Source: a virus
Lineage: Duplodnaviria; Heunggongvirae; Uroviricota; Caudoviricetes
IMG/VR virus record: IMGVR_UViG_2802429052_000001
Coordinates: 27,845-91,844 of that record
Length of the DNA stretch: 64,000 bases
Strand: one strand, 5' to 3'
In this document: positions 1 through 64,000 of the stretch, piece by piece
How positions within the stretch are numbered: the first letter of the stretch is position 1
How the letters are laid out: every line of letters begins with the position of its first letter
Notes under the pieces: model-generated
What the model was told of the DNA's origin: nothing
Seen by the model: only the letters and a program-made list of their open reading frames with translations
Databases searched by the model: none
Translations under genes and position numbers: made by a program

Positions 1-1286
1 AGCAGCCGAAGGCGTGGATGCTGCTCGCGCAGGCTGATCACGGGATCTTGCTGACAATGGCGGCGAATCTACTTCGGTTGCAGCTGACCAACATTGACAT
101 CGGCACCCTGTTCAAACTGCTCGACCCGGCCAACTGGAACATTCCCGAGCTGGTCGACACATTCCTCAACATCTGGCAGCAGTCGCAAATCGTCATCGTG
201 CCACGCACGTTCGGCGATTCGGTGGCCCCGCTGTCGCTGGTCGTCGGCAGCATCAAGACATCGATCTTCGACGTGGCCGCGCCGATCATGGAAGACGCAG
301 AGCTGCAATGGGATCTGAGGCGCTGGAAGACCGGCGACCCCGAACCGTGGCCTGGCGCAGGCACCAACTGGCGCAACGGCACCCTGTTCGTCCGCATCGT
401 CGACAAGTCCGGTTTCCGCACCGGCACGTCCATCGGCGGCAACCTGGCTACGGGCCTGACTCGCACAATCGCCGATGTGCTGTCGAACCATGTCGAGGAC
501 AGCTACGACCTGTTTACCGGGGACACGATCGACGAGACCGGCTACCGACTGCCCGGCATCCTCGGCACCGAGGCCGCGCACCCCTACGTGACGTACCGCG
601 ACGGCGACATCACCGGCATTCAAACATCGAACTTCTCACGCTCACCCGGTGGGGCAGGGCGTATCACTGTGGGCGGGCAGTCAATGCCCGGCGTGAACGA
701 ATTGATCAGTGCAGCAATTCAATACGGTGGCGATGTTCTGGGGGACAACATCTCGGCCACTATCAGTCTTGCCGTCGGTTTCAACATCAGCGTCGGCTCA
801 CTCGGTGGCGCGATCGATTCGTTTCTCAACCCGATCTACCGCGATTCGATCCTGGCGTTCATGTCGGTACCGCTGCTGTTGCGGACAAGTCGGCAGGGCT
901 GGGGTCACTACCTGGAGACCACGAGTACGAATGTCACACAGGCATTTACTGCGGCCTCGACGATGGATCTGCGCCGACGTCGGCGCGAGACCGACCCCGA
1001 CACCTCGTTCACGCTGACCGTCGCCAACGCTGCGCCGTGGCTGATCGGCGACAACGGCTTTGGGCACTGGTGGAACGGAGATCGGGTCGGCGGCACCAGC
1101 AAGTACCTCATGCCGCGGGTATTCGTGCGCCGCTGCCGCTCCCTGGACATCACCTGGGGTCAGGGCAGAGCGCTGGCAGTCGAGGGCACCTTCGGGGATA
1201 CCCGCCAGGAGAAGGACGCGATCGAGCGCATGGCCGAACTGATGAGCCGCACCATGAGCGGCCTGCAACAGATAGGACTGTGGTGA
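1..1286 (+). CDS. Minor tail protein (5' end outside window)
   Basis: ORF open to window start; weak similarity to C-terminal part of the 568-aa minor tail protein of prophage B; upstream of other tail genes. Confidence 0.55.
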   Translation, partial: QPKAWMLLAQADHGILLTMAANLLRLQLTNIDIGTLFKLLDPANWNIPELVDTFLNIWQQSQIVIVPRTFGDSVAPLSLVVGSIKTSIFDVAAPIMEDAELQWDLRRWKTGDPEPWPGAGTNWRNGTLFVRIVDKSGFRTGTSIGGNLATGLTRTIADVLSNHVEDSYDLFTGDTIDETGYRLPGILGTEAAHPYVTYRDGDITGIQTSNFSRSPGGAGRITVGGQSMPGVNELISAAIQYGGDVLGDNISATISLAVGFNISVGSLGGAIDSFLNPIYRDSILAFMSVPLLLRTSRQGWGHYLETTSTNVTQAFTAASTMDLRRRRRETDPDTSFTLTVANAAPWLIGDNGFGHWWNGDRVGGTSKYLMPRVFVRRCRSLDITWGQGRALAVEGTFGDTRQEKDAIERMAELMSRTMSGLQQIGLW

Positions 1287-1699
1287 CAGAGGGTATCTCT
1301 CCGGAAGAGGCAAAAGCACTAGCCGACAAGGTTGTCGAATCGGAGTTCATTCCGAAGAAGATCCCGGCCGCTGATGACATCGACGGCCAGGTCAAGGCCC
1401 TGGGCGGTGCGCTGGCCTCGGCGCTGCTGACTGCGACCGAGTTGCCGTTGACGGTGATGCAGCCAGTTGTCGCCGACCTGGCAACTCAGCTTGTCGCCCT
1501 GGGCATCCGGCAGACCGAGCACATTGACCCCGCTGCGGTGCACGCGCCGGCCTGGATCACCGATGGGGTACGCCAGGAATCGATCAAGCTGCCCGAGCAG
1601 CCCCAACACACCGAAGCCGATCCGCATGTGGAGATGACCGCCACCGCGCCCAAGTGCCCCAAGCGCATACCCAAGGCAGCCCGGGCGGTGCGGCGGTGA
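1283..1699 (+). CDS. Hypothetical protein (138 aa), GTG start
   Basis: GTG start overlapping upstream stop (GTGA); the downstream gene's GTG also overlaps its stop (GTGA). Confidence 0.4.
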   Translation: MTEGISPEEAKALADKVVESEFIPKKIPAADDIDGQVKALGGALASALLTATELPLTVMQPVVADLATQLVALGIRQTEHIDPAAVHAPAWITDGVRQESIKLPEQPQHTEADPHVEMTATAPKCPKRIPKAARAVRR

Positions 1700-4380
1700 C
1701 CACCCCCGGCGGTGTGTCCAACCTTCCCGTTGGCGCACTGACAGTCGAGACTCTGGCTGAGAAGCTGCAGAACTTGACGCCCGCGGCGATGCGCAACCGC
1801 GCCGCCGAACGCATGCCCGGCACGTTCCACGGCTCCACCGGCGGTGACCCGCTGCAAGACCTGACGCCGTTCGGGATCTTGACGAAGCTGTTCGCCGGAT
1901 TCAATTCCCACGTCGCCAACGCTGACCCGAACGATATTCAGGGCCCCGAAGACCTGCCCGGACTGCTGCTGGACTTCATCGAAAGCCTGCCCGTGGTCGG
2001 CCAGTTCGTTGGTTTGGCCGAGGCGATCATGGGCACCTACGACGGCGACGACGAGACACTGTTGGCGATTCAACAGATCTTCATGCCGATACGCCGGCTG
2101 CTCCAGCTCGCCTCTGGACAGGACGTTGGCTGGCCCACCCTAGAAGAGATTGAAGAGGGTTGGGGCAACCTGTTCGCGGCTATCGCCAAGGCGGTCAGCC
2201 AGTTCTTCAAGGGCGTCATCCCCGCGGCGTGGGTTGCTGATGTCCAGAAGGATCTGACTGACGGTGCCGGCGGATTCACCGACCCGTCGGTGGTCGACGA
2301 TAACCCGGACTGGCACTACGACGCCGCGCAGAACGGGCACCTGTCGGGCAAGTCGATCTACGTCAACGCCGACGGCCATCTGTACGCGATCAGCGTCAAA
2401 GACCCCTTCGAGGTGGCGCCGGGCCAGACCGTCGATATGGCGGCCTCGGCGATGTGGCAGGGCCTCACGGCCACGGCGGGGTCCAATCCGATTCGGCTGT
2501 GCATCACGCCCTTCGGCCCGGACGGCACCAAGCTGCCCGATATCGTCATCAAGCAGATACAGCCGATGGCCGCGGACTCGGCATGGGTGCGCGCCAGCCT
2601 GACTGGCTCATGGACCGTCCCGGCCGATGGTTCGATCAAGTGGGCAACGGTGACATTGGTGGTCACCGAGGGCGCCTCGGGTGGGCCGGTCCATTTCTCG
2701 AACGTCGCCTCGGCGATGTCAAACCTGGGACCGGTGCTGGGTAAGTTCAGATCGTTCTTCGATGCCATTGGTGGACAAGCCAACTCGGGTATCGTGCAGT
2801 TCGAGCAGCGATTCGCCGCGATCACCGCCGACGGCAAAATCACCGCCTCGGAACTGTTGGGCCTAATCGGCCTAGGCAACATTCCGACGTTGCCCCAGGT
2901 CAAGATCCAAGACCTGCAAACCACGTTCAATCAGTTGGGTGACATCTACAACGGCTTGGTGGTAACGCCGATCAACGGATTCGTCGCGGCCATCGCAACG
3001 TGGTTCGGAACCAACAAGGACAAGACCCAGAAACTCACCAGCGGCGGAACCCTGTCCGTCGGAGATGTCGTCGGCAATTTCGATATGAGCCGGGTCGACG
3101 ATCTTGTCGACAACCTCGGCAACATCCTGTCCGGGGTCAAGGACGGCGCCGACGGCGTAGGCACCGGCACCACGGGCGCCATCGGGGACCGCATCAACCA
3201 AGCCAAGGACTCGCTACTGGCGCTACTGGGCCTGTCTCAAGATGCGCTCAAAAGCGCTATCGCCGCACAGACCACGTTGCAAGAGCAGGAGACCGAGCAG
3301 AACACCGGCGACGGCAACAGCTACAGCTTCGTGTTCTCCGGGGCCGACGGTGCCGCACTGAATACGACCGATTGGACCACCGGCCCCACGCCCGGCGATA
3401 TCACCATTCGGGGCGACTCGGGATATGCGGGCGTCAAGAACGGCAACCCTGACGGTTACTTTTTCGCCAGCCCCAACTACACCTATGCCAGCGACGGACA
3501 GTCGGCCTCATTCGTGCTCGGCAACACCCAAAACGGAAACTACTACTCCGGGGTGTTCATTCGCTGCAACGCCGATCGCACCACGGGCGCCTACTGCCTG
3601 GCCAAAGAGGGCGAGGTCCGCGTCGGCAAGTTCACCCGCTCAGGTACCAGCTGGACGTTCGCTACACCGATGACCTTTCAAGGCGGGCTCTCGTCAGTCA
3701 AACAGGGTGCCCGTATCGAAATTCGTTGCAGCGGCAACAACTTCTTTGTTCGCGTGAACGGCAAGCCGGCCACCTCCGCGACCGATGTCGCGGGCACCAT
3801 CGCCGCCGGGCCGGACTATCGATACGCCATGTTCTGTGTTCAGCGCGCAACGTCGTGGTTCACCTACGACTCCTACCGCATCGCAGCATTCGCCATGTCC
3901 GATTACAGCCCCTCGGGAGGTAGTGCCACCTTGTCGAACGCGTGGAGCCTAACCCGCTCGTCCACTTCAGGTTTCACCTACACCGACCCCATCACCTCAG
4001 CGGGCCAGCTACCGGCGTCGTTCTTCACCTTCACCGACTACGCCAATGGCGCCACCATCACCGACCTTGGCCGAGGCGCGGTGACCGTGGACCAAGCCGG
4101 GCTCTACAAGCTGGCGACCACCTGCCGCCCATACTCGGCCAAGGGGCCGGTCACCCCGCATTGGTGCCTGTACCGCAACGACGTTCAGGTCACCGGAGCC
4201 ATCGGCCCCGGCGCCGAATTCGAGATCCTGCTCAACGCGGGCGACAAGATCCAACCCGCCCTGATCGTCGTCGATTACGACGTGCGCTCAAACGGCTCCA
4301 CCGGCTCGGAAACCGTTGTCTCGCGCACCATCACCCAAGTATTCGGCGTGGCCTCCTTCACCGGCCGAAAACTCATCTAA
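1696..4380 (+). CDS. Minor tail protein, large (about 894 aa), likely receptor-binding
   Basis: About 80% identity over the N-terminal two-thirds to B 23894..26341; C-terminal beta-rich domain divergent; GTG start with GTGA overlap. Confidence 0.75.
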   Translation: MTTPGGVSNLPVGALTVETLAEKLQNLTPAAMRNRAAERMPGTFHGSTGGDPLQDLTPFGILTKLFAGFNSHVANADPNDIQGPEDLPGLLLDFIESLPVVGQFVGLAEAIMGTYDGDDETLLAIQQIFMPIRRLLQLASGQDVGWPTLEEIEEGWGNLFAAIAKAVSQFFKGVIPAAWVADVQKDLTDGAGGFTDPSVVDDNPDWHYDAAQNGHLSGKSIYVNADGHLYAISVKDPFEVAPGQTVDMAASAMWQGLTATAGSNPIRLCITPFGPDGTKLPDIVIKQIQPMAADSAWVRASLTGSWTVPADGSIKWATVTLVVTEGASGGPVHFSNVASAMSNLGPVLGKFRSFFDAIGGQANSGIVQFEQRFAAITADGKITASELLGLIGLGNIPTLPQVKIQDLQTTFNQLGDIYNGLVVTPINGFVAAIATWFGTNKDKTQKLTSGGTLSVGDVVGNFDMSRVDDLVDNLGNILSGVKDGADGVGTGTTGAIGDRINQAKDSLLALLGLSQDALKSAIAAQTTLQEQETEQNTGDGNSYSFVFSGADGAALNTTDWTTGPTPGDITIRGDSGYAGVKNGNPDGYFFASPNYTYASDGQSASFVLGNTQNGNYYSGVFIRCNADRTTGAYCLAKEGEVRVGKFTRSGTSWTFATPMTFQGGLSSVKQGARIEIRCSGNNFFVRVNGKPATSATDVAGTIAAGPDYRYAMFCVQRATSWFTYDSYRIAAFAMSDYSPSGGSATLSNAWSLTRSSTSGFTYTDPITSAGQLPASFFTFTDYANGATITDLGRGAVTVDQAGLYKLATTCRPYSAKGPVTPHWCLYRNDVQVTGAIGPGAEFEILLNAGDKIQPALIVVDYDVRSNGSTGSETVVSRTITQVFGVASFTGRKLI

Positions 4381-4402
4381 CACACCACAGGAGAACTCAC
4401 CC

Positions 4403-4708
4403 ATGACCACGCCCGAAGCACCAGCCACCGTCGATGACAACGAGGATCTGACAGACCCCCCGGCCCCCTCGCCCACCCCGGATCCACCCGCGCCAGAACT
4501 GCCGCAAGAACCGCCCACGCCACCCCAGGCGGCGCAGATCCCCGAGCCGAGCACCACGTTCACCATGCCCGAGCTGCCCGGAATCACCTTCGCTGTCGTG
4601 CGTGGCGGCTTGGACATCGACGGCAAGCTCAACCCGTCTTGGATTCAGATCACCGGCACTGACAGCGAGGGTGCGATAGTGTCCCGCATAGGATTCGCCG
4701 GGCCCTAA
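4403..4708 (+). CDS. Small proline-rich tail-associated protein
   Basis: AGGAG RBS upstream of ATG; PxP-rich N-terminus; within tail gene block. Confidence 0.5.
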   Translation: MTTPEAPATVDDNEDLTDPPAPSPTPDPPAPELPQEPPTPPQAAQIPEPSTTFTMPELPGITFAVVRGGLDIDGKLNPSWIQITGTDSEGAIVSRIGFAGP

Positions 4709-4709
4709 C

Positions 4710-5864
4710 GTGCCCTGGTCCACCAGCCCGACCGTTGCCGCCACGCGGTCGGGCGGTAAGTGGTCGGTCAATCCGGCCGTGCCAGCTCCCGCACCAAACG
4801 GCCGGTGGCACGCCATCATCGGGATCGACGCCGCACTGGCAGTGATGTGTGTCGGCGAGGTCGAGCTGACCGCCATGCAAGCCATGGGCGTGGTCTTGTC
4901 GGTACACCTTGACCGCGAGCTGGCGTTGGCCGCTGTGTACCAGCTGGCCGCGCAACGCTCGATCCTCATCACTCGCAACCTTGCGCTACAGGCCACATTC
5001 CAACAAGACCTCGCGCTGGCCGTCACCATGGAACGGGCCCTGTTCCTGGCCAAGGTCATCGGGTGCGGCCTCGCACAGGCCGTGAGCATGACCGGCACCC
5101 TCGACCTGGCCCGGGTAGCCCCGATCGACCTGACGCGCAACCTCACGGCGCCGCGCTCGATCAGTTTCGACAAACTGCTACCCGTCGACCTGACACGCAC
5201 CGTCTCGATGTCCTCGGCGCTGGCGATCGAGCGCGTCGCCAAGATCGACGCCGCACTGACGGTAACCATGACGCGGGCATGCAGCCTCGGTTATCCGCCA
5301 GGCGGGCTGCCCACGCTGGCCACCTACACCACGGCCGGGGCGTTCACTCACAACATCGTGCGCAACTGCGACTTCATGGACTGCGTTGGGTGCGGTGCCG
5401 GAGGCGGCGGGGGTGGCGGTGACGGCGGCCTGGGCAGCACCGGACAGGGCGGCCGTAAAGGCGCATGGAACGCGCGCACCGTGGCCCGCAACATCGACAT
5501 CCCCGGCTCCGCATTGACCCTGACCGGCATGGTGGGCGCGCCCGGAGCCGCGGGGGCCAAGGAGAAAGACGGCGGCGCCGGCGGTGACACCACATTCCTG
5601 ATCAACGGAATCACCACCACGTGTGCCGGCGGCGCCGGCGGTAAAGGCGCCTACGCCGGCAACGGACTCAACCAGCCCGGCGAGGCTGCGGGCAACACCA
5701 CCCTCAACGGCCAGACCTACACCGGCGGCGCACAGGCAGGCACCAACACCAACGGCAACTCACCCGGAGGTGGCGGCGGCCCCGGCTCGGGCGGCGCCTT
5801 CGGAATCGCCAACCCCGGACGCCTCGGCGGAACGGGCATAGCACATATCCGGTCCTACCAATAG
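4710..5864 (+). CDS. Minor tail protein with glycine-rich (collagen-like) C-terminus
   Basis: N-terminus MPWST matches B 22839..23894; poly-Gly tracts GGGGGGGDGG. Confidence 0.65.
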   Translation: MPWSTSPTVAATRSGGKWSVNPAVPAPAPNGRWHAIIGIDAALAVMCVGEVELTAMQAMGVVLSVHLDRELALAAVYQLAAQRSILITRNLALQATFQQDLALAVTMERALFLAKVIGCGLAQAVSMTGTLDLARVAPIDLTRNLTAPRSISFDKLLPVDLTRTVSMSSALAIERVAKIDAALTVTMTRACSLGYPPGGLPTLATYTTAGAFTHNIVRNCDFMDCVGCGAGGGGGGGDGGLGSTGQGGRKGAWNARTVARNIDIPGSALTLTGMVGAPGAAGAKEKDGGAGGDTTFLINGITTTCAGGAGGKGAYAGNGLNQPGEAAGNTTLNGQTYTGGAQAGTNTNGNSPGGGGGPGSGGAFGIANPGRLGGTGIAHIRSYQ

Positions 5865-5878
5865 AAGGGAAAACCATT

Positions 5879-6262
5879 ATGGCATGGGGAATTTCGTCCT
5901 ACCTGGCGAACAAACTGCTCGATCACATCTGCCGCAACGTCGCCTACACACCACCGGCAACCGTGTACGCCAAGATGCACACCGGCGATCCCGGCGCGAA
6001 CGGAACGGCTAACGCATCCTCGGTGGCCACCCGCTACGCCTGCGCGTTCAACGCGGCGGCAGCCGGGTCGATCAGCCAATCCAACACCCCCGAGCACACT
6101 CTCGGCGCCACGGAAACCATTGCCGGGGTGTCATTCTGGGATCACCCCACGGCCGGGAACTTCTTGTGGTCATCGCAGGCCGCCGCCTCCAAGTCCGGTG
6201 CCAGCGGCGACATCATCCGCATCAACACCGACACCCTCGCACTCGGCCCGCTGGCGGCATGA
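5879..6262 (+). CDS. Minor tail protein (127 aa)
   Basis: RBS-like GAAGGGAAAA upstream; loosely similar to B 21979..22341; last tail gene before lysis cassette. Confidence 0.5.
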   Translation: MAWGISSYLANKLLDHICRNVAYTPPATVYAKMHTGDPGANGTANASSVATRYACAFNAAAAGSISQSNTPEHTLGATETIAGVSFWDHPTAGNFLWSSQAAASKSGASGDIIRINTDTLALGPLAA

Positions 6263-6405
6263 TGCGCCGCCAGCTGCTCATCTATCCGGCCCTCTACCTC
6301 GCCGTGTTCGCCGTCGCGTTCCGCCTCGGCTGGTGGGCATCCGACCAGCTCTCTTCCTACGCACAAGAAATCGACCCACGCATCGAAAAGGAGTACACCC
6401 GATGA
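6259..6405 (+). CDS. Small membrane protein (48 aa) translationally coupled to lysin A
   Basis: ATGA overlaps at both ends; one TM helix; close homolog at B 21833..21976. Confidence 0.5.
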   Translation: MMRRQLLIYPALYLAVFAVAFRLGWWASDQLSSYAQEIDPRIEKEYTR

Positions 6406-7091
6406 CCACCGTGATCACGAAACTCAAGGCCCGCGAGGTTGACAACTTCTGTCGCGCCCGCCGCGGCTTGCCGTACGCATTCGGTGGCGCATTCAGTACC
6501 GACCCGAAGCGCTCCACCGACTGCTCGGGTCTGGTATTGCAGACCGGCGCGCTGCTGATGGGGCGCACCGACTGGTCCGGAAACCGCTACGGCTCAACGG
6601 AATCGTTCCGCTTGAACTACCCGATTGTTTTCGACATCGGGTTCAAGCGACTGCCCGCCGGCGGCGTGAAGGCGTTGGGTTTTGCGCCGATCATGCTCGT
6701 CGGGTTACAGCACGGCGGCGGCGGCGAATACAGCCACACCGCGTGCACACTGTTCTACGCCGATGCTCCCGGCGGTGAGATCAAACAGTCGGTGCGCGGT
6801 ATTGACTGGGAGAGCCACGGAAACCGCAACGGCGTCGGAGTCGACTACTACGACAACGCCCGCGCCTGGAATGACCCGCTGTTCAGCGACTTCTGGTACC
6901 TGGATGCCAAGCTCGAAACCGCTGCCACCCCTGCAACGCCACAGCCTGTCATCGTGGGGCCCGCTGACGATCAGCTCAACATGCAGTGGAACTGCCTCGG
7001 CGGCCAAACCCTCGTCGAGGCCGTCGCCCAGATCCGAGACAAGGTGTGCGGCACCGCAGATCGCAGCAAGGCCGGGGTGGTGCTCCGATGA
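6402..7091 (+). CDS. lysA: Lysin A, NlpC/P60-type cysteine peptidase
   Basis: DCSGLV catalytic Cys context, conserved His downstream; AAAGGAG RBS; upstream of lysin B. Confidence 0.7.
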   Translation: MTTVITKLKAREVDNFCRARRGLPYAFGGAFSTDPKRSTDCSGLVLQTGALLMGRTDWSGNRYGSTESFRLNYPIVFDIGFKRLPAGGVKALGFAPIMLVGLQHGGGGEYSHTACTLFYADAPGGEIKQSVRGIDWESHGNRNGVGVDYYDNARAWNDPLFSDFWYLDAKLETAATPATPQPVIVGPADDQLNMQWNCLGGQTLVEAVAQIRDKVCGTADRSKAGVVLR

Positions 7092-8323
7092 GCGCGCGGC
7101 TTCCGCTCAAGCCCGGGTCTTCGGATGCGCGCGGTGACGACGTGTCGCACTGGCAGCGGTGGGGCAAGCAGTACGCCTCGGCGTACGGAGACCTCATGGG
7201 TCCGGTGGACGGGTACTACGGAAACGGTGATGCCGCGTTCACCCGAGAGATGCAGCGCCGACTCGGATTACCGCAGACCGGTGTATTCGATGAGCTGACC
7301 GCCAGCCGGGTCGGCTATGGCGGCACCGTGGCTCCACGCCCGCGCCGCAAGATCTGGTTGTATTCCTCGCCGGGCTCGGGAGCAGATTGGAACGTGGGTC
7401 CGAGCTTCGCCCTCGGCGAGTGGTGCAAGGACGTGCTCAAGATCAACCATCAACCGCTGTCATTCCAAAAGGGCGGCTACCTCGGACTGCTCGGCGGCGA
7501 TGCGAAATTCAGCTACAACGAGGTCACCTACGACCAGTACAAGTCGCTGCAGTACTGCCTCGACCACAACCCCGACATCAACGACCCGGATCTCGAGCTG
7601 TGGTTTTCCGGCTACTCGCAATCGGCCGACGGCATGGAGGACGCACTCGAAATCCTGTTCGGCGACGGCGGTTTCATCCATCCCGGCGACCCGACGCGGA
7701 CACCTTCGCCTCCCGGCAAGTACCGGCATCTGCGCGACCGGATCAACGGCGTGGTCCAGTTCGGCAACCCCTCGACACCCGTCACGGGCATCGCCCGCAA
7801 GGCGCGGCCCGCGTGGCTGGCCAAGCTGGTGCGCAACGTCAACGCCCGGAACGACTTCTACGCCGTCGCGCCAGACAACATCCGCCCGGCGTTCTATGCG
7901 ATCATCGTGCAGGCCGAGCTGGAGCTGCCGTTCTTCGTACACGTACTGCGCATCGCGGTACCCATCATCACCGACTGGGCCACCGCGGCGCTGCCAATCA
8001 TCGGCCCGCTACTCGGCGGGTTCGGCCCCATGGCGCAAATGGGCCTGGGCATGATCTCCGGTCTACAGGGGATGGGGCAGAACCCCCTCTTTGGCAACCT
8101 CATGGGCCAGGCCGGATCCTCGCGCGATACCAAGGTCGACGACGATCTGCGCCGGCTGCTCTCGCCCACCGGAGTACTACAGAACATCCCCGGCCTCATC
8201 GCCCTCATCGCTGCACTACCCGGCCTACAAGCACACGGCGAATACCACCTGCCCAAACCCGAGTTCGGCGGCCGGGACGGCATCGCGGTCGCCTACGACA
8301 TCATCGCCGGATTCCGCCGATAA
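7088..8323 (+). CDS. lysB: Lysin B, mycolylarabinogalactan esterase (cutinase-like) with N-terminal peptidoglycan-binding domain
   Basis: PG-binding-like N-terminus, GYSQS serine-esterase motif, ATGA coupling to lysA; hydrophobic Gly/Met-rich C-terminal extension. Confidence 0.65.
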   Translation: MSARLPLKPGSSDARGDDVSHWQRWGKQYASAYGDLMGPVDGYYGNGDAAFTREMQRRLGLPQTGVFDELTASRVGYGGTVAPRPRRKIWLYSSPGSGADWNVGPSFALGEWCKDVLKINHQPLSFQKGGYLGLLGGDAKFSYNEVTYDQYKSLQYCLDHNPDINDPDLELWFSGYSQSADGMEDALEILFGDGGFIHPGDPTRTPSPPGKYRHLRDRINGVVQFGNPSTPVTGIARKARPAWLAKLVRNVNARNDFYAVAPDNIRPAFYAIIVQAELELPFFVHVLRIAVPIITDWATAALPIIGPLLGGFGPMAQMGLGMISGLQGMGQNPLFGNLMGQAGSSRDTKVDDDLRRLLSPTGVLQNIPGLIALIAALPGLQAHGEYHLPKPEFGGRDGIAVAYDIIAGFRR

Positions 8324-8498
8324 GCCTGGCATAGCTGGACTAGCCCGGACGGTCGAGCACGTGAAGTAGTCCACCCAAAACCCCAGCACAACGGCAGTGG
8401 TGGACGAAATAGCCGAAAACATACCGGGATCTATACCGGGCTACTCATGACCTGCACTGTTTCCGGTTTTGATCACGAAAATGAGAGGACAACCAACC

Positions 8499-8711
8499 AT
8501 GCCCAACGACAACGTACGCCTGGCAATCCACGCTGCGAGTCTGCTCGTCTTCATTATCGCGGTGGCAGTGCTCGTCGCTCTCGATAAGCTCCAGAGTGGC
8601 GATGGCCTGACGTGGATCGTCACCGGCGCCGGTCTCATCACAGCCGGGCTCTCCACAACCAAGATGATTCAGGACCGGCGCGGCAACGGGCCGGACGGGT
8701 CGGCTCAGTGA
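8499..8711 (+). CDS. Holin-like membrane protein (2 TM)
   Basis: Two hydrophobic helices, charged C-terminus, GAGGA RBS, position after lysins. Confidence 0.5.
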   Translation: MPNDNVRLAIHAASLLVFIIAVAVLVALDKLQSGDGLTWIVTGAGLITAGLSTTKMIQDRRGNGPDGSAQ

Positions 8712-9070
8712 TCCTGCCATCAATCCCGATCACCGAATGGCCCCCACTGCCTCCGCTGGCCCGCGACGGATGGGAACTGGCCACCTGGATCGTCATCGCC
8801 CTGGTCGTGCTCGTCCTCGGCCTGTACCGCAAGGATCTTCGCGCCGTGCTCCACCAGGTCAAGAACAGCCACAAGACCAACCTCCGCGACGACGTGGACG
8901 GAGTTGGTGACCGACTCGACGACGTGCTCGACCGGCTCGAAGAGTTCGGCCGCGACCTGCGCGGAATGCGCTCCGATATCGGCGGCCTACGCGGCGAGTT
9001 GAGAGAAGAACGCAAGGACCGCTTAGCATTCGAGCACCAGGTAACAGAGAAGCTGCGCGACTCAAACTAG
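8708..9070 (+). CDS. Membrane-anchored coiled-coil protein (holin/lysis regulator candidate)
   Basis: GTGA overlap with upstream holin; TM helix then charged coiled coil with DIGGLRGE motif shared with B 18991..19353. Confidence 0.5.
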   Translation: MILPSIPITEWPPLPPLARDGWELATWIVIALVVLVLGLYRKDLRAVLHQVKNSHKTNLRDDVDGVGDRLDDVLDRLEEFGRDLRGMRSDIGGLRGELREERKDRLAFEHQVTEKLRDSN

Positions 9071-9082
9071 CCGACCGGAAAC

Positions 9083-9117
9083 GGCCCTGCTCAAATCCAC
9101 TGAGCAGGGGCGTTTTT
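9083..9117. terminator. Rho-independent terminator between convergent lysis operon and toxin cassette
   Basis: GC hairpin CCCTGCTCA..TGAGCAGGG followed by TTTTT. Confidence 0.55.
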
Positions 9118-9130
9118 CGCCGTCTATCGG

Positions 9131-9877
9131 CTAGTGAGATACCTCATCGAGACCATTTTCCCGCAGCGTGGCCGTCATCGCCTCGACAACCCTTGCGGCC
9201 GGCCAATCATCCGGCGCTGAAATCAACGTGCCCCCGGCCAGCTCAGTCGCGGTTAGCCGGTCAACGAGATGGCTGACCGTACCAACCTCGGCGCTGATCC
9301 ACATTCGGTAGCCGACGCCGATCTTCCAGTTGCCACGACGAGCGAGACGACGCACTGCGAGATCCGCGAATTCGGTGGTTGCGGGCTCCCACGTCTCGAC
9401 CACCGCAGCTGTTACGGCGTCGGCATCCACAGACCGCAGCGCGTTCTCATGCGCTTCACGGAGCTCGACTGCCAGACGGCGGCGAGGTAGCCGCTGTCCG
9501 ACTGCTGGGTGACCGGCTGCGATACGCACCAGAGGGGAAACACGGGGGCCTGCGCCCGAAATGGTGAAGGAGTAACCCTCACCGGGTAGCGCATCACCGA
9601 TATCTTCCGAGGCCCCTACGAATTCACGAACGGGATGTTTGCGAACTATGTTGACCAGTTCGTCGGGGGAACCTTCCCACAGTTCCCAATCGTTGTCGGC
9701 CGCAATCTGCCAGCTCGATACGTCGAACGCTGATTGCAACGAACGGAGCAGGCTGTCGGTGCGTGCGGCGATCCATTCGGGAGATTCGCCAGCTGCTACC
9801 CGGAGAGCGAGCAGCGACGGCCGCGATGCGCCCCAGACTGGGTTCTGCACCTCGTTCACAGCTGCCACCTCACTCAT
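9131..9877 (-). CDS. Putative immunity protein for toxin 9874..11892
   Basis: Start overlaps toxin stop (ATGA); position and coupling typical of immunity genes; no recognisable domain. Confidence 0.5.
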   Translation of the reverse strand: MSEVAAVNEVQNPVWGASRPSLLALRVAAGESPEWIAARTDSLLRSLQSAFDVSSWQIAADNDWELWEGSPDELVNIVRKHPVREFVGASEDIGDALPGEGYSFTISGAGPRVSPLVRIAAGHPAVGQRLPRRRLAVELREAHENALRSVDADAVTAAVVETWEPATTEFADLAVRRLARRGNWKIGVGYRMWISAEVGTVSHLVDRLTATELAGGTLISAPDDWPAARVVEAMTATLRENGLDEVSH

Positions 9878-11892
9878 GGTTTCGGAGTGTAGATGACCTC
9901 TACACCGTAGACACCGTTTGAATCGAACAGGTCACGAAGGGCCGCGGCACCATAGGGATCGGATACGTGCCACTCAAGTCTCGCACCTGGTGGGAGCGCG
10001 CCGAGCTGTCGGTCAACTTGTTCGAGCGCCGACTCTGCCCGCCCCGTCCAGTACGCGTTGTCCGGCGCGAACGCCAAGCCCCGAAAGCCGTCCTTTGCTT
10101 CGAGAAAGACCTCTTGCGGGCCGCGATAGGTGTGTCCGTCGAAGGAAACTGGGGCTCCCGTATCTAGGTCATGTTGCACCCATTCGGGCAGTGCTCCGCT
10201 GGGTGTTCGTTCAATTCCGCCGATTTGTTCCTGGTACGGCATCCAGTCTTTGTCGAAGTTGTGGTTGATGTGCTTCCAGCCTGGCTCGGTGTCGCCCTTG
10301 TTCCATGTGGCCTCGGGGGTGCCGGGCGGCCATCCGCCCGGGTGGTGCGGGTCCCCGGAGGTGTAATGCTGGCCGCCGCCAGGATCGAACTCATATGGTG
10401 CGGGCGGCTGATACGACGGCGGGGTGTGGTCACCACCTGCTGAGGGGGCCTGATGGTCCATCACGGGCCAGGAATGCGCGCCGGCGCCGGGCTGCTCGAC
10501 GTGCGCGGACGTCGGTTCGTGGGTGCTGGATAGATCGTGGGTGATGGCGCGTCCTTCGGTGCCGGTGAGGTCGCCGAGCAGTCCGCGCGCACCGGCTGCC
10601 GCTTCGCCTCCGATTGCCCCGCCTCCGAGGGCTTCGGTGCCGTGGATGATGTTTTTGCCGATGAACTCGCCGGGGTGGTTGTAGAACTCTTTGGCTTGTT
10701 CGATGCCCATCTTGGGCGCGGCCAGTGGATCGCTCGTCAGCTCGTGAACCTGTTTGACTGCGCCCAGGCCTACGTCTTTCCATGCTTCGGCGACACCGGG
10801 AGCGCCCGGACCTGCTTGCCCGGTAAGAACTTTCGCTTGTTCGATCTGGCCGTCAATGGTTTTGGTGGCCTCATCGTTAGCGCGGCCCACGATGTCGTTG
10901 AACTGATCACCGGGTGAGTTATGCAGCGGCACCTGACCAGGGGTGCGCATCGGATCGGCGTCGGGGGCAAAACGCGGTGCCTGCGCCCGCTGGACCGCCT
11001 CATTGACCCGCTGCTCGATCTGGTTGGCGGGCACACCCTCGTGTTGCAGGCGCTCGCGGGTCGCCTGGGCGAACGCGGGAACATCGCGATCGGCCAAGGT
11101 GGGGGCGAGCTTGGCCGGTTTGGTCTTGTCGATATCCCCCACACCGGGCATGGCCCCGATGCTGCCGAGCTGATGCCCATCCACCGACGCGGTTTTCGGG
11201 TACAGCTCTTTGTAATTGATCGTCTCCGGGCCGCTGGCGGCTGCGGCTGGGGTGGTGCTGGCCGGGTCGGTGGCCTTGGGGTACTGCTGTTTGTAGTCGA
11301 TCGTCTCGGCTGCTGGTTGGCCTGGCGTGGCCTCGCGCAGGATCTTGCGCGCATCGACTAGGGCCGCTTTGGGGTTGATGCGGGAGAGCATTTTCTCGCG
11401 CGCGGCATCGGTCTGTGTCTTGAGTTCTTGGGTGGCCTTCTCCCACTTGGCGACATACTCGCGTAGTTCGCGCTCAGCGTCAGCCACGATCTGTTTGTTG
11501 CGGGCCACCGACTTTTCGCTTTCACCCTCAGCCGGGTGATAGGTCATCGTGAAGTCTTGACCGACCGTGACGCCCTCGCGCAACGCGTTGGTGACGATGT
11601 TCTGCCCGCTGGTCAACGGTGGCAACACCTCGAACTCGATGGTGGCGCTGACGAGCTTGACAGCATCTTCGGTGGTGTCGTCGGCGTTATCGGTGCCCTT
11701 GCAGTCATCGGCGGCGGCTTCCTGGGCGGCGCCCGCGAATTGCCCAGACCAGTAGGTTCCGTTCGGGGTGGTGGCCCACCGTTTGTAGTCGTCGTAGGTG
11801 GCTTTCAACGCCGCTGTGCGCGGCCGCAAACTGTCCACCACCGCCATATAGTCGTTGGCCTTCTTGGCCATGAACTCATCGAGGATTGTCAC
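9874..11892 (-). CDS. Polymorphic toxin (672 aa) with WXG100-like N-terminal domain (YWSGQ), Pro-rich linker and C-terminal toxin domain of unknown fold
   Basis: GTG start with GAGG RBS; N-terminal helical domain containing W-x-G; long low-complexity linker; distinct C-terminal about 120 aa. Confidence 0.65.
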   Translation of the reverse strand: MTILDEFMAKKANDYMAVVDSLRPRTAALKATYDDYKRWATTPNGTYWSGQFAGAAQEAAADDCKGTDNADDTTEDAVKLVSATIEFEVLPPLTSGQNIVTNALREGVTVGQDFTMTYHPAEGESEKSVARNKQIVADAERELREYVAKWEKATQELKTQTDAAREKMLSRINPKAALVDARKILREATPGQPAAETIDYKQQYPKATDPASTTPAAAASGPETINYKELYPKTASVDGHQLGSIGAMPGVGDIDKTKPAKLAPTLADRDVPAFAQATRERLQHEGVPANQIEQRVNEAVQRAQAPRFAPDADPMRTPGQVPLHNSPGDQFNDIVGRANDEATKTIDGQIEQAKVLTGQAGPGAPGVAEAWKDVGLGAVKQVHELTSDPLAAPKMGIEQAKEFYNHPGEFIGKNIIHGTEALGGGAIGGEAAAGARGLLGDLTGTEGRAITHDLSSTHEPTSAHVEQPGAGAHSWPVMDHQAPSAGGDHTPPSYQPPAPYEFDPGGGQHYTSGDPHHPGGWPPGTPEATWNKGDTEPGWKHINHNFDKDWMPYQEQIGGIERTPSGALPEWVQHDLDTGAPVSFDGHTYRGPQEVFLEAKDGFRGLAFAPDNAYWTGRAESALEQVDRQLGALPPGARLEWHVSDPYGAAALRDLFDSNGVYGVEVIYTPKP

Positions 11893-11902
11893 GGCTGGAG
11901 CC

Positions 11903-12214
11903 TCATGCGCGTTGCGGCGGCTGATAGATGCTCGGCAACTTGTAGTACCCGGCGTGCAGCTGCTCGGTGGTCAAGAAGCCTCTGTGTGCCTCGTCGTATA
12001 CATCGCTGATCGCCTCCAGGCGAGCGGCGGCGATGCGCTCCACATCCGAGATCGCTTTCGAGAAAGCCTCAAGCGCCGCCAAACCCGGATCCGCCCCAGG
12101 GGTCACATGGTCTGCCGGGATACGCCCCCGGATCTGCCTGGCACTCTCGCGCAGGTGCGGACCAATCTTGGCCATCGCGTCAAGGTCGGCCTGCAACACC
12201 TTGTCATCGCTCAC
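11903..12214 (-). CDS. Small alpha-helical accessory protein (WXG100/Lap-like helper candidate)
   Basis: GTG start with AAGGGGG RBS; about 100 aa helical protein immediately upstream of toxin. Confidence 0.4.
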   Translation of the reverse strand: MSDDKVLQADLDAMAKIGPHLRESARQIRGRIPADHVTPGADPGLAALEAFSKAISDVERIAAARLEAISDVYDEAHRGFLTTEQLHAGYYKLPSIYQPPQRA

Positions 12215-12330
12215 ACCTGCCCCCTTGCCCGATCTGGTTACGGGGCAGACTACAGGCACAGTAGGAAACCGGTCGTGCAATGCCGATCACCGGGCGGCAA
12301 TCTGTCAACAGCAGCGGGGTTGCCCGGGGC

Positions 12331-12573
12331 TCAGCGCCCGCGGGTCGCCAGCTCAGGGCACTCGCTCATGACCTCTTTGTCCACGACAGCCCTGGCAGCA
12401 TCGTAACTGCTGTAGAGGTGTTGATCTTCTGAGAACGTTAGGGCCACGTCGGTCGGCCCCATGCCGGGGTACTTGCGCAGCGTGTCACACACAATCCCAG
12501 TTAGACGAGGACTGGCGTGCGCAATTGGAGCGCACCCGAGAGTGATCACCGCGGCCAGCACGAGCGCCTTCAT
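12331..12573 (-). CDS. Small secreted protein (signal peptide, Cys pairs)
   Basis: N-terminal signal peptide MKALVLAAVITLGCAPIAHA; ATGA coupled to upstream gene. Confidence 0.45.
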   Translation of the reverse strand: MKALVLAAVITLGCAPIAHASPRLTGIVCDTLRKYPGMGPTDVALTFSEDQHLYSSYDAARAVVDKEVMSECPELATRGR

Positions 12574-12920
12574 TCGATGTGCCCCGGCTCGCCAGGAGGG
12601 ATAGTGTCAGCGGTGACGGTGTAGGTCTCGATCCCGCTCCGCTCGGCGGGGATCACGTCATGCGCCCACTGGGGGCAGCCACCGTAGTAGTAGACGCCGC
12701 CGCAACTGCTGTGGACATATTGCGGGTGCCAGTATCGGCGCGCTCGCTCCCATGATCCGTCCGGGTTGATCGGTCCGTCGCACATCTCGAGAATCTGTGG
12801 ATTGAGGCCGAGTAGCGGCACGCGCGCACAGCCGGGTGGTGGTGGGTCAGCATTGGCCGACGGGCTGAACATCAACGCCGCCGCGCAAATTGCGACCACA
12901 ACCCCCGTGATCTTGTTCAT
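12570..12920 (-). CDS. Secreted Cys-rich protein (116 aa)
   Basis: Signal peptide ending ANADPPPPGC; multiple Cys. Confidence 0.45.
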   Translation of the reverse strand: MNKITGVVVAICAAALMFSPSANADPPPPGCARVPLLGLNPQILEMCDGPINPDGSWERARRYWHPQYVHSSCGGVYYYGGCPQWAHDVIPAERSGIETYTVTADTIPPGEPGHIE

Positions 12921-12943
12921 GCGCGGATCGTACTGCGATTTAC

Positions 12944-13180
12944 TCAGCTTCCGGCCAGGAATGCCACCAGTCGATCTACCTTGTCGATCCCCGCGAAATG
13001 CCGGGGCGCCCTGCGACTATCCTGACCATCGGCCCACAAGATCACGCCGGTGTGCGCGTACATGACGGAAACCCACGACGCGGTGCCGGGGCGGCGGTAG
13101 ACGAGCTCGCCACTGTCGCCTCCCACGGCTACCCAGCCATGCACGCGTGCGGCCCGATCGACGGTCTGCTGTCCAGTCAT
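12944..13180 (-). CDS. Hypothetical protein next to integrase (possible recombination directionality factor)
   Basis: ATGA coupling with integrase stop; small size. Confidence 0.3.
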   Translation of the reverse strand: MTGQQTVDRAARVHGWVAVGGDSGELVYRRPGTASWVSVMYAHTGVILWADGQDSRRAPRHFAGIDKVDRLVAFLAGS

Positions 13181-14091
13181 GTCGATTGCCCTTCTGTTGC
13201 GATCGTCGAACGCCGCCGGGTGGCCTTCTTAATTCGGGGAGCGGCACACAGCCGGGAAGCGAGCGCATCGACGCCAGCAGCCCCGCGTCGCGCGGAATAT
13301 CCGAGGTAAACCATTGTGGTAGAGAGGCTTTGATGGCCGAGGGCTTCCTGTATGTAGCGGATATCCACGCCGGCCTCCAGCAGTGCCGTGGCGAATCTAT
13401 GGCGCAGTGTGTGCAGCGTGTAGGGGAGTTTCAGGTTCGCCAGAAACTCCGAAGACGTAACCGAGACATAGTTCGGAGTGACGGGCCCACCCTCGGGGCG
13501 CCGGAACATTGCGCCCGGCTGGCTCATCTGGTTACTCAGGCGCTCAAGCACAATCGGAGGTACCCGCACAATCCGCTGCTTCCCGCCCTTTCCGTGCACA
13601 GTCAGGAACGCGCCGCCGTCGCCGTCCGGCCGAAAATCGCTGCGCTCCATTGCCGCGATCTCTCCGGCGCGCAAACCGCAGTAGCCGGCCAGGAGTAGCC
13701 ACGCATGCATGTCCGACCCGATAGGCGCGGCCATCAGTGCGAGGTCGAGGTGATCGTCGGGGATCGGCCGGGGCATCCGGCGCTTGATCTTCGGCTGGAC
13801 CAGACGTGCGGATGGGTCCGCGGCGATGAGGTTGGCCCCGTGGGCCCAGCGGTAGAACGCGCAGACGTGGCTAGTGTAGGTCTGAACGCTTGAGGCGCAC
13901 ACCCGTAGGGAGCGCTGCCATGCCTCCAGCTGTTCGGGTGTGGCGTCCATCAATGCGGTGTCGCCCAGCCAGCGGTCGAGACGATCGAGTTGGCCGAGAC
14001 GGTGCTCGATGGTTTTCGGAGTCATGTTGCGGAGCTTTAGATACGCTGTGAATGCACTGAGAGCCGCCCCGGAGCTGTGAAGGTTTTCCAT
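13177..14091 (-). CDS. int: Tyrosine integrase (prophage A)
   Basis: SAM-like N-terminal domain, catalytic HTLRHRFAT (R..HxxR) and terminal Tyr in TTMVYL. Confidence 0.85.
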   Translation of the reverse strand: MENLHSSGAALSAFTAYLKLRNMTPKTIEHRLGQLDRLDRWLGDTALMDATPEQLEAWQRSLRVCASSVQTYTSHVCAFYRWAHGANLIAADPSARLVQPKIKRRMPRPIPDDHLDLALMAAPIGSDMHAWLLLAGYCGLRAGEIAAMERSDFRPDGDGGAFLTVHGKGGKQRIVRVPPIVLERLSNQMSQPGAMFRRPEGGPVTPNYVSVTSSEFLANLKLPYTLHTLRHRFATALLEAGVDIRYIQEALGHQSLSTTMVYLGYSARRGAAGVDALASRLCAAPRIKKATRRRSTIATEGQST

Positions 14092-14099
14092 GCCGAATA

Positions 14100-14330
14100 T
14101 GAATAGCGGCTAGGTGATCTTGATCTGACGGTTGTTGCAGGTCAGATGCTTTTTAGAGCGTAACCCGTGACCCTTTGCCGACCGGCGCAAGCCTGACTTA
14201 CGCGGTTCATACTCACGAGTATGAACCGTATAAGTCCGCGTTCCGGCGCGCCAGCTCAGGTCACGGTTTCCGCTCGGGGAAGCAACTGACCTGCAACAAG
14301 TCCACCCGTTCGGTTTCCTAGCAAAAGGAC
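14100..14330. repeat. Quasi-palindromic junction between divergent integrases (putative att/P-arm region); perfect 10-bp inverted repeat GTTCATACTC-ac-GAGTATGAAC at 14205..14226
   Basis: Arms about 80% identical as inverted copies (TTGTTGCAGGTCAG, CCGTGACC, CCGGCGC blocks). Confidence 0.55.
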
Positions 14331-14341
14331 GGGCTGTACTT

Positions 14342-15232
14342 ATGTCACCTGTGAATAATGACACCGTCGTCTCAGAGTTTGCTCGTTATCTGAAGCTGAA
14401 GAACTTCACAGCTAAAACGATCGAGCACCGCTTGGGGCAGATTGCTAGATTAGCTAGATGGCTTGGGGAAACATCTTTGCTGGAGGCCACCCCAGAGCAG
14501 CTTGAGGCCTGGCAAGGTTCGTTGCGGGTGTGCCCGTCTAGCATCCAGACCTACACGTCGCATGTTTGCACCTTCTATCAGTGGGCCTACCGCTGTGGTC
14601 GCACTAGCGAATACGTCGCAAAAGACTTGGTGCAACCGAAGATTCAGCGCCGCATGGCCCGGCCCATCCCCGAGGACCACTTGCGGATCGCGCTGACCGG
14701 CGCGCCTGTCGGGACTGACATCCATGCATGGCTGCTATTGGCCGGATACTGCGGTCTGCGCGCTGGGGAGATCGCGCAGATGTCACGCAACGACTTTCGC
14801 CCCGACGAAGGCGGCGGTGCCTTCCTGACCGTGCACGGCAAGGGAGGGAAGCAACGCATCGTCCGAGTTGCCCCCGAGGTCATGCAACGTCTGGCAATCC
14901 AGCTGAGCCGACCCGGCACCATGTTCTGCCGTCCCCGCGGCGGGCCAGTAACACCCAACTACGTCTCGGTCGTGGGTGCGGAATTCCTAACCAATCTCGG
15001 GCTCCCGTACACGCTGCACACCCTGCGACACAGGTTCGCGACCGTGCTCGCCGACGAAGGCGCGGACCTTCGCGATATCCAGGAATTGATGGGGCACGAG
15101 AGCCTGGCCACCACCATGCGGTATCTCGCCTACTCAACCCGACGTGGAGCGGCGTCCGTCGACTCGCTCGCGTCGCACCTGTGCCCCTCGCGGTCGTCGG
15201 CATCAAGAATGGAACAGCGCAGTCACAAGTAG
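14342..15232 (+). CDS. int: Tyrosine integrase (prophage B), about 70% identical to integrase A
   Basis: Same SAM-like N-terminus and HTLRHRFAT...Y catalytic motifs. Confidence 0.85.
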   Translation: MSPVNNDTVVSEFARYLKLKNFTAKTIEHRLGQIARLARWLGETSLLEATPEQLEAWQGSLRVCPSSIQTYTSHVCTFYQWAYRCGRTSEYVAKDLVQPKIQRRMARPIPEDHLRIALTGAPVGTDIHAWLLLAGYCGLRAGEIAQMSRNDFRPDEGGGAFLTVHGKGGKQRIVRVAPEVMQRLAIQLSRPGTMFCRPRGGPVTPNYVSVVGAEFLTNLGLPYTLHTLRHRFATVLADEGADLRDIQELMGHESLATTMRYLAYSTRRGAASVDSLASHLCPSRSSASRMEQRSHK

Positions 15233-15313
15233 GTGTCACATCTAGGAGGTCGGCCAGCGGACACGAGGGGATGCCCATATGGTCTCCGAATGCCCGCTCG
15301 CCGGTCCCCCTGG

Positions 15314-15595
15314 ATGAACGAACGCGCCCAGTTGCTCGTGCGCTATCTCGCCGAGCAGCACGCCCTGAACATGACCGAGGCCATGGCGCGAGAGCGTATT
15401 TCGGCGAAAGTCGACCTCACGGCCGAGCTGATGGGCATCAGCCGGCAGTCGGCCAAGGCCTACGTCGATGAGGACTACGTGCGCCGGATGGCCGACAGCT
15501 TCGCGGCAGCGGTCCGAGACCTACAAGCTCGGTCACCGCGCCGTGGACTGAGGGCGGTGCCCGACCAGTCTGGCATGGCGACGGAATGGCAATAA
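15314..15595 (+). CDS. Hypothetical HTH-like protein downstream of integrase (possible excisionase/regulator)
   Basis: ORF immediately after int; ISRQSAKAYV helix-turn-helix-like segment; start uncertain (15233, 15290 or 15314). Confidence 0.3.
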   Translation: MNERAQLLVRYLAEQHALNMTEAMARERISAKVDLTAELMGISRQSAKAYVDEDYVRRMADSFAAAVRDLQARSPRRGLRAVPDQSGMATEWQ

Positions 15596-15686
15596 CCCTG
15601 CGAACGCCGTCGAAACGTGCTGTTCGGATGGGTATCGCTTCGCACTCCTATTGCGGTGGCAAACTGGGCGGCGATACCATCCGGCA

Positions 15687-15998
15687 ATGAGTGGAGGGGT
15701 CCTCGGGGTTTCGCCAGAAGAGTTGCAGCGGGTTTCGCGATTGGTCACCGCGACCGCAGGCGGTTTGGCGACTGAGCTGGACGCCCTCGACGCCGAGGTG
15801 TCGCGATTTGTCGGCTCCGGTTGGTCTGGTGGGTCGGCGAGCGCGTTCACCGCGCGGTGGTTCCAGTGGTACGAGGGCGCCAAGCTGGTGCACCAGGGCC
15901 TTGCGCAGATGGGCAGCTTGTTGGCGAGCACCGGGGAGGCGTTCGTGGGCCAGGATGCGGCCACCGCCGCCAACGTCAACGCCGCTGGCGGAATGTAG
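15687..15998 (+). CDS. WXG100 family protein (Esx-like), first of pair
   Basis: About 100 aa helical hairpin with WSGGS W-x-G motif. Confidence 0.65.
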   Translation: MSGGVLGVSPEELQRVSRLVTATAGGLATELDALDAEVSRFVGSGWSGGSASAFTARWFQWYEGAKLVHQGLAQMGSLLASTGEAFVGQDAATAANVNAAGGM

Positions 15999-16007
15999 GG
16001 GGAGGGG

Positions 16008-16298
16008 ATGTCAGGTGAATTCGGCGTTGTGCCCGACGAGCTCATGCGGATCATCGAGCGCATGGCAGAGGTTGAGCAGCGAGCCGAGGCGTCGATAGCG
16101 GCCATGGACACCGAGGTGCACAACCTGCACGCCACCTTCACAGGTGAAGCTGCCACGGCCCACACGCAGGCGCACGAGAAGTGGGCCAAGGGCGCCGAGC
16201 AGATGCGCGAAGCACTCAGGGGCCTACGTGGCGCGAGCCACGCGGCGCACGGCAATTACACGGGCGCCGCTGCCAAGAACATGCAGAACTGGGCATAG
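16008..16298 (+). CDS. WXG100 family protein (Esx-like), second of pair
   Basis: 96 aa, HEKWAKGAEQ central motif, tandem with upstream WXG100 gene. Confidence 0.6.
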   Translation: MSGEFGVVPDELMRIIERMAEVEQRAEASIAAMDTEVHNLHATFTGEAATAHTQAHEKWAKGAEQMREALRGLRGASHAAHGNYTGAAAKNMQNWA

Positions 16299-16302
16299 CG
16301 CG

Positions 16303-17952
16303 ATGGCACCCCCGATTCATGTCGACCCGGTTGCCCTCGATGGCGCCGGTAGAACGGTCTCCAGCTCGGTGGGCGGGTGGGGCTCTGCGCTGTCGGCATT
16401 GCAGTCGGCGCTGTCGAGTTCGGCCGGTATGGGTGGGGATGACCCCGCCGGGATCGTGTTCGCGCGATCGTATGACTCGTCAGCCAAGGAACTCCTTGAG
16501 GCGATGGTGGACGTGTCCAACGGTGCGGGGCGGGCCGCTGACGGCATCCGGGCCTCGGCGACCAACTATTCGCGTGCCGAGGTGGCGTCCAACATCGACG
16601 GCAAGGGTGGCGACCCACTGCCCGCCGCCTCACCCACTCCCTCGGTGAAGGCCGGGACCCCGCCGTCTGCGGTGGGTAGCGATGTTGGCGACCCACCCGG
16701 TTGGTTTCTGGTGGAGCCGTTCATCGGAATGATTTGGCCAAACGGCGATTCGGCGAAGCTGCGCGCCGCTGGCACCGCGTGGACCGCTGCCGGTGCGGCA
16801 TTCACCGCTCAGCAGGCCGGGCTGGCGGGGGCGCAGGCAACCGCGCAGGCCCAGCAGATACCCGAAGGCCCCAAGATCGATAGCGCGTTCAAGACGATTG
16901 ACGGTGCTGTCGGCGAGGTCGGCGGCATGTGCAGCACCATGGGCGCCAAGCTCAACGACTACGCGGCCAAGATCGATACGGCGCATGCGTCGATACTGGA
17001 TCTGTTGGCCCGCTTGGTAAATCCGCTGACCGGTGCCAAACAGGTCGTGGACTGGATTACCGGCGAAGACGACGACGAAATAAAGAAAATCGCCACCGAC
17101 ATCCGCAACATCGTCAACCAGTTCAAGTCGGAAGTGCAGTCGCTCGCGCTGCTGCTGGCACCGATCATCCAGGGCGCATCGATGGTCATCGACACCCTAA
17201 AGTCGTTGGTACAGATGCAAGTTGAGCTTTTCGGCAACGAGATATACAACACCGTGGCCCCGCTAGTGAACGCCACTGCATCCTTTGGGCAGGCCATGAT
17301 CGACAACCCCGGCCAGACAATCCAGATGGCAGCTGGAGTCGGCATGATGGCGGTCGGCTACGACATGATGGCTGCGGCGGGCGTCGGTGAGGTCTTTACC
17401 GGTGGGGCTGCCACGCCGGTCGCTGCGCCCGTCGCTGTTGCCGGTGCTGGCCTGCTCGCTGGTGGCGCGGTCGTCGCCATACCGCCAGCCCTCGACCTCT
17501 CGAAAGAGGCTGCGGTCAACGGTGTGACGGTGATGGAGGCCCGGACTGGACGACCCGGCGAGGGCATCAACCGTGGCGACGACCGCGATTCCATCGGCAC
17601 GTTCACAGGCCGAGGCGGCACGGCGCGGGGATACGGCCGCCAACCAGAGGCGGAGGGTGTCGCCAAGTACAAAGACGAGACCGGGCGTTGGGTGAGCACC
17701 GAGACGAAAAAGTCGAGAGTGGACGGCGTTGACCATGGCCGCTACTACGACGGGCATGCCCGTAAGCCGGACGGTACGTACGAGGGTATCGAGGTGAAGT
17801 CGGGGGGTGCATCGAGGGACGGCCAGCAGAGGGCATTCGATGATGCTGTGTCGTATGAGAATCCGGCCTATGTGACGATCACCAATGAACAAGGCGTCGT
17901 GGAAACAGTGAAGATCACCTCGGTGAGAGTTGTGGAGGTTCCTGCAGAATGA
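16303..17952 (+). CDS. Polymorphic toxin (about 549 aa): helical N-terminal secretion domain, Ala/Gly-rich middle, C-terminal toxin domain (nuclease-like, unassigned)
   Basis: ATG right after WXG100 stop; long ORF; C-terminal about 130 aa module (DHGRYYDGHARKPDGTYEGIEVKSGG) distinct from toxin A. Confidence 0.65.
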   Translation: MAPPIHVDPVALDGAGRTVSSSVGGWGSALSALQSALSSSAGMGGDDPAGIVFARSYDSSAKELLEAMVDVSNGAGRAADGIRASATNYSRAEVASNIDGKGGDPLPAASPTPSVKAGTPPSAVGSDVGDPPGWFLVEPFIGMIWPNGDSAKLRAAGTAWTAAGAAFTAQQAGLAGAQATAQAQQIPEGPKIDSAFKTIDGAVGEVGGMCSTMGAKLNDYAAKIDTAHASILDLLARLVNPLTGAKQVVDWITGEDDDEIKKIATDIRNIVNQFKSEVQSLALLLAPIIQGASMVIDTLKSLVQMQVELFGNEIYNTVAPLVNATASFGQAMIDNPGQTIQMAAGVGMMAVGYDMMAAAGVGEVFTGGAATPVAAPVAVAGAGLLAGGAVVAIPPALDLSKEAAVNGVTVMEARTGRPGEGINRGDDRDSIGTFTGRGGTARGYGRQPEAEGVAKYKDETGRWVSTETKKSRVDGVDHGRYYDGHARKPDGTYEGIEVKSGGASRDGQQRAFDDAVSYENPAYVTITNEQGVVETVKITSVRVVEVPAE

Positions 17953-18419
17953 GGATTGACAAGCCAACCCACATCGCAGAATCAAACCTGGCCAAAATGC
18001 GTACCAGTGACTTTACGGAAGAAATACCAGGCCAGCTCGCAGCGGGGATAAATCGTTTAGGCACAAAGGGATACACGTACTACTCAATCTACCCGGTTGC
18101 GCCAGAGGTCCGATACGATGAGTTCCCATACTCGCCTGAGCGCATCCAAGCCTGTGGTAGGGATGGCAGGCTCACGGTCGAGATTAAACGGCTTGAGGCT
18201 GATGGTGTGCGGCGCCATTACACCATCGGAAGACCTTCTGCAGCAAACGAATCCGAGACCGAAGTGGTCTACAACGGCGATAGCGCTTACCCGGTACGCC
18301 CATCAGAGGTATTGACACCAACCGAGGCCATCAGACTATTCCTGGGCTACTACGACACAGGCGACGTTGCGCCAGGCTGGCACCTGCGCGAGCAACCCGA
18401 ATTCGCCGACGCCGGGTAG
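17949..18419 (+). CDS. Putative immunity protein for toxin 16303..17952
   Basis: ATGA overlap with toxin stop; 156 aa cytoplasmic protein. Confidence 0.5.
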   Translation: MRIDKPTHIAESNLAKMRTSDFTEEIPGQLAAGINRLGTKGYTYYSIYPVAPEVRYDEFPYSPERIQACGRDGRLTVEIKRLEADGVRRHYTIGRPSAANESETEVVYNGDSAYPVRPSEVLTPTEAIRLFLGYYDTGDVAPGWHLREQPEFADAG

Positions 18420-18493
18420 GGTGCATGTCCACCGCTGTGTGGGCACTCCTGTTACCACTTCTGACCTGTGCGTGATCTTGTAATCTGCCGTCC

Positions 18494-18922
18494 ATGGCGA
18501 GAGAGATGGGCACCCCGGCGAAAGCGTTGTGGGTGTGTCTGGGGGTATTTGTCGGGCTGCTGGCGTTCATGGCGGCGTGCGCAATAGGGCTGTCGGGCCA
18601 ATCCGGAAACGTTGGTGTGAGCGTTGAAGTGAGGCAAAAGTACGCGATCGAGACATGCCAGTCTGCTCTCATGAAGCGTATGCGTGACCCTGAGAGTGCG
18701 AAGTTCGCCGATGAGGTGGCCCGTGAAGGTGTGGCGCATGGAGGTGGGCGTGATCCCGAGTTGGACTACTCGCCCGACCGCGGTGATATCTACTTTACGG
18801 TGACGGGCAATGTCAACGCCAAGAACGCGTTTGGTGGTTACACGGGGATGCGTCCCTACACCTGCGATGCGGTGGTGGACAGAAACGGCACAACGCAAAG
18901 CCGGGCCCGCGTGCTGGATTAG
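18494..18922 (+). CDS. Lipoprotein/secreted protein (142 aa)
   Basis: N-terminal TM/signal with lipobox-like MAACA; last gene before terminator. Confidence 0.45.
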   Translation: MAREMGTPAKALWVCLGVFVGLLAFMAACAIGLSGQSGNVGVSVEVRQKYAIETCQSALMKRMRDPESAKFADEVAREGVAHGGGRDPELDYSPDRGDIYFTVTGNVNAKNAFGGYTGMRPYTCDAVVDRNGTTQSRARVLD

Positions 18923-18937
18923 TGCACTAGAAACACT

Positions 18938-18976
18938 AATAGCGCCCCTCACCGGGTCGGGGTGAGGGGCGCTATT
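18938..18976. terminator. Strong bidirectional terminator between toxin cassette (+) and lysis operon (-)
   Basis: 16-bp perfect GC-rich stem AATAGCGCCCCTCACC..GGTGAGGGGCGCTATT followed by TTTCGTT. Confidence 0.65.
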
Positions 18977-18990
18977 TCGTTGGCCTGCAA

Positions 18991-19353
18991 TTAGTGTGGC
19001 CAGCGCTCGATCAGCTCTCGGATGTGCTGGTCTGCCCTCCCGCGCTCGGTGCGCTCGGTTCGCATTTCCTCGCGCAGGCCTCCGATGTCGCGGGCCTGCT
19101 GGCCCTGTTGTTCCTCGATTCGCTTGATCCCCTTGAGAATTTCGTCGAGATCAACGCGCATGTTGGTCTCATGGTCGTTCTCGGTCTGCTCACGGATGGC
19201 TCCGGTATCGGCGGCGATAGCGCCCAGCTTCTTACGGTGCGCGAACGTGGCCGTGGCCCAGGCCACCGCGACCGATCCGCAGATCGGGGCGAGTAGCGCC
19301 ATCGTGAGTGCCGCGAACTGCTTTGGGGTATCGATGCTGCTGACATCCACCAT
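18991..19353 (-). CDS. Membrane-anchored coiled-coil protein (homolog of A 8708..9070)
   Basis: TM helix plus coiled coil; DIGGLREE motif; follows holin. Confidence 0.5.
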   Translation of the reverse strand: MVDVSSIDTPKQFAALTMALLAPICGSVAVAWATATFAHRKKLGAIAADTGAIREQTENDHETNMRVDLDEILKGIKRIEEQQGQQARDIGGLREEMRTERTERGRADQHIRELIERWPH

Positions 19354-19367
19354 TTCGGTCAGCAGGC

Positions 19368-19664
19368 TCACCGGCCGCTGCCCGCCACGAGCTTGAACAG
19401 GCTGGACGGTACGACCGCCTTGGTGGCCGAGGCGGTACCGGATCGGCCCAGCTTGATCGATGCCGCAGAGAAGATGAGCGATACCGCCAGCGTTCCGGCG
19501 CCGACATTGATACCGCTCTGCCAATCGATCTCGGTCAGGGCTGCGTTCACCGCGGCGTCGGCCAGGTTGGCGCCGACGATGAAGCCACCCGCGAACGTCT
19601 TGATAGCGCGCTCGGCAGCGTCAATGGCGGCGTCTTTGAGCCAGGGCGGGATAGTGATGTGCAT
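19368..19664 (-). CDS. Holin-like membrane protein
   Basis: GAGAGGA RBS 6 nt before ATG; amphipathic/TM segments; unrelated in sequence to the holin-like gene of A. Confidence 0.5.
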   Translation of the reverse strand: MHITIPPWLKDAAIDAAERAIKTFAGGFIVGANLADAAVNAALTEIDWQSGINVGAGTLAVSLIFSAASIKLGRSGTASATKAVVPSSLFKLVAGSGR

Positions 19665-19954
19665 GACGGTCCTCTCGGCGGTTGGGTTGTGGATAACTGC
19701 GTTTGGGCAGTTCAGGGGGAGTTTTTTCGATGGCGCCATGGATAGGGAGCGCTACGGTGTGGGGAGTCCCTGCGCGCTCTCCTCGCGCGGGGCCGATCGG
19801 GCGTAGCATCTACGTTTGTTCGGCGAAGGTGCTTTGAGCCTGAATTGACAGGCTTGAGACGGCACCCCGGCCTAGACGGTGGAACGAAGCTCGGCGCGCA
19901 GCGGTTGCAAACGCAGCGCATAGAGCGGAAGGCGTGCGAACGCTGCAGACACCC

Positions 19955-19986
19955 AGTCGGCTGGGTTCAATTCCCAGGCGCCGAAC
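19955..19986 (+). other. tRNA-like fragment (T-arm CTGGG-TTCAATT-CCCAG plus acceptor-like GCGCCGA) in 330-bp noncoding gap
   Basis: Canonical G53/TTCAATT/C61 T-loop signature; full cloverleaf could not be folded by eye. Confidence 0.3.
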
Positions 19987-19995
19987 TTTTCGGAA

Positions 19996-21180
19996 CTAAG
20001 CCGCCACGGCGGGGGTGCGGCTGGCCCAGTCGCGGACGTGCTGGATGGCGAGCCCGAGATAGGTTTGGCCGGGCCAGACCTCGCGGTACTCGTATTGAAT
20101 GTGTGCGGCGGTCGGTGGGCTGGTGGTGACGAAACGCAGCGCGATCAGGGCGGCCTGTGCCGCGGCCGCGGGCCCGGTGAGCTTGTTGATATCGCCCCAG
20201 CCGAGTAGTCCCTGTAGACCGCCGAGGACTATGGGTAGGCCGAGCGCGGCGATACCGTTGGGGCCGCCAGTGAGCGCGCCGAATATGGCGGGCAGCTCGA
20301 TGCCTAATGCCTTGGCGGCGATTTCGGGGATTTTGGGCAGGATGGCGCCTGCGGCCCCGAGTGGGTCGGTGATCTGGAATGCGGTCACCATGTCGAAACA
20401 GTCGTCCATGATGTCCCCGACAACACCGAGGGGGATGTTGCCGTACATGTCGCCGGGGTCGGTGAGCCAGCAGTGCCGGTAGTCGGTGATGTCGCCGTAG
20501 CGCCGTGACGAGATGCCTTGCCCAGCAAGGACCGGGCCGCCGTAGTAGCTGCCACCGTGGGGTCGGGTGGGGTCACCGATGCTGAATGAACACAGGTAGT
20601 TGTTCGGGTAGTGCTCCAGCAGCCACACGCGGAATCTGGCCGCCGCGACGGCGCCGGCCGAGTATCCACCGATGACGACCTTGGTGTTGGGGTTGGCGCG
20701 GTAGCGCTCCAGGAAGATGCGCTGTGCGTCGGCGACCGCGATCTCGACGGCCTTGGCCATTGAGATGTCACCGGGGCTGCCCGCGGCGCCGACCGGCAGA
20801 CCGCCCATGGTCGCGGCGAATTCGGGGTGCACTTCCTCGACGAGGTTGGCCACCGCTTGCATGACGCGAGATACGTAGTCCTGGCCGATGATGCCTCCGG
20901 TGCCCCGGAACATCAGCCCGAGGTGGCGATTGGCGGGCGGGGCCGGGGGCGTGATGCCCAGCGCGCGTAGGTCATCGTCGGACACCTGCCCGGTGGGGAT
21001 CTGGCCGGTGCGGCGCTGATACTCGGCGGCCCACAGGGCAGCACGCGGCCCGAACTCGTCGGTGTCTTGCGGAAGCGGCCCCAACAGCCGGGTGTACAGC
21101 GGGCCAAACCAGTCGTTCATCACGGCCCGCCACCGACGGACCGTTTCATTGCGGTCTCCGATGCGGATCATTTGGACCAC
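19996..21180 (-). CDS. lysB: Lysin B, mycolylarabinogalactan esterase with PG-binding N-terminus
   Basis: GYSAG serine esterase motif; PG-binding-like N-terminus; overlaps lysin A stop. Confidence 0.7.
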   Translation of the reverse strand: MVQMIRIGDRNETVRRWRAVMNDWFGPLYTRLLGPLPQDTDEFGPRAALWAAEYQRRTGQIPTGQVSDDDLRALGITPPAPPANRHLGLMFRGTGGIIGQDYVSRVMQAVANLVEEVHPEFAATMGGLPVGAAGSPGDISMAKAVEIAVADAQRIFLERYRANPNTKVVIGGYSAGAVAAARFRVWLLEHYPNNYLCSFSIGDPTRPHGGSYYGGPVLAGQGISSRRYGDITDYRHCWLTDPGDMYGNIPLGVVGDIMDDCFDMVTAFQITDPLGAAGAILPKIPEIAAKALGIELPAIFGALTGGPNGIAALGLPIVLGGLQGLLGWGDINKLTGPAAAAQAALIALRFVTTSPPTAAHIQYEYREVWPGQTYLGLAIQHVRDWASRTPAVAA

Positions 21181-21836
21181 ACCTTGTCACGCAGCGTCAT
21201 ACCTTTTGATGCCCAGTCGGGATGTCCCGGGCCGAGTTGTTCGGCGATGTATTCCAGTAGCTTGCGGTCGGGAGCTTCTTTGACGAATTTCTGGTGTAGC
21301 GCAATAGGATCGACCGCCGGGGGCTGCGCGGGCGCGTAGATTCCGAGGTATCCGGCGCGCAGCTTGTCGGCGAACGCGTCATTGCGTTTGTCGCCCTCGG
21401 GCCAGGCCATCTGGTAGTGCATCTCGTCGGGGCGCGACCAGTCGCGGCCCCAGAACACCGAGCCCTCGAACAGGGCCAGGCCCTTGCGGACCTTGGCCTG
21501 TGTGGCGGCGTCCATGGTGTACCGCTGCCAGGGGTACTTGGGCGCCATCACGTCAACGGCTGTGGCCGACAGGTGATTTGATCCGTCGTTGCGCCCGGGA
21601 GTGCCGAGCACGTCATTGTCGAGTGACCAGCCCCATACTGGGGAGGTGATCTCCTCGACGTTGCGGTCATACCAGTACAGCCAGGCGCCGAGGATGATCA
21701 GCGGGGCGCCCTTGCGCAGGGGCGCGGTGTCGACGAGGTACAGCTCGGGTATGCGTACAATGTCGCATTCGTCCCGATTGCAGCACCGCCAGCCGTCCTC
21801 TGTGTGGGTGTTGCCGTTCACGGTGCGGAAACTCAT
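21168..21836 (-). CDS. lysA: Lysin A, LAS/M15-type zinc peptidase domain (SNHLSATAVD ... HYQM)
   Basis: SxHxxxxAxD and downstream His motifs typical of M15/VanY-like peptidases; ATGA coupling to upstream small membrane gene. Confidence 0.6.
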   Translation of the reverse strand: MSFRTVNGNTHTEDGWRCCNRDECDIVRIPELYLVDTAPLRKGAPLIILGAWLYWYDRNVEEITSPVWGWSLDNDVLGTPGRNDGSNHLSATAVDVMAPKYPWQRYTMDAATQAKVRKGLALFEGSVFWGRDWSRPDEMHYQMAWPEGDKRNDAFADKLRAGYLGIYAPAQPPAVDPIALHQKFVKEAPDRKLLEYIAEQLGPGHPDWASKGMTLRDKVWSK

Positions 21837-21976
21837 CGGGTGTACTTCCTTTCGATGCGTGGGTCGATCTCTTGGGCGTAGGACGAGAGCTGGTCGGATG
21901 CCCACCAGCCGAGCCGGAATGAGAGGGCGGCAAGTGCGGCGTAGAAGGCCGCGTATTTGAGCAGCTGGCGGGCCAT
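21833..21976 (-). CDS. Small membrane protein (48 aa), homolog of A 6259..6405, coupled to lysin A
   Basis: MARQLLKYAAFYAALAALSFRLGWWASDQLSSYAQEIDPRIERKYTR; about 75% identical to the A copy. Confidence 0.5.
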   Translation of the reverse strand: MARQLLKYAAFYAALAALSFRLGWWASDQLSSYAQEIDPRIERKYTR

Positions 21977-21978
21977 GA

Positions 21979-22341
21979 CTACACCCCCCAGAACTTGAAT
22001 GTTGGTGTGACATCGACTTGTAACGGCTGTGATCCGTCGTTGACGGTCAGGGAGACCGGTAGTGTCTCGGTGCGCAGCAGGGTCGCGCCGTTGAACACGC
22101 CGTACCGGTTGATCACCGTGCCGTTGGCCACGGTGCCGCCAGGTACCGAGATGGTCACCAGCGAGCCGGTGGATGATGCCTTGTCGATGCCGGATTCGGT
22201 GACATCGACTGGGGTGGCCCAGGTGGTGTCGGCGTAGGCGGTGCCTACGCGGGTGGAACCGGCGAATAGGCCGATTCGGTTGCCGAGTGCGGTGATTGCG
22301 GCGCAGCAGGCGCGTCGGTGCGCGCCTTGGTATTCGGACAT
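21979..22341 (-). CDS. Minor tail protein (120 aa)
   Basis: Position; loose similarity to A 5879..6262. Confidence 0.45.
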   Translation of the reverse strand: MSEYQGAHRRACCAAITALGNRIGLFAGSTRVGTAYADTTWATPVDVTESGIDKASSTGSLVTISVPGGTVANGTVINRYGVFNGATLLRTETLPVSLTVNDGSQPLQVDVTPTFKFWGV

Positions 22342-22360
22342 GCGGGGGCCTTTCTGTTGG

Positions 22361-22816
22361 TTACGGGGTTTCCCAGGTGGTCCATCCGCTGATGCGCGGG
22401 GTGTATCCCAGCGCGACGTTGCGGGGTGATTCGGTCGTCCATTGGTGGTCTCTGTAGGGGGCGATAACGGATTTGAGGTAGGCGCATCCGAGTTGGCCCT
22501 CGATCATCAGGCCGCCGAAGGGCTGGTAATCGCCTGTGATGACGTAGGTTTCGTTGACCTGGTACCAGAGGTAATCCTCGGTGTTGACCGGAAGGCTGTC
22601 GTCGTCAAAGTCCCAGATGGTGGTGTTGAGCTTGGGGACGTATTGCAGGAGGCATTCGCCGACGTTCGGGTCGTGTGGGGCCGCGTCGAGGTAGTAGTTT
22701 CCGTTGATCAGTCCGATTGGGCCGTCGTTCATGTAGATGTCGAAATAGGAGGTTTCGCGTCTGCTGTAGAAGTGGATTCGGAATGAGTAGTTGTCGATGT
22801 CGTTGGGGTTGGCCAT
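22361..22816 (-). CDS. Minor tail protein (151 aa)
   Basis: Strong AGGAGGGA RBS before ATG at 22816; aromatic-rich beta protein. Confidence 0.5.
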   Translation of the reverse strand: MANPNDIDNYSFRIHFYSRRETSYFDIYMNDGPIGLINGNYYLDAAPHDPNVGECLLQYVPKLNTTIWDFDDDSLPVNTEDYLWYQVNETYVITGDYQPFGGLMIEGQLGCAYLKSVIAPYRDHQWTTESPRNVALGYTPRISGWTTWETP

Positions 22817-22838
22817 GTTTGGGTGGTCCCTCCTGCGG

Positions 22839-23894
22839 TTACTGGTATGCGCGGCACCAGGCACCGCCTGTGCCGCCGATGCCGCCGGGGCCGCCGAAGT
22901 TGGCACCGCCCGCACCGGCACCGCCGGGCGCGTAGCCCGTTCCGCCATCAGAGGTTTGCGTGGCGCCGCCCGGGTAGGTCACGCCGTTGTAGGTCTTGTC
23001 GCCCGGGCCGGGGCCGTCGTTGGCGTTGATGCCGGTGGGATGCTGCGGGCCACCAGCGCCGCCAGCAGCGGACAGGCCCGCCCATCCGTCGCCGATAGCG
23101 GTGGTTGCCGCACCTGGGCCGCCCGCGGTTCCGGCGAAACCGCCGCTACCTTTTGCGCCGCCTGCGCCGATGACGAATGTCAGGGTTGTTGTGGTCCAGG
23201 GGATGTGGATGCCGCGCTCCAAAGTGGTGGTGGCCCAGGTTCCCGGGCTGCCGGGGAAACCGCCGAGTAGGTAGAACGTGCCCGAGCTCGCACCGCCGCC
23301 GCCAGCGCCGACCAGCGCCAGATCGAGATAGCGGCACCACACCGGGATCGGGACCACGGTCGTGCCGACTGCGGTGATCGCGGTCAGCGCTGCCGGTTGC
23401 GGACTGAACCGGGCGGTGGCGGTATCGGCCCCGATGGCTTGACTGACGCTGGAGGGAAGCCGAACCCGCGACAGCACCGCGATATCGGCGGCCGCGGCGG
23501 CACCGACGGCGGCCAGGCGGGGGAGCATCTGCGCCATCTCGGCGGCCACGGCCGAATCGGTGGCGCGCACACCGGGGCGGGCCGAGTCGGCACCTATCCC
23601 GGCGTCTCGTGCACCCACGCGCAGCTTCGCCTGAGCCAGGTCGGCGCCCCGGCCGGCATCACTGGCGCCCAAGCCCAGTCCTGCGACGGCGAGATCTGCG
23701 CCAACACCCTGATCGATGCCCGTGTGGGCCACCCGCAGCAGACGGGCCAGATCGGCGCCGACTGCCGAGTCCGCGACGGTGACCCGTGGCATCCAGACCC
23801 ACTTGCCCATGGATGGCGGCGAGGGCGGATCGGGATTGGTCGACCACCTACTCGATTGCCCCGAGGGCGCAGACGGATTGGTGGACCAGGGCAT
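22839..23894 (-). CDS. Glycine-rich minor tail protein (collagen-like C-terminus)
   Basis: N-terminus MPWSTNP matches A 4710..5864; G-rich C-terminal half; 1-nt overlap with upstream stop. Confidence 0.65.
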   Translation of the reverse strand: MPWSTNPSAPSGQSSRWSTNPDPPSPPSMGKWVWMPRVTVADSAVGADLARLLRVAHTGIDQGVGADLAVAGLGLGASDAGRGADLAQAKLRVGARDAGIGADSARPGVRATDSAVAAEMAQMLPRLAAVGAAAAADIAVLSRVRLPSSVSQAIGADTATARFSPQPAALTAITAVGTTVVPIPVWCRYLDLALVGAGGGGASSGTFYLLGGFPGSPGTWATTTLERGIHIPWTTTTLTFVIGAGGAKGSGGFAGTAGGPGAATTAIGDGWAGLSAAGGAGGPQHPTGINANDGPGPGDKTYNGVTYPGGATQTSDGGTGYAPGGAGAGGANFGGPGGIGGTGGAWCRAYQ

Positions 23895-26341
23895 CAGACC
23901 GCCTTGATCGCGGCGTACCCCGCGGCACCCCAGCCGCCGGTACCGGCGCTGCCCCCGGTACCACCGCCGCCGCCCGCGCCGCCGCCACCGGGCCCGTTGC
24001 CCGGGGCTCCGTTGGCCGCACCCACCGACGCGCTGGGCGGGGTGTTCTGCCCGCCCTTGAACAGGCGCGCGGAGAACCCAAGATCGCCGGGGCCGTAGCC
24101 CACCGAGTCGCGGTTGTAGAAGCTGCCATAGGCCAGGCGCCCCAGTCGGCCACCAGCGCAACGCAGGATCTCGCTGTTGTCGCTGCCGTTGCGGAACACG
24201 ATGTCGTGCCCCGGCTTGCCGTCGGTCTCCTTGCTGCCGGGCTCGCCGCCAATACCCGTGGGTGAACCCACACGCTCGGACTGCACCGTGATCTGAGTGA
24301 CGGACCCCGGGATGTCGACGCCGCGCTCCAGCCGTAGCGAGTTCCAGGAACCGCCGCCCCCACCCTCGCCGGGCTTGTTCCAGCCGCCGTCACCGCCGCC
24401 GCCCCCACCACCGCCACCGCAGCCCGCCAGGTACAGCACGGTGCTGGCGCTGGGGATGTCGTAGACGGACAGGGGCAGGTTCGCCCCGGTGGATGAGTAC
24501 TCGGTCCATTGATCTGCCAAGTTGGTCGACTCGCCCAGGGCGCCCCATACCGGCGTGAATTCCACGTGCCCGCCCACCAGGGTGGGCAGGGAGGTGTAGC
24601 CGGTGCCGCCGTCCTGGGTGAAGAACAGGGGGATGTTCTGCACGACTTCCAGCACGGTCGGCATGGCCGGTGTGGTGTAGAGGCCCTGCGGGTTGCCGAC
24701 CTGCAGCACACCGATGAACGCGGTATGACCCTTGGGCACCGTCAATCCCGGCGACGGAATTGTCAGAGCTTGCACGCGGCTGGTACCCGATAGCCGTGCC
24801 TTGACGTTCCCGAGGTCGACGGCCTTCTGAATTTGCAGCGACTCATTGATCCGGTACACGCCCACGTAGCACTGCGTCATGCCATTGCCGGTGATGGCGA
24901 ATTTCACGGTGCGATACGTGCGCTCAACACCCGGCGTGATGGGGATGAACACCAGCTTTTGATCGGCCGGTACGAATGTCGACTGTGCATTGATGATGGG
25001 GAACGACACATCGTCGTTGATGCCTGTGGACATCCAGCGAGGGGTCAGTCGTGGCAGATTCACAACATCGGTGGCGTACACCGCGGCCGCGTACGCGTCA
25101 TCGGCCTTCTTCTTGAGGGCAGCGGTCGCAGTGGATACATCGACAGGACCCCTGCCACTAGATCCGTCCCCAAATACCGCATTCCAGAAGTTGTTCCACG
25201 TGTCCTTGAGGTCTTCTCCGATGTCGGTGCTGCCGATCGGGCTGTGCACCTTGGCCGGGGGCAGCTTCGGGATATTGCCCAACCCGAGTAGCCCGATGAT
25301 TTCCTCGGCGGTGATCTTGCCGTCGGCGGTGATCGCGGCGAATCGCTGCTCGAAATCGGCGATGTCCGAATTGGCTTTGCCGCCCAGGGTGTCAAAGAAC
25401 GATCTCCACTTGCCGAGCAGCGGCCCGAGGTTCGACATGACCGAGGTGACGTTGGAGAAGTGGATGCGGCCGGCGGTGGCGCCCTCGGTCACAACCAGGG
25501 TCACTGTCGCGGACTTGACCGATCCGTCGGTCGGCACCGTCCACGAGCCGGTCAGGCTGGCACGTATCCAGGACGAATCGGCGGCCACGGGCTGAATTTT
25601 CTTGATGACGATATCGGGGAGCTTGGTGCCATCGGGGGCAAACGGGGTGATGCACAACCGGATCGGATTGGAACCCGCTGCAGCCGAGACGCCTTGCCAC
25701 ATCGCCGATGCGGCGATGTCCACCGCCTGGCCGGCAGCCACGTTGAACGGGTCTTTGATGCTGATCGCATGCAGCTGGCCATCGGCGTTGAGGTAGATCG
25801 ACTTACCCGACAGGTGCCCGTTCTGGGCGGCATCAAATCGCCAGTACGGGTTGTCCTCGACCATCTTCGGGTCGGTGAATCCGCCAGCACCGCCCAGTAG
25901 GTCATGGGCCACATCAGCCACCCACGACGCCGGTATGACGCCCTTGAAGAACTGGCCCGCCACCTTGGCGATAGCAGTCAGGATCGATTCAGGATGAGCC
26001 AGATCGATGCCAGCCAGGGCGTTGCGGATACCGAGGGCCCATGTCCCTAAATCATTTTCATCGCCGTCCTCGATCCCGGTCAGCAGCTCGACCAGATCGC
26101 CGAGACCAGGTTTGTCTTTGGCCCACTCGCGCAGCTGATCAAACGAACCCACGCCGGGAATGAGGTGCCCCATGACCGCGAGCACCACGCGACCGAGAAA
26201 CTGCTCAATGAACCCCTTGCCGAACTCCTGGAGCTGTTGGGCTGTGAACGGCCGCGTGAGACCGCCGCCCTGCTCGCGGTGCACCGGGGCCGAGGGGACA
26301 TCCCTTGCCCAATCGGGGATCTCGGGCAGGTTGTCGGTCAC
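23894..26341 (-). CDS. Large minor tail protein (about 815 aa) with poly-Gly segment, paralog of A 1696..4380
   Basis: High identity block (NGHLSGKSIY..GKITA) to the A protein; GTG start overlapping upstream stop. Confidence 0.75.
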   Translation of the reverse strand: MTDNLPEIPDWARDVPSAPVHREQGGGLTRPFTAQQLQEFGKGFIEQFLGRVVLAVMGHLIPGVGSFDQLREWAKDKPGLGDLVELLTGIEDGDENDLGTWALGIRNALAGIDLAHPESILTAIAKVAGQFFKGVIPASWVADVAHDLLGGAGGFTDPKMVEDNPYWRFDAAQNGHLSGKSIYLNADGQLHAISIKDPFNVAAGQAVDIAASAMWQGVSAAAGSNPIRLCITPFAPDGTKLPDIVIKKIQPVAADSSWIRASLTGSWTVPTDGSVKSATVTLVVTEGATAGRIHFSNVTSVMSNLGPLLGKWRSFFDTLGGKANSDIADFEQRFAAITADGKITAEEIIGLLGLGNIPKLPPAKVHSPIGSTDIGEDLKDTWNNFWNAVFGDGSSGRGPVDVSTATAALKKKADDAYAAAVYATDVVNLPRLTPRWMSTGINDDVSFPIINAQSTFVPADQKLVFIPITPGVERTYRTVKFAITGNGMTQCYVGVYRINESLQIQKAVDLGNVKARLSGTSRVQALTIPSPGLTVPKGHTAFIGVLQVGNPQGLYTTPAMPTVLEVVQNIPLFFTQDGGTGYTSLPTLVGGHVEFTPVWGALGESTNLADQWTEYSSTGANLPLSVYDIPSASTVLYLAGCGGGGGGGGGDGGWNKPGEGGGGGSWNSLRLERGVDIPGSVTQITVQSERVGSPTGIGGEPGSKETDGKPGHDIVFRNGSDNSEILRCAGGRLGRLAYGSFYNRDSVGYGPGDLGFSARLFKGGQNTPPSASVGAANGAPGNGPGGGGAGGGGGTGGSAGTGGWGAAGYAAIKAV

Positions 26342-27177
26342 AGCGGCCAGGCCTCGATGTTGAAGTGCGACATCGCGGCGGTGGCGATGTACGTCGATGT
26401 GCCGGTTTGGCGCTCGCACCGGATGTGCACGGTGGCCGAGGTGCCCGCGGCAATGGTGTCGTAGTCGGCGGCGGTGCTGCCGGGGCCGATGGGCTTGCCC
26501 GGTGAGAACGCCAGCCGATCAGTCTGGGCGATGCCCACGCAGCGGCCCACGATGTTGCCGTCGGTCTCGCCGTTGAGCCGGGCCAGCAGATTCACGCGCA
26601 CATCGGCGGCTTCGCCAGTAACGACCGTTTGGCCTTGTGCACGGATGCGCCGAGGCCACGGGCGCGCAGGGATGTCGATCGCGGCCATAGTCCCGTTCGC
26701 GTTGCCCGTACCGATGTTCTTGATTTCGCCCGGGTAGAACACCTCGGCAACCTTTTGCGGCACAAGCTCAAAACCGAGTAGGTCGGTTTTGACGGCCGGA
26801 ATCCACCCCGCCTTGGGATTGGTCGACAGGTCCAGCGGATTCCAGCGCGTCGCGCCGTCTTTACCGGTCTTGCCGGTGTGTAGCGCCAGGTGCATTTTCC
26901 ACTTGCCGGGCGTGGTATCGGTTGGGGGAGTGATGAGTTCGAAAAATGCCGAATCGGGTGTCGCGTCTTCCGGCGCCAGCGGGGTCAGGGCGATCCTGGT
27001 GTCGAACTCGGCATGCTTTCCTGGCGGGCCCTGCTCGACCCCGGACACCCCTCCCATGATTCCGCCGTCTTCGCGCAGCAGCACGTGCGCCACCCCGGTG
27101 CCATCGACCGGGACCAGGGTGTAGCCCTGTCCCTGGTAGTAGCGTGCACCGTTGAAATCGACGATAGGCCAAGCCAT
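26338..27177 (-). CDS. Minor tail protein (279 aa)
   Basis: Position in tail block; beta-rich. Confidence 0.55.
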   Translation of the reverse strand: MAWPIVDFNGARYYQGQGYTLVPVDGTGVAHVLLREDGGIMGGVSGVEQGPPGKHAEFDTRIALTPLAPEDATPDSAFFELITPPTDTTPGKWKMHLALHTGKTGKDGATRWNPLDLSTNPKAGWIPAVKTDLLGFELVPQKVAEVFYPGEIKNIGTGNANGTMAAIDIPARPWPRRIRAQGQTVVTGEAADVRVNLLARLNGETDGNIVGRCVGIAQTDRLAFSPGKPIGPGSTAADYDTIAAGTSATVHIRCERQTGTSTYIATAAMSHFNIEAWPL

Positions 27178-27192
27178 GTGGGTTACCTCCGG

Positions 27193-28899
27193 TTAGGACT
27201 GGGGGGCCAGTGTGATGACGTTGATGGCTTCAAATGCGCCAGTGATGAAGCGTTGAATCCTGCCCAAGGGGGCCTCGTCGCGGCGGCCGTCACCGAGCTG
27301 CACCAGGGTGGTCTGCTCGGTGGGGGTGATGCGCCACATGGTGTTCTCGATGTAGTCGGTGATCATCTTGGTTCGGCGGTGATACACCAGCGACATCAAG
27401 CCGCCCTCGAAAATGTCTCGGCCCAAGGCATATTGGTCACCGTTTCGGAAAGTGACCTGCGCCGTGGTAGCACCCTGGGCATCGAAAATCGCGTTAATGA
27501 ACGCGAACATGGTTTCGATGTTGTACGGGGCGCTGGCGGTCGGGTAGAACCGCTCGATGGCCGGATGAAAGGGGCCCACCTCGTCGCGGACCTGGTACAC
27601 CTGGACCATCTGGAACGCCAGGAAGCTGTTGTTGAGAAATCCCGAGAGCAGATCCGACGGGATGCCGGAGAACCCAACCACGATCATCAACGAATCGATC
27701 AACCACGCAAACGTGGCATTCATAAGATCGTTCAACCACTTTGGAGAACGACCGCCGATGATGTGTTGCCAGCCCTCGGGGGTGTGGTCGGCGATTTCGC
27801 AGCTGATGATGTTGGAGTCCTCGCCCTCTTCGGGGGCGACGACGTAGGCGTAGGGCTGCTCGAAATCGACACCGAGCTTGGGTGCGTAGAACACTCCGCT
27901 CATGCCGGGTACCTGCTGAATGACTGGCTTGAAGATGTCGCCGAGTGATCCGCCGAGGTCGATGACTGTCTTGATCACCGAATCAGCAACGGTTTTGGTG
28001 GGTCCCGAGATTTGTTGGCGGTCCCGGGTCGAAAACACGTAGGTGGGCGAATCGAGGTTGGCCCACTTGTCCGGTTGCGGGTCACCGGGGCGCCACAGGT
28101 CCATGCGGGTGTCCACACCGTAGGCGCGGGTGACATCCTTGATGACCGTTCCGCAGGTTTCCATGCGAACGGTCTTGGCGCACATGGGCGATGTGTCCAG
28201 GAATGGGTCGGTGCGCTGCACATAGGTGGGGGTGCGCAGCATCTTGCCGAAGGTCTGCACCGAGAGCCCGTCACGTTTGAGGGCCTGCAGGATCGTGCCC
28301 ATCCATGCCCGGATGTCGCCGTTGAGTGACAGGCCGTTGTTGACGAACTCCAGCCACCCGGACTGAATGCGCAACGCGCACTCGGCGACCATGTTCTCCA
28401 CGCAGGTCTGCAGCGCCCAGATGAAGATCGCGTGCGAAATGGGCTGGGCGGCAAGGGGAAGCCACCACGTCGGCCAGATCACGTAGTAGTTCAGGATGTC
28501 CCAAATGCCGCGCATCTCGACATTGCCTGTCCACGCGTCCTTTTCGTAGCGGTAGCGGTGAACCTTGGTGTAGAAGTTCTGTCGGCTGCCGGCGGTCTCC
28601 ATCTCGACCCCGACCAGGGTGTTGCGGCAGTCCATGAACATCTGGATCAGCGGCGAGCTGCCCTTGAGCATCAGCTTTCCGGTGGGGCAGTCGTTGCGCG
28701 GCCGGGCGCCCGAACCCTCCATCAGGTCCGAGCCCACCGAGGCCATTGGGGTCCACATCTTGTCGCAGACGGTGAACCGATAGCTGGTGTCGACCTTCGA
28801 GTTTTTCTCGGTCAGGGCGCGGGCGGTGGCGGCGATCCGCGCGATATCGCCCGAGCGCTTGGCCGCCTCCCAGCGCTGCTCATCGGATATGGGCATCAC
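27193..28899 (-). CDS. Minor tail protein (568 aa)
   Basis: Large protein between tape measure-proximal tail genes; homolog of truncated A ORF 1..1286. Confidence 0.6.
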   Translation of the reverse strand: MMPISDEQRWEAAKRSGDIARIAATARALTEKNSKVDTSYRFTVCDKMWTPMASVGSDLMEGSGARPRNDCPTGKLMLKGSSPLIQMFMDCRNTLVGVEMETAGSRQNFYTKVHRYRYEKDAWTGNVEMRGIWDILNYYVIWPTWWLPLAAQPISHAIFIWALQTCVENMVAECALRIQSGWLEFVNNGLSLNGDIRAWMGTILQALKRDGLSVQTFGKMLRTPTYVQRTDPFLDTSPMCAKTVRMETCGTVIKDVTRAYGVDTRMDLWRPGDPQPDKWANLDSPTYVFSTRDRQQISGPTKTVADSVIKTVIDLGGSLGDIFKPVIQQVPGMSGVFYAPKLGVDFEQPYAYVVAPEEGEDSNIISCEIADHTPEGWQHIIGGRSPKWLNDLMNATFAWLIDSLMIVVGFSGIPSDLLSGFLNNSFLAFQMVQVYQVRDEVGPFHPAIERFYPTASAPYNIETMFAFINAIFDAQGATTAQVTFRNGDQYALGRDIFEGGLMSLVYHRRTKMITDYIENTMWRITPTEQTTLVQLGDGRRDEAPLGRIQRFITGAFEAINVITLAPQS

Positions 28900-28939
28900 G
28901 AGATGGCCCCTGGATCGCAGGGGCGCAACGCATTGCGCA

Positions 28940-30670
28940 TTAGAGCGGGTATCTCCGTCGCGGCGTGCCCGAGGCGATGATCTTGGAGTCGGCGTTGCCG
29001 CCCTCGATCGAGACCTTCACGAAATACGGCTGCGCGGGATTGCCCGGTGATTTCGGTGGTATCGCCGCGTTCTTGGAAAAGCGGCCCTTGAGGTACTTGT
29101 ACAGCGGGCCCTGCGGCGGGGTGATGCCGAACTGCGACTTGATCTGATCGGCGAACGCCGTACCGTTCATGCCCGCAAAGCTCATGAACTTCTCGATCGC
29201 CTCCTGGAACAAATCGAGTTCCTGCGGTGAGGGCGGCACCGAGGTCAGGTCTTGCACCAAGGTGGTGTGTACGCGCGGATCGGTGCGCAAAAACACCACC
29301 TGATTGGGTAGCAGCGGACCGAATTCGACATATTCGTCCGAGCCGGGCCCGTCGTAGATCTTGACCTTGGTGAACGGCCCGAATAGCACGTAGTCGTCGT
29401 ACATGTCCTGATCACCGATGTTGATGCGCTTGAGGAACCCGGTTTGCGCCACGGCAGCGTTATCGCCCGCGGAAAGTTTGCGGATAGAGGACGGTGTAGC
29501 CTGGCTGATCACCGCACCGGCGGCGAACATGCCGTTGCCGACGCCCCGATGCGCTGCCCCCAGGGGCGAGCCCGTGCCGGCTTCGGTGACCGACAAGATC
29601 TCCATGTCGTTGCGCAGCACGCGGAACGTGCGCGGGTGATCCTCGGTGCCGCACACCAGCGTGAACTTCTCGCCCGGCAGCGGCCCGATGGGGATGGCCA
29701 GCGGCCAGCTGCGCAAGGTGGTCTCAACGAAGTTCACCGTGTAGTACACGCGCAGGTATCCAGCGCCGTACTCGACGAACACCCCGTCGCCAGCCCAGCT
29801 GCCGTCAGGATTGCGGTTCATGCGCGCGCCCAGGATGTTTCGGCCCGAGTCGGGCACCGACCACTCCTGAAATCCCCCGTGCACCTGGGAGACGACCTGG
29901 TTATCGGTATCGGTGTCGAAATCGGGCCAGGGCCCGTTGATGACCCGGCGCCACTGGGTGCCAAACCCGTGTTCGGGGTCGTCCCACCAACGCATTTGGT
30001 CGTTGTAGGAGGTGCAGAACCCGCCGCCGGGGCCGCTGTAGCGCTGCGGAATCGCGCCGAGATCCTTGGTTTGGCGATGGTCGACCGCGAAGGTGTCGGT
30101 CATCGCGTCGTAGGTGAACGCGAACGAGTCCGCGTGGTCGAACGACTTCCAGGTGCCGGTGTCGGCCTGTAGCCGCAGCGTGGCTTTCTGCGAGGTGCCC
30201 TTGCGCATAGCCGAAACCGGATCGGGTTGCCCGCCTTGGAACCAGCGCACGTCGGCCCACCAGTACCCGGCATCGTGATCGAAAAAGTCCAGCCGGGAAC
30301 ACTTGATGGCGTCCAGCGAATCGATCAGATGCCGATAGACCCGGCGCGTGCGCGCGGCGTTGCGGCCCCGGCACTTGACCGTGAGCTTGACCTCGACCGG
30401 ATCCAAAAACGCGTCGATATGGTGAACGCCATCCTCGGTCGCACCCTTCTGGGTGACGTGCTTCCACGGCGCGATCAGGCCTTCGAGGTCGATCAAATGC
30501 ACGGCTTCTGGCGCCGTGTACGGGTCGGGAATCGCGTACCCGCCGATCATGAACATCTCGACCGACCCGTCAAAGGCGGTCAGGCGCATCATGGGCTTTT
30601 CGCCGTTGACGAGGTGATACCAGCCATGGGGTGTGACGGGGTTGGCCGGATAACGGATCGTCACGGTCAC
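28940..30670 (-). CDS. Minor tail protein (576 aa), distal tail/baseplate-like
   Basis: First large gene after tape measure, 4-nt overlap with it. Confidence 0.6.
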   Translation of the reverse strand: MTVTIRYPANPVTPHGWYHLVNGEKPMMRLTAFDGSVEMFMIGGYAIPDPYTAPEAVHLIDLEGLIAPWKHVTQKGATEDGVHHIDAFLDPVEVKLTVKCRGRNAARTRRVYRHLIDSLDAIKCSRLDFFDHDAGYWWADVRWFQGGQPDPVSAMRKGTSQKATLRLQADTGTWKSFDHADSFAFTYDAMTDTFAVDHRQTKDLGAIPQRYSGPGGGFCTSYNDQMRWWDDPEHGFGTQWRRVINGPWPDFDTDTDNQVVSQVHGGFQEWSVPDSGRNILGARMNRNPDGSWAGDGVFVEYGAGYLRVYYTVNFVETTLRSWPLAIPIGPLPGEKFTLVCGTEDHPRTFRVLRNDMEILSVTEAGTGSPLGAAHRGVGNGMFAAGAVISQATPSSIRKLSAGDNAAVAQTGFLKRINIGDQDMYDDYVLFGPFTKVKIYDGPGSDEYVEFGPLLPNQVVFLRTDPRVHTTLVQDLTSVPPSPQELDLFQEAIEKFMSFAGMNGTAFADQIKSQFGITPPQGPLYKYLKGRFSKNAAIPPKSPGNPAQPYFVKVSIEGGNADSKIIASGTPRRRYPL

Positions 30671-33600
30671 ATCCCCGGCCCGGAGTTACGGGCCTGCTGA
30701 TGGAACGCGATATCGCGGCCGGTGCCGTCCTCGGTGGCGCGGTTGTTGGTGACGTGGATATTGGTGTCGCCCGCCTTGACGGGGCCGCCTTGGGCGTTCG
30801 GGTCGCCCTGATTCGGGTTCGGTGGCGCGGTCGCCTTGCCGGCCACGTTCGGGATCGCCGGGGCAGCACCAGCGACACCACCGAGGATCTTGGTCAGCCA
30901 ACTCTTGTTGGCCAGCTCCGAACCCGCGGTCGGCAGCACCGTATCCATCAAGCCCTGCACCCCGATACCTGCAGCCTGCGCACCAAACTGAATCGCCCTG
31001 TTGGCCAGCTTGATCCCGGTCTGCGCTGCCTGCCCGGCACCGGGGGCGAAGATGTCGGCCGCCGAGGCGGCCATCCCGATCGCGGTATCGATAGTGCCGC
31101 CGGGAGTGATACCGACCCCGCCCGCACCCGAACCGCTCGCCGGTTCCACACCACCAATGCGCGTCGATGACGGGCTCCAGGCCTGCGCAGGCCCGGTAGC
31201 CCCACCCCACCCGCCGCCAGCGGCCGGAATACCTGCCGTCAGGGCAGGATTGGTCAACGTCGGATCGCTCATCACCGGATCGGTACCGTCCAGGGACGGA
31301 TTACCGGTGACCGCTACGCCAGGACCGGCCGTCTTGGGGTAGAGCGCCCGGTAATCGACCGTGGGCCCGATCGGCTGCGGCGACGGTGCGCTCGACGTGC
31401 CCGACCCAAGAGGCATGTAGTACTGCTTGGGGAACTGCTTATCGAGGGCACCGGCCGCCGAGCCTCCCAGCATCGGGCCGTGTCCTCCACCAGATTCGAA
31501 ATTCATGCCGTTGGGCAGCGTCGCGGCCATGTGGCCCTGCTGCCCCGGCAGGGGATTCACGCCGACATTGAAGGCACCCGGCTGGTAGCCGGGCAGGAAA
31601 CCGAGCTTGGCAGCGCTGGCATCGGTGGCGAACGCAGTGGTATCGAACAGCCGTGCCGGTGAGGACTTCCCGTCGCGCAGCACCTCCACCAAATCCGAGA
31701 CGGCACCCGAGCAGTCGGCCAGCCCGTTCTGCAGATCAGATGCCGGAGCGTACTTTCCGCCACGCGCGGCCAATGCGTACATCGCGGCGAGGTTGGGATT
31801 TGCACCCTGTTGCAGCGCCATCGGCCCGATGCCCGCCATGGCAACGTCCTGGGCAACACCGGTGTACTGCGGCCCAAACACGCCCTGGGCGGCCAGGATG
31901 CCCATGGCGCCGTATCCGCCCTTGGACGGGTTGAGCTGGCTGACCGCGCCGAGCTGGCCAAGGATCGGGGCCGCCGCCATATTGGCCAGGAACTTAGTCA
32001 GATTCTCGGCCAGCCCCGGCAGGCCCTTGGAGATCCCGAAATCCTTGTCCAGTGCCGCACCGATCTGGCCCATGCCGTCGGCGAGGCCCTGCGTTGCACC
32101 CTCCAGCTTCTTCCACGTACCTTGCTGCGCCTCAGCCAGTTTCATCTGCGCCGAAACGTACGAGCGCTCGGCGTCAGCAACCTGATTGCGCGCTCGCAGT
32201 AGTGCATCCTGATCGGCGTTACCCTGCTGCTCCAGCCGGATCAACGCAATGCGGTCCTGCTCCAGAGAGTTCTTGGCCCGGATCGCCGACGACTCAGCGT
32301 CATACACCCGCATGGGGTCGACCTCGTAGCGACCGAGACCGGGGCCGCCCTTGGGAGATGAAACGAGTACCCCGGGCGCTGCGGTCGGCGCCGTGGCCAA
32401 TCCTGGCGGCATGGCAACGGGCTTAGCCTCCACCGACCAAAGACTCGGATCGATCGGGGGCTTGGTCTTGTCACCCTTGTCAGCGGCCTCGATCTGCTTC
32501 TTGGCCTCGTCGAACGGCATTCCCGGGCCGGCTGGCGTCGGGCCTGCGGGACTCTGCGGCTTGGGGGCCAGTGGTGAGTTGGCCGGTACCGGGACGCCGG
32601 GCGTGGGGTTGATCAAGTTGCCCAGTCCGAGCCCCACGCCGTCGCCGATAGCGTTGGCGGTGCTGCCCGGTGCGGGGATGAAAGCGCCGGGCAGATTCGG
32701 GTCGAGCTGAACCGGGGTCGTCGGCGCGGTGATCTCATCGCCCGCGCTGTTTCGCCCGCCTCCCGACCCGCCGTAGACGGGGTGGGTTACCTGCTCGCCA
32801 ATCCAGTTCGGGATGCTCTGACTGAAGAACTTCACGAATGAGGTGTTGGCGAGCCTCTTTTCGATCTTGTCTATCTCGTTGGAGATGGTGTCGCCCAGCT
32901 TGGTCCAACCGCTGGCGTGCTCCTGCAGGGTGTCAGTTGCCTTGTCGGTCTTGCCCTTGATGTCGTCGAACTGCTGTCCGGCCTTCTTGAGGTCCATGGC
33001 AGCGATGGCGGTGTTGGCTTCTTCCCATCGGGTTTTGAACAGCGCCAGCCCGATGTTCGTGCGCTGTTGCGGGTCCTCGATGGCCGCCATTGCGACCATG
33101 ATGGCCTCGAACGCCCTTTTGGCTTCGTCCCCGCCCGCGGCGAAAGACTTGCCCATCGCGTCGGAGTCGAATCCCAAGGCCTTGAACGCCGCACGCGTGC
33201 TGACCGAGCCGTCGTTGGCGCTGATGGCGAACTCGCGCAATGAGTCTGCGGCCAGATCGGTGTTGCGGATGTTCGCCTCGTACATCTGGTTGATCAGGCC
33301 CAGTGCCTCGCCGCCGGTTAGTCCGAGGTTTTTGAAGTTGATGGCGTACTCGTTGAGTGTGTCCATCATGTCGCCGGTGAGATTGAGGCCCTTTTGCTGC
33401 GCGCCGAGGATTAGGTCGAAGGCGTCGACATAGCTCTTAACCATGCCGCCGGAGACGAGACCGCGCGCTCCCAGTGCCAGCGAGCGGGCATCTTCGCCGG
33501 TGAACGCTTGGACTGTCTGCATGCGTTCGACGAACTTCTGCGCGTCCTGCTCACTGGTGTTCGCGTTGATCAGTCGTGCCTGAAATCCCACGTCGAGCGT

Positions 33601-34359
33601 CGACAGATTCTCTTGCGCGGACTGTCCAAAACCCTTGGCCCATGCGCTACCTGCGGCGTTACTGAACCGGCCCATGGTGTCCTTGTCCACACCCATGCGA
33701 GTTCGGAACACATCCTCGACACGCAACTGGGCCATGCCGTCGGCGATGCCGCTGGCGATCCGGCTTCCGACAAGGACGCCGACGGCGGTCAAGCCCAACA
33801 GTGCCATTCCGATGGGACCGCCTGCGGTGCCGAGTCGGGCGATTGAGGCCGCGCTGCTCACGCCATGGGTGAATCCGCCCGAGAATCCGTCGGCCATGTC
33901 GCGGCCGAGCTGGGCCGCCTGGCCAGCCTGAGCGCGCATCCCGCCGATGAAGTTGGTGTTGTTGCGGCGGCCAGCTTCGTCTGCGGCTTCCTGGTATTCG
34001 CGATAGGCCTGCGTTGCATCACGGACGGCGCGTGATTCGGCACGGCGGGCGGTCTCTACCCTTTCGGCCTGGCGCACGATCCGGGCACCATCGGCATCGC
34101 TGTCGCGTAGGCGCTGCAGCTGCGCTTCTTCGGACTTGAGTCGACCAACGGCATCCGATGCCTTGTCGTAGGCATCAGAAGCCCTGTCGCCCATGCGCTT
34201 TAGCGACTTCTCGACTTCCTTGGAGCTGCCCGCCAGTGCGTTGGCGAAATCGCGGCCGGCGTCCTTGCCCGCGTTGCCGAATGTACGTGTGGCGTCGTCG
34301 GCAACCCGCTTCCACGACCGATGATCAGCGGCGGCCCCGATGGGTATCTGCACGGACAT
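30667..34359 (-). CDS. Tape measure protein (1230 aa)
   Basis: Very long helical/Gly-Ala rich ORF downstream of tail chaperones. Confidence 0.85.
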   Translation of the reverse strand: MSVQIPIGAAADHRSWKRVADDATRTFGNAGKDAGRDFANALAGSSKEVEKSLKRMGDRASDAYDKASDAVGRLKSEEAQLQRLRDSDADGARIVRQAERVETARRAESRAVRDATQAYREYQEAADEAGRRNNTNFIGGMRAQAGQAAQLGRDMADGFSGGFTHGVSSAASIARLGTAGGPIGMALLGLTAVGVLVGSRIASGIADGMAQLRVEDVFRTRMGVDKDTMGRFSNAAGSAWAKGFGQSAQENLSTLDVGFQARLINANTSEQDAQKFVERMQTVQAFTGEDARSLALGARGLVSGGMVKSYVDAFDLILGAQQKGLNLTGDMMDTLNEYAINFKNLGLTGGEALGLINQMYEANIRNTDLAADSLREFAISANDGSVSTRAAFKALGFDSDAMGKSFAAGGDEAKRAFEAIMVAMAAIEDPQQRTNIGLALFKTRWEEANTAIAAMDLKKAGQQFDDIKGKTDKATDTLQEHASGWTKLGDTISNEIDKIEKRLANTSFVKFFSQSIPNWIGEQVTHPVYGGSGGGRNSAGDEITAPTTPVQLDPNLPGAFIPAPGSTANAIGDGVGLGLGNLINPTPGVPVPANSPLAPKPQSPAGPTPAGPGMPFDEAKKQIEAADKGDKTKPPIDPSLWSVEAKPVAMPPGLATAPTAAPGVLVSSPKGGPGLGRYEVDPMRVYDAESSAIRAKNSLEQDRIALIRLEQQGNADQDALLRARNQVADAERSYVSAQMKLAEAQQGTWKKLEGATQGLADGMGQIGAALDKDFGISKGLPGLAENLTKFLANMAAAPILGQLGAVSQLNPSKGGYGAMGILAAQGVFGPQYTGVAQDVAMAGIGPMALQQGANPNLAAMYALAARGGKYAPASDLQNGLADCSGAVSDLVEVLRDGKSSPARLFDTTAFATDASAAKLGFLPGYQPGAFNVGVNPLPGQQGHMAATLPNGMNFESGGGHGPMLGGSAAGALDKQFPKQYYMPLGSGTSSAPSPQPIGPTVDYRALYPKTAGPGVAVTGNPSLDGTDPVMSDPTLTNPALTAGIPAAGGGWGGATGPAQAWSPSSTRIGGVEPASGSGAGGVGITPGGTIDTAIGMAASAADIFAPGAGQAAQTGIKLANRAIQFGAQAAGIGVQGLMDTVLPTAGSELANKSWLTKILGGVAGAAPAIPNVAGKATAPPNPNQGDPNAQGGPVKAGDTNIHVTNNRATEDGTGRDIAFHQQARNSGPGM

Positions 34360-34376
34360 GGTTCACCTCCTGATCA

Positions 34377-34685
34377 TTAGTCGCCAAAAGCGTCTTCTAA
34401 CAGCTCTTCTCGCGCCGATTCGATGAATTCGTTTTCAGCGGAGTCAAGTTCGTGCTGTTTGCGAGATGCCAGCGGCGATGAGTACTTGGTGTACATGTAC
34501 TCGTGCGGGGTGCCGGTGTACTTGCTGGCGCGATATGCCGCCAGCTCGTTGTGCGTCTCGGCGGCGATCTTCTGCATGACCGTCCAGTCGCCGTCGCGCC
34601 CAAACGGCGGCGGCGCATGGGTTTTGAACTCCGAGTCTTCGGGTAGCTGGTGGATCAGCGACAGTAGTTGACGGCTGGAGAGCAC
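34377..34685 (-). CDS. Tail assembly chaperone, frameshift-extension (T) portion
   Basis: Frame stays open upstream to overlap end of 34798..35316; position before tape measure. Confidence 0.5.
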   Translation of the reverse strand: MLSSRQLLSLIHQLPEDSEFKTHAPPPFGRDGDWTVMQKIAAETHNELAAYRASKYTGTPHEYMYTKYSSPLASRKQHELDSAENEFIESAREELLEDAFGD

Positions 34686-34797
34686 CAGGGCGCCGCGCTC
34701 ATCACGCGTGCCCTGGTGCCAATCAGCGATGCGTACACCGCGAAAACGTAGATCAGCCTCGATGGCGTTGGGCCATCGACTCCAAAGTGCGACTGCC

Positions 34798-35316
34798 TCA
34801 ATTACTTTTGGAGTCGATCTTTGTCCGTTCCTCCAGCTGGCGTTGCATCAGCTTCCAGTGCGTATCGATCTGGCCGGGAACACCGCCCGCGGCGAGGAAT
34901 TTGTCGTAGATGGCTCTGCTACCCATGAGCGCGATGCACAGCTGCTCGTCAGGGTCGTAGTCCTGGCCATCCTTGAGGTACGGGTAGATGGTGCGCTCGA
35001 CCTTCTTACCCTCGACGAGCGGATGGTCGATGAGCTCGGTATCGAGGGCGTTCATTTCCCGCAGGTAGTCGCGATACCGCTTGCGCTGCTCGGTGTCGAG
35101 AAACGCGGGGTTGGGCAGCTCCCAAACTTCGCCGCCGCCGAGGTCAAAGGTCACACCCGCCATGAACCCAAGAAGGTCAGCGGCTTGCCCGCGCGCCTTC
35201 TTCGGGTCAACGGGATGTAGCGGGTCAGTGGCGTCGTCGTGGCTCTGGTTGTCAGGCATGGTGAAACCTTTCGGGCTGTTGGACTTCGGTTTTCGGGCTG
35301 CATGGGTGGGGCTCAC
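34798..35316 (-). CDS. Tail assembly chaperone (G)
   Basis: Acidic about 170 aa protein between major tail and tape measure. Confidence 0.55.
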   Translation of the reverse strand: MSPTHAARKPKSNSPKGFTMPDNQSHDDATDPLHPVDPKKARGQAADLLGFMAGVTFDLGGGEVWELPNPAFLDTEQRKRYRDYLREMNALDTELIDHPLVEGKKVERTIYPYLKDGQDYDPDEQLCIALMGSRAIYDKFLAAGGVPGQIDTHWKLMQRQLEERTKIDSKSN

Positions 35317-35355
35317 CTGGCGGGCGCAGCCCGACGCCCGCCGGGTGAGGGTTCA

Positions 35356-36435
35356 TTAGGCGATGGTCACGACGGCAGACTTCGGGGTGTAGACCGAGGC
35401 GCCGTTGGTGCCGGTCACCTTTACGCGGAACTTGGTTGCACCGGCTGCCACGCCCTTGACCTTGACCGTGGTGTTGCCACCCGAGGAGACCGCGGCGCCA
35501 TCGAGCTCTGCGGGCAGCCAGGTGGTCCCGTCATCGACGGTGCTTTCGACGGTGAAGGTGAACGGATCACCGGCGCCCGTGGGGTCGGTGAATACGATCG
35601 AGGCCTTACCGGCGGCACCGGGGGTGACCGTCGGCGGGGTGTTCGACACCTTGGGGGCGCCCTGAATCGTGGTCCAGCCCTTGCCGCCGACCCATTCGCC
35701 ATCCAGGCCGGGAATCAGGATGCCCGGGTTGCGCGGATCGGGGATCAGGAAGAACGGGTCAGGTTCGAGCGAAAACTCCAACTCGGCGGCGTCGGCGTCT
35801 TCCTTGTCCATCTTGGCCGCGCCGATCTTGGTCAGCTTGCACAGCGGGATGGGCTCGACGGTGTACAGCTTGCCGCCGGCCCGGGACCGTGCGCGCACCA
35901 AAAGTAGCTGGCGGGGAACGAAATCGGCTTCCAGTGGGGTGCCGACGAAAAAGTCCTTCTGACCGGCGTCCTCGACCAGCAGGTTGCCGTCCTCGTCCTG
36001 TAGCGGCAGGTTGTTGCGCACTCGCTTGACCAACGGCTTGAGCGATTCGATCGGGGTGAACTTCACCGTCTTGCCGATCTTGGTGATGTCGTTCTCGATC
36101 GGGAAGTTCGACTGCAAGATCTCCAGCGGACTGACGTCGACGTTCGGTTCGCGCTCGGGGCCACCGGTCTTGGTGTTGGCACCCATGAACAGCCAGCCCT
36201 GGTTGGGCTCGGGGTTGGTGCGCCATTCGCCGCCGATCTTGCGCTGCGCGAACAGATCCGGGCGTAGCTTGCCGTCCTCGGTGAGCGGGTTGAACACGTG
36301 CGGGCTGATATCGGTCGCGGCGCCGCGGTAGTCGCGGATCAGCACGGCCACCAGTGGGCCACGAATGGCGAACCGGTTATCAACGTCGTTGAATCCGCCG
36401 TCGCTCCAGTCAACGCCGGGTGTGGGTTGCGTCAT
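35356..36435 (-). CDS. Major tail subunit with C-terminal Ig-like domain
   Basis: GAAAGGAG RBS; C-terminal TVTPGAAGKASIVF...KVKGVAAG Ig-like repeat. Confidence 0.65.
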   Translation of the reverse strand: MTQPTPGVDWSDGGFNDVDNRFAIRGPLVAVLIRDYRGAATDISPHVFNPLTEDGKLRPDLFAQRKIGGEWRTNPEPNQGWLFMGANTKTGGPEREPNVDVSPLEILQSNFPIENDITKIGKTVKFTPIESLKPLVKRVRNNLPLQDEDGNLLVEDAGQKDFFVGTPLEADFVPRQLLLVRARSRAGGKLYTVEPIPLCKLTKIGAAKMDKEDADAAELEFSLEPDPFFLIPDPRNPGILIPGLDGEWVGGKGWTTIQGAPKVSNTPPTVTPGAAGKASIVFTDPTGAGDPFTFTVESTVDDGTTWLPAELDGAAVSSGGNTTVKVKGVAAGATKFRVKVTGTNGASVYTPKSAVVTIA

Positions 36436-36532
36436 GTGACGCTCCTTTCATGGGTGAGGAACCGGAAAGGGGAACAGATTCCGGCGATTTGGTGCGGCAC
36501 AGCGCCGCGACGCGATCGAGGGACCGCGACGT

Positions 36533-36943
36533 TTAGATGAAGGACAAGCCGAGTTCGCAGATCGCCTTGAGGCGAAAGGCGTTGTCGGCCTTGTATTCGC
36601 GCAGCGTGGAGAGCTGCTGAAAGTCGATGTAGTCGACGTTGGCGACCGTGCCATCGGGCATGGGCACATCCACGATGTCTTTGCCGAGCAGCATGATCCG
36701 CCGATCGGTCTTGATGCCCTCACGCTGCGCCTCGGTGATCGTCTTGCCGAAGGTGTGGATCGACAGGACAGCGGTGCAGTAGAACAGGTTCGCGTCGTAG
36801 GTGCCGTCAATCATGTTGATCTGGCGGAACGGAAGCGGATCGTCGGGCTTGCGTTCGATGTCGCAGGGGCCCAGCGGTGCGAGGTGGGCGAGCATCATCA
36901 CGATCGCGTTGGGGGGCATCTGCTCATGCAGCGCGGCAGTCAT
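36533..36943 (-). CDS. Head-tail connector/tail terminator protein
   Basis: Small gene chain between capsid and major tail with 1-4 nt overlaps. Confidence 0.45.
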   Translation of the reverse strand: MTAALHEQMPPNAIVMMLAHLAPLGPCDIERKPDDPLPFRQINMIDGTYDANLFYCTAVLSIHTFGKTITEAQREGIKTDRRIMLLGKDIVDVPMPDGTVANVDYIDFQQLSTLREYKADNAFRLKAICELGLSFI

Positions 36944-37302
36944 CAGTCGGGCCTGTTGATGACATCGGCGGCCGTGCCGCCGAACGCGATGGCGGTGCGG
37001 GCCGCGACGGCGAACTCCGGTGTCGGGCTGGTGCCCCCGGTGCCGTCCTCGATCCAGTGGGCTTTGAAGTTGTCGTTGACGACCCTGGTGTCATCGTCAC
37101 GGCCCTTGCCCTGCTGCACTTTCCACGCCGCGCCGTAGTCGCCGTGATCGACCGGCGAGATGGCCTTGGCGTGTGCGGCCATCTCCTTGCCGACGCGCGC
37201 CTTCTCAGCTTTGGCTTGCGCCGAGGTGTGGATCGCCTTGTCGATCTCGGACTGCGGCACACCCAATGCGACCAGCGGGTTGGGTCTGCGATCTGCGGCC
37301 AT
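36943..37302 (-). CDS. Head-tail connector protein
   Basis: Same chain; ATGA overlap. Confidence 0.45.
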   Translation of the reverse strand: MAADRRPNPLVALGVPQSEIDKAIHTSAQAKAEKARVGKEMAAHAKAISPVDHGDYGAAWKVQQGKGRDDDTRVVNDNFKAHWIEDGTGGTSPTPEFAVAARTAIAFGGTAADVINRPD

Positions 37303-37709
37303 CAGCCGACCCTGCGCTGGCAGATACAGAACACATGATCTTCGCGGCCGTCGAGGTCGAATTCGAGCACCGCGTCACCGACCATGCTGTGATCGCGGCC
37401 CAGGTGGCGAATCCGGTGCGCCGATCCGATGTCGGCGACCGCGACGGGCGCGGCGGCACCACTGCCGTCAACAGCAGGTATGTGACCATCGACGACCGGC
37501 AGGAACGCCCACGATTGCTCAGTGGTTGTGGTGGTGATCCCCTGGTTGTCCTCGGCCGTCGACTGCACCTCGAACAGGCAGTTATCGACCCACACAACGC
37601 GTTCGGTGACTTGCGGCTTGCGGTACTCGTCCAGGATCGGGTCGCCCTGCCCGTCGAGCACCGGCACATCCCACACGATCGCGAGCCGCTGCCCGCCCAG
37701 GGTGTCCAT
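37302..37709 (-). CDS. Head-tail adaptor protein
   Basis: Same chain. Confidence 0.45.
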   Translation of the reverse strand: MDTLGGQRLAIVWDVPVLDGQGDPILDEYRKPQVTERVVWVDNCLFEVQSTAEDNQGITTTTTEQSWAFLPVVDGHIPAVDGSGAAAPVAVADIGSAHRIRHLGRDHSMVGDAVLEFDLDGREDHVFCICQRRVG

Positions 37710-38071
37710 CAGTAGTCACCCCTGGGGAAGTGGCCGCGCGCCTTGGCCTGTAGCGCCAGGCCGAGCATGCGGTAGTGGCGGCGTGCAATGAACTTCTCGA
37801 CGGCTTCACGATCGATCGCAGTCTGTTTGGTGCGATGACCCACCGTCTTGGTGAACGATGAGACCGGGCCAAACTCGCCATACATCAGCGCGTCCCGGGT
37901 GACCTCGAATGTGACCACCTTGGCCGCCGGATCATCGTCGGCAATGGCCGGTTTCTTGTCGCGTATCCAATCGGAGACGACCGTCAGTAGAGGCGCCGCC
38001 ACCAGTTTCTCAGCTGCCGACAGCGGCCGGAACATGGCGGCGAACGCCTCTACGTCAAGGAAGTCGGTCAC
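37709..38071 (-). CDS. Head-tail connector protein
   Basis: Same chain. Confidence 0.45.
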   Translation of the reverse strand: MTDFLDVEAFAAMFRPLSAAEKLVAAPLLTVVSDWIRDKKPAIADDDPAAKVVTFEVTRDALMYGEFGPVSSFTKTVGHRTKQTAIDREAVEKFIARRHYRMLGLALQAKARGHFPRGDY

Positions 38072-38075
38072 GAAA

Positions 38076-38525
38076 CTAGTCCGTGGCCTCGATTAGCGCC
38101 CACAGGTCGTCCTTCTCCCGTGCCTCCAGCTCGTCACGGTCATACGTGCCGTTGGCCATCAGCCAGTCGACCAGCACAGGCTTGGTCGCGGCCTTGAGCG
38201 GCTTCTTACGGGGCGCATCACCCTCGGTACCGGTGGCCTGGCTCGGGTTCCCGGAATCGCCTGCGGAGGAGCCGGGATCGCCATCCCCACCGTCACCGCT
38301 ATCGGTGTCGCCGTCATCGGTGGCATCCGCCTCGACCGCTTCGCTGCCGTCGTCGGTCGATTCGGTCGGCGGCTCAACACCGAGGGCACCGACGGCGAGG
38401 CCGCGCTCGACCTCATCATCGGTGAGCGTGACGAGTTCGCCGAAGAACGCGCGCCGCCGAGTGCCTGCGGGCGTGAGGTATTCCCATGTCGCCGCAGTCA
38501 CCCGATGTTCTGTGACCTCGGGCAT
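38076..38525 (-). CDS. Acidic hypothetical head protein
   Basis: Asp/Glu/Gly-rich 149 aa ORF directly after capsid gene. Confidence 0.4.
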   Translation of the reverse strand: MPEVTEHRVTAATWEYLTPAGTRRRAFFGELVTLTDDEVERGLAVGALGVEPPTESTDDGSEAVEADATDDGDTDSGDGGDGDPGSSAGDSGNPSQATGTEGDAPRKKPLKAATKPVLVDWLMANGTYDRDELEAREKDDLWALIEATD

Positions 38526-39436
38526 TACGGGGCGCCCTTCAATCCGGTCACCTTCTTGACCGCGTACGGGTCGGTGACGCCCATGATGGGCAGCACCGAA
38601 GACTGGACCCAGTTCTGCTTGGTCTTGGGCTCGCGCCAGGTCTCAGTCGAGAGCATCTGCTCGTAGTCCAGGAACCCGACACCGCCGCGCACACCCGCGT
38701 AGGCGGTGCCGTTGGCGACGCGGTTGGACCGGAACATCGAGATATCGGCGTCGGCCAAGATCTGCGGTAAGTCTGGGCCGTAGGCGATACGCAGGTCCGC
38801 GTACTGCACGGGGTTGACGACCCACACGTTGTAGACGTAGCCCAATTCCTCGACATCGGCGGCCAGCTGTGCGGCGATGATGTCGGCGAACGGGCGCGCG
38901 TTGTTCGGGGTCGGGTTGTTGCCGGTCAGGGTGACGTTGCCCCAGTCGTGTCCGGGGATGACACCCGCGCCGCCGAGACTGGCGATTACCGCCTCCAGCA
39001 CGGCCACGGTGCGCTGATTGATCTTGCGCACCAGCGTGTTTGCCAGCTGTGTGGTCAGGCGGTCCATCTGGGCGCGGTCGTTGCGCCGGATAGCCTCATC
39101 GGACATCCAGAACTTGCCACCCCAGTCCTCGGACTTGGCGACCTCGGGCTGAGTGCGCTCACCCTGCACGATCGTGTACTCATCGGACGGGCCGCGCTGT
39201 TCCACATCGTTCTTGGTGTACAGCTCGTTGATGCGGATCACGTCGTAGATGATCGCCCCGGCCGTGGTGCTCGCCCCCGAGGACGAAAACAGTTCCGGGG
39301 TAATGAACTTCTGCAGCGTCAGGTCCGAGAGCCGCTTGGTGATCCGGCCGGGCTGCTTATATGCCAGGTCGACCGAGATCTTGTTGTCATTGATGACCGG
39401 CGCACCCAGCGGGTACGCGACGGGAGATGTTGCCAT
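38525..39436 (-). CDS. Major capsid protein (HK97-like), start at MATSPVAY
   Basis: GGAAAGGG RBS; size about 303 aa; located after protease and before connectors. Confidence 0.75.
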   Translation of the reverse strand: MATSPVAYPLGAPVINDNKISVDLAYKQPGRITKRLSDLTLQKFITPELFSSSGASTTAGAIIYDVIRINELYTKNDVEQRGPSDEYTIVQGERTQPEVAKSEDWGGKFWMSDEAIRRNDRAQMDRLTTQLANTLVRKINQRTVAVLEAVIASLGGAGVIPGHDWGNVTLTGNNPTPNNARPFADIIAAQLAADVEELGYVYNVWVVNPVQYADLRIAYGPDLPQILADADISMFRSNRVANGTAYAGVRGGVGFLDYEQMLSTETWREPKTKQNWVQSSVLPIMGVTDPYAVKKVTGLKGAP

Positions 39437-39452
39437 GGTGGGTAGCCCTTTC

Positions 39453-39830
39453 CTAGTAGAGGCTGATCTCGGCGTCGGCGCCATCGGCCGCCGCGGACAG
39501 TGCGTAGCCAACGGCGACGCCGCTGGCGAACTTCTTGGCCTTGCCGGCCGTGCCGACCTCGACCTCATCGAATGCGGCGAGCGTGCCGTCGGCGGTCACG
39601 TAGGTGACACGCGAATTGCCCCGCGCCACACCAACGATGTCGCCGCTGGCCGCGTCGTACTTGGAGACGCCGCACACCCGGCCCGCCGCATCAGCGGGGG
39701 CCACGGCGATGTTGCCGGTGGCGGTGCGGTTGCCGCTGATCTTGAGGAACCGCTTACCGGTGATGGCAGCTGTGGCGCGGCCGGTGATGTCGCGGCCGGG
39801 CTCGTAGACGCCCACGTTCTCGTTGGTCAT
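39453..39830 (-). CDS. Head protein (125 aa, Gly/Ala-rich; decoration or scaffold-like)
   Basis: ORF between protease and capsid gene. Confidence 0.4.
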   Translation of the reverse strand: MTNENVGVYEPGRDITGRATAAITGKRFLKISGNRTATGNIAVAPADAAGRVCGVSKYDAASGDIVGVARGNSRVTYVTADGTLAAFDEVEVGTAGKAKKFASGVAVGYALSAAADGADAEISLY

Positions 39831-39833
39831 GAT

Positions 39834-41087
39834 CTATTCCTTCCCTTCCGAACTCGGCGCGGTGGGCGCGGAGTCGAACCAGCTGAGGTCATTGGGCACC
39901 GGACCGTCTGCGGGCTGCGTCGAATGCCCCGTCTCGGCGAGAGGGACCACCCCGGGTGCCAGCGCGGCCAGTACGGCGGTGTGTCCCTCACGGTCGGCGG
40001 CGAGCGCCTGCAAGTGGTGCTCGCGACGTGCCGGGGCGACCTTGCCGTCGGCGATGGCCTGATCGACCACACGCTCGTCGCCCTCGCGCAACTGCTGTGC
40101 GCGCGCCTCGGCGCCCGCCTGCGCCGCCGCGACGGTGGCCTCGTACTGGGCCCGCTCGACGACCGTCATACCGGCCTTGGCGAGCGCGGCCGTGGCCTGC
40201 TCCAGACTCGGCGCAGCGGGTGGGGTTTCGCCACTTTCCTGGCCGTCGTCGGCACGCTCTTCGAGCGCTTCGGCGGCAGCAGACAAAATGGTCTCGTCGT
40301 CGGCGTCGGCATCGATACCGAGCAGCTTGGCGAGGCCCTCATTCAGGGTTGCCACAATGGGCTCCTTTCCTCTGTTGACCTCGCCCTTCTCGGGCCGAGG
40401 GGTCTTGTTGTGCACCAGCGGAATTCGTGGCGCAGGCGCGGACTGGCGTCCGGCATAGCGGAACGCCGACAGATCGAACACCGATGCACGCGCGGCGGCC
40501 GACTTCGCGTCAGGCTCGGGTAGCTCGACGACACGATCAGCGAGACCGGCCTCGACCGCTTCGTCGGCGAGCAGCCAGGTTTCCTCAGCCATCACGTCGA
40601 GCCAGTCCTCGACAGTGCCCCCTGCCCGGTCGGCGTAGATCTGCGCAATGTTGCTGTTGTGCTGAGCCAGTCGCGCCGCGCTCTTCTCCATATCGCGGGC
40701 ATCTCCCACACACACCGCCCACGCGTTATGCACCATCATCTGGCTGTTGCGGTTCATCACGATCTCATCGCCCGCCATCGCGATCACCGACGCGATCGAC
40801 GCCGCAAGGCTGTCGACCACGACGGTCACCGTGGCGGGATGATCACGTAGCGCGTTGAGAATGGCGATGCCGTCGAACACCGACCCGCCGGGACTGTTGA
40901 TGCGCACCGTGATGGCATCGTTGTCGATGGCCTTCAGATCGCGGGCGAACTGTTCGGCGGAAATGCCGTACCACGAATCGATTTCGTCATAGATCAGCAA
41001 CTCAGCGGGACCATCATCGGTCTTGGTGGCGTTGCGGATGCTGTACCACGGGGGACGTTGGCCCGCCGTGAGATTCTTGGTCACCAC
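39834..41087 (-). CDS. Prohead protease (ClpP/S14-like) fused to scaffold-like C-terminal domain
   Basis: ClpP-like core VDSLAASIASVIAMAG, His/Asp downstream; acidic helical C-terminus. Confidence 0.8.
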   Translation of the reverse strand: MVTKNLTAGQRPPWYSIRNATKTDDGPAELLIYDEIDSWYGISAEQFARDLKAIDNDAITVRINSPGGSVFDGIAILNALRDHPATVTVVVDSLAASIASVIAMAGDEIVMNRNSQMMVHNAWAVCVGDARDMEKSAARLAQHNSNIAQIYADRAGGTVEDWLDVMAEETWLLADEAVEAGLADRVVELPEPDAKSAAARASVFDLSAFRYAGRQSAPAPRIPLVHNKTPRPEKGEVNRGKEPIVATLNEGLAKLLGIDADADDETILSAAAEALEERADDGQESGETPPAAPSLEQATAALAKAGMTVVERAQYEATVAAAQAGAEARAQQLREGDERVVDQAIADGKVAPARREHHLQALAADREGHTAVLAALAPGVVPLAETGHSTQPADGPVPNDLSWFDSAPTAPSSEGKE

Positions 41088-42529
41088 AGCGTCGGGTCTC
41101 CGTTCCTCGTGGCCGTGCTGGCGCCACCGGGGCGCGCTCGGGTATGGGTGCGCACACGCACCGGCCCTGCGCTATTGCGGGGCGCGGCGGCGGATTCGTC
41201 GGCGGGCTCGGATTCGGCCTCGGGCGAGTTGGGGTCGGGACCAGGCAGGCCAGTAGCCGAGCGGATGAAGGCCTCAAGACGTGGATCGGGCGTCAACAGT
41301 CCTGCGTTGACCAGCATTTGCAGCGCCGCGGCGGTAGCGTCCTGGCGCGAACCGATCTCATCGAACACCAGCAGCGGCGCCGGTTCGTCCTCGCCGAAAT
41401 TGAGGTCGACCAGATCCTCGACGACATGCGCCTGTGCGGTGTTGCGGATGTCTTCGGCGACCGTCTGGACCGACTGCACGAACGTATCGGCCTGCACACT
41501 GGCCAGCGCGTACGAGCCGCCCTTACCGTCCAGATTCAGGAAGTGCGCCAACGCAACCAGCGCCATCTGGTGGTCGTGGTACTCGATCGCACGGCGCGGG
41601 TCCATCGGGGTGCCCGATGGCGACATGATCCCGGCCTCTTGTCCCTCAGCCAGGGCTAGGCCGGACGACTCGCCACCGCTGTACTTAGAGGCGACATCGA
41701 GCAGCGCGTCCATGCGCTCTTCGTCCTGAGAGTCGTTCTCGTTGCCCTTGATCCACGGGACGCCGATGCCGTGGCGGCGTGCGGCGGCGGCCTCGATGCG
41801 CATCAGCTCGTCTTTGAGCTTCCAGTGCTTATAGGCAGGCCGCAGCAGGCTGTTGCCGATCCACACACCCGGATCGGGCTCGTACGCATACACGACCAGC
41901 CGGTTGATGGGAATGATCGAATCCATTGACCCGCCAGCTGGTATCGCCACTCCGCTCGATGTCATGGTGAACCCGCTGGAGGGGTGTTGTTCGATCGAGG
42001 CCAGGCCGCCGTCGCGGTCGACGTTCCACTTGGCGATGGTCACTTGGGGACGTGGGGCGAGCTTGCGCAGTACGGCGCGGATGTTGGCGCCTTCGCCTTC
42101 GAGGCGGTAGACCTGCTCAAATACCGAGTGCCCGTACCGTAACGCCATGAGGGCCTGCTGCAGGTGCTTATCCCAGGAGAACCGGCCACGGGTCCGCGCC
42201 TGGGGTTCGTCCTCGTCGGCGGCGCCCTCGATGGGTAGGCCCAGATTGCGGGCGATGAACTCGGTGACCTCATCGCTGGCGCCGTTCTGGCGGATACGCC
42301 ACGCGGTGCGGCGAATGGGCAGCCCAATTGCCCGCAGCACCGATGAGATTCGGGCGTCCTCGCGGACCATGCGCGTGTAGGTCCACACCGACAGCGGCCA
42401 GATCAGGTCGGCGGTCTGCTCGAACTGGTCGATAGGTTCACCCCAGCCGGTCGCGCCGGCCGAGCTGAGCACGTACCCCTGTTCGGTACGCGGGGCGGCG
42501 GTCTTCTTCGGTGCCTGCTGATCGGCCAT
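41081..42529 (-). CDS. Portal protein
   Basis: 482 aa between terminase and protease. Confidence 0.75.
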   Translation of the reverse strand: MADQQAPKKTAAPRTEQGYVLSSAGATGWGEPIDQFEQTADLIWPLSVWTYTRMVREDARISSVLRAIGLPIRRTAWRIRQNGASDEVTEFIARNLGLPIEGAADEDEPQARTRGRFSWDKHLQQALMALRYGHSVFEQVYRLEGEGANIRAVLRKLAPRPQVTIAKWNVDRDGGLASIEQHPSSGFTMTSSGVAIPAGGSMDSIIPINRLVVYAYEPDPGVWIGNSLLRPAYKHWKLKDELMRIEAAAARRHGIGVPWIKGNENDSQDEERMDALLDVASKYSGGESSGLALAEGQEAGIMSPSGTPMDPRRAIEYHDHQMALVALAHFLNLDGKGGSYALASVQADTFVQSVQTVAEDIRNTAQAHVVEDLVDLNFGEDEPAPLLVFDEIGSRQDATAAALQMLVNAGLLTPDPRLEAFIRSATGLPGPDPNSPEAESEPADESAAAPRNSAGPVRVRTHTRARPGGASTATRNGDPTLW

Positions 42530-42543
42530 GCTCGCCCCCTTTC

Positions 42544-44142
42544 TCAGAATGCGGCGCTCATCGCGTCGAAATCGGCGCTATGCCGGTGTGATTGGTGCTC
42601 TCGTGCGGCGCCGGTGCGGGCGCTGACGGTCTTTGCGGGCGCCTTGGTTCCGTACTTGCGAAGGGCCCAGTGCGCCATGGACACGTTCATCAGCGGCATG
42701 CCTGCGCCGTTGGGTTCCTCGGCCCAGACGAAATCGCCGCCCGGCAGCTCGCGCATGCTGGCGGTGGCCACCTCGTCGTTGAGCACTGTTTGATCGCTGT
42801 GCGACAACTTGACGGCATCGGCGTCTGCCAGGAAACCGCTACAGGACTGCGCGATCTCGGACGTGCCGATCATCAGCGGCTCGATACCGGCGGCGATGAG
42901 CAGCGGTTCAAGTACCTGCGCGGTGTTCTTACGGTCGATCACCAGCGCCACCGGATTCCACGCGGTGACTTTGGCGACCAGGTACTCGGCGATCTCGGAG
43001 TGCGTGCCGGTGCGCAGCGGTGCCACCTCGACATGGATGTTGCCGTCTTCGGCCATCTGCGCGGCGCTGATTGACCACACCTGACGGTTCCAGGATCGCC
43101 GCACCGCGATGGTGCGGGCTCCCGTGAGCTTCGCGTCGGCGTTCGCCATGTCGCTCCAGTTCGGGATCGGCGAGCCAACCTCGTCCTCGTCGGGCGGGTA
43201 GTCGCCGATCCCGAGGTAGTCGGCGGTGAAGATCGCCCGCTGTTCGGCGGTGCGGGCCTTGCGCCGTTTGGCTTCGAGCTCGTGCTCGTCGCCGACGACA
43301 CCCAGGGAGGGGTGCGCCAGGCGGTATGCGTCGATATCGCCGAGCTCGGTGCCCTCGGGTACCGCATAGAGGGCGTAGTACAGATCCGGGGACCGCTTGT
43401 GCCCGAGGTTGTGCATGCCGGTGAGGATCTGGCAGTTGGGATGTACCGAGGCCACCGGAGGTGTTGAGACGTACCAGATCTGCGGCCCGGTCGCCTTGGT
43501 CGAGGCGCGGGTCGCGCCGGTCAAGCTCGCTTCGGCTTGCGCGGTGAGGTCGTAGGCCTCGTCGAGTATCAGCAGATCCACTTCGGTCAGACCGCGACCG
43601 AACTTGGCGGTGCGCGGCCCGAACTTGGCCTCTCCGTTGCCGAGCTTGATCAGCCCGCGGTTGCCCGCCGAAGTTGGCTCGGAGCGTAGGCGTTTCTTGA
43701 GAGACGGGATGCGGTCGATGACATCGACGCAGCGGCCGAATACGTCCTTGGCCGTCTCCCATTCCTGGGCGGTGTAGGCGATTTTCTCCCCGAGCACCAG
43801 CATCCCGAAGATGATGCGTAGCACCACGATCAGGGTCTTGCCGTTCTGACGTGGGCACTCGATACACACGTCGCGGTGCGTCCAGACGCGATCGCCCCAC
43901 TCGTTGGGCTCCTGTAGCGAGAGCACCGCGCGTAAGGTGAGCCACTGCCAGGGCATGCAGCGCACGCCAATTCGCGATCCCAAGCGCGCCGCCCGGTCGC
44001 CCCATGATTCATCGCCGGGGTGTCGGGACTCGAATCGTGGTGTCTGACTGCCCTTCAGGCGTGGCCACAAGCCGATGAACTCTGGCCACTCACGCGGTGC
44101 CAGGTCAGATACCGGCGAGCACGTCGTCGTCATCGGGATCAT
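42544..44142 (-). CDS. terL: Terminase large subunit
   Basis: 532 aa, ATPase N-terminus and nuclease C-terminus, first large gene of late operon. Confidence 0.8.
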   Translation of the reverse strand: MIPMTTTCSPVSDLAPREWPEFIGLWPRLKGSQTPRFESRHPGDESWGDRAARLGSRIGVRCMPWQWLTLRAVLSLQEPNEWGDRVWTHRDVCIECPRQNGKTLIVVLRIIFGMLVLGEKIAYTAQEWETAKDVFGRCVDVIDRIPSLKKRLRSEPTSAGNRGLIKLGNGEAKFGPRTAKFGRGLTEVDLLILDEAYDLTAQAEASLTGATRASTKATGPQIWYVSTPPVASVHPNCQILTGMHNLGHKRSPDLYYALYAVPEGTELGDIDAYRLAHPSLGVVGDEHELEAKRRKARTAEQRAIFTADYLGIGDYPPDEDEVGSPIPNWSDMANADAKLTGARTIAVRRSWNRQVWSISAAQMAEDGNIHVEVAPLRTGTHSEIAEYLVAKVTAWNPVALVIDRKNTAQVLEPLLIAAGIEPLMIGTSEIAQSCSGFLADADAVKLSHSDQTVLNDEVATASMRELPGGDFVWAEEPNGAGMPLMNVSMAHWALRKYGTKAPAKTVSARTGAAREHQSHRHSADFDAMSAAF

Positions 44143-44509
44143 CCGGCAGTGCGGCGCGCTGGCGATAGACCTCGGTGATCAGCTTGCGCATCTGCTCGGC
44201 CTGCTGGCGCTGCTGCACCAGCACGTTGTTCACCACCACTTCGACGGTCTTGGCGCCGATCTTGAGCTGTAGCCAGGCCTCGCGGTCGCCGTCCAGTAGA
44301 GCGTTGAGCCGGGCGAGGTAGTCGGCGGCGTACCCGGCCTGCTCGATGATGAGCCGCAAGGGGTAGGGGTCGTCGGGTTGTGACAACTCTTCGATGAGTC
44401 GCTGGCCGACTGTCTTCTCGGAGGCCGGTTGCCGACGCGTTGCCCGCTTAGCTGGAGTCTTTGCTGAGTTAGCGGTGGCCTTTGCCGGTTTCGTGTCTGC
44501 TGTCATCAC
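44105..44509 (-). CDS. Terminase small subunit candidate
   Basis: 134 aa basic N-terminus, overlaps terL start. Confidence 0.4.
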   Translation of the reverse strand: MMTADTKPAKATANSAKTPAKRATRRQPASEKTVGQRLIEELSQPDDPYPLRLIIEQAGYAADYLARLNALLDGDREAWLQLKIGAKTVEVVVNNVLVQQRQQAEQMRKLITEVYRQRAALPDDPDDDDVLAGI

Positions 44510-44512
44510 TCG

Positions 44513-44546
44513 CCGCGTTCAAAAAAAACCTGACGGGAGCCTCCGG
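44513..44546 (-). terminator. Hairpin plus T8 on minus strand upstream of terS (terminator or cos-proximal structure)
   Basis: CCTGAC..GTCAGG stem followed by TTTTTTTT. Confidence 0.4.
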
Positions 44547-44666
44547 GGGTCAGGAAGGCCCCCCACCTGGATAATTTCAGGGGGAGGGGCTTTGACCTGC
44601 GGTTATGGCACTTTCGGGCGTGTGCATCGGTGCTGGTCAGGAGCTTTTCGGCCCATCGGCTGGTCA

Positions 44667-45119
44667 TCACCACGACATCACACCTCCGTCGTGTTTGCTG
44701 GCAGGGTCGGCATGTTTGCTGTGTGACTGGTCGGCGTACCACCGCTTTGCTGCCTGCGCCATGCGCCACGGTCGCTCGGCTTTGCATCGGGCCATGACCA
44801 CGCTCCGACCAGGGTCGATGGTGATGACCTGCGCCCCAGCGGATCGGTAGCGCGCGAGCAGTCCCTCGCCGGGCATGGAGTGGATCAGGTACACATCGCA
44901 CTGGCCCGCGAACGTCAGCGCCGTATCGATCGCGGCCAGCCGTGCGGCCTTGGTGACCGAGCGGATGTGCTGGGGCGGGTCGTGTGGATCTCCACCCGCG
45001 GGCGTGAGTACCGAAGCGATGGCGTCGTAGTCGATCGTGATGTCGCCATGCTTGGCGTGCTGTCTCACCCATGTGGACTTGCCGGCCGCAGGCGGGCCGG
45101 TCACCAGGTACAGGGTCAC
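44667..45119 (-). CDS. P-loop NTPase/kinase (Walker A GPPAAGKST)
   Basis: Walker A motif; GTG start with GTGA overlap to HNH stop. Confidence 0.55.
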   Translation of the reverse strand: MTLYLVTGPPAAGKSTWVRQHAKHGDITIDYDAIASVLTPAGGDPHDPPQHIRSVTKAARLAAIDTALTFAGQCDVYLIHSMPGEGLLARYRSAGAQVITIDPGRSVVMARCKAERPWRMAQAAKRWYADQSHSKHADPASKHDGGVMSW

Positions 45120-45517
45120 CAGTCCATCGCCAGGTTGTCGGTAGTGGTGATCGGCGCGGTGGTAATCCCCAGTGTCGCAAGGGCTGTTGACCACTCGGAT
45201 GGCTGAACGTCGAGCACTGCGGGCCGGTGGGCGTCGTGCCTGCCGTCTTGGCGCTGGCTGTTGCAGATGCCGTGCAGTAGGCGATCGGCGCGTTGTCCGC
45301 CGAATGCGCGAGCTTGGCTATGGTCTGCGGCCAGTTGCTTGCGGTCCCAGTTGCGCTCCAGCAAGGGCGCTTTGAACATCGGTAGGCCACACCACCAGCA
45401 CAGTGTGCCGTCGACGTGACGGCGCAACAGCCCTTCGGCTTGCTGTTGGTGTTTCCAGCCCAGACCGCGATCTGTGGTGCTGGCCTTACGGCCGGGCCTC
45501 GGCGACATAGGGCTCAT
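45116..45517 (-). CDS. HNH endonuclease (terminase-associated)
   Basis: CWWCG...ADHSQARAFGG...HGICNSQRQ HNH motifs. Confidence 0.7.
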   Translation of the reverse strand: MSPMSPRPGRKASTTDRGLGWKHQQQAEGLLRRHVDGTLCWWCGLPMFKAPLLERNWDRKQLAADHSQARAFGGQRADRLLHGICNSQRQDGRHDAHRPAVLDVQPSEWSTALATLGITTAPITTTDNLAMDW

Positions 45518-45884
45518 CCATGATCAGCGCATCCGACGAAAACCCCTGGCGGCCAGCGCTTGCATCGGCCTCGGCGTGCGCTGGTGGTGCCGTAGGTGCG
45601 GGTGCGACCTTGACGGGTGCGACGGATGGCTCGCTGCCGTCCTGCTCCACATCCAGTGTCCAGCCGTTGGCGCGGGTAGTGATGGTCATCGTGGTGTCCC
45701 CAATGGGCTGGCCCAGCTCGGCCAGCGTGCCCGCCTGCGCGAGAGTGACCATCACGGCCAGACCCCAACCCTGCCCGCCGGATTGGCGCTTAAGGTCGGG
45801 GATATCCGGCGGCGTGGAACGCCACTTACCCGGGTCGGTGCCCATGAGGACCTTGCCGTCGACGGTGATCTTGATATTGCTCAT
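45486..45884 (-). CDS. Hypothetical protein
   Basis: ORF in coupled gene chain. Confidence 0.4.
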   Translation of the reverse strand: MSNIKITVDGKVLMGTDPGKWRSTPPDIPDLKRQSGGQGWGLAVMVTLAQAGTLAELGQPIGDTTMTITTRANGWTLDVEQDGSEPSVAPVKVAPAPTAPPAHAEADASAGRQGFSSDALIMDEPYVAEARP

Positions 45885-46282
45885 TGGGCTAGGAACTTTC
45901 GTAGTTGACGGGCATCGATCGTCACGTCGTCGGTCTTGCCGACCGTCAGCACCAACAAGGGCGTGGCGCGCTGGTGGTCGGTGCGGTCATACAGCGTGAC
46001 GATTCGGGTGCCATCCGGCGCTTCTGCGGCATCCTGGCGCAGCTGTGCCGCATCGGCTTTCGTCAGTACGTCGAATTCGCCATCGATGACCGACCCAAGG
46101 GCCTCGGCCCACAGCTTTGCGGCCTGGCCGATCATTTCCTGCGCTTGAGCCTCTGGCATGCCAGTGGAGCGGAAGCCGGGAATCGGAATCACTCGTGCGG
46201 GACTGTTTGCGTCGCCGGGATGTTGAAGGGCTCCCGAAGCGAATGTGCGGGTGAGCAGATCCACCAAGAGCTGATTGGCCAT
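45881..46282 (-). CDS. Hypothetical protein
   Basis: ORF in coupled gene chain. Confidence 0.4.
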   Translation of the reverse strand: MANQLLVDLLTRTFASGALQHPGDANSPARVIPIPGFRSTGMPEAQAQEMIGQAAKLWAEALGSVIDGEFDVLTKADAAQLRQDAAEAPDGTRIVTLYDRTDHQRATPLLVLTVGKTDDVTIDARQLRKFLAQ

Positions 46283-46443
46283 CAGGGGAACGGGTTTCCA
46301 GGTGCTTGCATGTGTTGCCTGAACGCGTCGCCAGCGCTTCGCCCGGCCGCGGCATGTGCATATTCGACGTTGACGGTCCAGCCGCGCGACGGGTCGAGAC
46401 GATTCGCAAGCCTGCGCAGCGCGCGGGCAATGGTGCGCTTCAT
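46283..46443 (-). CDS. Small basic protein (about 54 aa) not in ORF track
   Basis: GAGGGGG RBS 4 nt before ATG; first ORF after terminator. Confidence 0.35.
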
Positions 46444-46502
46444 GAGTCCCCCTCGGGCTAAGGGATGAGGTTGGGCGGAATGGACATCGCCCCTGAAACG
46501 AC

Positions 46503-46530
46503 GAAAACCCCAGCTAGGCCGGGGTTTTCA
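46503..46530. terminator. Bidirectional terminator separating early and late operons
   Basis: AAAACCCC..GGGGTTTT hairpin with flanking A/T runs. Confidence 0.5.
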
Positions 46531-46588
46531 TGCAGTGGACATAGTTGTCCCACCGACATGTTGGGACTCATTTTGCCATACGTGCAGG

Positions 46589-47014
46589 TCAGGCCTGCGA
46601 TATGGGTTTTCGCGTGTCGCGACGCCACAGGGTATGCGCGGCCATGAGTGCTGAGGCCAATGCTGGCGCGTCCTGCATGGACAGTTTGTCGGGCACGTTG
46701 CGGATGGCCACCTGGTCGCCGTGCGGGCTGATGCGAACGGCGCCGTCAGACCATGGTTGTGCGGTGATGGGTACACGGACGTATTGCCGGCCGGACTCGT
46801 AGGTTTCGACCCCGGGTAGTGCGATCACCACATGCCCCTTGGTCTTGAGGGCGTCGGGCAGTATCGAGGCGATGATGTCGGCGACCTGCGCCTGCGTGTA
46901 AAGAACGGTCTCGGTCTGACCTTCGGCACCGATGGTCACACCTCGGGTTATCCCGAACAGGTTCGGGATGCTCTCGATGACCTCACGAATGGCCTTACGG
47001 GCGTCCATGGGCAA
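46589..47014 (-). CDS. Hypothetical protein
   Basis: 141 aa ORF, last gene before terminator. Confidence 0.4.
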   Translation of the reverse strand: MPMDARKAIREVIESIPNLFGITRGVTIGAEGQTETVLYTQAQVADIIASILPDALKTKGHVVIALPGVETYESGRQYVRVPITAQPWSDGAVRISPHGDQVAIRNVPDKLSMQDAPALASALMAAHTLWRRDTRKPISQA

Positions 47015-47043
47015 GTTCTACGCCGAGGGTCTGACAGCGCTGG

Positions 47044-47556
47044 TCAGGCGTGGCTGAAATTTCCCAGGATTGCCCGAGCATCCTTCATGAGCAGGAAGAG
47101 GTGAAGCGGATCGGTGGGGGAGGGTTCGAAATCAAACCGCTCGTAGAAGGTGCGAGCCTCTTCGTGCAGGGCGTGGACCAGCAGGATTTTCACGCCGACT
47201 TGTTCGGATACCTGCACAGTGCGCAGGATGGCATCGCGCAGCAATGAACCGCCCAACCCCATGCCCTGCGTCTTCCGGTCGACAGCCAAGCGCGCCAACA
47301 GAATTGCAGGGATTGGGTCAGGCATGTTTCGCCGCACCCTCCCTGGCATATCAGAACGGAGAACAGCCGTAGACGACAGCGAGTAGTAACCCATTACGCG
47401 GCCGTCCTTGCATGTGACAAAGCATCGCGAACCGTCACCTACATGGTTGGCCAATGCCCGGTTGTGCAGGTACTCGTCGAGACTGGGGGCACCACTCTCG
47501 AAACCGCTGATGTCATCGCGCTCGGTGATGGCCCGGGGGCGGCTGTACTCACTCAT
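47044..47556 (-). CDS. GNAT acetyltransferase toxin (TacT-like)
   Basis: Acetyl-CoA motif QGMGLGGSLL; overlaps upstream antitoxin stop. Confidence 0.65.
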   Translation of the reverse strand: MSEYSRPRAITERDDISGFESGAPSLDEYLHNRALANHVGDGSRCFVTCKDGRVMGYYSLSSTAVLRSDMPGRVRRNMPDPIPAILLARLAVDRKTQGMGLGGSLLRDAILRTVQVSEQVGVKILLVHALHEEARTFYERFDFEPSPTDPLHLFLLMKDARAILGNFSHA

Positions 47557-47818
47557 CGAAAACAGATGGGCTGGTCAGCAGCTTCTCCAACCGTGCCTTG
47601 AACTGCACAGGGCGATCAAGGATTGCGTTGAACTCTGCCCATGCGGCGTTGTCAATGATGAACAGCCGCCTGTCGGCGAGAACGTCGCGTGCGTGAGACA
47701 AGGTGGCACTGAGTGTGAACTCGCTCAAGGTAGCCCCCTCGACCTCAGCGGCACGACGAATCAGTGCGTCCTGCTCTGATGTCAGGCGCACAGCCAGTCG
47801 CTGCTCCTTGGTACTCAT
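47549..47818 (-). CDS. DUF1778/TacA-like antitoxin (about 89 aa)
   Basis: Ribbon-helix-helix-like N-terminus, 8-nt overlap with GNAT gene. Confidence 0.6.
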   Translation of the reverse strand: MSTKEQRLAVRLTSEQDALIRRAAEVEGATLSEFTLSATLSHARDVLADRRLFIIDNAAWAEFNAILDRPVQFKARLEKLLTSPSVFDE

Positions 47819-47825
47819 GCATACA

Positions 47826-47868
47826 TTGTGTGCCCGGTGTACGCACAAGTCAACAGTCAATGTCAATA
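47826..47868. promoter_or_regulatory. Putative TA operator: inverted repeat TTGTGTGC..GCACAAG and three GTCAA direct repeats
   Basis: Directly upstream of antitoxin start in 255-bp divergent intergenic region. Confidence 0.35.
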
Positions 47869-48120
47869 GATGCCCTAAAGCTGCAGGTCAATCGGCATGT
47901 TCTAAGGCGTGATGTTTACCACGGCACCCTTCGCGAAACTACGCGCCATCACTTCGCAGAGCTATCCCTCGGAGTTAAAGACTGTCGAGCGGTATCCCCG
48001 TGGTGAGTGAAATTTCGGCGTGTCGCGTCGGCGCACTGTCTACGCGGCTACGTGTCTGCCATGGTTGCTACGTTAAGCCGAATGGACAAACTCTATGTGA
48101 GTCGCAAGTAAGGGGCGGAA

Positions 48121-48771
48121 ATGACTGTAGCTGCAGATGAAAATGAAGAAGGCAGGGCGAACACTGCTGGAATTAGGATGCTCGCCATTATGGGTGCAGT
48201 AATCGTACTGTTCGCACTGTCGCGTTTCGTCGATGGGTCTCGAATTGCTCGTTTCAAGCAATTTCATCCCACTTCGTTCTCTTGGACTGTGGCCGTGGTT
48301 GGGGCAAACGTAGCGGTGGTGCTGCTTGCAGCAGTAGTTTTGTGGGAATGCCCACCTCGACCCCTAATACCAGACAATCGACTCACGGTTCGACTTAAGC
48401 AGATCGCGAAATTCTTGGTTGGTGTGACAACATTTGGGCTTGCGGCCTTTTGGGGTGCGCTGGCTGGTGCCATGATGCCCTCGCGTGAAGATAAGTTCAC
48501 GACCGACGATATGAATCACCTTTTAGGGCAAGTTGTAGGTGAACCTTTGAAGTTCACGACCTTACTCGCGGCGGTAGGAATGATCCTGGCCCTTTGTCTA
48601 GATCTATATGTGGTCGGTCGAGATCGTCGAGAATCCGCATTTCGCGGGCTTCGACCTAGCCTGGCTTGGCTTTGCACATTCCTGACCGCACCATGGGTGA
48701 TCGGAACTGCCTCGTACCTGTCCTTGGGCATGGTTCTCTGGTGTGTCACGCTTCCGGTGCCACAGCCCTAA
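48121..48771 (+). CDS. Multi-pass membrane protein (216 aa), divergent from TA module
   Basis: 4-5 predicted TM helices; AAGGGG RBS. Confidence 0.5.
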   Translation: MTVAADENEEGRANTAGIRMLAIMGAVIVLFALSRFVDGSRIARFKQFHPTSFSWTVAVVGANVAVVLLAAVVLWECPPRPLIPDNRLTVRLKQIAKFLVGVTTFGLAAFWGALAGAMMPSREDKFTTDDMNHLLGQVVGEPLKFTTLLAAVGMILALCLDLYVVGRDRRESAFRGLRPSLAWLCTFLTAPWVIGTASYLSLGMVLWCVTLPVPQP

Positions 48772-48794
48772 CTGCAATCCCGTGTGTGCATCAT

Positions 48795-50003
48795 TCAGCC
48801 ATGTGACCTCGCATTCCGGGGGCGCTCCGCTCGCACCGCGCGCACATCGCCGATGCGCACCATCTGGTGCCCCTGGGCGTCCCGGCCACGCACCGGCACC
48901 CACCCGCGTCTAATCCACCGCTCGATGGTCGATTGTGGCACGTGTTCGTCGAGGCGGGGTAGTACCACGTCGACCAGCTCGCGCACCGTGACATTGCGGT
49001 CGTCCAGACCCGCCAGGTTGTACTCCAGCACCTCGGCGGCCACATACACCAGCCCGCATTGTGGGCATTCGACATCGATGTTGGGCGGGCGCACGGTGAG
49101 CGCATAGCCACAGACGGTGTCGGTGTCCCCCCTCTCGGCGCGGGCTTTGAGCACCTCATCGGGAGCGGGGTCGGTGACACACGGGCCGATGGTCATGGGC
49201 TCGGGTGGGCGGTTCACCACGCGCGTGATTGACCGGTACACCTGCTCGATCTCGTCGCAGATCTCGGCGCCGTTCTCCTGCAGCGCGATATTGGCCGCGT
49301 GCCGGTGCAGCCACTTGGCCATGCGCGCTGTCGTCGCGACTGAGTGCGTGTCGTCGCCGCGCCTTCCGGCGTAGGTCACGCGTAGGTCATCCGCGGGGGA
49401 GTCGTCGGCCGTGCGCGTCTCCGGGGCGCCGTCGCAGTCGTCGCACAGCGGTCCGGCGGACGAGGCGGGCAGTGTGACGAAGCACCGTCGACACGAGCCC
49501 GCCCGGGCCGGCGGCGCCGAATCGAGGCTGAACCGATCTGCCGGCCGCCGTGCACCCGATTCGACGACCACCGGCAGAGGCCTTGGCCGGGTGCGGAACT
49601 CGGGCACCTCCAGCCCGCGCGTCTCGCACATGTCGCGGATGGTCGTAGAGAGCGCGTTGCGTATCCGGTCCAGCTCGTCGCTTGCGCGTCCGTTGACCCG
49701 GCCGAGTGCCAGGGCATGCCACAGTGCCGCCTGGTGTCGGTCTCGGTGGTCCCTGGCGGTCGGGGTGGTGTCCTTGTCGCGCGGGAACGGTTCGACGTGG
49801 CTCACGAGCGCGTCGTCACCGTGTAGCACGTCGCGGCGCTCGCCCTTGCGTGCTCCGTCGCCCAGGTTCGCCTGCCCGACAGCGGTCTCGGTGAGTCGGT
49901 CGATCCACCACGGCAGATCAGCCAGGCGCTTGCGCAGCTCCGCGATGCAGGCCTTGCACACGAACAGATCGGTTGCGCGTTCGCACCGCTTGCACTTGGT
50001 CAA
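48795..50003 (-). CDS. Cys-rich zinc-ribbon protein (402 aa)
   Basis: CxxC pairs at both ends. Confidence 0.4.
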   Translation of the reverse strand: MTKCKRCERATDLFVCKACIAELRKRLADLPWWIDRLTETAVGQANLGDGARKGERRDVLHGDDALVSHVEPFPRDKDTTPTARDHRDRHQAALWHALALGRVNGRASDELDRIRNALSTTIRDMCETRGLEVPEFRTRPRPLPVVVESGARRPADRFSLDSAPPARAGSCRRCFVTLPASSAGPLCDDCDGAPETRTADDSPADDLRVTYAGRRGDDTHSVATTARMAKWLHRHAANIALQENGAEICDEIEQVYRSITRVVNRPPEPMTIGPCVTDPAPDEVLKARAERGDTDTVCGYALTVRPPNIDVECPQCGLVYVAAEVLEYNLAGLDDRNVTVRELVDVVLPRLDEHVPQSTIERWIRRGWVPVRGRDAQGHQMVRIGDVRAVRAERPRNARSHG

Positions 50004-50335
50004 CGGTTGAATCCCCTTACCATTTCGGCGAATTGGACATCGATATCGTGCTGTTCGAGCCTGGTGAGGAACTGAATTTGCCAGGGCTGCAACGGCTTAC
50101 CAGCCTCGGAGCAGAGCTCATCTATCCGGTCAGCGTCGCCGGGGCGCGTGCGCCTCATCGCCCGTCCCTCTTGGGTGGTGCGCACATCACCGCACCGGCT
50201 ACCGGTCGCACGAAGGCGTCGCAGTCGCGGCAGCGCCGGTTTCCGTACTCGTCGCGGTAGTGGCGCTGGTTGTGTCGGCAGCGACGGATTTTCAGCACCC
50301 GCCCATCGAGGTCGCGGTCTCTCATCGCGCACCAC
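50000..50335 (-). CDS. Hypothetical protein
   Basis: ATGA-coupled ORF. Confidence 0.35.
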   Translation of the reverse strand: MVRDERPRPRWAGAENPSLPTQPAPLPRRVRKPALPRLRRLRATGSRCGDVRTTQEGRAMRRTRPGDADRIDELCSEAGKPLQPWQIQFLTRLEQHDIDVQFAEMVRGFNR

Positions 50336-50609
50336 CGGCCGCGAACGCAGCGAAGGCTTCGCCGCTGGTGTCGAATCGGCACCAGGTCTCGTAGCCGTCG
50401 GTGAGCCGCTTCTCGATGCGCCACTCGCGGTTCACCGGCCAGATCCGCCAGGGCGCGGGTGGGCGCGCTAGCGTGCGCGGCTGGTCGTGTACCGCGCCGT
50501 CGTACCAGTAGCCCTCGGTCAGCGTGCCGTCGGCGAGCTGGATGGCCACGCGGTCGCCCTCTTCCAGCCCGGGGCAGGTAAACCGCTCGGGGTCCGTTTC
50601 CTGGGTCAT
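50322..50609 (-). CDS. Hypothetical protein
   Basis: Coupled ORF. Confidence 0.35.
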   Translation of the reverse strand: MTQETDPERFTCPGLEEGDRVAIQLADGTLTEGYWYDGAVHDQPRTLARPPAPWRIWPVNREWRIEKRLTDGYETWCRFDTSGEAFAAFAAGGAR

Positions 50610-50678
50610 CGTGTCTCCGTTCGCATATCGATTCCTGGGGCTGTGGTCGCCGCTGGCGGGATTTCAGGGGATTGGTGA

Positions 50679-51608
50679 CTATCCGGTCGCGGCGGGGGGA
50701 TTTTCGAGCGCTGCGCGGGCTCTGGCGAGTCCGGCTCTGGCGGTGGCCGAGCGGTCGACGTGATCGCAGACGGAGAGGCCGTTGTAGCCGTCCTGGTCGC
50801 ACAGGCGGCACGCGGCGATGGCCTGGCGCTTGGCATCTCGCTCGCCCCGGTGTTGTGCGCGCTGCTCGGCGGCGGCGAGAGCCGCGTCGTCTGCGGCCCA
50901 CTGGGAGTACTGCACCCGGTAGCGCTGGCAGGCGCGGCACGGGTCCTCGGTGCCGCCAGGATGCTTGGGGCAGAACTCGGGGGGCGGCGCGCAGCGCTCC
51001 CCAACTTGAGTACTTACCAACTTAAGTTCCCTTACCCCTACCCTTACCCTTTCCCTAGAGGGTTCGGGCACGGTGCCGTCAGGGTTCACGGTTCCGGCAG
51101 GGTTCTCGCACCCTTCGGGCACGGTGCCGTCAGGGTTCTCGCACGGTTCCGTCACGGTGTCATCGGGGTCAGGGTCAGACGGGTCAATCTCATCGGCGAC
51201 CTTGGTCGCCTCGGGCTTGCGCAGGCGACGTAGCTCGACCGCCAGCTCATGGCGCAGCTTGGGCGAGGCCACCATGACGGCGCATTTCAAGGCGCTCTTG
51301 AGGTACTGCGGATACCGCGTGACCTCGGTGGTACGCATGTAGGCGCGCACGAACAGTTCGTCAGTGTCCTCGTCGTAGAACACGAACCGTTCACGCTCCA
51401 GCTCGTCGAGGTCGGCCTGTAGGTCATGAACGGACATCTCGTTGCACCCCTTGGCCCACTTGGTGATTTGAAGTGGTTGCATCCCGGCGCGGTCCAGATC
51501 CTTCTGACTGAGCAGCTGCGCATAGGTGCATTGCGCGGTGCGCGTGAGCGCTCGGAAATGGCCGTCGCGCCAGATTGATTCCTTGAGCATTCCGGCCGAG
51601 TTAGCCAC
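50679..51608 (-). CDS. Hypothetical DNA-binding/replication-associated protein with internal repeats and C-terminal Cys cluster
   Basis: 309 aa; PDGTVPE peptide repeats; CxxC..CxxC. Confidence 0.4.
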   Translation of the reverse strand: MANSAGMLKESIWRDGHFRALTRTAQCTYAQLLSQKDLDRAGMQPLQITKWAKGCNEMSVHDLQADLDELERERFVFYDEDTDELFVRAYMRTTEVTRYPQYLKSALKCAVMVASPKLRHELAVELRRLRKPEATKVADEIDPSDPDPDDTVTEPCENPDGTVPEGCENPAGTVNPDGTVPEPSRERVRVGVRELKLVSTQVGERCAPPPEFCPKHPGGTEDPCRACQRYRVQYSQWAADDAALAAAEQRAQHRGERDAKRQAIAACRLCDQDGYNGLSVCDHVDRSATARAGLARARAALENPPAATG

Positions 51609-51640
51609 GGTGTTCCTTCCTCTGATTCGCGTGCATGTAT

Positions 51641-52039
51641 TCAGACTGCGGCACGTTCTGCACCCCCCTCACACCCCAAAATTCCGGGGCCGAATAGCGG
51701 ATCCATCTGTGCCTCCAGAGCTGCCGTGCGTGCCCGCTGGCGTGTCTGTGCGTGGTGCTCCAGGTCGTAGTGCAGGTGGCACCCCTGGCACATCGCGCGC
51801 AGGTTCTCGTCGCGGCAGTCCTCGGGTGTGTGGTTCAGGTGCGCGACGGTGAGCACGACGCGGCTACCGGTGCCGTAGGCGGGTGCTCCGTTGACGTTCG
51901 GGCACTGACCTCGGTGCGTACTCCGGCCACACTCGCCGACGCATTCGCAGCGGCCCTTGGCGCGCTCGAACCGGATCCGGCGCGAGATCTCGGGCCAGTC
52001 CTTGGGGTACCGGGCCCGGTTCTCCGGACGAATGGGCAT
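51641..52039 (-). CDS. HNH endonuclease
   Basis: N-terminus MPIRPENRARYPKDW and HLNHTPEDCRDENLRAMCQGCH motif. Confidence 0.6.
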   Translation of the reverse strand: MPIRPENRARYPKDWPEISRRIRFERAKGRCECVGECGRSTHRGQCPNVNGAPAYGTGSRVVLTVAHLNHTPEDCRDENLRAMCQGCHLHYDLEHHAQTRQRARTAALEAQMDPLFGPGILGCEGGAERAAV

Positions 52040-52416
52040 CAGAGGCCTTCGGTGCCAGACAGGTCGTAGCAGACCAGGCCGGTCACTGGGAATGTCGGTT
52101 TCCATTCGCCGGTTCGATCGTTGCCTCCGCAGCAGTCCGACCCGGCGGGGTGGATGCAAGGCATGAATCCGTCCTCGCCCGGTGAGTAGTACTCGAAACC
52201 CCACCCGTCTCCACCGGGTGCTGTGCGACAGGCCAGGACAGCGTGACCGCTTGCGTCGATGATCGGAACGTCGGGATCGACACCGATTTGGTTCAGCCGC
52301 TCGGCATGGTCGTGTAGGTGTTCTTCGGTCTCGAATGTGATGAGTCGAGGCACAACCGTTGTGCGCATTCGTTTCTCCTTCGGGTAGCGGTCGCGATTCT
52401 CTGGGCGGATCGGCAT
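52039..52416 (-). CDS. Hypothetical protein sharing the HNH N-terminal MPIRPENRxRYPK motif
   Basis: Same 13-aa N-terminus as the downstream HNH gene, then divergent. Confidence 0.4.
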   Translation of the reverse strand: MPIRPENRDRYPKEKRMRTTVVPRLITFETEEHLHDHAERLNQIGVDPDVPIIDASGHAVLACRTAPGGDGWGFEYYSPGEDGFMPCIHPAGSDCCGGNDRTGEWKPTFPVTGLVCYDLSGTEGL

Positions 52417-52540
52417 CAGGCACCCCTTCGGTGTTTCTGGTGGCACTTCTCGCACCGCGGCCGACCGGGGCTGTGCGGCTCGGTCTTGCAGTCCGTGCAC
52501 AGTCCGGCGCGGTACGCCGCTGAACTCTCTGCGGTGCGGG

Positions 52541-52861
52541 TCACGACAGGCACCCCCACGACGCACACCCAGGGGCGCCGCACAAGCGCGCGCAGTCGCT
52601 CGCTCGCGCCGGTTTGCGGTCCCCATTGGGCGGGGCCTGCCGTGCCTGGTCGACTGCGGTCAGCGCCTTGCGGACCAGCGCCCAGGACCCATCGCCATAT
52701 CGGTGCTCGACGGTTACGGTGTGCCACTTGCCGTCGCACTTGGCCTGCACAACATAGGTGTTCACGTCGTCGGGCACTGGTTGCCCCGGTGCCATGCGCT
52801 TGATGTCCATGCCCTCGCCGATTGATCGGCCGTTGACGTGCAGCTCGAAATGGAGGGTCAC
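52541..52861 (-). CDS. Small hypothetical protein (GTG start)
   Basis: GTGA overlap in coupled chain; frame choice uncertain. Confidence 0.3.
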   Translation of the reverse strand: MTLHFELHVNGRSIGEGMDIKRMAPGQPVPDDVNTYVVQAKCDGKWHTVTVEHRYGDGSWALVRKALTAVDQARQAPPNGDRKPARASDCARLCGAPGCASWGCLS

Positions 52862-53178
52862 GGCATCGGCCAATCGGCGATCGAGTACTCGGGGTTGTCG
52901 CTGGGGGCACCAAGTGACACGGGGTGGCCGTCGTCCTGGTACACGGTTATCCGGTGCCAGCCTCTTGCCTTCGGGGTTCGTGTTGCCACTACCTCGCCGC
53001 CAATGACCGGCGAGTGAGCGCTCCAGACGTGCATGCGCCGTAGGTTGATCAGCCGGTGCTCGCGGTCGGTGTACCTCCACTTGCGGCCCCAGTAGATGAG
53101 CGTGCAGCGGTGCGGTATCTGGTTGCGCCACACGACGACCAGGGGCTCGGGTGGAGTCCTGGGGATGCGGAGTGCCAT
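52858..53178 (-). CDS. Small hypothetical protein
   Basis: ATGA coupling with upstream gene. Confidence 0.3.
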   Translation of the reverse strand: MALRIPRTPPEPLVVVWRNQIPHRCTLIYWGRKWRYTDREHRLINLRRMHVWSAHSPVIGGEVVATRTPKARGWHRITVYQDDGHPVSLGAPSDNPEYSIADWPMP

Positions 53179-53786
53179 CACGCCGCCGCCGTCTTGGCCG
53201 CGTCGTATCGGTTGATGCCCCACACGATCGCGTGCAGGGACAGCAGGAAATGAAAGTCGTAGTCCTTGAGGTCCCACTCCCAGCTGTCAACGAACTCGAA
53301 ATCGCCGTAGTGGAAATCAGTTAGAACCTGGTGCGCACTGGTCTCATTGTGATCATCTGTGTAGCGCAGGACCTGATCACGGATCGCTTTCCACAGTGGG
53401 GCGTGGGGGCCGTCGTGCGGTCCAGCGTTCCACCTGCACCAATCGCGGAAGTATTCGTATACATGTCGCTTGAAAACATCCGGCGAGAACGAGTCGTATC
53501 GCTGTGGTCCACAGAGCTTTTCGGACCAATAGGACGGGTTGATGTACCCAACCGGCTTGCGGAAGAACTCGAACATGTCGGGGATGCGCGCGAAATGAAA
53601 GTCCTCAAGGTCCCCGGTGATCACCAGGTGGCCTGGCCACGTCACGAGGTCGAATCGCCAGATGCCTGTGCCCGGCTTGGCGAACTGAACGTGCCGGTAA
53701 AGGCCATCGTCGCGAAGCACCGTCATCTGGTGGTCGCGGGTGGATACCTCAAGCATTTTCTCGGGCGTGGTCATCACTGCACCCAC
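53178..53786 (-). CDS. Hypothetical protein (202 aa, aromatic-rich)
   Basis: Long ORF with protein-like composition. Confidence 0.45.
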   Translation of the reverse strand: MGAVMTTPEKMLEVSTRDHQMTVLRDDGLYRHVQFAKPGTGIWRFDLVTWPGHLVITGDLEDFHFARIPDMFEFFRKPVGYINPSYWSEKLCGPQRYDSFSPDVFKRHVYEYFRDWCRWNAGPHDGPHAPLWKAIRDQVLRYTDDHNETSAHQVLTDFHYGDFEFVDSWEWDLKDYDFHFLLSLHAIVWGINRYDAAKTAAA

Positions 53787-54133
53787 TCACGAACCGTCGT
53801 GCCCTCTGGGCATTCGACGATGAGCGCCGGATCTTCCGGCCCGTCGGGGCGCGCGCCGAACCTGACGGGCCACCGCCAGCCGTGCATTGGATCAGGATGT
53901 AGCACGGACAGCACCCATCCCTGGCCTATTCCACGCAAGGGCGCATCAATATCAAATACCGCACGGACCCAGAGGCTTTCACCACTTGGCGCTTCTACCA
54001 CCACCGTCACTCCGCGGTATGCGTCGAACTCTTCGGTGAATGCGCCCTCGACCTCCAGTAGGTCATCACTGGCGCCGTAGATGATCATCTCGTTCATGTC
54101 GTTGTCTCCATTCGTGTTCGGGTTGTCGCTCAT
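53774..54133 (-). CDS. Hypothetical acidic protein
   Basis: Start at MSDNPNT; coupled chain. Confidence 0.35.
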   Translation of the reverse strand: MSDNPNTNGDNDMNEMIIYGASDDLLEVEGAFTEEFDAYRGVTVVVEAPSGESLWVRAVFDIDAPLRGIGQGWVLSVLHPDPMHGWRWPVRFGARPDGPEDPALIVECPEGTTVREWVQ

Positions 54134-54284
54134 GTGCCGCTCAGTTCGATGACCTCGGTAGGTCCCTCGGGGAATGCGTCTCGCTGCGCCGTACGGCATT
54201 TGAAGCACTCGTGTGCGATGCGGTTGGCCTGGAACTCGCGGGCGCATCGCATGCAGTGGAATCGGAACCATGTGCGGGCGGTGG

Positions 54285-55325
54285 TCATGTGCCTGCCTCG
54301 AAATCGAGCGGGGCGGCGTGCAGCCGGGTGCGTAGCGACAGGTCTAGGTAGTCGCGATTGAGTTCGATGCCGATGTACTTGCGACCGAGGCGCTGTGCGG
54401 CCATTCCGGTTGTGCCGGAACCGCTGAACGGGTCGAGCACTGTGCCGCCGGGCTTGCAACCGGCCATCACGCAATGCTGCGCGAGCGCCAGCGGCATCAC
54501 TGCAAAGTGAGCTGCGGTGAATGGTTGCGTCGGAATCACCCACACATCGCCGGGGTTGCGCCCGTTCTGGTGCGCAGCGTCGTGGCGTCGTCCCGTGGAG
54601 GCCTTGGCGCCCTGCGGCCGCATGCCTGGATAGGGCGTCGCGTCAGCACGCCATGGAGTCGCGATGCTGTTGGGCTTGTTCGTGTCACCTGATCGCGCGG
54701 TACGCGACGGTGTGCGGTCGCCGACGTATTCGACGCGCACCGCGTCGAGGTCGAACCAATACCGCGGTGTCTTGCTGAACAGGAATACGTGCTCGTAACG
54801 GTTCGAGAGGCGGTCGGTGACCGATGACGGCATGCCGTTCGGCTTGTGCCAGATGATTGCATTGCGCAGAATCCAGCCGTCATCCTGCAGCGCCAGCGCC
54901 ATGCGCCACGGGATGCCGATCAGATTCTTAGCTGCCGGCATTCCCGGGCCGATTGACCCTGCACGGCTGCGCTTGTCGGGCAACGCCTCCGCGGCTCGGT
55001 ACTTCACATGCAGATCCGCGTGTTTCGGGTCGTGCCCCTGGTTACCCCACGATCCGGCGTAGCTGTCGCCCAGGTTCAGCCAGAGTGTTCCGTCGTCGGT
55101 GAGCACGCGGCGCAGCTCGGCGAACAGCGCGCGCATGTTCTCGACGTACTCAGCGGGCGAGTCCTCCAGCCCATACTGGCCAGGCTCGCCATAGTCGCGA
55201 AGGCCGAAGTAGGGCGGGCTGGTGACGATGCAATCGGCCCCGCCGGCGGGCAGTGCCTTGGCCACGTCGAGCGCGTCGCCGTGGTGCAGGCTGACCGATT
55301 CATCTTGGTAGTAGGGCGCGGTCAT
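54285..55325 (-). CDS. DNA methyltransferase, beta-class N6-adenine/N4-cytosine (orphan)
   Basis: Motif IV IVTSPPY near N-terminus and motif [11 protein letters not shown] near C-terminus; no adjacent restriction endonuclease. Confidence 0.75.
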
Positions 55326-55846
55326 GCGCTGACTCCGAACAGCTCCAGCTGCCCGATGGGCTCGGCCTCGGTGGCGAACCCGAGTGCGCGGTCGAGCAAG
55401 TCGTCGGTCCAGTCCTGGCAGCGCCAGAACTCGGCCTTGGCGTCGGCTTCCTGCTGCCCGGTCGGCGGGCAAATGCGATCGCCCATGTACGCGTAGCCGC
55501 ACGGTTCGCTCCCGCAGTGGCAGAACTGGTGGCGACGTAGGTTATTGCGCTGTGCGGCGGTGGCGCACTCGCGCATCTCGGCGACAAGATCGACCGGCAG
55601 GGAGCGCGCGTACTTGTTCAGCTGCGCGGTGGTCACGGTGACGACGGGGACGCCCCTCGATACGATCTTGCCGTGTCCGCACTCAAATCCCTTGAGGTGA
55701 GACGGGTATCCGTCTGTAGGCAGGCGGGTACCGCCGTAGCAGGATTGCATCAAGCGGGTGACACCTGCGGGACCGATGAGGCAGTCGCGCATTTCCCACC
55801 CGCCGACCATCCGCAATAGCCAGCGTTGATCTTCGGTGAGCATCAT
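55322..55846 (-). CDS. Hypothetical Cys-rich protein
   Basis: Coupled ORF. Confidence 0.4.
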
Positions 55847-56259
55847 GCAGGTGCCTTGGCTTTCTCGCGTTCCTCGCGGGCCAGCTCATACAGCAGTGCA
55901 GATGGCTGGAAACCGTTGCGCCGTAGCTGTTCCGACATGGAGTTGTAGGTGATGCCCATTTCGCGCGCAGCCGCATGGTCGGGTACGCCGATGTACACGT
56001 ATTCGGACCATTTGAGTACGAACGGTTTTCCGGTCTCGGGAGGTAGCTCGGGGTCCATCCACATCACGTAGTCGCGGGTCGATGGGGCGCAGGTTTGTTG
56101 GCCGCGAAGGATCTGGCGCAGAGTAGTGACGAGCTTTCCCGGGTGACCGTTGGCGGCCGCGATGGCGTTGATGGTCCAGCCGATCGCCTGCAGCTTCTCC
56201 AGGTGCTCGCGCACGGGGGTGGCGTCGATGTAGCGACGGGAGATGGAGGGGGCGGTCAT
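55843..56259 (-). CDS. Hypothetical HTH-like protein
   Basis: Start at MTAPSIS; ATGA coupling. Confidence 0.4.
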   Translation of the reverse strand: MTAPSISRRYIDATPVREHLEKLQAIGWTINAIAAANGHPGKLVTTLRQILRGQQTCAPSTRDYVMWMDPELPPETGKPFVLKWSEYVYIGVPDHAAAREMGITYNSMSEQLRRNGFQPSALLYELAREEREKAKAPA

Positions 56260-56795
56260 CGCGCGGACTCCCGCTGTTCTGCGTAGATGTCGCGCAGCTT
56301 CACGAATGCCTTGGCGGTGGCCTCGGCGTCGCCGAGGGCCGAATGTGGGCAACGGTTCTCGATCTTGAGGGCGGCGAGTACGTCGGCCAGTCCCGGCAGC
56401 TCGGACGGGTCGCGCCCGAGTGCTGGGGCGGCGTAGGCGGCGAGGTCGGCCAGGCGGTAGTGCCAGGTCGGCGTGCAAGCGTTGGCGACTATCCGAGCGT
56501 CGAAGGCGGGGTTGCAGCCTGCGAATGTGTTTTTGCGCAGCATGTCCCGGAATTGCATCCAGTGCTTGGTGGTCTCGTCGGGAGTGAGCATCACCTCGTA
56601 CGCGCCGCGTTCGAAGTATCGGTTGGTCGCGAACGCTTTGGGCTCCAGCGTGATGGCGTAGTCCTTGAGGTCGATGTACGGCACGAATTCGAGTGTTTCT
56701 CCGGTGTCGACGTTGATGGCCGCAACCTCGATCGGCGCGCACTGCGGGCCGAGGCCGGTTGTTTCCAGGTCTACGACGATGAGGTTGCGGGACAT
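56256..56795 (-). CDS. DnaQ-like DEDD 3'-5' exonuclease
   Basis: Exo I motif VVDLETTG; GAGGAGA RBS. Confidence 0.7.
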   Translation of the reverse strand: MSRNLIVVDLETTGLGPQCAPIEVAAINVDTGETLEFVPYIDLKDYAITLEPKAFATNRYFERGAYEVMLTPDETTKHWMQFRDMLRKNTFAGCNPAFDARIVANACTPTWHYRLADLAAYAAPALGRDPSELPGLADVLAALKIENRCPHSALGDAEATAKAFVKLRDIYAEQRESAR

Positions 56796-56805
56796 CAGGT
56801 CTCCT

Positions 56806-57693
56806 CTATTTGGTGGGGATGGTGGGCAGGACGGGGGTGGGCCAGCACAGCAGCGCGAGGCCCTTCTCGCGGGCGATGTCCAGGCACTTGGAGACCAGGA
56901 CGTTGGGGTCATGTGAGACCGATCCCGCCAGCTCGCCGTTGGCCTTGGCCTGCTCCACGGCCGTTTTCTTGGCCTGCTCCACGGCCGTTTTCTTGGCCTG
57001 CTCGGCCACAGCCGTCGCGGCGCGTTCCTGGTTGAGCTGGTTGATCTTCTGCTCGGTGCCGTCGTCGTAGTCGATGGTCGGCACCGCCACGTCGAGAATT
57101 TCGACCTGATCGCCCACCTTGCCCGCCAGGATCACCTTCGCCTTCTCCGAGAGTTCGGGCAGTGGCGAGCGGTCGAGGTTCTGCGGCGCCAACGGATCGA
57201 ATGAGGCGAACACCTCATTGAGCGCGACTTGCAGATTCCGGGTGACCAGGTTCGACCGCACGTTGTCGAACGTCTTGTACTGCACGAAAAGATCGGGCGT
57301 GGCATCCGGCTTGATCTGCCAGCGCACCGAGACATCAGCGTCCGCGGTGGAGCTGTTGCCCAGTCGCACCTTGATGCGGTGATCGCCTGTGTGCTGGTCG
57401 ATCTGCACGGCGCCATCCATCTCGGTGACCTCCGTCCATGGCGCCTTGAGGTGCAGGCCGTTGGTCAGCGTGGTGCCGGTCGGACGGCTGAATGTCGTCT
57501 CGATACCGATCTGGCGAGTGCCGACCACAGTGGTCGCGGCGAACACCAGGAAAACCAGCGCGAACAGGAACACCACACCCGCGCCGCCGAAACAGATTCG
57601 TTTGTCGTTGCCGCGCTGCATGAACAGCCCGACAATCACCGCGATCACGGCGATGACGACCAAGATCAGGAAGAACCACATGGATACTGGCAT
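56806..57693 (-). CDS. SPFH/band-7 (HflK/C-like) membrane protein with 24-bp tandem repeats
   Basis: N-terminal TM, SPFH-like core, C-terminal AVEQAKKT repeats. Confidence 0.55.
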   Translation of the reverse strand: MPVSMWFFLILVVIAVIAVIVGLFMQRGNDKRICFGGAGVVFLFALVFLVFAATTVVGTRQIGIETTFSRPTGTTLTNGLHLKAPWTEVTEMDGAVQIDQHTGDHRIKVRLGNSSTADADVSVRWQIKPDATPDLFVQYKTFDNVRSNLVTRNLQVALNEVFASFDPLAPQNLDRSPLPELSEKAKVILAGKVGDQVEILDVAVPTIDYDDGTEQKINQLNQERAATAVAEQAKKTAVEQAKKTAVEQAKANGELAGSVSHDPNVLVSKCLDIAREKGLALLCWPTPVLPTIPTK

Positions 57694-57702
57694 TGTCGGC
57701 CC

Positions 57703-58539
57703 CTACTTGCCCAGATTGGCGGCGTAGACGGGCACCCCGAGTGCTTCGGACAGCTCGCCGGTTACGTGCGTCCACGCATCGCGCACGAGGTGCTGATAGG
57801 GCTGTGGGAACAGACCGAGCCCCAATTGCCCCTGCGAGATGTTCAGGCGCAACCAGCACCGAACCTCGATGACCGGGTAGTCCTCGAATGGTCGGGCCGA
57901 CAAGGTGATTTCGCGCGGTACCTCAAGCTGCCGAGTTGCGGTGCCCGCCTTGGCCGATACTTCCTCGCTGTAGGTCAGGTTCACGCTGCTGGTGGCACGC
58001 TTGATTCCTGACTCGAATGATCCCTTGCTCGATGCTCGGATGCTGTCGACGATCTCCATGACATCGGCGGCCTGGTGCGAGGTGATCAGGTGCCCGGCTT
58101 GTTCGATCAGGTCGCCGAATTCCAGCTGAGTGTGGAACCTGCCGTCAGCGGCGTTGAACAGGGTGGCCCAATCGGGATCGGCGACGAACTGAAGAGTGAG
58201 CACATCGTTTCGGCGGGTGTAGTCGGCCGTTGCGTCCGTGCCGAGTTCGTTGTAGATGACGCTGACCTGGCCCTTGTCGCGGTTGCCCCAGACGGTCGAG
58301 AGGCCTTGGAGTAGTGGCCGGCGGGTGACCTCGGCCAGGAATGAGGCTGTGTCGGTGACGGTTCGGCGCTCGGGTGCGCGCGGCGGGAACGCTGCGGGCA
58401 CCTTGCCTCGTACGTCGACAACCTCGGTCTGGAGGCCGTTCTCGCCGTTGGCGGTGACGAGGTAGAGGGAGGTGTCGGCCTCGGGTTCATCGATCAGTTC
58501 GGTCGCGTGGACGGGTAGTGCAATGGCGTTGTCGGACAT
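57703..58539 (-). CDS. Hypothetical protein (278 aa)
   Basis: Long ORF. Confidence 0.45.
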   Translation of the reverse strand: MSDNAIALPVHATELIDEPEADTSLYLVTANGENGLQTEVVDVRGKVPAAFPPRAPERRTVTDTASFLAEVTRRPLLQGLSTVWGNRDKGQVSVIYNELGTDATADYTRRNDVLTLQFVADPDWATLFNAADGRFHTQLEFGDLIEQAGHLITSHQAADVMEIVDSIRASSKGSFESGIKRATSSVNLTYSEEVSAKAGTATRQLEVPREITLSARPFEDYPVIEVRCWLRLNISQGQLGLGLFPQPYQHLVRDAWTHVTGELSEALGVPVYAANLGK

Positions 58540-58566
58540 GGGTGTTACTCCTTTGGACGGGTTGGG

Positions 58567-58908
58567 TTACTTGGTGCCGTAGAACATGGCGGCGTTGTCG
58601 CGGGACAGACCCCCCTCGCCGTCGGCGAAGAAAATCGTTCCGGCAGGGTCTTTGGCGGGGGCGCTGACGACATCGGGGACAAGGCACACCGCCCCGGACT
58701 CGCGGGGCTCGACCTTGATCTTGAGCGTGACGCAACCGCCCTTCTTGCCGGTTGCCATTGCAGCCTCGACACATTCGTGCAGCGCCTTGGTTGCGGCGGT
58801 TTGCGTGCGGCCCTTGTCGAGCTGCGTCAGCACGACGATGAACTCGGTGATGTCGCCTGGCGCGAGTTCGGTGCCTTCCTCTTTCTTCTCGGTGTCGTTG
58901 TCGGACAT
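58567..58908 (-). CDS. Hypothetical protein
   Basis: ORF. Confidence 0.4.
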   Translation of the reverse strand: MSDNDTEKKEEGTELAPGDITEFIVVLTQLDKGRTQTAATKALHECVEAAMATGKKGGCVTLKIKVEPRESGAVCLVPDVVSAPAKDPAGTIFFADGEGGLSRDNAAMFYGTK

Positions 58909-58910
58909 GG

Positions 58911-60032
58911 TTATTCATTCCCTTCTGTTGTGGTGGGTTGGTTCAGAACGTCGGTCACTACCTCGGCCTCGGCTTCGGATAGGTCGTTGATATCGGGGAT
59001 TTCGCGGCCGACGACAGTGGCCAGATAGGTGAGCGTTTTGACGGTGGCCGCATCGCCGCGCAGGGAATAGCCCGCGTTGCCGAGCAGGCCGCGGATGGTG
59101 CCGATGGTCTTTTTGGTGGCCAGAAACTCACCGCGCGAGTTGTATTCAGCGGGGTTGGCCTCGGGTGCTTCCTCGACTTTCTCGGAGGCTGGCGCTTGCT
59201 CGGGAGCTGGTGCCGCTTCGGCCTTCGGTTTGTCCGGGGCCTTGGCCTTGATCTCGTCGGCGGTCACTCCTGCGACCGGCGGGAACATCTCGGCTTTGTC
59301 GTAGCCGTCGCGGGTGATCGAGGTGTAGGTGATACCCATCTGTGCGACATCGCCCGCATCCCAGGCGCCGCGCTTCTTGCCGATCTTGGTCTCCAATTGC
59401 GCCTGTGAGACGCCGATGGCGCGGAATCCGGCGATCATGTCCTCGATGCGCTTGGGCAAGGGCACGCCCTCGCCGTTCTCCAGCGTGGCCTTGCAGATGT
59501 CCTGTGCCGCTTCGGTGAACCACTTAGGCAAGATGGCGTTGATGCACTCGCGGACAGCGCGAGCACCAGCATTGTTGTTGTTGTTCGTGATGTCACCGAG
59601 GTCGGTGAGTTCTTGGCGGCGCCCCTTTGACATGCGGGCATGGGGGACGATGAAGGTGCGCGTAGAGCGGGTGTTGGTCTGCACATCCCACGCCCACGCC
59701 TGAACCTCGGACTCGCCCCGGGAGTCGTCGCGGTGCAACTCGTTGACGCCGTACTGCACGTTGCCCCAGACTCGCGCCAGTTCGCGCATGAGGTGCACAG
59801 ATGCGCCGTTACCTCGGTTCGGCACCTGATAGAAGGCCTGTTTCGCCATCGCGGATCGATTGCACGTATCGCGCATCTCCGCTTCGGCGCGCTGCATGTC
59901 GCGCGGGATCTGCTGGGCCACGATGACGGCGGATTGGACCTCGGCGACGGCGCGCGACTGTTCGACCGAGGTGGCCTGGCTGACCGCTGTGCGCGGTGCG
60001 GGCGAGATGGGCTGGTAGGGGGTGACGGTCAC
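58911..60032 (-). CDS. Single-strand annealing protein candidate (RecT-like)
   Basis: 373 aa gene immediately downstream of and overlapping an exonuclease gene, Che9c gp60/61-like arrangement; assignment by context. Confidence 0.45.
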   Translation of the reverse strand: MTVTPYQPISPAPRTAVSQATSVEQSRAVAEVQSAVIVAQQIPRDMQRAEAEMRDTCNRSAMAKQAFYQVPNRGNGASVHLMRELARVWGNVQYGVNELHRDDSRGESEVQAWAWDVQTNTRSTRTFIVPHARMSKGRRQELTDLGDITNNNNNAGARAVRECINAILPKWFTEAAQDICKATLENGEGVPLPKRIEDMIAGFRAIGVSQAQLETKIGKKRGAWDAGDVAQMGITYTSITRDGYDKAEMFPPVAGVTADEIKAKAPDKPKAEAAPAPEQAPASEKVEEAPEANPAEYNSRGEFLATKKTIGTIRGLLGNAGYSLRGDAATVKTLTYLATVVGREIPDINDLSEAEAEVVTDVLNQPTTTEGNE

Positions 60033-60931
60033 TGATCGAGTTCTCCTTCTTGCTGGTAGGTGGCGTAACTGGGGAGCGATACCGAGTGCACGTGGTCGCC
60101 GTAGCCGGGCCAGTGGTCATCGGCGACGCATTGGGCGTACAGGTCGATGGCCTTGCGGTTGCGGCGCCGACCGAGGTCGATGTCCTCGGGCTTGAGCTCG
60201 ACCACGGTGATCGGATAGGGCGCCGTCTTGGACTGCACGACGAACAGGAACGCGGCGTCGTCGGCGATCTCGCACGCGGCCAGGCCGTCCAGATACCACG
60301 GTGCCTGCTGGTGGTAGCCGTATTCGGCTGCGGCCTTGGCGAAGTGGCCCGGGTAGGCGCTGGAGCTGGTCTTGTAGTCGACGACGATCAGCCGTCCCTG
60401 GCCGGGGTTGGGCAGCCAGTCGGGCCGGAACCGCAGGCGCACGCCCGTCTCCCGGTCGTGCCAGTACCCGGACAGCTCCGGTGTCCCGTCGGCTAGTAGC
60501 GGCCCGGCGAGCGGGTGCTCGTGAACCCTGGCCGCCATCGCTTTGGCCTTGGCCACCTCGGCGATGTGCATCGGGATCTGACCGGCCTTGCGCGCTTCCT
60601 CGGCTGCTGCCTGCCACATCGCGGTGGCGGTGGGCGACTTGGCGGGGGAGCCATCCTTGTTCAGCCCGTGAACGGCCGGATCTAGCTCGCAGATATCGGC
60701 GCCTTCGCCCAGCACGAACTTGTGGGCAACGTGCCCGAAGTCGTATTGCGGCTTGGGTTCTGGCGGTTGCCGCTGCTGGTAGTGGAAGATCTCGGGCGAG
60801 GACGGCGCCAGCAGTGCACGGGCACCTGACGACGACAAGCTGGTGCGGTCGGCGTGGTAGACCTCATCAGGAATACCGGCGTATACGCCGTCAGCGGTGG
60901 GGATTTCGACCTGGATGATGCATTCGCTCAT
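60029..60931 (-). CDS. Recombination exonuclease candidate (RecE/YqaJ-like)
   Basis: 300 aa acidic protein paired with the annealing-protein gene; context-based. Confidence 0.45.
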   Translation of the reverse strand: MSECIIQVEIPTADGVYAGIPDEVYHADRTSLSSSGARALLAPSSPEIFHYQQRQPPEPKPQYDFGHVAHKFVLGEGADICELDPAVHGLNKDGSPAKSPTATAMWQAAAEEARKAGQIPMHIAEVAKAKAMAARVHEHPLAGPLLADGTPELSGYWHDRETGVRLRFRPDWLPNPGQGRLIVVDYKTSSSAYPGHFAKAAAEYGYHQQAPWYLDGLAACEIADDAAFLFVVQSKTAPYPITVVELKPEDIDLGRRRNRKAIDLYAQCVADDHWPGYGDHVHSVSLPSYATYQQEGELDQ

Positions 60932-61152
60932 ACGTCAGCCTCGACCCACTCGCGGCCCTTGCGCTGGGCCCAACAGCCCTGGGCATCGTCTTCACGCCAA
61001 GCTAGTTCGTTGTCCCAGATCGCAACCACTTCAACGAACGCGTTGGCCATGTGACTGCCGTCGTGGCCCGCGTCGCGGGTGCACACGTAGTTGTCGAACC
61101 GTGCGGGGCAATCGCCCAAGGCGGCCTCTGGATGTGTCTTCATGCTCTGCAT
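60928..61152 (-). CDS. Hypothetical small protein
   Basis: Coupled ORF. Confidence 0.35.
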   Translation of the reverse strand: MQSMKTHPEAALGDCPARFDNYVCTRDAGHDGSHMANAFVEVVAIWDNELAWREDDAQGCWAQRKGREWVEADV

Positions 61153-61154
61153 GG

Positions 61155-61439
61155 TTAGACCTCAATTCCTTTGTGGGGCAGCGTTGTAATGCCCGCGATT
61201 TCCTCGGCGCGCCGGTCGAGCATCTTGGTTGTCACCGTGTCCGGGTCGAATCCGATGGCAAGCGCCATCATCAGTTGTGCAGCTTTGACCGGGTGGCGCA
61301 ACCACATTGAGACCAGCTCGCGATGCACCTGATGAGGGTCGGTCTCCCGGACAGCCTCGACGAGGCGGTACAGCACGCCCTTGAGGACGCGCATGTTCGT
61401 TTCGTAGCTCTCGTCAACGTCGATCGTCATAACGGTCAT
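61155..61439 (-). CDS. Hypothetical small protein
   Basis: Coupled ORF. Confidence 0.35.
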   Translation of the reverse strand: MTVMTIDVDESYETNMRVLKGVLYRLVEAVRETDPHQVHRELVSMWLRHPVKAAQLMMALAIGFDPDTVTTKMLDRRAEEIAGITTLPHKGIEV

Positions 61440-61807
61440 GACGACACCACCTCCTGGTGGTCGCGCATACTGATCTGGTTGCGCAGGCGCGTAATCACCC
61501 CACGCAGTGCGGCATTGGAGCGGCGAAGATTCTCGATGCTCCGCCCGCGCGCCTCGTACTCCTTCTCACGTCGCGCCTTGCGTGGATGCTCCAGCGAGAG
61601 AACCACGTAGCCATCGGCCACCCACGGGGCCTGGTACATGACGTGCGTGATGGTCCATTCCGCGTACGAGAGTGCCTCGGACGATCCCACCTTGAACAGA
61701 ATGCGGTCGCCCTTCTGGTAATCGCGATCAGCACGGCGCACCTCGTACGTCTTGCTGCCGTCGTAGAGCAGGTCGTGCCAATAACTTTCGATCTTGAGGT
61801 AGTGAGT
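61436..61807 (-). CDS. ASCH domain protein
   Basis: GSKTYEVRR (GxKxxExR) motif; GTGA coupled. Confidence 0.45.
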   Translation of the reverse strand, partial: THYLKIESYWHDLLYDGSKTYEVRRADRDYQKGDRILFKVGSSEALSYAEWTITHVMYQAPWVADGYVVLSLEHPRKARREKEYEARGRSIENLRRSNAALRGVITRLRNQISMRDHQEVVSS

Positions 61808-61809
61808 CG

Positions 61810-62139
61810 TCACCAGCTCACCTCCGATGCACGAATCGCGGCGCTGGCTTTGTCCCGGTTGTCGCGATCGGTGAAGAACTCGACGAGCAAGATCTCGGCG
61901 GTAGCGTCGGCGGTCCAGGCGCATCGCGGGTCTGTACCGGACTCCTTGACGGACTCGCGCCACGCCTTCTGATTGGCGACCAGGACGGCGATACCGCGAT
62001 TGCCCAATCTCTCGAACAGGTCAGCGATTTGCAGGTCCAAGACGTTGTTGGCGACGTTGGGGGAGCACTTCTGCTCGGCCTTGTCGAACGCGGCCATGAG
62101 CTCGTCGAACGTGGGGTTGGGGTCAAAGGTGATGGTCAT
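61810..62139 (-). CDS. Hypothetical protein
   Basis: Start at MTITFDP; ATGA coupled. Confidence 0.35.
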   Translation of the reverse strand: MTITFDPNPTFDELMAAFDKAEQKCSPNVANNVLDLQIADLFERLGNRGIAVLVANQKAWRESVKESGTDPRCAWTADATAEILLVEFFTDRDNRDKASAAIRASEVSW

Positions 62140-62522
62140 GCCGCACGCCCCTGGCTCTGCTGCGGCGTGGAAGCGTAGGTGTCGGCGTATGACTTGAGTA
62201 GTGGCGCATGGCGTTTGCACCACACCTTCACTGAGCCCACGATGATCTGGGCCGACTGATCGAGGCTGTAGCCGCGCGCGGACAGTGCCCGGTATGAGTA
62301 CCGGATGCCGTCGAAATTGGGCTGCGCGTCCAGCTCGTTGCACACGCGCCAGCCGCTCGTCGTCACGAAGTCATCGGTCACCGGGTCGGCGTGCGAGTCC
62401 GGTGACGCCAGCAGCATCGCGGCGAGCACCGCGATAGCAGCCAGCACGACGGTGATCGCGTCGTAGCTGCTCAGCCGGGGTCGGCGGCGCCCGTGCGACC
62501 GCCTGCGGATATGTTGGGGCAT
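62136..62522 (-). CDS. Membrane-anchored/secreted protein (DUF732-like)
   Basis: Basic N-terminus, TM helix, Cys pair. Confidence 0.4.
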   Translation of the reverse strand: MPQHIRRRSHGRRRPRLSSYDAITVVLAAIAVLAAMLLASPDSHADPVTDDFVTTSGWRVCNELDAQPNFDGIRYSYRALSARGYSLDQSAQIIVGSVKVWCKRHAPLLKSYADTYASTPQQSQGRAA

Positions 62523-62624
62523 GCCAAGTCCTCTCAGTAGGATTGGTTGGTAGGGGACGCTGGCGGTTTCTGTTTGGCGACGGGACCGCCAGCGTCTTTA
62601 TCTATTCAGTTGTGGGACTTGCGA

Positions 62625-63401
62625 TTACCTGGGGATTCGGCCCAAGCGTGCGGTGATGAGTTCCATCCCTCGCGGCAGAATGCGCAAGGTGTAGTGGGCG
62701 CAGCTGCCCCATGAGTGCGCGACGACGTGCTCGTGCGCTTGGAAGTAGTGCGCGAACTGCGCGTAGTGGTCGTACTGCACCGCGCCGCACGGAGCGTGTT
62801 TGGCGAAGATCAGCCGCTCATCCAGGAGCCACTGGCGAAACTCGCGCTCGCGCATGCCGAGCAGCTTGCCCGCCTCCCGGATCAGCCGGGGCCCGCCTTG
62901 TGCAGTGAGGTAGGTGTCCGCAAGGTCGGCCTTGGGCTCCAGCTCGGCGATCCGAGCGTCCTTCGCCTCGATCATCCGCTGAGCTTCGAGCACGGCGGCG
63001 GCGAGTAGGTCGGTGCCCGTGAGCGCGGGCGCGGCCGTGGCGGTTTCAGCCTCACGGGTCTTGATGACGAAATAGGTCTGTGCGGCCGCGATCTCGGGCT
63101 TGCGTGGATCGCCATTGAGTGCGACGAGATAGCAGGCGTACCGGGAGAGGTGGTAGTCCTCGACCGCTCGCTGCGCTCCATTGCCGGTGGAGACCAATTT
63201 CCCGGCGCCGGGAAATTGCGTCGCAGGGTCGTACCCGGCGTTGCGTGCAGCGCTCTTGGCGCGGTTGATGGCGTCGGCGAACCGCTCCCACTTCTCGTAT
63301 CCGAGCAACGGCATGAGATCGCGTGCCGACCAGTACTCGCGGCCTCCGTCGGTCAGGTGTCGGATGGCGTCGAACGGGGATACGGCGACGAGCATGCTCA
63401 T
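62625..63401 (-). CDS. Antirepressor (Bro-N/KilA-like)
   Basis: N-terminal Bro-N-like segment; next to cro-like gene. Confidence 0.5.
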   Translation of the reverse strand: MSMLVAVSPFDAIRHLTDGGREYWSARDLMPLLGYEKWERFADAINRAKSAARNAGYDPATQFPGAGKLVSTGNGAQRAVEDYHLSRYACYLVALNGDPRKPEIAAAQTYFVIKTREAETATAAPALTGTDLLAAAVLEAQRMIEAKDARIAELEPKADLADTYLTAQGGPRLIREAGKLLGMREREFRQWLLDERLIFAKHAPCGAVQYDHYAQFAHYFQAHEHVVAHSWGSCAHYTLRILPRGMELITARLGRIPR

Positions 63402-63589
63402 GAGGCCACCGCCTTGGGCTGATTGCACCAGGCACGCAAGGACTCTCGGGACACCGCAACACCGGTCATGTCGTGGATTTCGTTGGCAATGCCCTGCCAG
63501 GACTTGCCCTGTGCCCGGCGTGCGCCGACGAGTTCGGGGAGTCTTCGACCACCGAGCCGAGCCTCGATCAGCAGAAGTTTTGCGCTCAT
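63398..63589 (-). CDS. Cro-like HTH protein
   Basis: 63 aa, HTH (GKSWQGIANEI), divergent from repressor. Confidence 0.45.
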   Translation of the reverse strand: MSAKLLLIEARLGGRRLPELVGARRAQGKSWQGIANEIHDMTGVAVSRESLRAWCNQPKAVAS

Positions 63590-63709
63590 GCCGAAATAAT
63601 TACATGCATGAAATTTAATTGCAAGCATAACTCAGGAATGATCTGTTTACTTGCAGCTCAAGCATGCAATCTTCTTGCATACAGATTGCAGAGATGTCAT
63701 CATTTACCC
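63590..63709. promoter_or_regulatory. AT-rich divergent promoter/operator region with five TTGCA half-sites and GCATGC palindrome
   Basis: GC drop to about 40% in a 65% GC background; repeats TTGCAAG, TTGCAGC, ATGCAA, TTGCATA, TTGCAGA. Confidence 0.5.
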
Positions 63710-64000
63710 ATGACGACAGCAGAGAAGGTTCACGGGAACAACTGGGTTCCGGCAGACACTCTTGCCGCCAGGGTTGTTGTCCTGCGAAATGCGCTCAGGA
63801 TGAGCCGCAGGGAGTTTTCCCAGCTCACTGGATTGACCGAGAATGCCCTACAAGGGATTGAAAGCGGGCGCAGTCCCCACAAGCTCACGGAGAAGATTCA
63901 GGCGATTCATCGGGCCACTGGAGCGAGCCGCGAATGGCTCATGTGGGGCGGGCAGCTAGCCACGGAGGGGGCGAGTAGCACAGTTCTTACTCACGAGTAA
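63710..64000 (+). CDS. XRE-family HTH repressor candidate
   Basis: HTH (MSRREFSQLTGLTENALQGIESG); divergent from cro-like gene. Confidence 0.55.
   Translation: MTTAEKVHGNNWVPADTLAARVVVLRNALRMSRREFSQLTGLTENALQGIESGRSPHKLTEKIQAIHRATGASREWLMWGGQLATEGASSTVLTHE

Follow-up and report, generated by a model that had tools for sequence, protein, structure and literature searches.

Integrase-proximal toxin cassettes in two temperate phages at attB-13, with probable export and diversification by recombination

Why do two prophages that lie side by side carry, at the same place in their genomes, toxin genes that do not resemble each other? The window that we analysed, a 64,000-nucleotide stretch of viral DNA (IMGVR_UViG_2802429052_000001:27845-91844), holds two prophages, A and B, and gene calls and Pfam domains place a toxin/immunity cassette between the integrase and the convergent lysis operon in each, as the original prediction had proposed. 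That prediction treated positions 9131-18976 as a single toxin-exchange hotspot flanked by terminators. The range merges two slots and also takes in what separates them, the two integrases and the att junction; the hotspot itself is borne out by comparison with related prophages. Very probably, these are the integrase-proximal cargo slots of two temperate phages at attB-13, occupied by PEST1 and PEST3 cassettes that would be exported and would diversify by recombination.

Two prophages at one attachment site

Sequence comparison shows that the two prophages lie head-to-head, integrase to integrase. The host is a Mycobacterium abscessus-complex genome, and both phages are temperate and inserted at the single site attB-13. 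Prophage A (1 to ~14221, plus strand) is the right end of a mosaic prophage with MabN-like tail genes. Prophage B (14204-63999, reversed) equals prophiGD52-1 (prophi52-1, MW584208, MabC, attB-13) save for two bases; the reported match of MW584208 to 14205-64000, on the minus strand, is 100.0%, and the differences, at 14204 and 14209, were read from the first bases of the record.

The att junction (14110-14311), defined by its sequence and inverted repeats, is identical in independent assemblies. It comprises, on the minus strand, what is left of the 3' end of repressor A (14110-14209), then a shared 12-bp att core, TACTCACGAGTA (14210-14221), which lies within a 26-bp palindrome (14203-14228), and, on the plus strand next to the integrase gene of prophage B, the 3' remnant of repressor B (14222-14311). 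The core is seen again at 63988-63999. The truncated prophage form of repressor B (63473-64000, plus strand) ends at attL, where the first base of the host (64000) supplies the last letter of its TAA stop; such stop codon formation has been described (Dedrick 2021, PMC8092301). Record annotation places attP inside the repressor gene; attP in the repressor, truncation at attL and a 3' remnant by the integrase at attR, the features of integration-dependent immunity, are all found. The attL of prophage A lies beyond the window, and the intact repressor-integrase arrangement is present in three related loci (L004, L007 and L031).

Integration-dependent immunity with arm-less 'simple' integrases in BPs/Brujita is reportedly the subject of work by Broussard in 2013 and by Lunt & Hatfull in 2016. 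The prophages in the window resemble BPs/Brujita, as that system is presented in a further source (arm-less 'simple' tyrosine integrases and integration-dependent immunity; PMC8138268), in having attP in the repressor gene, a remnant beside the integrase at attR and a host-completed stop at attL, as well as small integrases (296-304 aa) that consist of a SAM-like domain and a catalytic domain alone. Unlike BPs/Brujita, the host site here is palindromic and two opposite prophages have one common hybrid site: attB-13 is a near-perfect 22-bp palindrome. We found no description of a palindromic attB-13 occupied both ways in the literature on these prophage cassettes, and this aspect of the site may be new.

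Integrase A (304 aa; 13177-14091, minus strand; Pfam Phage_integrase E 4.5e-20) has a SAM-like N-terminal domain and is 85.9% identical in amino acids to its counterpart in MabO prophi91-3 and about 80% identical to MabN integrases. Integrase B (296 aa; 14342-15232, plus strand; Phage_integrase E 2.8e-21) is 100% identical in eight records and 99.3-99.7% identical in three others. The two share 69.3% amino acid identity over 277 aa, close to the 70% first estimated.

The genes next to the integrases had been regarded as accessory cargo. They are indeed dissimilar between the prophages, but they belong to the lineage backbone, MabN/MabO-like in A and MabC-like in B. In prophage A they are three small genes (12331-13180, minus strand) for a putative lipoprotein of 80 aa, a secreted protein of 116 aa with a CDGP domain (Pfam CDGP E 1.7e-14) and a 78-aa protein, with the signal peptide and lipobox read from the sequences; the trio corresponds to prophi62-3 gp65 (80% aa), gp66 (36%) and gp67 (61%), with a 90% match to prophi91-3 gp71. 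In prophage B the gene after the integrase (15233-15595, plus strand) is annotated in MW584208 as helix-turn-helix DNA-binding; its product has no Pfam match and is 98.9% identical to that of the prophiGD25-1 helix-turn-helix gene, and MabC backbone homology stops at 15564. Downstream of cassette B lies another MabC backbone gene (18506-18922, plus strand) for a 138-aa membrane or secreted protein (phrog_2320), 95.7% identical to prophiGD25-1 gp68 and replaced by a different gene in prophiGD44-1. The lysis operons converge on the cargo. The last lysis gene of prophage A (8708-9070, plus strand) is DUF2746-like, with a weak Pfam match, and belongs to phrog_404 (E 4.8e-22); a 120-aa call in an identical locus (L003) maps there. 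The lysis operon of prophage B ends at 18991-19664 (minus strand) with a DUF2746 protein (18991-19371) and a holin (19368-19664), according to Pfam (DUF2746, Phage_r1t_holin) and the MW584208 annotation.

The toxin/immunity cassettes

Cassette A, on the minus strand, consists of genes for a 103-aa WXG partner (11903-12214), a 672-aa toxin (9874-11892) and a 248-aa immunity protein, Imm A (9131-9877). The toxin combines a PEST1-type N-terminal secretion domain, a linker and a C-terminal Tox-REase-5 domain (PF15648; aa 550-645, E 9.8e-07, 29.7 bits where the cut-off is 25, aligned to positions 1-94 of the 95 in the profile), a domain carried by 9 of 12 toxin A homologues. It is 98.1% identical to prophiGD25-1 gp70, annotated as Tox-REase-5 with a WXG motif, and over residues 8-454 it shares 91.5% identity with prophi88-1 gp91; prophi88-1 and prophi_GD43-6, the PEST1 example of Abad 2023, match the window over the same stretch. 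A WSG motif can be read at aa 48-50. The partner, called a 'WXG motif protein' in relatives' annotation, is 98% identical to prophiGD25-1 gp71 and 84% to prophi88-1 gp92. Pfam WXG100 models recognise neither this partner nor the toxin N-terminus, and cassette A is assigned to PEST1 because of its homology to annotated relatives. No family was found for Imm A in Pfam or NCBIfam; its position and homology (98.8% to the 'polymorphic toxin immunity protein' of prophi62-2, 95.6% to the prophiGD25-1 counterpart) make it the probable immunity protein. The three-gene layout is that of PEST1 Tox-REase-5 cassettes (prophiGD25-1, prophi57-1 and prophiGD43A-3, with the secretion module of prophiGD43A-6; PMC8092301). 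Unlike the prophiGD25-1-type cassettes, cassette A sits in a MabN/MabO-like backbone, not a MabC one; it also does without the 142-aa downstream gene and adjoins a different hairpin.

Cassette B forms, with an upstream leader, a mobile unit (15651-18426, plus strand) delimited by homology to MabD prophiGD17-1. It contains two WXG100 genes (15723-15998 and 16008-16298; Pfam WXG100 E 4.7e-14 and 7.5e-11), a 549-aa toxin (16303-17952) with a Pfam WXG100_2 domain at aa 142-236 and, downstream, the 156-aa Imm B (17949-18419), which has no family match. This layout shows no substantive difference from the prophiGD17-1 PEST3 cassette. The unit is 96.9% identical to it in nucleotides (toxin 98.2%, Imm 100% and WXG proteins 96-98% in amino acids), and the two prophages have no other similarity; it is the very cassette whose transfer between prophages of MabC and MabD has been demonstrated (Amarh 2023, PMC9934374). 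The prophiGD17-1 toxin was toxic and was relieved by its Imm in work with plasmids pLA6 and pLA15 (Abad 2023, mSystems, PMC10654092). Imm A and Imm B are given an immunity role because of position and co-variation and, for B, because of 100% identity to the tested protein.

The C-terminal domain of toxin B (17620-17949, about aa 440-549) is variable among relatives. It has no Tox-REase-5 match, and it looks like a nuclease of predicted PD-(D/E)xK (restriction-endonuclease-like) fold, a class recognised by an alpha-beta-beta-beta-alpha-beta core and conserved D ... (D/E)xK catalytic residues. Previous work found the PEST3 toxin domain not assignable bioinformatically and the PEST3 N-terminal domain structurally similar to M. 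tuberculosis CpnT (Abad 2023, PMC10654092). The fold and motif proposed here for the prophiGD17-1 type of toxin domain go beyond that study, and the reading is possibly new.

Both cassettes have the make-up of the PEST/PT-Imm class. They lie in prophages, 1.5-5 kb from the attR-type junction at 14210-14221; small WXG100/ESAT-6-like genes precede the toxin, one in A and two in B (one marks PEST1/2, two PEST3); the toxin joins a WXG-like secretion domain at its N-terminus to a variable toxin domain at its C-terminus; and in both slots the start of the downstream Imm overlaps the stop codon of the toxin, with Imm varying along with the toxin domain. CpnT, with EsxE/EsxF, and polymorphic toxins generally are built alike, from a conserved delivery domain at the N-terminus and a variable toxin domain at the C-terminus; polymorphic toxin systems also have the cognate immunity gene next to the toxin and recombine where the two domains meet. 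Unlike CpnT, the cassettes are prophage-borne near an att junction and their toxin domains are nuclease-like, whereas that of CpnT is a NAD glycohydrolase. Polymorphic toxin systems at large, among them Rhs, CDI and MuF phage toxins, are reportedly treated in Jamet 2017.

The proteins of the two slots, integrases aside, show no similarity to each other, as had been claimed for the toxins, immunity proteins and other slot genes: every A-B pair has a BLASTP E of at least 0.079, and profile-profile comparison (hhalign) of the toxin domain families gives a probability of 0.5%. Similarity between A and B is limited to the integrases and the DUF2746 lysis-operon proteins.

Exchange of cassettes and of toxin domains

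Comparison of the locus across related prophages reveals variable content. Integrases at least 99.3% identical to that of prophage B occur in 11 records; in four of them the cassette is A, and in the remaining seven it is B or a variant of B. In prophiGD25-1, for instance, an integrase 100% identical in amino acids to integrase B accompanies a cassette 95.7% identical in nucleotides to cassette A of the window. A close IMG/VR relative of prophage A (98% nucleotide identity across the integrase) has a third cassette, bounded at 12570 and 9073, whose toxin is of the NlpC/P60 type and whose immunity gene encodes a lipoprotein, and MabN prophiGD53-3 has no toxin annotated in the slot. The original prediction named conserved content in related prophages as the finding that would count against it; since these prophages vary in content here, that objection fails.

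Exchange also extends into the toxin gene, where the toxin domain has been exchanged together with the immunity gene. The segment 9131-10379 (Imm and toxin domain of A) is 95.8% identical to MabF prophi62-2, whereas the whole toxin is only 51.5% identical in amino acids; Imm is 98.8% identical there, against about 68% in nucleotides for the toxin N-terminal region. Conversely, 10538-12225 (toxin A N-terminus and WXG partner) is 88% identical to MabL prophi88-1, where the toxin domain and Imm differ. These matches locate an intragenic breakpoint in the toxin A linker, between 10379 and 10538. A variant with a diverged toxin domain is found in prophiCCUG48898T-1, where Imm is only 63% identical.

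Breakpoints fall at the stop codons of immunity genes, 40-70 bp before the first WXG gene, in the toxin linker and at hairpin edges. Of the boundaries proposed originally, the hairpin edges hold; on the other side the breakpoint lies after the backbone gene or genes that follow the integrase, not at the integrase 3' end. Sequence comparison therefore supports a polymorphic cargo locus diversified by recombination. Prophage toxin cassettes of this kind and their exchange have been published before: PT-Imm cassettes beside att junctions and expressed in lysogens, with RNA-seq of prophiGD43A-3 (Dedrick 2021, PMC8092301), cassettes swapped between MabC and MabD prophages (Amarh 2023, PMC9934374), and the PEST1-3 superfamilies with recombination between and within cassette genes (Abad 2023, PMC10654092).

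Hairpins at the lysis side of the slots

Strong hairpin terminators had been proposed to bound the slots. The hairpins are there, but only on the lysis side; nothing comparable was found on the integrase side of either slot, leaving one hairpin per slot. Hairpin A (9080-9117), which separates the lysis operon from cassette A, has a stem of 9 perfect pairs at 9085-9109 that can be extended to 9080-9117 (-29.2 kcal/mol, z = -4.9), and a T-run on the plus strand (GCGTTTTTCG) that provides the only clear U-tract, the others being partial. It coincides with a mosaic boundary: MabB-type homology spans 9000-9119, cassette homology begins at 9117-9131, and in L031 the alternative cargo stops at 9073. 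Hairpin B (18938-18976), with a stem of 16 perfect pairs (-37.6 kcal/mol; z = -4.9 for the plus strand, -5.9 for the minus strand), is a conserved island between variable flanks, with prophiGD44-1 homology starting exactly at 18937 and prophiGD25-1 homology stopping near 19000.

Their strength and position suggest that both are bidirectional terminators. The window has eight perfect hairpins with stems of at least 9 bp, against 0-4 per shuffle, and no shuffle gave a stem longer than 12 bp. Among nine relatives folded at the matching convergence point, z ranges from -1.1 to -7.5, the weakest being prophi88-1, whose intergenic region is no better than shuffled sequence, and at least four different stem sequences occur there; in MabC, MabN and MabO relatives the hairpins at this point are related to hairpin B. 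A simple terminator scan gave no overall excess (11 sites against 9.2 expected), and U-tracts are short.

Alternative explanations

The two prophages differ nearly everywhere, in tail, lysis and integrase-adjacent backbone genes as well as in integrases of 69% identity, and a comparison of these two genomes alone therefore cannot show exchange; each toxin might have been inherited vertically in a long-separated lineage, with no hotspot at all. The wider comparison makes this extremely improbable, as integrases identical to that of B adjoin either cassette, cassette A recurs in a MabC backbone and cassette B in an unrelated MabD prophage, an A-like phage holds a third cassette, and the breaks in homology are sharp and at gene ends.

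The hairpins could instead be conserved sites involved in recombination or packaging, or mobile palindromic repeats located there by chance, given that their sequence is conserved across clusters with differing flanking genes, that mosaic breakpoints abut both sides and that U-tracts are weak. We regard this as quite unlikely: a strong hairpin marks the lysis/cargo convergence in most of the relatives folded, and the variety of stems in one position suggests selection for structure and placement; mycobacterial intrinsic terminators, moreover, often have no long U-tract. It is also unlikely that the cassettes act inside the lysogen as anti-phage abortive-infection or addiction (toxin-antitoxin) modules. 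Such a role would suit two nuclease-like toxin domains, an activity common in defence systems, and a position by the integrase that is a classic lysogenic-conversion or defence slot, and prophage-mediated defence has been named as a possibility (Abad 2023, PMC10654092). Against it, both cassettes have WXG100-type partner genes and the WXG100_2 domain of toxin B resembles the CpnT secretion domain, an architecture typical of type VII substrates that would serve no evident purpose in a toxin acting inside the cell; the N-terminal module also recombines separately from the toxin domain, as in secreted polymorphic toxins.

A model for the cargo slot

Exported effectors in an exchangeable slot thus remain the preferred reading. 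Its gene content, the A/B dissimilarity, the breakpoints and the reshuffling of cassettes and backbones come from our analysis; lysogenic expression, and toxicity and immunity for the prophiGD17-1 cassette, come from the literature. Transcription of the cassette in the lysogen would begin on the integrase side and proceed in the direction of the lysis operon, ending at the hairpin shared with that convergent operon. The WXG partner or partners and the WXG-like N-terminal domain of the toxin may together form the signal for export by the host type VII (ESX) system, a route that published work likewise infers, and the immunity protein would neutralise the toxin domain in the producer. Virulence, bacterial competition and phage defence have been considered as roles, none with direct support (Abad 2023, PMC10654092).

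Diversity would arise by recombination between co-resident or superinfecting phages. Whole cassettes may be swapped, with one breakpoint at the stop codon of the immunity gene and the other 40-70 bp ahead of the first WXG gene; alternatively, the toxin domain and immunity module alone may be swapped through a breakpoint in the toxin linker. For such probably homology-driven exchange, the conserved integrase and backbone genes would supply one shared flank, and the hairpin together with the lysis genes the second.

Toxin-immunity cassettes in the integrase-proximal slots

The window (GC content about 64%) carries sequence from two prophages whose integrases face each other across 250 bp. Window 14205-64000, read on the minus strand, is Mycobacterium phage prophi52-1 (MW584208; 100.0% as reported), a cluster MabC prophage with attB-13 and host M. 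abscessus GD52; the only mismatches to this record are at 14204 and 14209. The remainder (1-14203, plus strand) forms the right end of another prophage, and no record of the phage collection matches the whole segment. Identity is 95.7% with MabN prophi62-3 in the tail genes, 88-90% with MabM and MabB prophages in the lysis region, 95.6% with MabC prophiGD25-1 in the toxin cassette and only 70-79% with MabN, MabO and MabC in the integrase region. We refer to the mosaic right end as prophage A and to the prophi52-1-like element as prophage B. The window ends on the TAA stop (63998-64000) of the truncated repressor of prophage B, one base beyond the prophage; the sequence may derive from a record of a predicted prophage, not from an arbitrary cut of a genome. 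An 87-nt tRNA-Ala(GGC) called by ARAGORN at 25652-25738 (minus strand), inside a minus-strand ORF (23894-26419), is probably a false positive, since Table 1 of Dedrick et al. 2021 (PMC8092301) gives 0 tRNAs for prophiGD52-1. An apparent host junction within the tail genes of prophage A in the related locus L004 proved to be a scaffold gap of Ns.

By gene content and domains, both slots between integrase and lysis operon hold a toxin/immunity (Imm) cassette, as originally predicted. Slot A, on the minus strand, contains Imm A (9131-9877), toxin A (9874-11892; Tox-REase-5, 29.7 bits against a cut-off of 25), a small partner (11903-12214) and three small genes, one with a CDGP domain (12331-13180), followed by int A (13177-14091). 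On the plus strand, int B (14342-15232) is followed in slot B by an HTH gene (15233-15595), two WXG100 genes (15723-15998 and 16008-16298), toxin B (16303-17952; WXG100_2), Imm B (17949-18419) and the gene for a 138-aa protein (18506-18922), and then by convergent DUF2746 and holin genes. In BLASTP comparisons of A with B, the integrases are 69.3% identical over 277 aa, close to the predicted 70%, and the DUF2746 proteins that end the two lysis operons are 39% identical; no other protein pair scores below E = 0.079, in agreement with the claim that the cargo is dissimilar. The predicted range of 9131-18976 describes a valid observation and merges two slots, with the prophage junction in between.

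Prophage cassettes of this kind have been named PEST and divided into superfamilies PEST1-3 by Abad et al. 2023 (PMC10654092), whose PEST-bearing prophages number roughly 1,000, with prophiGD43A-6 as the example of PEST1, and prophiGD17-1, which has two WXG genes and a CpnT-like N-terminus, as that of PEST3. Slot A is of PEST1 type and slot B of PEST3 type, which accounts for the missing similarity between them.

Small proteins in both slots (12331-12920 and 18506-18922), namely an 80-aa protein with 'LGC', the CDGP-domain protein and the 138-aa protein, have N-termini resembling a signal peptide or lipobox and are candidate lysogenic-conversion factors. Searches of Pfam (E up to 10), NCBIfam, PHROGs and PDB sequences were uninformative for the Imm proteins, the toxin B domain, partner A and the small backbone genes. 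In L005 (GCA_900136335.1), an otherwise identical assembly, four stretches of about 250 bp each are unaligned (window 7263-7505, 8148-8393, 16644-16887 and 17262-17530, the last two inside toxin B) and are probably assembly gaps; toxin B is split there by the gene caller, and a 139-aa piece is named 'ADP-ribosyltransferase Mav domain protein' by NCBI.

Exchange of cassettes among related prophages

When the right ends of eleven prophage records were mapped to the window by homology, the content at this position was found to be variable. One backbone carries several cassettes. In prophiGD25-1, the integrase is 100% identical to int B in amino acid sequence and the HTH gene 98.9%, but homology to prophage B breaks at 15564 and resumes at 18439, and the insert between these points is a cassette 95.7% identical to that of slot A (9131-12254). 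Of eleven records whose integrase is 99.3% or more identical to int B, four have cassette A and the other seven have cassette B or one of its variants. The slot of prophage A's own lineage is likewise polymorphic: the IMG/VR locus L031 matches the window at 98% identity over int and the CDGP gene and at 96% over the lysis genes, and between window 12570 and 9073 it holds a different cassette, in which a WXG-like gene accompanies a 436-aa toxin bearing NlpC/P60 (E 4.5e-14) and an Imm that resembles a lipoprotein. The slot of prophi62-3 contains yet another toxin and that of prophiGD53-3 no annotated toxin. At least six different slot contents are found across 19 Mycobacterium records of this integrase family.

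Conversely, one cassette occurs on unrelated backbones. Window 15651-18426 is 96.9% identical to MabD prophiGD17-1 (98.2% for toxin B and 100% for Imm B in amino acid sequence), and the rest of that locus has no match. Modules are also swapped within cassettes. Imm A and the toxin domain (9131-10379) are 95.8% identical to MabF prophi62-2, whose toxin is only about 68% identical to toxin A in the N-terminal region (nucleotides) and 51.5% over the whole protein (amino acids), whereas the toxin A N-terminus and partner (10538-12225) are 88% identical to MabL prophi88-1, in which the toxin domain and Imm differ. Because opposite halves of cassette A match these two prophages, an intragenic breakpoint can be placed between residues of about 451 and 504 of toxin A, upstream of Tox-REase-5. 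In prophiCCUG48898T-1, cassette B has a diverged toxin domain and an Imm that is only 63% identical. All three patterns bear out the original prediction of a polymorphic cargo locus diversified by recombination.

Hairpins and breakpoints

Strong hairpins are present at both predicted places, where the lysis and cargo operons converge. Hairpin A has nine perfect pairs at 9085-9109 and extends to 9080-9117 (-29.2 kcal/mol, z -4.9), and hairpin B has 16 perfect pairs at 18938-18976 (-37.6 kcal/mol, z -4.9 and -5.9 on the two strands). The window contains eight perfect hairpins with stems of at least 9 bp, compared with 0-4 in shuffles, and no shuffle yielded a stem longer than 12 bp. A generic terminator scan showed no overall enrichment (11 found, 9.2 expected), and its top hits are hairpins A and B. 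A strong hairpin at the same convergence point occurs in most of nine relatives folded (z -1.1 to -7.5), the exception being prophi88-1. Hairpins at this convergence point (L011 4855-4934, L012 6120-6255, L013 4509-4564 and L014 4166-4229) fall into at least two sequence families that are common to prophage clusters with unrelated flanking genes. The stem family GCCCCTCAYC...GGTGAGGGGC, for instance, is shared by MabC, MabN (prophiGD53-3) and MabO prophages with different flanking genes. Stems of 9-10 bp also occur in perfect palindromes or hairpins at 6250-6274, 26768-26792, 46503-46529 and 63195-63218; the last of these, CAATTTCCCGGCGCCGGGAAATTG, precedes the repressor ORF (63473) by about 250 bp and is a possible operator.

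On the distal side, both cassettes end no more than 20 bp from the Imm stop codon (9131 in A; 18420-18439 in B). Hairpin A divides MabB-type lysis sequence, with homology to 9119, from the cassette, which starts at 9117-9131, and hairpin B is a conserved island, with prophiGD44-1 homology from exactly 18937 and prophiGD25-1 homology until near 19000. Edges at the hairpins, together with the shared stem family, support the proposed boundary at the putative terminators for the distal side. The proximal boundary, which had been expected at the integrase 3' end, instead precedes the first WXG gene by 40-70 bp (at 12254 in A and 15651 in B).

A predicted nuclease domain in toxin B

The toxin of prophiGD17-1 was described by Abad et al. 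2023 (PMC10654092) as having no bioinformatically informed toxin domain. Within residues 407-549 of its homologue toxin B, P83-D84, E91-V92-K93-S94 and Q103 (query numbering) are invariant in twelve homologues, and the AlphaFold2 model of this domain has a mean pLDDT of 74.9 (about 80-93 over residues 41-140). These residues and the model suggest that the C-terminal domain is probably a PD-(D/E)xK nuclease. Foldseek with the domain gave no significant match, and profile-profile comparison detected no relationship to the Tox-REase-5 domain of toxin A; a 'DGH...ExK'-like string noticed by eye in both toxins is thus unsupported as homology. If true, the assignment provides a directly testable activity for an experimentally toxic domain.

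A palindromic attachment site and head-to-head prophages

A single 12-bp core, TACTCACGAGTA (14210-14221), is common to the two prophages and is repeated at attL of prophage B (63988-63999). The core lies within a 26-bp palindrome (14203-14228) made of the int-side arms of both phages, and there is no host DNA between the integrases (14092-14341), only a single att core with an int-side arm on each side. An artefact of concatenation or assembly was considered, as only one base follows prophage B in the window; it was rejected because the junction is identical across several independent NCBI and Logan assemblies. The isolate behind GCA_900136975.1 is one carrier of the pair. The same junction occurs in a second head-to-head pair, on IMG/VR contigs of 86 kb (L033, 1654-1677) and 68 kb (L034, 3838-3861), in which a prophage 99.8-99.9% identical to MabN prophi62-3 faces a MabC prophage whose cassette is of PEST3 type. 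Two prophages occupying attB-13 in inverted orientation are therefore a recurrent arrangement. That strain GD52 itself carries such a pair is not supported, as the prophi52-1 record opens on an ordinary arm of host type, AGTTCT. The predicted outer site of prophage A, beyond the window, is ...GCATTCTTACTCGTGAGTA/AGAACTCGG...; its predicted attL (ATTCTTACTCGTGAGTAAGAAC) was not found in IMG/VR, where all hits to a broader pattern were ordinary MabC-type attL sites. The cited M. abscessus prophage literature (including PMC9934374 and PMC10654092) makes no mention of the inverted arrangement and describes direct tandem prophages at attB-2 as unusual.

The empty attB-13 reads GTTCTTACTC-AC-GAGTAAGAAC in M. 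chelonae (L022, 5105-5130), M. franklinii and other species (also L021, L023-L026, L028 and L029). It is a 22-bp palindrome whose sole asymmetry is the central AC, and a short-chain dehydrogenase (adh_short) gene on the opposite strand has this centre in its GTG start codon. An arm-less Brujita integrase class was reportedly described by Lunt and Hatfull in 2016. Int A and int B, which are small and have only SAM-like and catalytic domains, resemble this class (PMC8138268). The dehydrogenase gene fits the description of MAB_3947 in Dedrick et al. 2021 (PMC8092301). Given the palindrome, small arm-less integrases of MabC and MabN type could insert either way, which would generate head-to-head double lysogens with a single hybrid site made from two int-side arms. 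The TAA that truncates, and hence activates, the phage repressor would be supplied in either orientation.

The free attP of prophage A, with repressor and int contiguous (L004, 9860-9990; L007, 1-120; L031, 6380-6450; L032, 13870-13940), has a GT centre, whereas the MabC and MabN attP sites have AC. This form is found both in scaffolds from NCBI and in IMG/VR as contigs of 42-43 kb; excised copies, unintegrated phage and tandem copies are candidate sources of attP read-through in assemblies. The GT centre raises the idea that the phage may 'remember', and then prefer, the inverted orientation. As a cause of inversion, however, the flipped dinucleotide is countered by L033 and L034, where a prophi62-3-like prophage is inverted; prophages nearly identical to prophi62-3 are seen in both orientations, and prophi62-3 in GD62 has AC in its own sense. 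The flip may thus have followed from inverted residence instead of bringing it about.

Insertion in either orientation at the symmetric attB-13, giving head-to-head double lysogens, taken jointly with the nuclease assignment for toxin B, is a tentative proposal whose chance we put slightly under even. The toxin domain and the att junction are modest leads, the orientation-symmetric junction being a by-product outside the cassette finding. A palindromic attB used both ways would bear on integration-vector design and on the formation of double lysogens.

Cassette exchange and its biological role

WXG-100 polymorphic toxin-immunity cassettes adjoining the attachment junctions of M. abscessus prophages, in 19-21 configurations and expressed in lysogeny, were described by Dedrick et al. 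2021 (PMC8092301). 'Active exchange' of cassettes was reported by Amarh et al. 2023 (PMC9934374) from a swap between MabC and MabD (prophiGD17-1), the counterpart of slot B, and recombination both between and within cassette genes by Abad et al. 2023 (PMC10654092), who also found that the prophiGD17-1 toxin blocks M. smegmatis transformation in the absence of its Imm. The observation and the exchange interpretation are correct and already published, and the finding is a rediscovery that mainly confirms this picture at one more locus. What this locus adds are breakpoints at nucleotide level and a conserved hairpin at the convergence point as one edge of the variable slot.

Gene order, domains and breakpoints come from the present analysis; expression and toxicity are taken from the literature on cassettes that are 95-100% identical (PMC8092301, PMC10654092). 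In the mechanism that we consider best supported, lysogenic transcription would run from the int side to the shared hairpin, a putative terminator; the toxin would be exported through a type VII (ESX) system, with the WXG partner(s) and toxin N-terminal domain as signal, and neutralized in the producer by its cognate Imm; and recombination in the conserved flanks and in the toxin linker would diversify the cassettes. Modular exchange spreads toxin/immunity specificities between unrelated prophages, and a role for the cassettes in the virulence, competition or phage resistance of M. abscessus has been suggested.

What the first reader, a model, noticed from the sequence alone, without database searches (positions are those of the whole stretch)
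14092..14341. Two related prophages fused head-to-head across a 250-bp quasi-palindrome
Divergent integrases are separated by a region whose two halves are inverted copies of each other at about 80% identity (blocks TTGTTGCAGGTCAG, CCGTGACC, CCGGCGC). At the centre is a perfect 10-bp inverted repeat, GTTCATACTC-ac-GAGTATGAAC, at 14205..14226.

The flanking phage genomes are mirror images:
- A has late genes on +, and cargo and integrase on -;
- B has integrase and cargo on +, and late genes on -.

Tandem prophages at one attB are normally direct repeats. An inverted fusion suggests recombination between inverted att sites, an inversion, or two integrations into a palindromic target. No host tRNA is evident in the junction.
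Basis: seen in the sequence. Interest (0 to 1): 0.7.

Follow-up and report, generated by a model that had tools for sequence, protein, structure and literature searches.

The report
Two prophages head-to-head in one palindromic attB
Two different Mycobacterium abscessus prophages sit integrase-to-integrase in the same chromosomal site because that site is a palindrome whose only asymmetry is its two central bases, and one phage carries those two bases flipped, so it inserts backwards.

Summary
Window 14092-14341 is the middle junction of a double lysogen in Mycobacterium abscessus.

Prophage B (14205-63999) is 100% identical to prophiGD52-1, cluster MabC. Prophage A (1-~14226, partial) is a MabN-like phage with its own repressor/integrase cassette.

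Both use integration-dependent immunity, where attP lies inside the repressor gene. The two halves of the quasi-palindrome are therefore homologous 3' repressor remnants plus int leaders, facing each other.

The host site, attB-13, is a conserved 11-2-11 palindrome, AGTTCTTACTC-AC-GAGTAAGAACT. B-type phages carry AC in the repressor-to-integrase direction; phage A carries GT.

From that flip I predicted the middle junction, A's far junction and the single-A junction. All three were found base for base. A's far end abuts the normal left host flank on the same contig, so there is no inversion and no chimera.

The junction recurs in at least 7 assemblies. A second, independent head-to-head pair exists (L067). 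An identical integrase occupies attB-14 in both orientations.

The arrangement is ordinary tyrosine-recombinase logic applied to a symmetric site. I found no description of it in the papers searched. It plausibly allows two integration-dependent-immunity phages to share one attB.

The parts
1..14209 (-). Prophage A, right-hand 14.2 kb (partial; the rest lies left of the window). It is a MabN-like temperate phage inserted backwards relative to B. Contents: tail and lysis genes on +, and a polymorphic-toxin cassette plus integrase on -.
   Evidence: Positions 1-6405 are 95.7% identical to MabN prophages prophi62-3 and prophi108-1. The window is identical to GCA_900136975.1 contig FSJV01000001.1 wherever I hold both. 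In that contig A runs ~42 kb, ending in its truncated repressor next to the left host flank.
13177..14091 (-). IntA, a 304-aa tyrosine integrase of phage A.
   Evidence: Pfam PF00589, E 4.5e-20. Motifs GLRAGE, HTLRH and GHQSLSTTMVY are present. Identity to other integrases: 86% to MabO prophi91-3, 85% to phiT45-1, 80% to MabN, 69% to IntB.
14110..14211 (-). 3' remnant of phage A's repressor gene (YEPRKSGLRRSAKGHGLRSKKHLTCNNRQIKIT*), cut off from the gene body by integration.
   Evidence: It is identical to the C-terminus of the 132-aa viral-form RepA seen where attP_A is intact (L004).
14203..14228 (.). Perfect 12-2-12 palindrome CGGTTCATACTC-AC-GAGTATGAACCG. It is the hybrid recombination site formed by the two integrase-proximal half-sites.
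   Evidence: It equals the junction predicted from rc(attP_A) recombined with B's integrase-side junction.
14210..14221 (.). TACTCACGAGTA, the 12 bp shared by every junction type. Strand exchange must fall inside it. The central AC (14215-14216) is its only asymmetric part.
   Evidence: Junction table over all loci. The flanking positions 14209 (A vs T) and 14222 (T vs A) distinguish phage P' half-sites from host half-sites.
14220..14321 (+). 3' remnant of phage B's repressor gene (YEPYKSAFRRASSGHGFRSGKQLTCNKSTRSVS*).
   Evidence: Annotated as such in MW584208 (misc_feature). Joined to 63710-63997 it gives a 129-aa in-frame viral-form repressor.
14342..15232 (+). IntB, a 296-aa tyrosine integrase of prophage B.
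   Evidence: Pfam PF00589, E 2.8e-21. The exact protein occurs in 730 collection blocks. Nine of the ten places shown are single lysogens with the left host flank next to it; the tenth (L014) is the head-to-head pair.
14205..63999 (-). Prophage B, complete (49,795 bp). It is prophiGD52-1, cluster MabC, integrated at attB-13.
   Evidence: 100.0% identity to MW584208 over the part queried. Cluster and attB assignment are from PMC8092301.
63710..64000 (+). Prophage-form (truncated, 96-aa) repressor of B. Its TAA stop is completed by the first host base, at window position 64000.
   Evidence: In six loci it is followed by the right host flank (276-aa SDR gene).
63988..63999 (.). Right-hand copy of the 12-bp core TACTCACGAGTA, at B's repressor-side junction with the host.

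Best explanation
The 250-bp region is the middle junction of two different prophages that occupy the same chromosomal attachment site, attB-13 of Mycobacterium abscessus, in opposite orientations.

[quoted passage not shown] Their attP core lies inside the repressor gene, and the integrase gene lies immediately downstream. Integration therefore leaves a short 3' repressor remnant and the int leader at the integrase end of each prophage. Here two such homologous ends face each other, and that is the quasi-palindrome.

**Why the orientations differ.** The host site is itself a palindrome, AGTTCTTACTC-AC-GAGTAAGAACT. Its only asymmetric part is the central AC. A tyrosine recombinase needs matching overlap sequences in the two partners, so the central dinucleotide of attP sets the direction of insertion.
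- MabC, MabN and phiT45-1 phages carry AC, read from repressor to integrase. They insert with the integrase next to the left host flank.
- Phage A carries GT. It inserts the other way round.

**How the double lysogen formed.** The second phage to arrive recombined with the hybrid site at the integrase end of the resident prophage. The order of arrival is unknown.

**Consequence for immunity.** The palindrome reads GAG-TAA outward in both directions. Each repressor is therefore truncated to its prophage form, whichever way the phage sits.

**Shown versus inferred.**
- Shown: the layout, all junction sequences, the palindromic attB, and the flipped attP centre.
- Inferred: that the centre is the causal determinant of orientation, the order of events, and which integrase acted.
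For: **1. Identity of the phages and the site.**
- B is 100% identical to prophiGD52-1, and its record annotates attP within the immunity repressor.
- The literature places it in cluster MabC at attB-13, a non-tRNA site. It notes that the repressor stop codon is completed by the first host base (PMC8092301).

**2. The empty site.** In 8 other Mycobacteroides/Mycobacterium genomes the empty attB-13 reads GAGTTCTTACTC-AC-GAGTAAGAACTG (7 of the 8; L023 has GAGTAAGAATCG, which shortens its perfect arms to 9 bp).

**3. The flipped centre.**
- Intact attP_A reads ...ATTCTTACTC-GT-GAGTATGAACCGCG in the rep-to-int direction (5 loci: L004, L007, L055, L057, L059).
- B, prophi62-3 and phiT45-1 read ...GTTCTTACTC-AC-GAGTATGAA....

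**4. Predictions from the flip, all met exactly.**
- The middle junction CGCGGTTCATACTCACGAGTATGAACCGTAT equals window 14200-14230.
- A's far junction, host-left|GAGTTCTTACTCACGAGTAAGAATGCTACC, was found in 10 loci. One of them (L037) is on the same contig as the window sequence.
- The single-A junction, IntA next to the right host flank, was found in 7 loci. L053 and L043 lie on one contig, ~42 kb apart.

**5. Orientation tracks the centre, not integrase relatedness.**
- MabN Int is 80% identical to IntA and carries AC. It sits next to the left flank in 7 loci.
- phiT45-1 Int is 85% identical to IntA and carries AC. It sits next to the left flank in 5 loci.

**6. Generality.**
- An identical Int protein (P0045) occupies attB-14 in both orientations, with centre CA in L070 and TG in L072.
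- I predicted the empty attB-14 sequence by joining their flanks, and it was found exactly in L077.

**7. Recurrence.**
- The same junction occurs in at least 7 assemblies from different projects.
- A second head-to-head pair with different phages exists (L067: MabN Int against IntB, with an 18-2-18 palindrome).

**8. Repressor forms.** RepA is 99 aa in the prophage and 132 aa in the viral form. RepB is 96 aa against 129 aa.
Against: - **No experiment.** The cleavage positions and the length of the overlap are unknown. I know only that exchange falls within the 12 shared bases.
- **Partial circularity.** At any junction the central dinucleotide is the host's by construction. Independent support for an attP-encoded centre therefore comes only from free attP forms: A with GT, and phiT45-1 with AC.
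- **Identical modules at different centres.** L067 carries an integrase and P' arm identical to canonical AC-type MabN, yet it is inverted. The same Int and P' arm also occur at centres AC (attB-13) and TG (attB-14). Either variant attP centres arise readily, or the enzyme sometimes tolerates a central mismatch.
- **Short reads.** All supporting assemblies I could inspect appear to be short-read assemblies. None was checked with long reads.
Confidence: 0.82

Rival explanations
1. Mismatch-tolerant backwards integration. The integrase ignores, or tolerates, a mismatch at the central two bases. A phage can then enter the symmetric site either way, and the GT centre of phage A is a consequence of an earlier backwards insertion rather than the cause of its orientation.
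For: - L067 has an integrase protein and P' arm identical to canonical AC-type MabN phages, but it sits inverted.
- The identical Int and P' arm (phiT45-1 type) occur at centre AC (attB-13) and centre TG (attB-14).
- Some tyrosine integrases (CTnDOT, NBU1) tolerate overlap mismatches, as cited in PMC10865867.
Against: - For phage A the free attP form carries GT (5 loci).
- All 24 A-type host or middle junctions have the one orientation expected from GT.
- All 21 AC-type Int-side junctions at naive attB-13 have the other orientation.
- No mixed orientation is seen within a type.
- This rival best explains how a flipped lineage first arises, not how A behaves now.
Confidence: 0.1
2. Chromosomal inversion. 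The two prophages integrated at separate sites, and recombination between inverted att sites (or between homologous phage segments) inverted the DNA between them, bringing the two integrase ends together.
For: Related integrases use several similar cores in the genome (attB-12, -13, -14), so inverted partner sites do exist.
Against: - On one contig the order is left flank of attB-13 | A | B | right flank of attB-13 (L037, L003 and L033 all lie in FSJV01000001.1).
- The same two flanks are adjacent at the empty site in 8 genomes.
- An inversion would leave a foreign flank at one outer end.
Confidence: 0.02
3. Assembly artefact. A palindromic misjoin of two prophage contigs.
For: - Several assemblies break contigs at or near this core (L010 in 14 samples; L007, L055, L059, L060).
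- One scaffold (L004) has an N gap nearby.
Against: - The identical junction occurs in at least 7 assemblies and unitig sets from different sequencing projects.
- The perfect palindrome is 26 bp, and the flanking arms differ at about one base in five, so single reads span it unambiguously.
- Every half of every junction is accounted for to the base by exchange inside a 12-bp core.
- The contig breaks are explained by a competing attP_A path, from excised or tandem phage DNA.
Confidence: 0.02
4. Functional palindrome. The 250-bp inverted repeat is itself a selected element, such as a replication origin, a hairpin telomere remnant or a regulatory cruciform.
For: The predicted single-strand fold is strong (z = -9.6).
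Against: - Each half exists on its own, upstream of int, in single lysogens and in virion genomes.
- Each half is a reading frame continuous with the repressor gene.
- The symmetry appears only when two such ends are juxtaposed.
- No Rfam, promoter or terminator signal was found.
Confidence: 0.03

Closest known systems
Tandem prophages prophiT36-2a/2b at attB-2 of M. abscessus T36 (Amarh et al. 2023, PMC9934374)
   Same: - Same species.
- Two different prophages (MabN-like plus another cluster) at one attB.
- Both use integration-dependent immunity.
- Formation is explained by a second integrase-mediated event into a hybrid att site of the resident prophage.
   Different: - T36 is a direct (head-to-tail) tandem in a tRNA-Thr gene. 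According to its authors it is viable only because the two repressors are read in different frames.
- Here the site is a non-tRNA palindrome, the prophages are inverted, the repressors share one frame, and both abut host DNA.
Integration-dependent immunity of mycobacteriophages BPs, Brujita and Charlie (Broussard et al. 2013, as cited in PMC8092301), and of clusters MabB, C, H, K, N and O
   Same: - attP lies inside the repressor ORF.
- The tyrosine integrase gene lies downstream.
- Integration shortens the repressor by ~33 residues.
- The stop codon is formed at the junction.
   Different: - The BPs-type sites are asymmetric tRNA cores with one orientation.
- Here the core is symmetric and both orientations are used.
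- The repressors lack an ssrA-like -AA tag.
Central-dinucleotide control of orientation in serine integrases (Bxb1, phiC31); from my own knowledge of Ghosh, Kim and Hatfull 2003
   Same: Near-symmetric att sites in which a non-palindromic central 2 bp is the only carrier of polarity. Flipping it flips the insertion.
   Different: - Those enzymes are serine recombinases that make 2-bp staggered double-strand breaks.
- These are tyrosine recombinases, which exchange strands through a Holliday junction across a 6-8 bp overlap.
- Here the rest of the overlap happens to be palindromic.
Spacer asymmetry in Cre/loxP and FLP/FRT; from my own knowledge of Hoess 1986 and Senecoff and Cox 1986
   Same: A simple tyrosine recombinase without an arm-binding domain acts on two inverted half-sites. 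Directionality resides only in the asymmetric spacer.
   Different: - Those are plasmid or phage maintenance systems studied with engineered spacers.
- This is a natural phage integration system in which lineages with opposite spacers coexist.

Membership tests
Integration-dependent immunity system | The attP common core lies inside the repressor open reading frame. | tested here: met
   - Intact attP_A (L004 9584-9982) has the core at codons 95-99 of the 132-aa RepA.
- B's two repressor parts join in frame across the core.
- The GenBank record says the same.
Integration-dependent immunity system | Integration yields a C-terminally truncated repressor at one prophage end and leaves the 3' remnant at the other. 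| tested here: met
   - RepA is 99 aa next to the left host flank (10 loci), with its remnant at 14110-14211.
- RepB is 96 aa at 63710-64000, with its remnant at 14220-14321.
Integration-dependent immunity system | A tyrosine integrase is encoded directly downstream of the repressor in the viral genome. | tested here: met
   - The RepA stop lies 18 bp before the IntA start in L004.
- phiT45-1 has the same layout.
Integration-dependent immunity system | The viral-form repressor is unstable or inactive and the truncated form confers immunity (degradation signal in the C-terminal extension). | not testable with these tools
   - There is no ssrA-like -AA tag: the extensions end ...IKIT and ...RSVS.
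- PMC8092301 notes that MabC, MabN and MabO repressors lack such tags.
- Activity needs experiments.
Tyrosine recombinase (Phage_integrase, PF00589) | The catalytic domain, with the conserved Arg, His-x-x-Arg and Tyr motifs. | tested here: met
   - Pfam E 4.5e-20 and 2.8e-21.
- GLRAGE, HTLRH and GH.SL.TTM.Y are present in both integrases.
Tyrosine recombinase (Phage_integrase, PF00589) | The recombination site has two inverted half-sites around a short overlap, and exchange occurs inside sequence shared by both partners. | tested here: met
   - All eight junction types share TACTCACGAGTA and differ immediately outside it.
- The cleavage points themselves were not determined.
Cluster MabC prophage at attB-13 (prophage B) | Nucleotide identity to a named MabC member, with host flanks of attB-13. 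| tested here: met
   - 100.0% identity to prophiGD52-1.
- The flanks are those of the empty site.
Cluster MabN prophage (prophage A) | Genome-wide nucleotide similarity to MabN members, including the integration and immunity cassette. | tested here: inconclusive
   - The tail region 1-6405 is 95.7% identical to prophi62-3.
- Region 12265-14205 has no megablast match in the phage collection.
- IntA is only 80% identical to MabN Int.
- The left ~28 kb of A was not compared.
Tandem (polylysogenic) prophages at one attB, T36 type | Two prophages bounded by the two flanks of one attB, joined by a phage-phage hybrid att site. | tested here: met
   The contig order is left flank | A | hybrid site | B | right flank.
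Tandem (polylysogenic) prophages at one attB, T36 type | The two prophages are in direct (head-to-tail) orientation. | tested here: not met
   The integrases are divergent, and the repressors sit at the two outer ends reading outward.

The most novel reading that the evidence does not exclude
This integrase family reads a symmetric core (CTTACTC-NN-GAGTAAG) in which the central two bases alone programme both which chromosomal site is used (AC/GT for attB-13, CA/TG for attB-14) and in which direction. That would make it a tyrosine-recombinase counterpart of the serine-integrase central-dinucleotide rule.

On this reading, flipping the centre is an evolved escape from an exclusion rule. Two integration-dependent-immunity phages with the same reading frame cannot form a direct tandem, because one repressor would be re-fused to a destabilising tail (shown in silico; argued by Amarh 2023). 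Inverted, both repressors end at a TAA supplied by the palindrome, so the two phages can share the site.
Probability: 0.4. Interest if true: 0.65.

Novelty: new variant of a known kind. Interest (0 to 1): 0.5.

Why it matters
**Natural evidence for a textbook rule.** It gives a natural, sequence-level demonstration that orientation of a tyrosine-integrase insertion can rest on two central bases of an otherwise palindromic site. It also shows that phage lineages exploit both settings.

**Co-residence of two phages.** It explains how two heteroimmune phages whose immunity depends on integration can share one attB. That affects prophage load, toxin-immunity cargo and phage susceptibility in a pathogen for which phage therapy is in use.

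**Practical uses.**
- The cores are ready-made parts for integration vectors with a choosable site and direction in M. abscessus.
- Prophage-finding pipelines should expect inverted pairs. Such pairs break short-read contigs at the core.

**Effect on host genes.** The orientation changes which phage promoter faces each of the two divergent host genes at attB-13. One of these genes appears to start at the GTG in the centre of the palindrome.

Tried and rejected
- **tRNA attB.** No tRNA lies in the junction. The only ARAGORN call, tRNA-Ala at 25652-25738, is not supported by Rfam.
- **Structured RNA, promoter or terminator in the junction.** None was found.
- **L004 as a host junction inside A's tail genes.** I first read it that way. 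It is a scaffold gap of Ns, so I dropped it.
- **Chromosomal inversion and assembly chimera.** Both are rejected from the flanks and from recurrence.
- **Empty attB-14 or MabO junction in viral contigs.** The search gave no hit.
- **Direct look-up of a host protein from a locus.** I reached the same answer through a homologue search.
- **M. abscessus species representative.** It did not match my 20-mer for attB-13. The hits came from sister species, so the M. abscessus empty site is inferred from the two flanks of single lysogens.
- **Rep-to-rep (tail-to-tail) pairs.** I looked among the places returned for the truncated repressors and found none. This is not an exhaustive survey.
- **Literature.** Searches for an inverted pair at attB-13, or for palindromic attB sites used in either orientation, found no description in the library held.

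Full report
**What is at the coordinates**

- Two divergent genes, 13177-14091 (-) and 14342-15232 (+), encode tyrosine integrases. Both hit PF00589 (E 4.5e-20 and 2.8e-21) and they are 69% identical.
- Between them lies GTTCATACTC-ac-GAGTATGAAC at 14205-14226. The perfect arms extend to 12 bp, at 14203-14228.
- The flanks are inverted copies at 83% (41 nt) and 78% (32 nt).
- Over the full 250 bp the identity is 63% with gaps, because the outer ~40 bp on each side are unrelated. The alignment score is still 28, against -14.5 +/- 5.1 in shuffles.
- The single-strand DNA fold of 14125-14306 has z = -9.6.

**Where the window comes from**

- The right-hand phage (B, 14205-63999) is 100.0% identical to Mycobacterium phage prophiGD52-1 (MW584208) from M. 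abscessus.
- Dedrick et al. 2021 (PMC8092301) place that prophage in cluster MabC at attB-13. This is a non-tRNA site at the extreme 5' end of MAB_3947, with a listed core TACTCGTGAGTAAGAAGT.
- The left-hand phage (A) has tail genes 95.7% identical to MabN prophages. Its integrase region has no close match in the phage collection.
- The nearest integrases to IntA are MabO prophi91-3 (86%), phiT45-1 (85%), MabN (80%) and MabC (69%).
- The window is base-for-base identical to contig FSJV01000001.1 of GCA_900136975.1 over the parts I hold (window 3177-24091 and 57710-64000).

**Why the two halves resemble each other**

The GenBank record of B marks an "immunity repressor" split between the two prophage ends, because attP lies inside the repressor gene. 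This is integration-dependent immunity.
- On the + strand, 14220-14321 continues the reading frame of B's repressor (63710-63997). Joined, they give a 129-aa viral form.
- On the - strand, 14211 down to 14110 is the equivalent remnant of A's repressor. It is identical to the C-terminus of the 132-aa RepA seen wherever attP_A is intact (L004).
Across six family members, TTACTC..AGTATG, GTCAC and CTG.CCTGCAACAA are invariant or nearly so.

The quasi-palindrome is therefore two homologous integrase-proximal attP arms placed face to face. It is not an element in its own right.

**The host site is a palindrome**

A scan of one genome per species found the empty site in eight Mycobacteroides/Mycobacterium genomes.
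- It reads ...GAGTTCTTACTC-AC-GAGTAAGAACTG... (7 of the 8; L023 has GAGTAAGAATCG, giving 9-bp perfect arms).
- This is an 11-2-11 perfect inverted repeat whose only asymmetry is the central AC.
- It lies between two divergent short-chain dehydrogenase genes.

**The key difference between the phages**

- Read from repressor to integrase, B, canonical MabN (prophi62-3) and phiT45-1 have ...TTCTTACTC-AC-GAGTATGAA....
- Phage A's intact attP has ...TTCTTACTC-GT-GAGTATGAA... (L004, L007, L055, L057, L059).

The centre of A is thus the reverse complement of the centre of B. Tyrosine recombinases require matching overlap sequences in the two partners (established knowledge). A should therefore insert into the same attB in the opposite direction.

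**Predictions and tests**

From the flip I wrote down three junctions before looking for them.
1. *Middle junction.* Predicted rc(P'_A)-core-P'_B = CGCGGTTCATACTCACGAGTATGAACCGTAT. This is window 14200-14230 exactly.
2. *A's far end.* Predicted left host flank|GAGTTCTTACTCACGAGTAAGAATGCTACC, giving a RepA that ends ...SILTRE-TAA.
   - A homologue search returned the 99-aa form.
   - Its encoding contigs show that junction in 10 loci, each followed by the 295-aa SDR and glyoxalase genes of the left flank.
   - L037 lies on the same contig as the window sequence.
3. *Single A-type lysogens.* These should have IntA next to the right flank.
   - Seven loci do.
   - L053 and L043 lie ~42 kb apart on one contig.

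The contig order is left flank | A (~42 kb, inverted) | B (49.8 kb) | right flank. This excludes a chromosomal inversion.

A table of every TACTCACGAGTA occurrence in all loci resolves into exactly the expected types:
- the empty site;
- the two B ends;
- the two A ends;
- attP_A and attP of phiT45-1;
- the middle junction.

The junction types differ immediately outside the shared 12 bp. Exchange therefore occurs within 14210-14221.

**Does orientation follow the centre or the enzyme?**

- MabN Int and phiT45-1 Int are closer to IntA than IntB is. Both have AC centres and sit next to the left flank, like MabC (7 and 5 loci).
- The identical phiT45-1-type Int protein is also found at a second site:
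  - with centre CA next to an SDR/MaoC flank (L070);
  - with centre TG next to a thiolase flank (L072).
- Joining those two flanks predicted an empty site ...GACAAAGAACTTACTCCAGAGTAAGAATGCTCGGTAATCC... That sequence was then found exactly, between the divergent SDR and thiolase genes of L077.
- This site is attB-14 (MabO core). It is occupied in both orientations by phages with one and the same integrase.

**Recurrence and artefact check**

- The window's junction is identical in at least 7 assemblies and unitig sets from different projects.
- A second, independent head-to-head pair exists in GCA_900133425.1 (L067).
  - It joins an integrase identical to IntB with the MabN integrase.
  - It has different cargo and an 18-2-18 perfect palindrome.
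- Contigs that stop at the core (L010 in 14 samples, and L060) or shortly after following the attP_A path (L007, L055, L059) are explained by a competing attP_A path. That path comes from excised or tandem phage DNA, not from a misjoin.

**How it most likely works**

- *Shown.* Both phages entered by site-specific exchange inside the 12-bp core. The second to arrive used the hybrid site at the resident's integrase end.
- *Inferred.* The AC/GT centre is the cause of the direction. The order of arrival and the integrase responsible are unknown.
- *Follows from the sequences.*
  - The palindrome reads GAG-TAA outward in both directions, so either orientation truncates the repressor.
  - The phage P' half-site has TAT at that position, so the viral form reads through.
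  - A direct tandem of two same-frame phages would re-fuse one repressor to the other's tail. I verified this in silico for the RepN body plus the B remnant.
  - Amarh et al. 2023 argue that such fusions block direct tandems unless the frames differ.
  - The inverted layout avoids this. Whether that is a selected benefit is hypothesis.

**Caveats**

- No cleavage mapping or assay exists.
- Junction centres are the host's by construction. Only free attP forms are independent evidence for a phage-encoded centre.
- L067, and the AC/TG pair with an identical Int and P' arm, show one of two things: centres change readily, or mismatches are sometimes tolerated.

**Comparison with what is known**

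- The closest case is the direct tandem prophiT36-2a/2b at a tRNA attB (PMC9934374).
- The orientation logic matches loxP/FRT spacer asymmetry and, formally, the serine-integrase central dinucleotide. Both comparisons rest on my own knowledge.
- I found no description of inverted co-occupancy of attB-13, of its palindromic nature, or of flipped-centre lineages in the papers searched.

I rate this a new variant of a known kind, of moderate interest.

Noticed in passing
L023-L030 around the match; L011 and L037 left flank: The centre of the attB-13 palindrome, read on the minus strand, is a GTG that opens a conserved reading frame (VSKNS.SKR..TA.ARA.MQP...) leading into the 295-aa SDR gene. The species differ synonymously there, so the gene probably starts inside the attachment site. 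A TACAGT -10-like hexamer lies just upstream on the other flank. Prophage orientation therefore decides whether a repressor gene or an integrase leader sits upstream of this host gene.
   Followed up: partly
L067 (GCA_900133425.1 FSDI01000019.1) 1362-3400: A second, independent head-to-head prophage pair: a 296-aa integrase identical to IntB faces the canonical MabN integrase. The junction is an 18-2-18 perfect palindrome, CTTATACGGTTCATACTC-AC-GAGTATGAACCGTATAAG. Here the MabN module is inverted relative to seven single MabN lysogens.
   Followed up: partly
L070 (CP034191.1), L072, L077: One identical integrase protein (P0045, phiT45-1 type) occupies attB-14 in both orientations (centre CA or TG), and attB-13 as well (centre AC). 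The empty attB-14 in L077 matches the sequence predicted from the two flanks.
   Followed up: yes
L004, L007, L055, L057, L059, L010, L060: Many assemblies carry the intact attP form of phage A (full-length 132-aa repressor directly upstream of IntA), or break contigs exactly at the core. This suggests excised or replicating phage DNA in the sequenced cultures, or A-A tandems. L004 is a scaffold with an N gap that falsely places host DNA next to A's tail genes.
   Followed up: partly
window 9131-11892 (-) and 16144-18419 (+); L011, L013, L015: Both prophages carry a polymorphic-toxin/immunity cassette next to the integrase, mirrored across the junction. In A it is a 672-aa Tox-REase-5 toxin plus a 248-aa partner; in B it is a WXG100-type toxin plus a 156-aa partner. 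The 672-aa/248-aa gene pair (same product lengths and Pfam family; sequences not compared) also sits next to IntB in other MabC prophages. This fits the cassette exchange described by Amarh et al. 2023.
   Followed up: no
window 25652-25738 (-): ARAGORN calls an 87-nt tRNA-Ala(GGC) inside a long tail-gene ORF of prophage B. Rfam finds no tRNA at its gathering threshold, and the published record lists 0 tRNAs, so this is probably a false positive.
   Followed up: partly
alignment A1 (window 14207-14347 and five relatives): The block CTGACCTGCAACAA (Leu-Thr-Cys-Asn-Asn in the repressor tail) and the block GTCAC show almost no synonymous variation across six phages whose neighbouring codons differ freely. 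This hints at a DNA-level role, such as integrase or accessory-protein binding or int expression, in addition to coding.
   Followed up: no
window 12570-12920 (-): A 116-aa CDGP-domain protein (PF24238, E 1.7e-14) lies two genes from IntA. It recurs next to A-type and MabN integrases in many loci. Its function is unknown.
   Followed up: no

What the first reader, a model, noticed from the sequence alone, without database searches (positions are those of the whole stretch)
47044..48771. GNAT/DUF1778 toxin-antitoxin pair plus divergent multi-TM protein inserted between early and late operons (candidate prophage defence island)
The minus-strand pair is a TacA-like antitoxin (about 89 aa) overlapping a GNAT acetyltransferase toxin (acetyl-CoA motif QGMGLGGSLL). 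Across a 255-bp divergent promoter region on the plus strand sits a 216-aa protein with 4 to 5 TM helices. It is the only plus-strand gene in 45 kb of minus-strand phage genes.

This is classic moron placement. Mycobacteriophage prophages are known to express toxin-plus-membrane-protein pairs that exclude heterotypic phages. Membrane proteins are not a known component of GNAT-RHH toxin-antitoxin systems, so this pairing may be unusual.
Basis: partly seen in the sequence, partly recalled or inferred. Interest (0 to 1): 0.65.

Follow-up and report, generated by a model that had tools for sequence, protein, structure and literature searches.

The report
Prophage TacAT toxin-antitoxin beside unrelated membrane gene
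A Mycobacterium abscessus prophage carries an ordinary two-gene GNAT/TacA toxin-antitoxin cassette next to a rare membrane-protein gene, but comparison with relatives shows the two are separate, independently mobile passengers in a hypervariable slot, not a new three-part system.

Summary
The three ORFs exist exactly as described. The window is M. abscessus GD52 prophage prophiGD52-1 (MW584208, cluster MabC), 100% identical. Genes 32/34 are a canonical DUF1778(TacA)/GNAT(TacT) type II toxin-antitoxin pair: Pfam TacA1 E=1e-22, E=2e-41 to solved Salmonella-type GNAT toxins, catalytic Tyr138 and the acetyl-CoA motif intact, an 8-bp gene overlap, and a promoter/operator layout shared with homologues that are only 68-70% identical. 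Public protein databases already name the pair; the phage record calls them hypothetical.

Gene 31 is a real membrane protein with about 5 TM helices, from a tiny orphan family of six clusters among 1.84 billion representatives.

The proposed TA-membrane link fails the comparative test:
- Nine MabC-like loci carry the membrane gene in the same slot without the TA pair, as do three other contexts.
- None of 38 viral contigs and none of five further loci (one chromosomal) with related TA pairs carries it.
- Composition (GC3 0.50 vs 0.68-0.70) and divergence profiles also differ.

The gp30-gp35 slot is hypervariable; a sister prophage carries BrnTA there. TA modules among the early lytic genes of M. 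abscessus prophages were described by Dedrick et al. 2021. A defence role is plausible but untested.

Verdict: new member of a known kind, with low-to-moderate interest.

The parts
47044..47556 (-). tacT-like GNAT toxin gene (prophiGD52-1 gene 34, 170 aa)
   Evidence: Pfam Acetyltransf_7/1/10 hits are above threshold, and PHROG 1758 acetyltransferase scores 6e-31. phmmer against PDB gives 7ak7_A at 1.7e-41 and TacT 5fvj_A at 2e-35, with weaker hits to AtaT/KacT chains. Tyr138 aligns with the TacT Y140F position, and the acetyl-CoA motif QGMGLG lies at 97-102. Against the L006 copy there are 35 synonymous and 10 amino-acid codon differences, indicating purifying selection.
47549..47818 (-). tacA-like DUF1778/RHH antitoxin gene (gene 32, 89 aa), overlapping tacT by 8 bp (ATGAGTGA)
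   Evidence: Pfam TacA1 scores E=1.2e-22 over residues 7-81. PDB DUF1778 antitoxin chains 7f37_C, 7zg6_A, 7ak7_C, 6ajm_C and KacA 5zgn_A match. UniRef names it 'type II toxin-antitoxin system TacA family antitoxin'. Against L006 there are 10 synonymous and 1 amino-acid codon differences.
47825..47853 (-). Putative tacAT promoter: -35 TTGACT (47853-47848), 17-nt spacer, -10 CACAAT (47830-47825). The ATG lies 7 nt after the -10, which implies a leaderless mRNA. An operator-like half-site ATTGTGTGCC (plus strand 47825-47834) and a degenerate partner GCACAAG (47843-47849) overlap the promoter.
   Evidence: This is the only sigma-70-like hit in 46400-49000, though the count equals the shuffle expectation. 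The support is comparative. GGCACACAAT followed by 6-7 nt and then ATG is conserved upstream of tacA homologues that are only 68-70% identical (L015, L016, L017). In L016 it forms a perfect palindrome, ATTGTGTGCCT-GAT-AGGCACACAAT. Function is inferred, not shown.
47050..47950 (.). About 0.9-kb TA cassette: a block of high nucleotide identity to the second lineage that carries it (L006)
   Evidence: In 100-nt windows, identity is 86-98% inside this block. It is 65-77% in gp35, 64-92% in the membrane gene and 53-84% in gp30. An indel-rich edge lies at 47000-47050.
47819..48120 (.). 302-bp divergent intergenic region
   Evidence: Read directly from the sequence; GC is 0.536. No Rfam family matches. 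The half nearest tacA is almost identical to L006, and the middle part diverges.
48066..48074 (+). Candidate extended -10 (TGcTACGTT) for the membrane-protein gene, with a Shine-Dalgarno-like AAGGGG at 48110-48115
   Evidence: TTGCTACGTT is conserved upstream of the gene in the window, in L006 and in the TA-less L007. An in-frame stop at 48109-48111 fixes the ATG at 48121 as the first possible start. The promoter function is inferred.
48121..48771 (+). Orphan membrane protein with about 5 TM helices (gene 31, 216 aa); an independent moron, function unknown
   Evidence: Five hydrophobic peaks. No hit reaches significance in Pfam, NCBIfam, PHROGs or PADLOC. Only 4 clusters appear among 5.8 billion proteins and 6 among 1.84 billion representatives by profile search. 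An invariant loop plus TM3 motif, CPPRPLIPDNRLT.R.KQ..KFLVG.TTFGLAAFWGALAG, is present. GC3 is 0.50, against 0.75-0.83 for phage backbone genes. The AlphaFold2 model is all-helical but low confidence, pLDDT 49.
46589..47014 (-). gp35, the phage backbone gene that forms the left edge of the variable slot
   Evidence: Homologues are present in relatives whose slot content differs: GD13-2 95%, L007 and L021-28 84%, L006 67%, prophi104-2 41%.
48795..50003 (-). gp30 ('helix-turn-helix DNA binding domain protein', 402 aa), the right edge of the variable slot; convergent with the membrane gene across a 23-bp gap
   Evidence: Annotated in MW584208. It is 84-89% identical in MabC relatives regardless of slot content.

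Best explanation
Two unrelated accessory modules lie side by side in a hypervariable slot between backbone genes gp30 and gp35 of the MabC-cluster M. abscessus prophage prophiGD52-1.

Module 1 (about 47044-47950, minus strand) is a self-contained, canonical type II GNAT/DUF1778 (TacAT-type) toxin-antitoxin cassette.
- Shown: the family assignment, intact catalytic Tyr138 and acetyl-CoA motif, the 8-bp overlap of the two genes, purifying selection, and a promoter/operator layout shared with distant homologues.
- Inferred from the characterised family (TacT, AtaT, KacT, ItaT): tacA-tacT is transcribed as a leaderless bicistronic mRNA from its own promoter.
- Inferred: the TacA RHH dimer represses that promoter through the ATTGTGTGCC-type inverted repeat, and its C-terminal part blocks TacT.
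- Inferred: when TacA is lost, TacT uses acetyl-CoA to acetylate the alpha-amino group of aminoacyl-tRNA and stops translation.
- The biological payoff is most likely abortive-infection defence against other phages, stabilisation of the prophage, or both. This is untested.

Module 2 (48066-48771, plus strand) is an independently transcribed membrane protein with about 5 TM helices, from a tiny orphan family found mostly in Mycobacteroides prophages. It is probably a lysogen-expressed envelope function such as superinfection exclusion. Its function is unknown, and it is not a component of the TA system.
For: Identity of the element:
- The region is 100% identical to MW584208, which is cluster MabC integrated at attB-13.

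TA family membership:
- TacT Y140 and A93 are required for toxicity (PMC4942678).
- GNAT plus adjacent DUF1778 defines the 'true TA clade' (PMC9177977).
- The promoter/operator is conserved in homologues that are 68-70% identical.

Separability of the two modules:
- The membrane gene occurs without the TA pair in the same slot in L007 and L021-L028.
- It also occurs without it in L008, L014 and L020.
- TA homologues occur without the membrane gene in M. boenickei chromosomal DNA (L015) and next to an MmeI-like RM gene (L016-19).
- Of 38 IMG/VR contigs with GNAT relatives, 37 have TacA, none has the membrane gene, and only 1 has any ORF with 3 or more TM segments within 1.5 kb.

Different histories:
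- Identity to L006 is TacA 99% and TacT 94%, against membrane protein 80%, gp30 71% and gp35 67%.
- The nucleotide identity block covers 47050-47950.
- Third-codon-position identity is 0.89 (tacA) and 0.78 (tacT), against 0.65 for the membrane gene.
- GC3 is 0.68 (tacA) and 0.70 (tacT), against 0.50 for the membrane gene.

Variable slot:
- prophi104-2 carries BrnT plus antitoxin there.
- GD13-2 carries two unrelated genes there.
- GD51-1 carries small ORFs.

Precedent:
- M. abscessus prophages carry at least 9 TA types, mostly among early lytic genes.
- MabA1 TA pairs are strongly transcribed in lysogens (PMC8092301).
Against: - No expression, toxicity or defence data exist for this locus.
- The promoter hit alone is no more than chance would give.
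- I found no paper showing phage defence by a GNAT/DUF1778 pair, so the defence role rests on analogy.
- The TA pair and the membrane gene are adjacent and divergent in two lineages, the window type and L006. Independent juxtaposition explains this, but it could also reflect a local functional link.
- The mosaic boundary on the membrane-gene side is gradual rather than sharp.
- The difference in third-position divergence between tacT (0.78) and the membrane gene (0.65) is moderate.
- The membrane protein's function is a guess; no homology or confident structure supports it.
Confidence: 0.78

Rival explanations
1. One reading: the membrane protein and TacAT form one three-gene defence system. 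For example, the membrane protein could sense incoming phage or act as a second effector, sharing a divergent regulatory region with the TA pair.
For: The three genes are adjacent and divergent in the window lineage (24 contigs read) and in a second lineage, L006, where the flanking phage genes are only 67-71% identical. Both modules have lower GC than the phage backbone. Mycobacteriophage defence systems that include a membrane protein do exist: Sbash gp30/31.
Against: - The membrane gene sits in the same slot without the TA pair in nine MabC-like loci, and without it in three other contexts.
- Related TA pairs never have it, and almost never have any membrane neighbour: 0 of 38 and 1 of 38.
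- The two modules differ in composition and divergence.
- Each has its own conserved proximal promoter-like element, and the one upstream of the membrane gene is conserved in a TA-less relative.
Confidence: 0.06
2. The TacAT cassette is a selfish addiction or persistence module with no anti-phage role. It stabilises the prophage or its own slot, or modulates host growth and antibiotic tolerance, and the 'defence island' label is wrong.
For: - The characterised relatives TacT, AtaT, KacT and ItaT are linked to persistence, growth arrest and translation inhibition, not phage defence.
- There is no PADLOC model hit.
- No paper was found showing GNAT-TA phage defence.
- Close homologues sit among ordinary metabolic genes in M. 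boenickei.
Against: - A sister prophage carries a different TA system (BrnTA) in the same slot.
- One homologue group lies beside an MmeI-like restriction-modification gene.
- Related pairs are frequent in viral contigs.
- Prophage TA pairs are lysogenically expressed in M. abscessus and are proposed to defend (PMC8092301).
- All of these are circumstantial.
Confidence: 0.3
3. The GNAT protein is an ordinary acetyltransferase (for example a RimI-like or drug-modifying enzyme) and the upstream small ORF is merely a regulator, so this is not a toxin-antitoxin pair.
For: Generic GNAT Pfam families match, and there are weak NCBIfam hits to rimI and MshD, far below their cut-offs.
Against: - The best PDB matches are all TA toxins, at E=1e-41 to 1e-15 over the full length.
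- The partner is a DUF1778/TacA1 protein.
- 37 of 38 related viral loci keep the same pair.
- The genes overlap by 8 bp.
Confidence: 0.02

Closest known systems
Salmonella TacAT (TacA/TacT, including the TacAT2/3 paralogues), and E. coli AtaRT, ItaRT and Klebsiella KacAT: GNAT/DUF1778 type II toxin-antitoxin systems
   Same: - Antitoxin-first bicistronic layout with overlapping genes.
- A DUF1778/RHH antitoxin of 89 aa.
- A GNAT toxin of about 170 aa with the acetyl-CoA motif and the catalytic Tyr.
- 47% identity to Salmonella GNAT TA toxins.
- An inverted-repeat operator overlapping the promoter, as expected for autoregulated type II TA operons (KacAT regulation, PMC6698736 abstract).
   Different: - It is carried by an actinobacterial prophage.
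- The transcript is probably leaderless.
- The aminoacyl-tRNA target is unknown.
- Toxicity has not been tested.
TA modules embedded in the early lytic genes of M. abscessus prophages (Dedrick et al. 2021, mBio, PMC8092301), for example the BrnT-like toxin and antitoxin of the sister MabC prophage prophi104-2
   Same: It belongs to the same prophage cluster and occupies the same gp30-gp35 slot. It is a small self-contained TA cassette among otherwise silent lytic genes.
   Different: The TA family differs (GNAT/DUF1778 rather than BrnTA). In the GenBank phage record genes 32 and 34 are labelled 'hypothetical protein'. It is unclear whether this pair was counted among the 'at least nine' TA types. 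No RNA-seq exists for GD52.
Sbash gp30/gp31 and CarolAnn gp44/gp43 (RexAB-like prophage defence: cytoplasmic sensor plus 4-TM ion channel)
   Same: It is a prophage-encoded multi-TM protein located beside a cytoplasmic, potentially toxic function in a mycobacteriophage.
   Different: There is no sequence similarity. No DUF4747 partner is present. The genes are divergent rather than co-directional, and the pairing is not conserved. The Sbash pair is not a toxin-antitoxin system.

Membership tests
GNAT/DUF1778 (TacAT/AtaRT/KacAT-type) type II toxin-antitoxin | The toxin is a GNAT-fold acetyltransferase with the acetyl-CoA binding motif (Q/R-x-x-G-x-G/A) | tested here: met
   Pfam Acetyltransf_7, _1 and _10 are above their gathering scores. 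QGMGLG lies at residues 97-102.
GNAT/DUF1778 (TacAT/AtaRT/KacAT-type) type II toxin-antitoxin | The toxin is closer to characterised TA toxins than to other GNATs | tested here: met
   15 of the 16 PDB sequence hits (E=1.7e-41 to 7.8e-15) are the GNAT-toxin entries: 7ak7, 7f36, 5fvj TacT, 7ak8, 6g96, the 6ajm/6ajn/6gt* group, and 5zgn/5xun KacT. The sixteenth, 7byy_A, is a marginal hit at E=0.0064 that I did not identify. No phylogeny was built.
GNAT/DUF1778 (TacAT/AtaRT/KacAT-type) type II toxin-antitoxin | The catalytic tyrosine (TacT Y140) and the A93-region acetyl-CoA pocket are conserved | tested here: met
   Tyr138 aligns with the Phe of the Y140F crystal construct 5fvj. The LARLAVD segment is conserved. 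The residues' roles come from PMC4942678.
GNAT/DUF1778 (TacAT/AtaRT/KacAT-type) type II toxin-antitoxin | A DUF1778/RHH antitoxin gene lies immediately upstream on the same strand | tested here: met
   Pfam TacA1 scores E=1.2e-22. The genes overlap by 8 bp. 37 of 38 related viral loci have the same pair.
GNAT/DUF1778 (TacAT/AtaRT/KacAT-type) type II toxin-antitoxin | An autoregulated promoter with an operator bound by the antitoxin | tested here: inconclusive
   A promoter-like site and an inverted-repeat half-site are conserved across homologues of 68-70% identity. In the window the second half-site is degenerate, and binding has not been tested.
GNAT/DUF1778 (TacAT/AtaRT/KacAT-type) type II toxin-antitoxin | The toxin arrests growth by acetylating aminoacyl-tRNA, and the antitoxin neutralises it | not testable with these tools
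   This needs expression in mycobacteria and LC/MS of acetyl-aminoacyl-tRNA.
Prophage-mediated heterotypic phage defence system (in the sense of Dedrick 2017 and Gentile 2019) | Expressed from the prophage in the lysogen | not testable with these tools
   No RNA-seq exists for GD52. There is only analogy to MabA1 TA pairs (PMC8092301) and the presence of own promoter-like elements.
Prophage-mediated heterotypic phage defence system (in the sense of Dedrick 2017 and Gentile 2019) | Reduces plating of unrelated phages | not testable with these tools
   This is experimental. PADLOC-DB has no matching model for any of the three proteins.
RexAB-like sensor plus membrane channel pair (Sbash gp30/31) | A DUF4747 cytoplasmic partner co-transcribed with a 4-TM protein | tested here: not met
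   No DUF4747 hit was found. The genes are divergent, not co-directional. The features of the Sbash system come from PMC6426596.
Hypothetical three-component TacAT plus membrane protein system | Conserved co-occurrence of the membrane gene with the TA pair | tested here: not met
   - Contexts of the membrane gene: 2 lineages have the TA pair (window type, L006); 4 do not (the L007/L021-28 type, L008, L014, L020).
- Contexts of the TA pair: 0 of 38 viral loci and 0 of 5 other loci have the membrane gene.

The most novel reading that the evidence does not exclude
The adjacency seen in two lineages could be functional. Under this reading the orphan ~5-TM protein is a membrane-level sensor or second effector that cooperates with TacAT, making a three-gene abortive-infection module and the first membrane-coupled GNAT/RHH system. 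A weaker but likelier novelty is that gene 31 founds a new family of prophage superinfection-exclusion proteins centred on Mycobacteroides. Another is that this would be the first GNAT/DUF1778 pair shown to defend against phage.
Probability: 0.06. Interest if true: 0.6.

Novelty: new member of a known kind. Interest (0 to 1): 0.22.

Why it matters
M. abscessus is a target for phage therapy, and prophage-borne TA and exclusion genes shape which therapeutic phages can infect a given clinical isolate.

This locus adds a GNAT/DUF1778 pair, unlabelled in the phage record, to the known repertoire of TA cassettes in M. abscessus prophages. It also marks the gp30-gp35 junction of MabC prophages as a cargo hotspot worth mining.

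If TacAT were shown to block heterotypic phages, it would be, as far as my literature searches found, the first defence phenotype for this large TA family.

The membrane protein is a rare orphan with a strikingly invariant loop and TM motif, and it is a reasonable candidate for an exclusion assay. None of this changes current concepts.

Tried and rejected
- **AlphaFold2 on the membrane protein.** Using the 4-sequence alignment gave pLDDT 48.9 and pTM 0.33. I therefore ran no fold search, because the matches would be meaningless.
- **Family libraries for the membrane protein.** Pfam, NCBIfam, PHROGs and PADLOC gave only sub-threshold noise.
- **Phage and plasmid collections for the membrane protein.** tblastn against 50,697 phage records found only prophiGD52-1 itself. 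The plasmid collection gave nothing.
- **Species-representative genomes.** The scan for the membrane family found nothing.
- **TA cassette on plasmids.** A blastn search for a plasmid copy found only remote alpha-proteobacterial GNAT fragments.
- **Rfam.** Nothing in the window reaches a gathering score.
- **Repeats in the intergenic region.** The repeat finder gave only short, chance-level matches. The operator candidate emerged only from comparison with distant homologues.
- **Literature.** A search for 'prophi52-1' found no paper. Searches for GNAT-toxin phage defence found no experimental report.
- **Downstream neighbour of TA homologues.** I considered that the 211-aa gene after the TA homologues in L016-19 might be a membrane partner; it has no TM segment.
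- **ARAGORN tRNA-Ala.** I rejected this call as a false positive.
Full report
**What the window is**

Window 46000-50000 is 100% identical to Mycobacterium phage prophiGD52-1 (MW584208.1, 49,796 bp), a prophage of M. abscessus GD52. Window and record coordinates relate as w = 64000 - r, so the prophage covers about w14204-63999. Dedrick et al. 2021 place it in cluster MabC, integrated at attB-13 (PMC8092301).

**Checking the observation**

- 47044-47556(-), 170 aa, gene 34.
- 47549-47818(-), 89 aa from the ATG, gene 32.
- 48121-48771(+), 216 aa, gene 31.

All three are 'hypothetical protein' in the phage record. The motif QGMGLGGSLL is at residues 97-106. The two minus-strand genes overlap by 8 bp, ATGAGTGA. 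The 216-aa protein has five hydrophobic peaks.

With the 89-aa antitoxin the intergenic gap is 302 bp. That start is unlikely, because homologues are 89-92 aa and the promoter-like site lies between the TTG and the ATG.

In the record's annotation, genes 2-69 (about 44.6 kb) all lie on the window's minus strand except gene 31. So 'the only plus-strand gene in 45 kb' is correct. GC falls to 0.56-0.58 here, against 0.64 for the prophage.

**The toxin-antitoxin pair is genuine and ordinary**

Gene 32 matches Pfam TacA1 (formerly DUF1778) at E=1.2e-22, and gene 34 matches three GNAT families above threshold.

Against PDB sequences, the toxin's best hits are all GNAT TA toxins:
- 7ak7_A at 1.7e-41.
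- 7f36_A at 1.6e-35.
- TacT 5fvj_A at 2e-35.
- The 6g96 and 6ajm/6ajn/6gt* groups and KacT, down to about 1e-15.

The antitoxin hits the cognate DUF1778 chains.

TacT toxicity requires Y140 and the A93 pocket (PMC4942678). In the alignment, Tyr138 of gene 34 sits opposite the Phe of the Y140F crystal construct, and LARLAVD is conserved. GNAT toxins with an adjacent DUF1778 gene form a single 'true TA clade' that acetylates aminoacyl-tRNAs (PMC9177977).

Public protein databases already call these two proteins 'type II toxin-antitoxin system TacA family antitoxin' and 'GNAT family N-acetyltransferase'. The toxin family is very large: 5,251 clusters at E<=1e-30. The nearest non-identical relatives, at about 70% identity, are in Mycolicibacterium and Mycobacterium.

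Between the window and the second lineage, L006, tacT shows 35 synonymous and 10 replacement codon differences. tacA shows 10 and 1. Both genes are therefore under purifying selection.

**Promoter and operator**

The only sigma-70-like hit in 46400-49000 is TTGACT-17-CACAAT at 47853-47825 on the minus strand. It ends 7 nt before the tacA ATG. On its own it is no better than chance.

The support is comparative. The same GGCACACAAT, followed by 6-7 nt and then ATG, lies upstream of tacA homologues that are only 68-70% identical (L015, L016, L017). In L016 it is part of a perfect palindrome, ATTGTGTGCCT-GAT-AGGCACACAAT.

I infer a leaderless transcript and a TacA operator overlapping the -10. In the window the distal half-site is degenerate.

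**The membrane protein is real but an orphan**

It has an in-frame stop 12 nt upstream of the ATG and an AAGGGG Shine-Dalgarno-like element.

Family searches gave the following:
- No significant hit in Pfam, NCBIfam, PHROGs or PADLOC.
- Only four clusters among 5.8 billion proteins, at 100, 80, 71 and 62% identity.
- Six hits in a profile search of 1.84 billion representatives.
- No other phage record and no plasmid.

The loop after TM2 together with TM3 is nearly invariant, and it is recognisable in the remote members. The AlphaFold2 model is helical but unreliable, at pLDDT 49, so I did not search folds.

**Are the two modules linked?**

*Membrane gene without the TA pair:*
- In L007 (an M. 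abscessus genome) and in eight IMG/VR prophage loci, L021-L028, a 72%-identical homologue sits in the same slot.
- That slot is bounded by gp35 (84% identical) and gp30 (85-89% identical) homologues. The loci have no tacA or tacT.
- In those loci it is the seventh gene of an eight-gene reverse-oriented cluster. The cluster includes a lipoprotein-like gene, a Q/P-rich protein with hydrophobic N- and C-terminal segments, and two HTH proteins.
- The 62% homologue (L008) and the 41% homologue (L014) lie in a different phage background, next to a conserved 135-140-aa gene, with no TA pair.
- A remote homologue (L020) sits beside a mycobacterial haemophore-domain gene, with no TA pair.

*TA pair without the membrane gene:*
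- L015 lies among metabolic genes in M. boenickei.
- L016-19 lie beside an MmeI-like RM gene.
- Of 38 IMG/VR contigs with GNAT relatives, 37 have TacA upstream.
- None of the 38 has the membrane gene, and only one has any ORF with 3 or more TM segments within 1.5 kb.

*Different histories in the one other lineage that has both (L006):*
- Protein identity is TacA 99% and TacT 94%, against 80% for the membrane protein and 67-71% for the flanks.
- Nucleotide identity forms a block of 86-98% over 47050-47950, with an indel-rich left edge.
- Third-position identity is 0.89 and 0.78 for the TA genes, against 0.65 for the membrane gene.
- GC3 is 0.68-0.70 for the TA genes, 0.50 for the membrane gene and 0.75-0.83 for backbone genes.

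*Separate promoters:* a TTGCTACGTT element, which fits an extended -10, lies about 50 nt upstream of the membrane gene. It is conserved in the TA-less L007.

**The slot is hypervariable**

Among MabC relatives the gp30-gp35 interval holds different cargo:
- BrnT-like toxin plus antitoxin in prophi104-2.
- Two unrelated genes in GD13-2: a reverse-strand multi-TM protein, and a protein with an N-terminal hydrophobic segment and a GDSGAP motif that I read as a secreted serine protease.
- A string of small ORFs in GD51-1.
- The 4.6-kb reverse cluster in L007.

Most other MabC prophages match the window only from gp30 onward. Apart from a generic HNH domain in a neighbouring GD13-2 gene, this cargo gives no PADLOC hit.

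**Comparison with what is known**

Dedrick et al. 2021 already reported three relevant points:
- Nineteen M. abscessus prophages carry at least nine TA types.
- These are mostly embedded in early lytic genes.
- MabA1 TA pairs are strongly transcribed in lysogens.

The present pair is another instance of this, and it is unlabelled in the phage record.

It is not a TA pair plus a membrane protein, and nothing here resembles it beyond the presence of TM helices.

I found no experimental report of phage defence by a GNAT/DUF1778 pair. The defence role is therefore plausible but rests on analogy.

**Verdict**

The TA pair and the moron placement are right. The 'unusual TA plus membrane protein pairing' is not.
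- The best model is two independent accessory cassettes side by side in a cargo hotspot.
- Novelty: new member of a known kind.
- Interest: about 0.2.

Noticed in passing
window 1-14203: The DNA to the left of prophiGD52-1 is not plain chromosome. It is the right end of a second prophage lying immediately adjacent in the window (a tandem arrangement), with tail genes 96% identical to those of MabN-type prophi62-3. It carries a protein with a PG-binding domain, probably a lysin (6986-8323, +), a 672-aa protein with a Tox-REase-5 polymorphic-toxin domain (9874-11892, -), and its own tyrosine integrase (13177-14091, -).
   Followed up: partly
window 14528-18922 (+ strand; record genes 70-76): prophiGD52-1 carries the ESX-exported polymorphic toxin cassette described by Dedrick 2021: two WXG-motif proteins, a 549-aa polymorphic toxin, an immunity protein, an HTH protein and a tyrosine integrase. 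The immunity repressor gene is split by attP, which indicates integration-dependent immunity.
   Followed up: no
window 25652-25738 (-): ARAGORN calls an 87-nt tRNA-Ala(GGC) inside the minor tail protein gene 60. Rfam finds no tRNA at gathering score, and the published table lists 0 tRNAs for this prophage. It is probably a false positive.
   Followed up: partly
L016-L019 about 3700-3735; L015 about 3700-3735; window 47819-47853: GNAT/TacA homologues of only 68-70% identity share the element GGCACACAAT, followed by 6-7 nt and then ATG. L016 has a perfect 11-bp-arm palindrome there. This suggests a conserved leaderless promoter and operator design for the actinobacterial branch of the family.
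   Followed up: partly
L007 4669-9242 (the same arrangement occurs in L021-L028): In the TA-less MabC relatives the slot holds an eight-gene cluster on the reverse strand. Its products are:
- a 394-aa Q/P-rich protein with hydrophobic N- and C-terminal segments;
- a 145-aa lipoprotein-like protein (LVGC lipobox);
- a 60-aa ORF that I did not examine;
- a cysteine-rich 152-aa protein;
- two paralogous HTH proteins;
- the membrane-protein homologue;
- a 160-aa protein.
No known family or PADLOC hit was found. It may be an envelope-directed lysogenic-conversion cluster.
   Followed up: partly
L003 4905-5297 (prophiGD13-2, MW584212): A 95%-identical gp35 homologue is present on the minus strand but is not annotated. 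The opposite-strand gene overlap it, so the N-terminal part of gene 27 is probably mis-called. The C-terminal half of gene 27 is a multi-TM protein unrelated to window gene 31.
   Followed up: partly
L022 6738-10373: One IMG/VR contig shows four consecutive gp30-like segments, at 78-98% identity to window gp30. This could be tandem duplication, recombination between co-resident MabC prophages, or an assembly artefact.
   Followed up: no
L008 2680-3102 and L014 3215-3622: In a different phage background, the membrane-protein homologues are convergent with a conserved 135-140-aa protein (86% identical between the two loci). That protein has an 'IRDWVRRN' segment that I read, by eye, as resembling the C-terminus of window gp30. 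The membrane gene may therefore travel with, or insert next to, this type of regulator gene.
   Followed up: no
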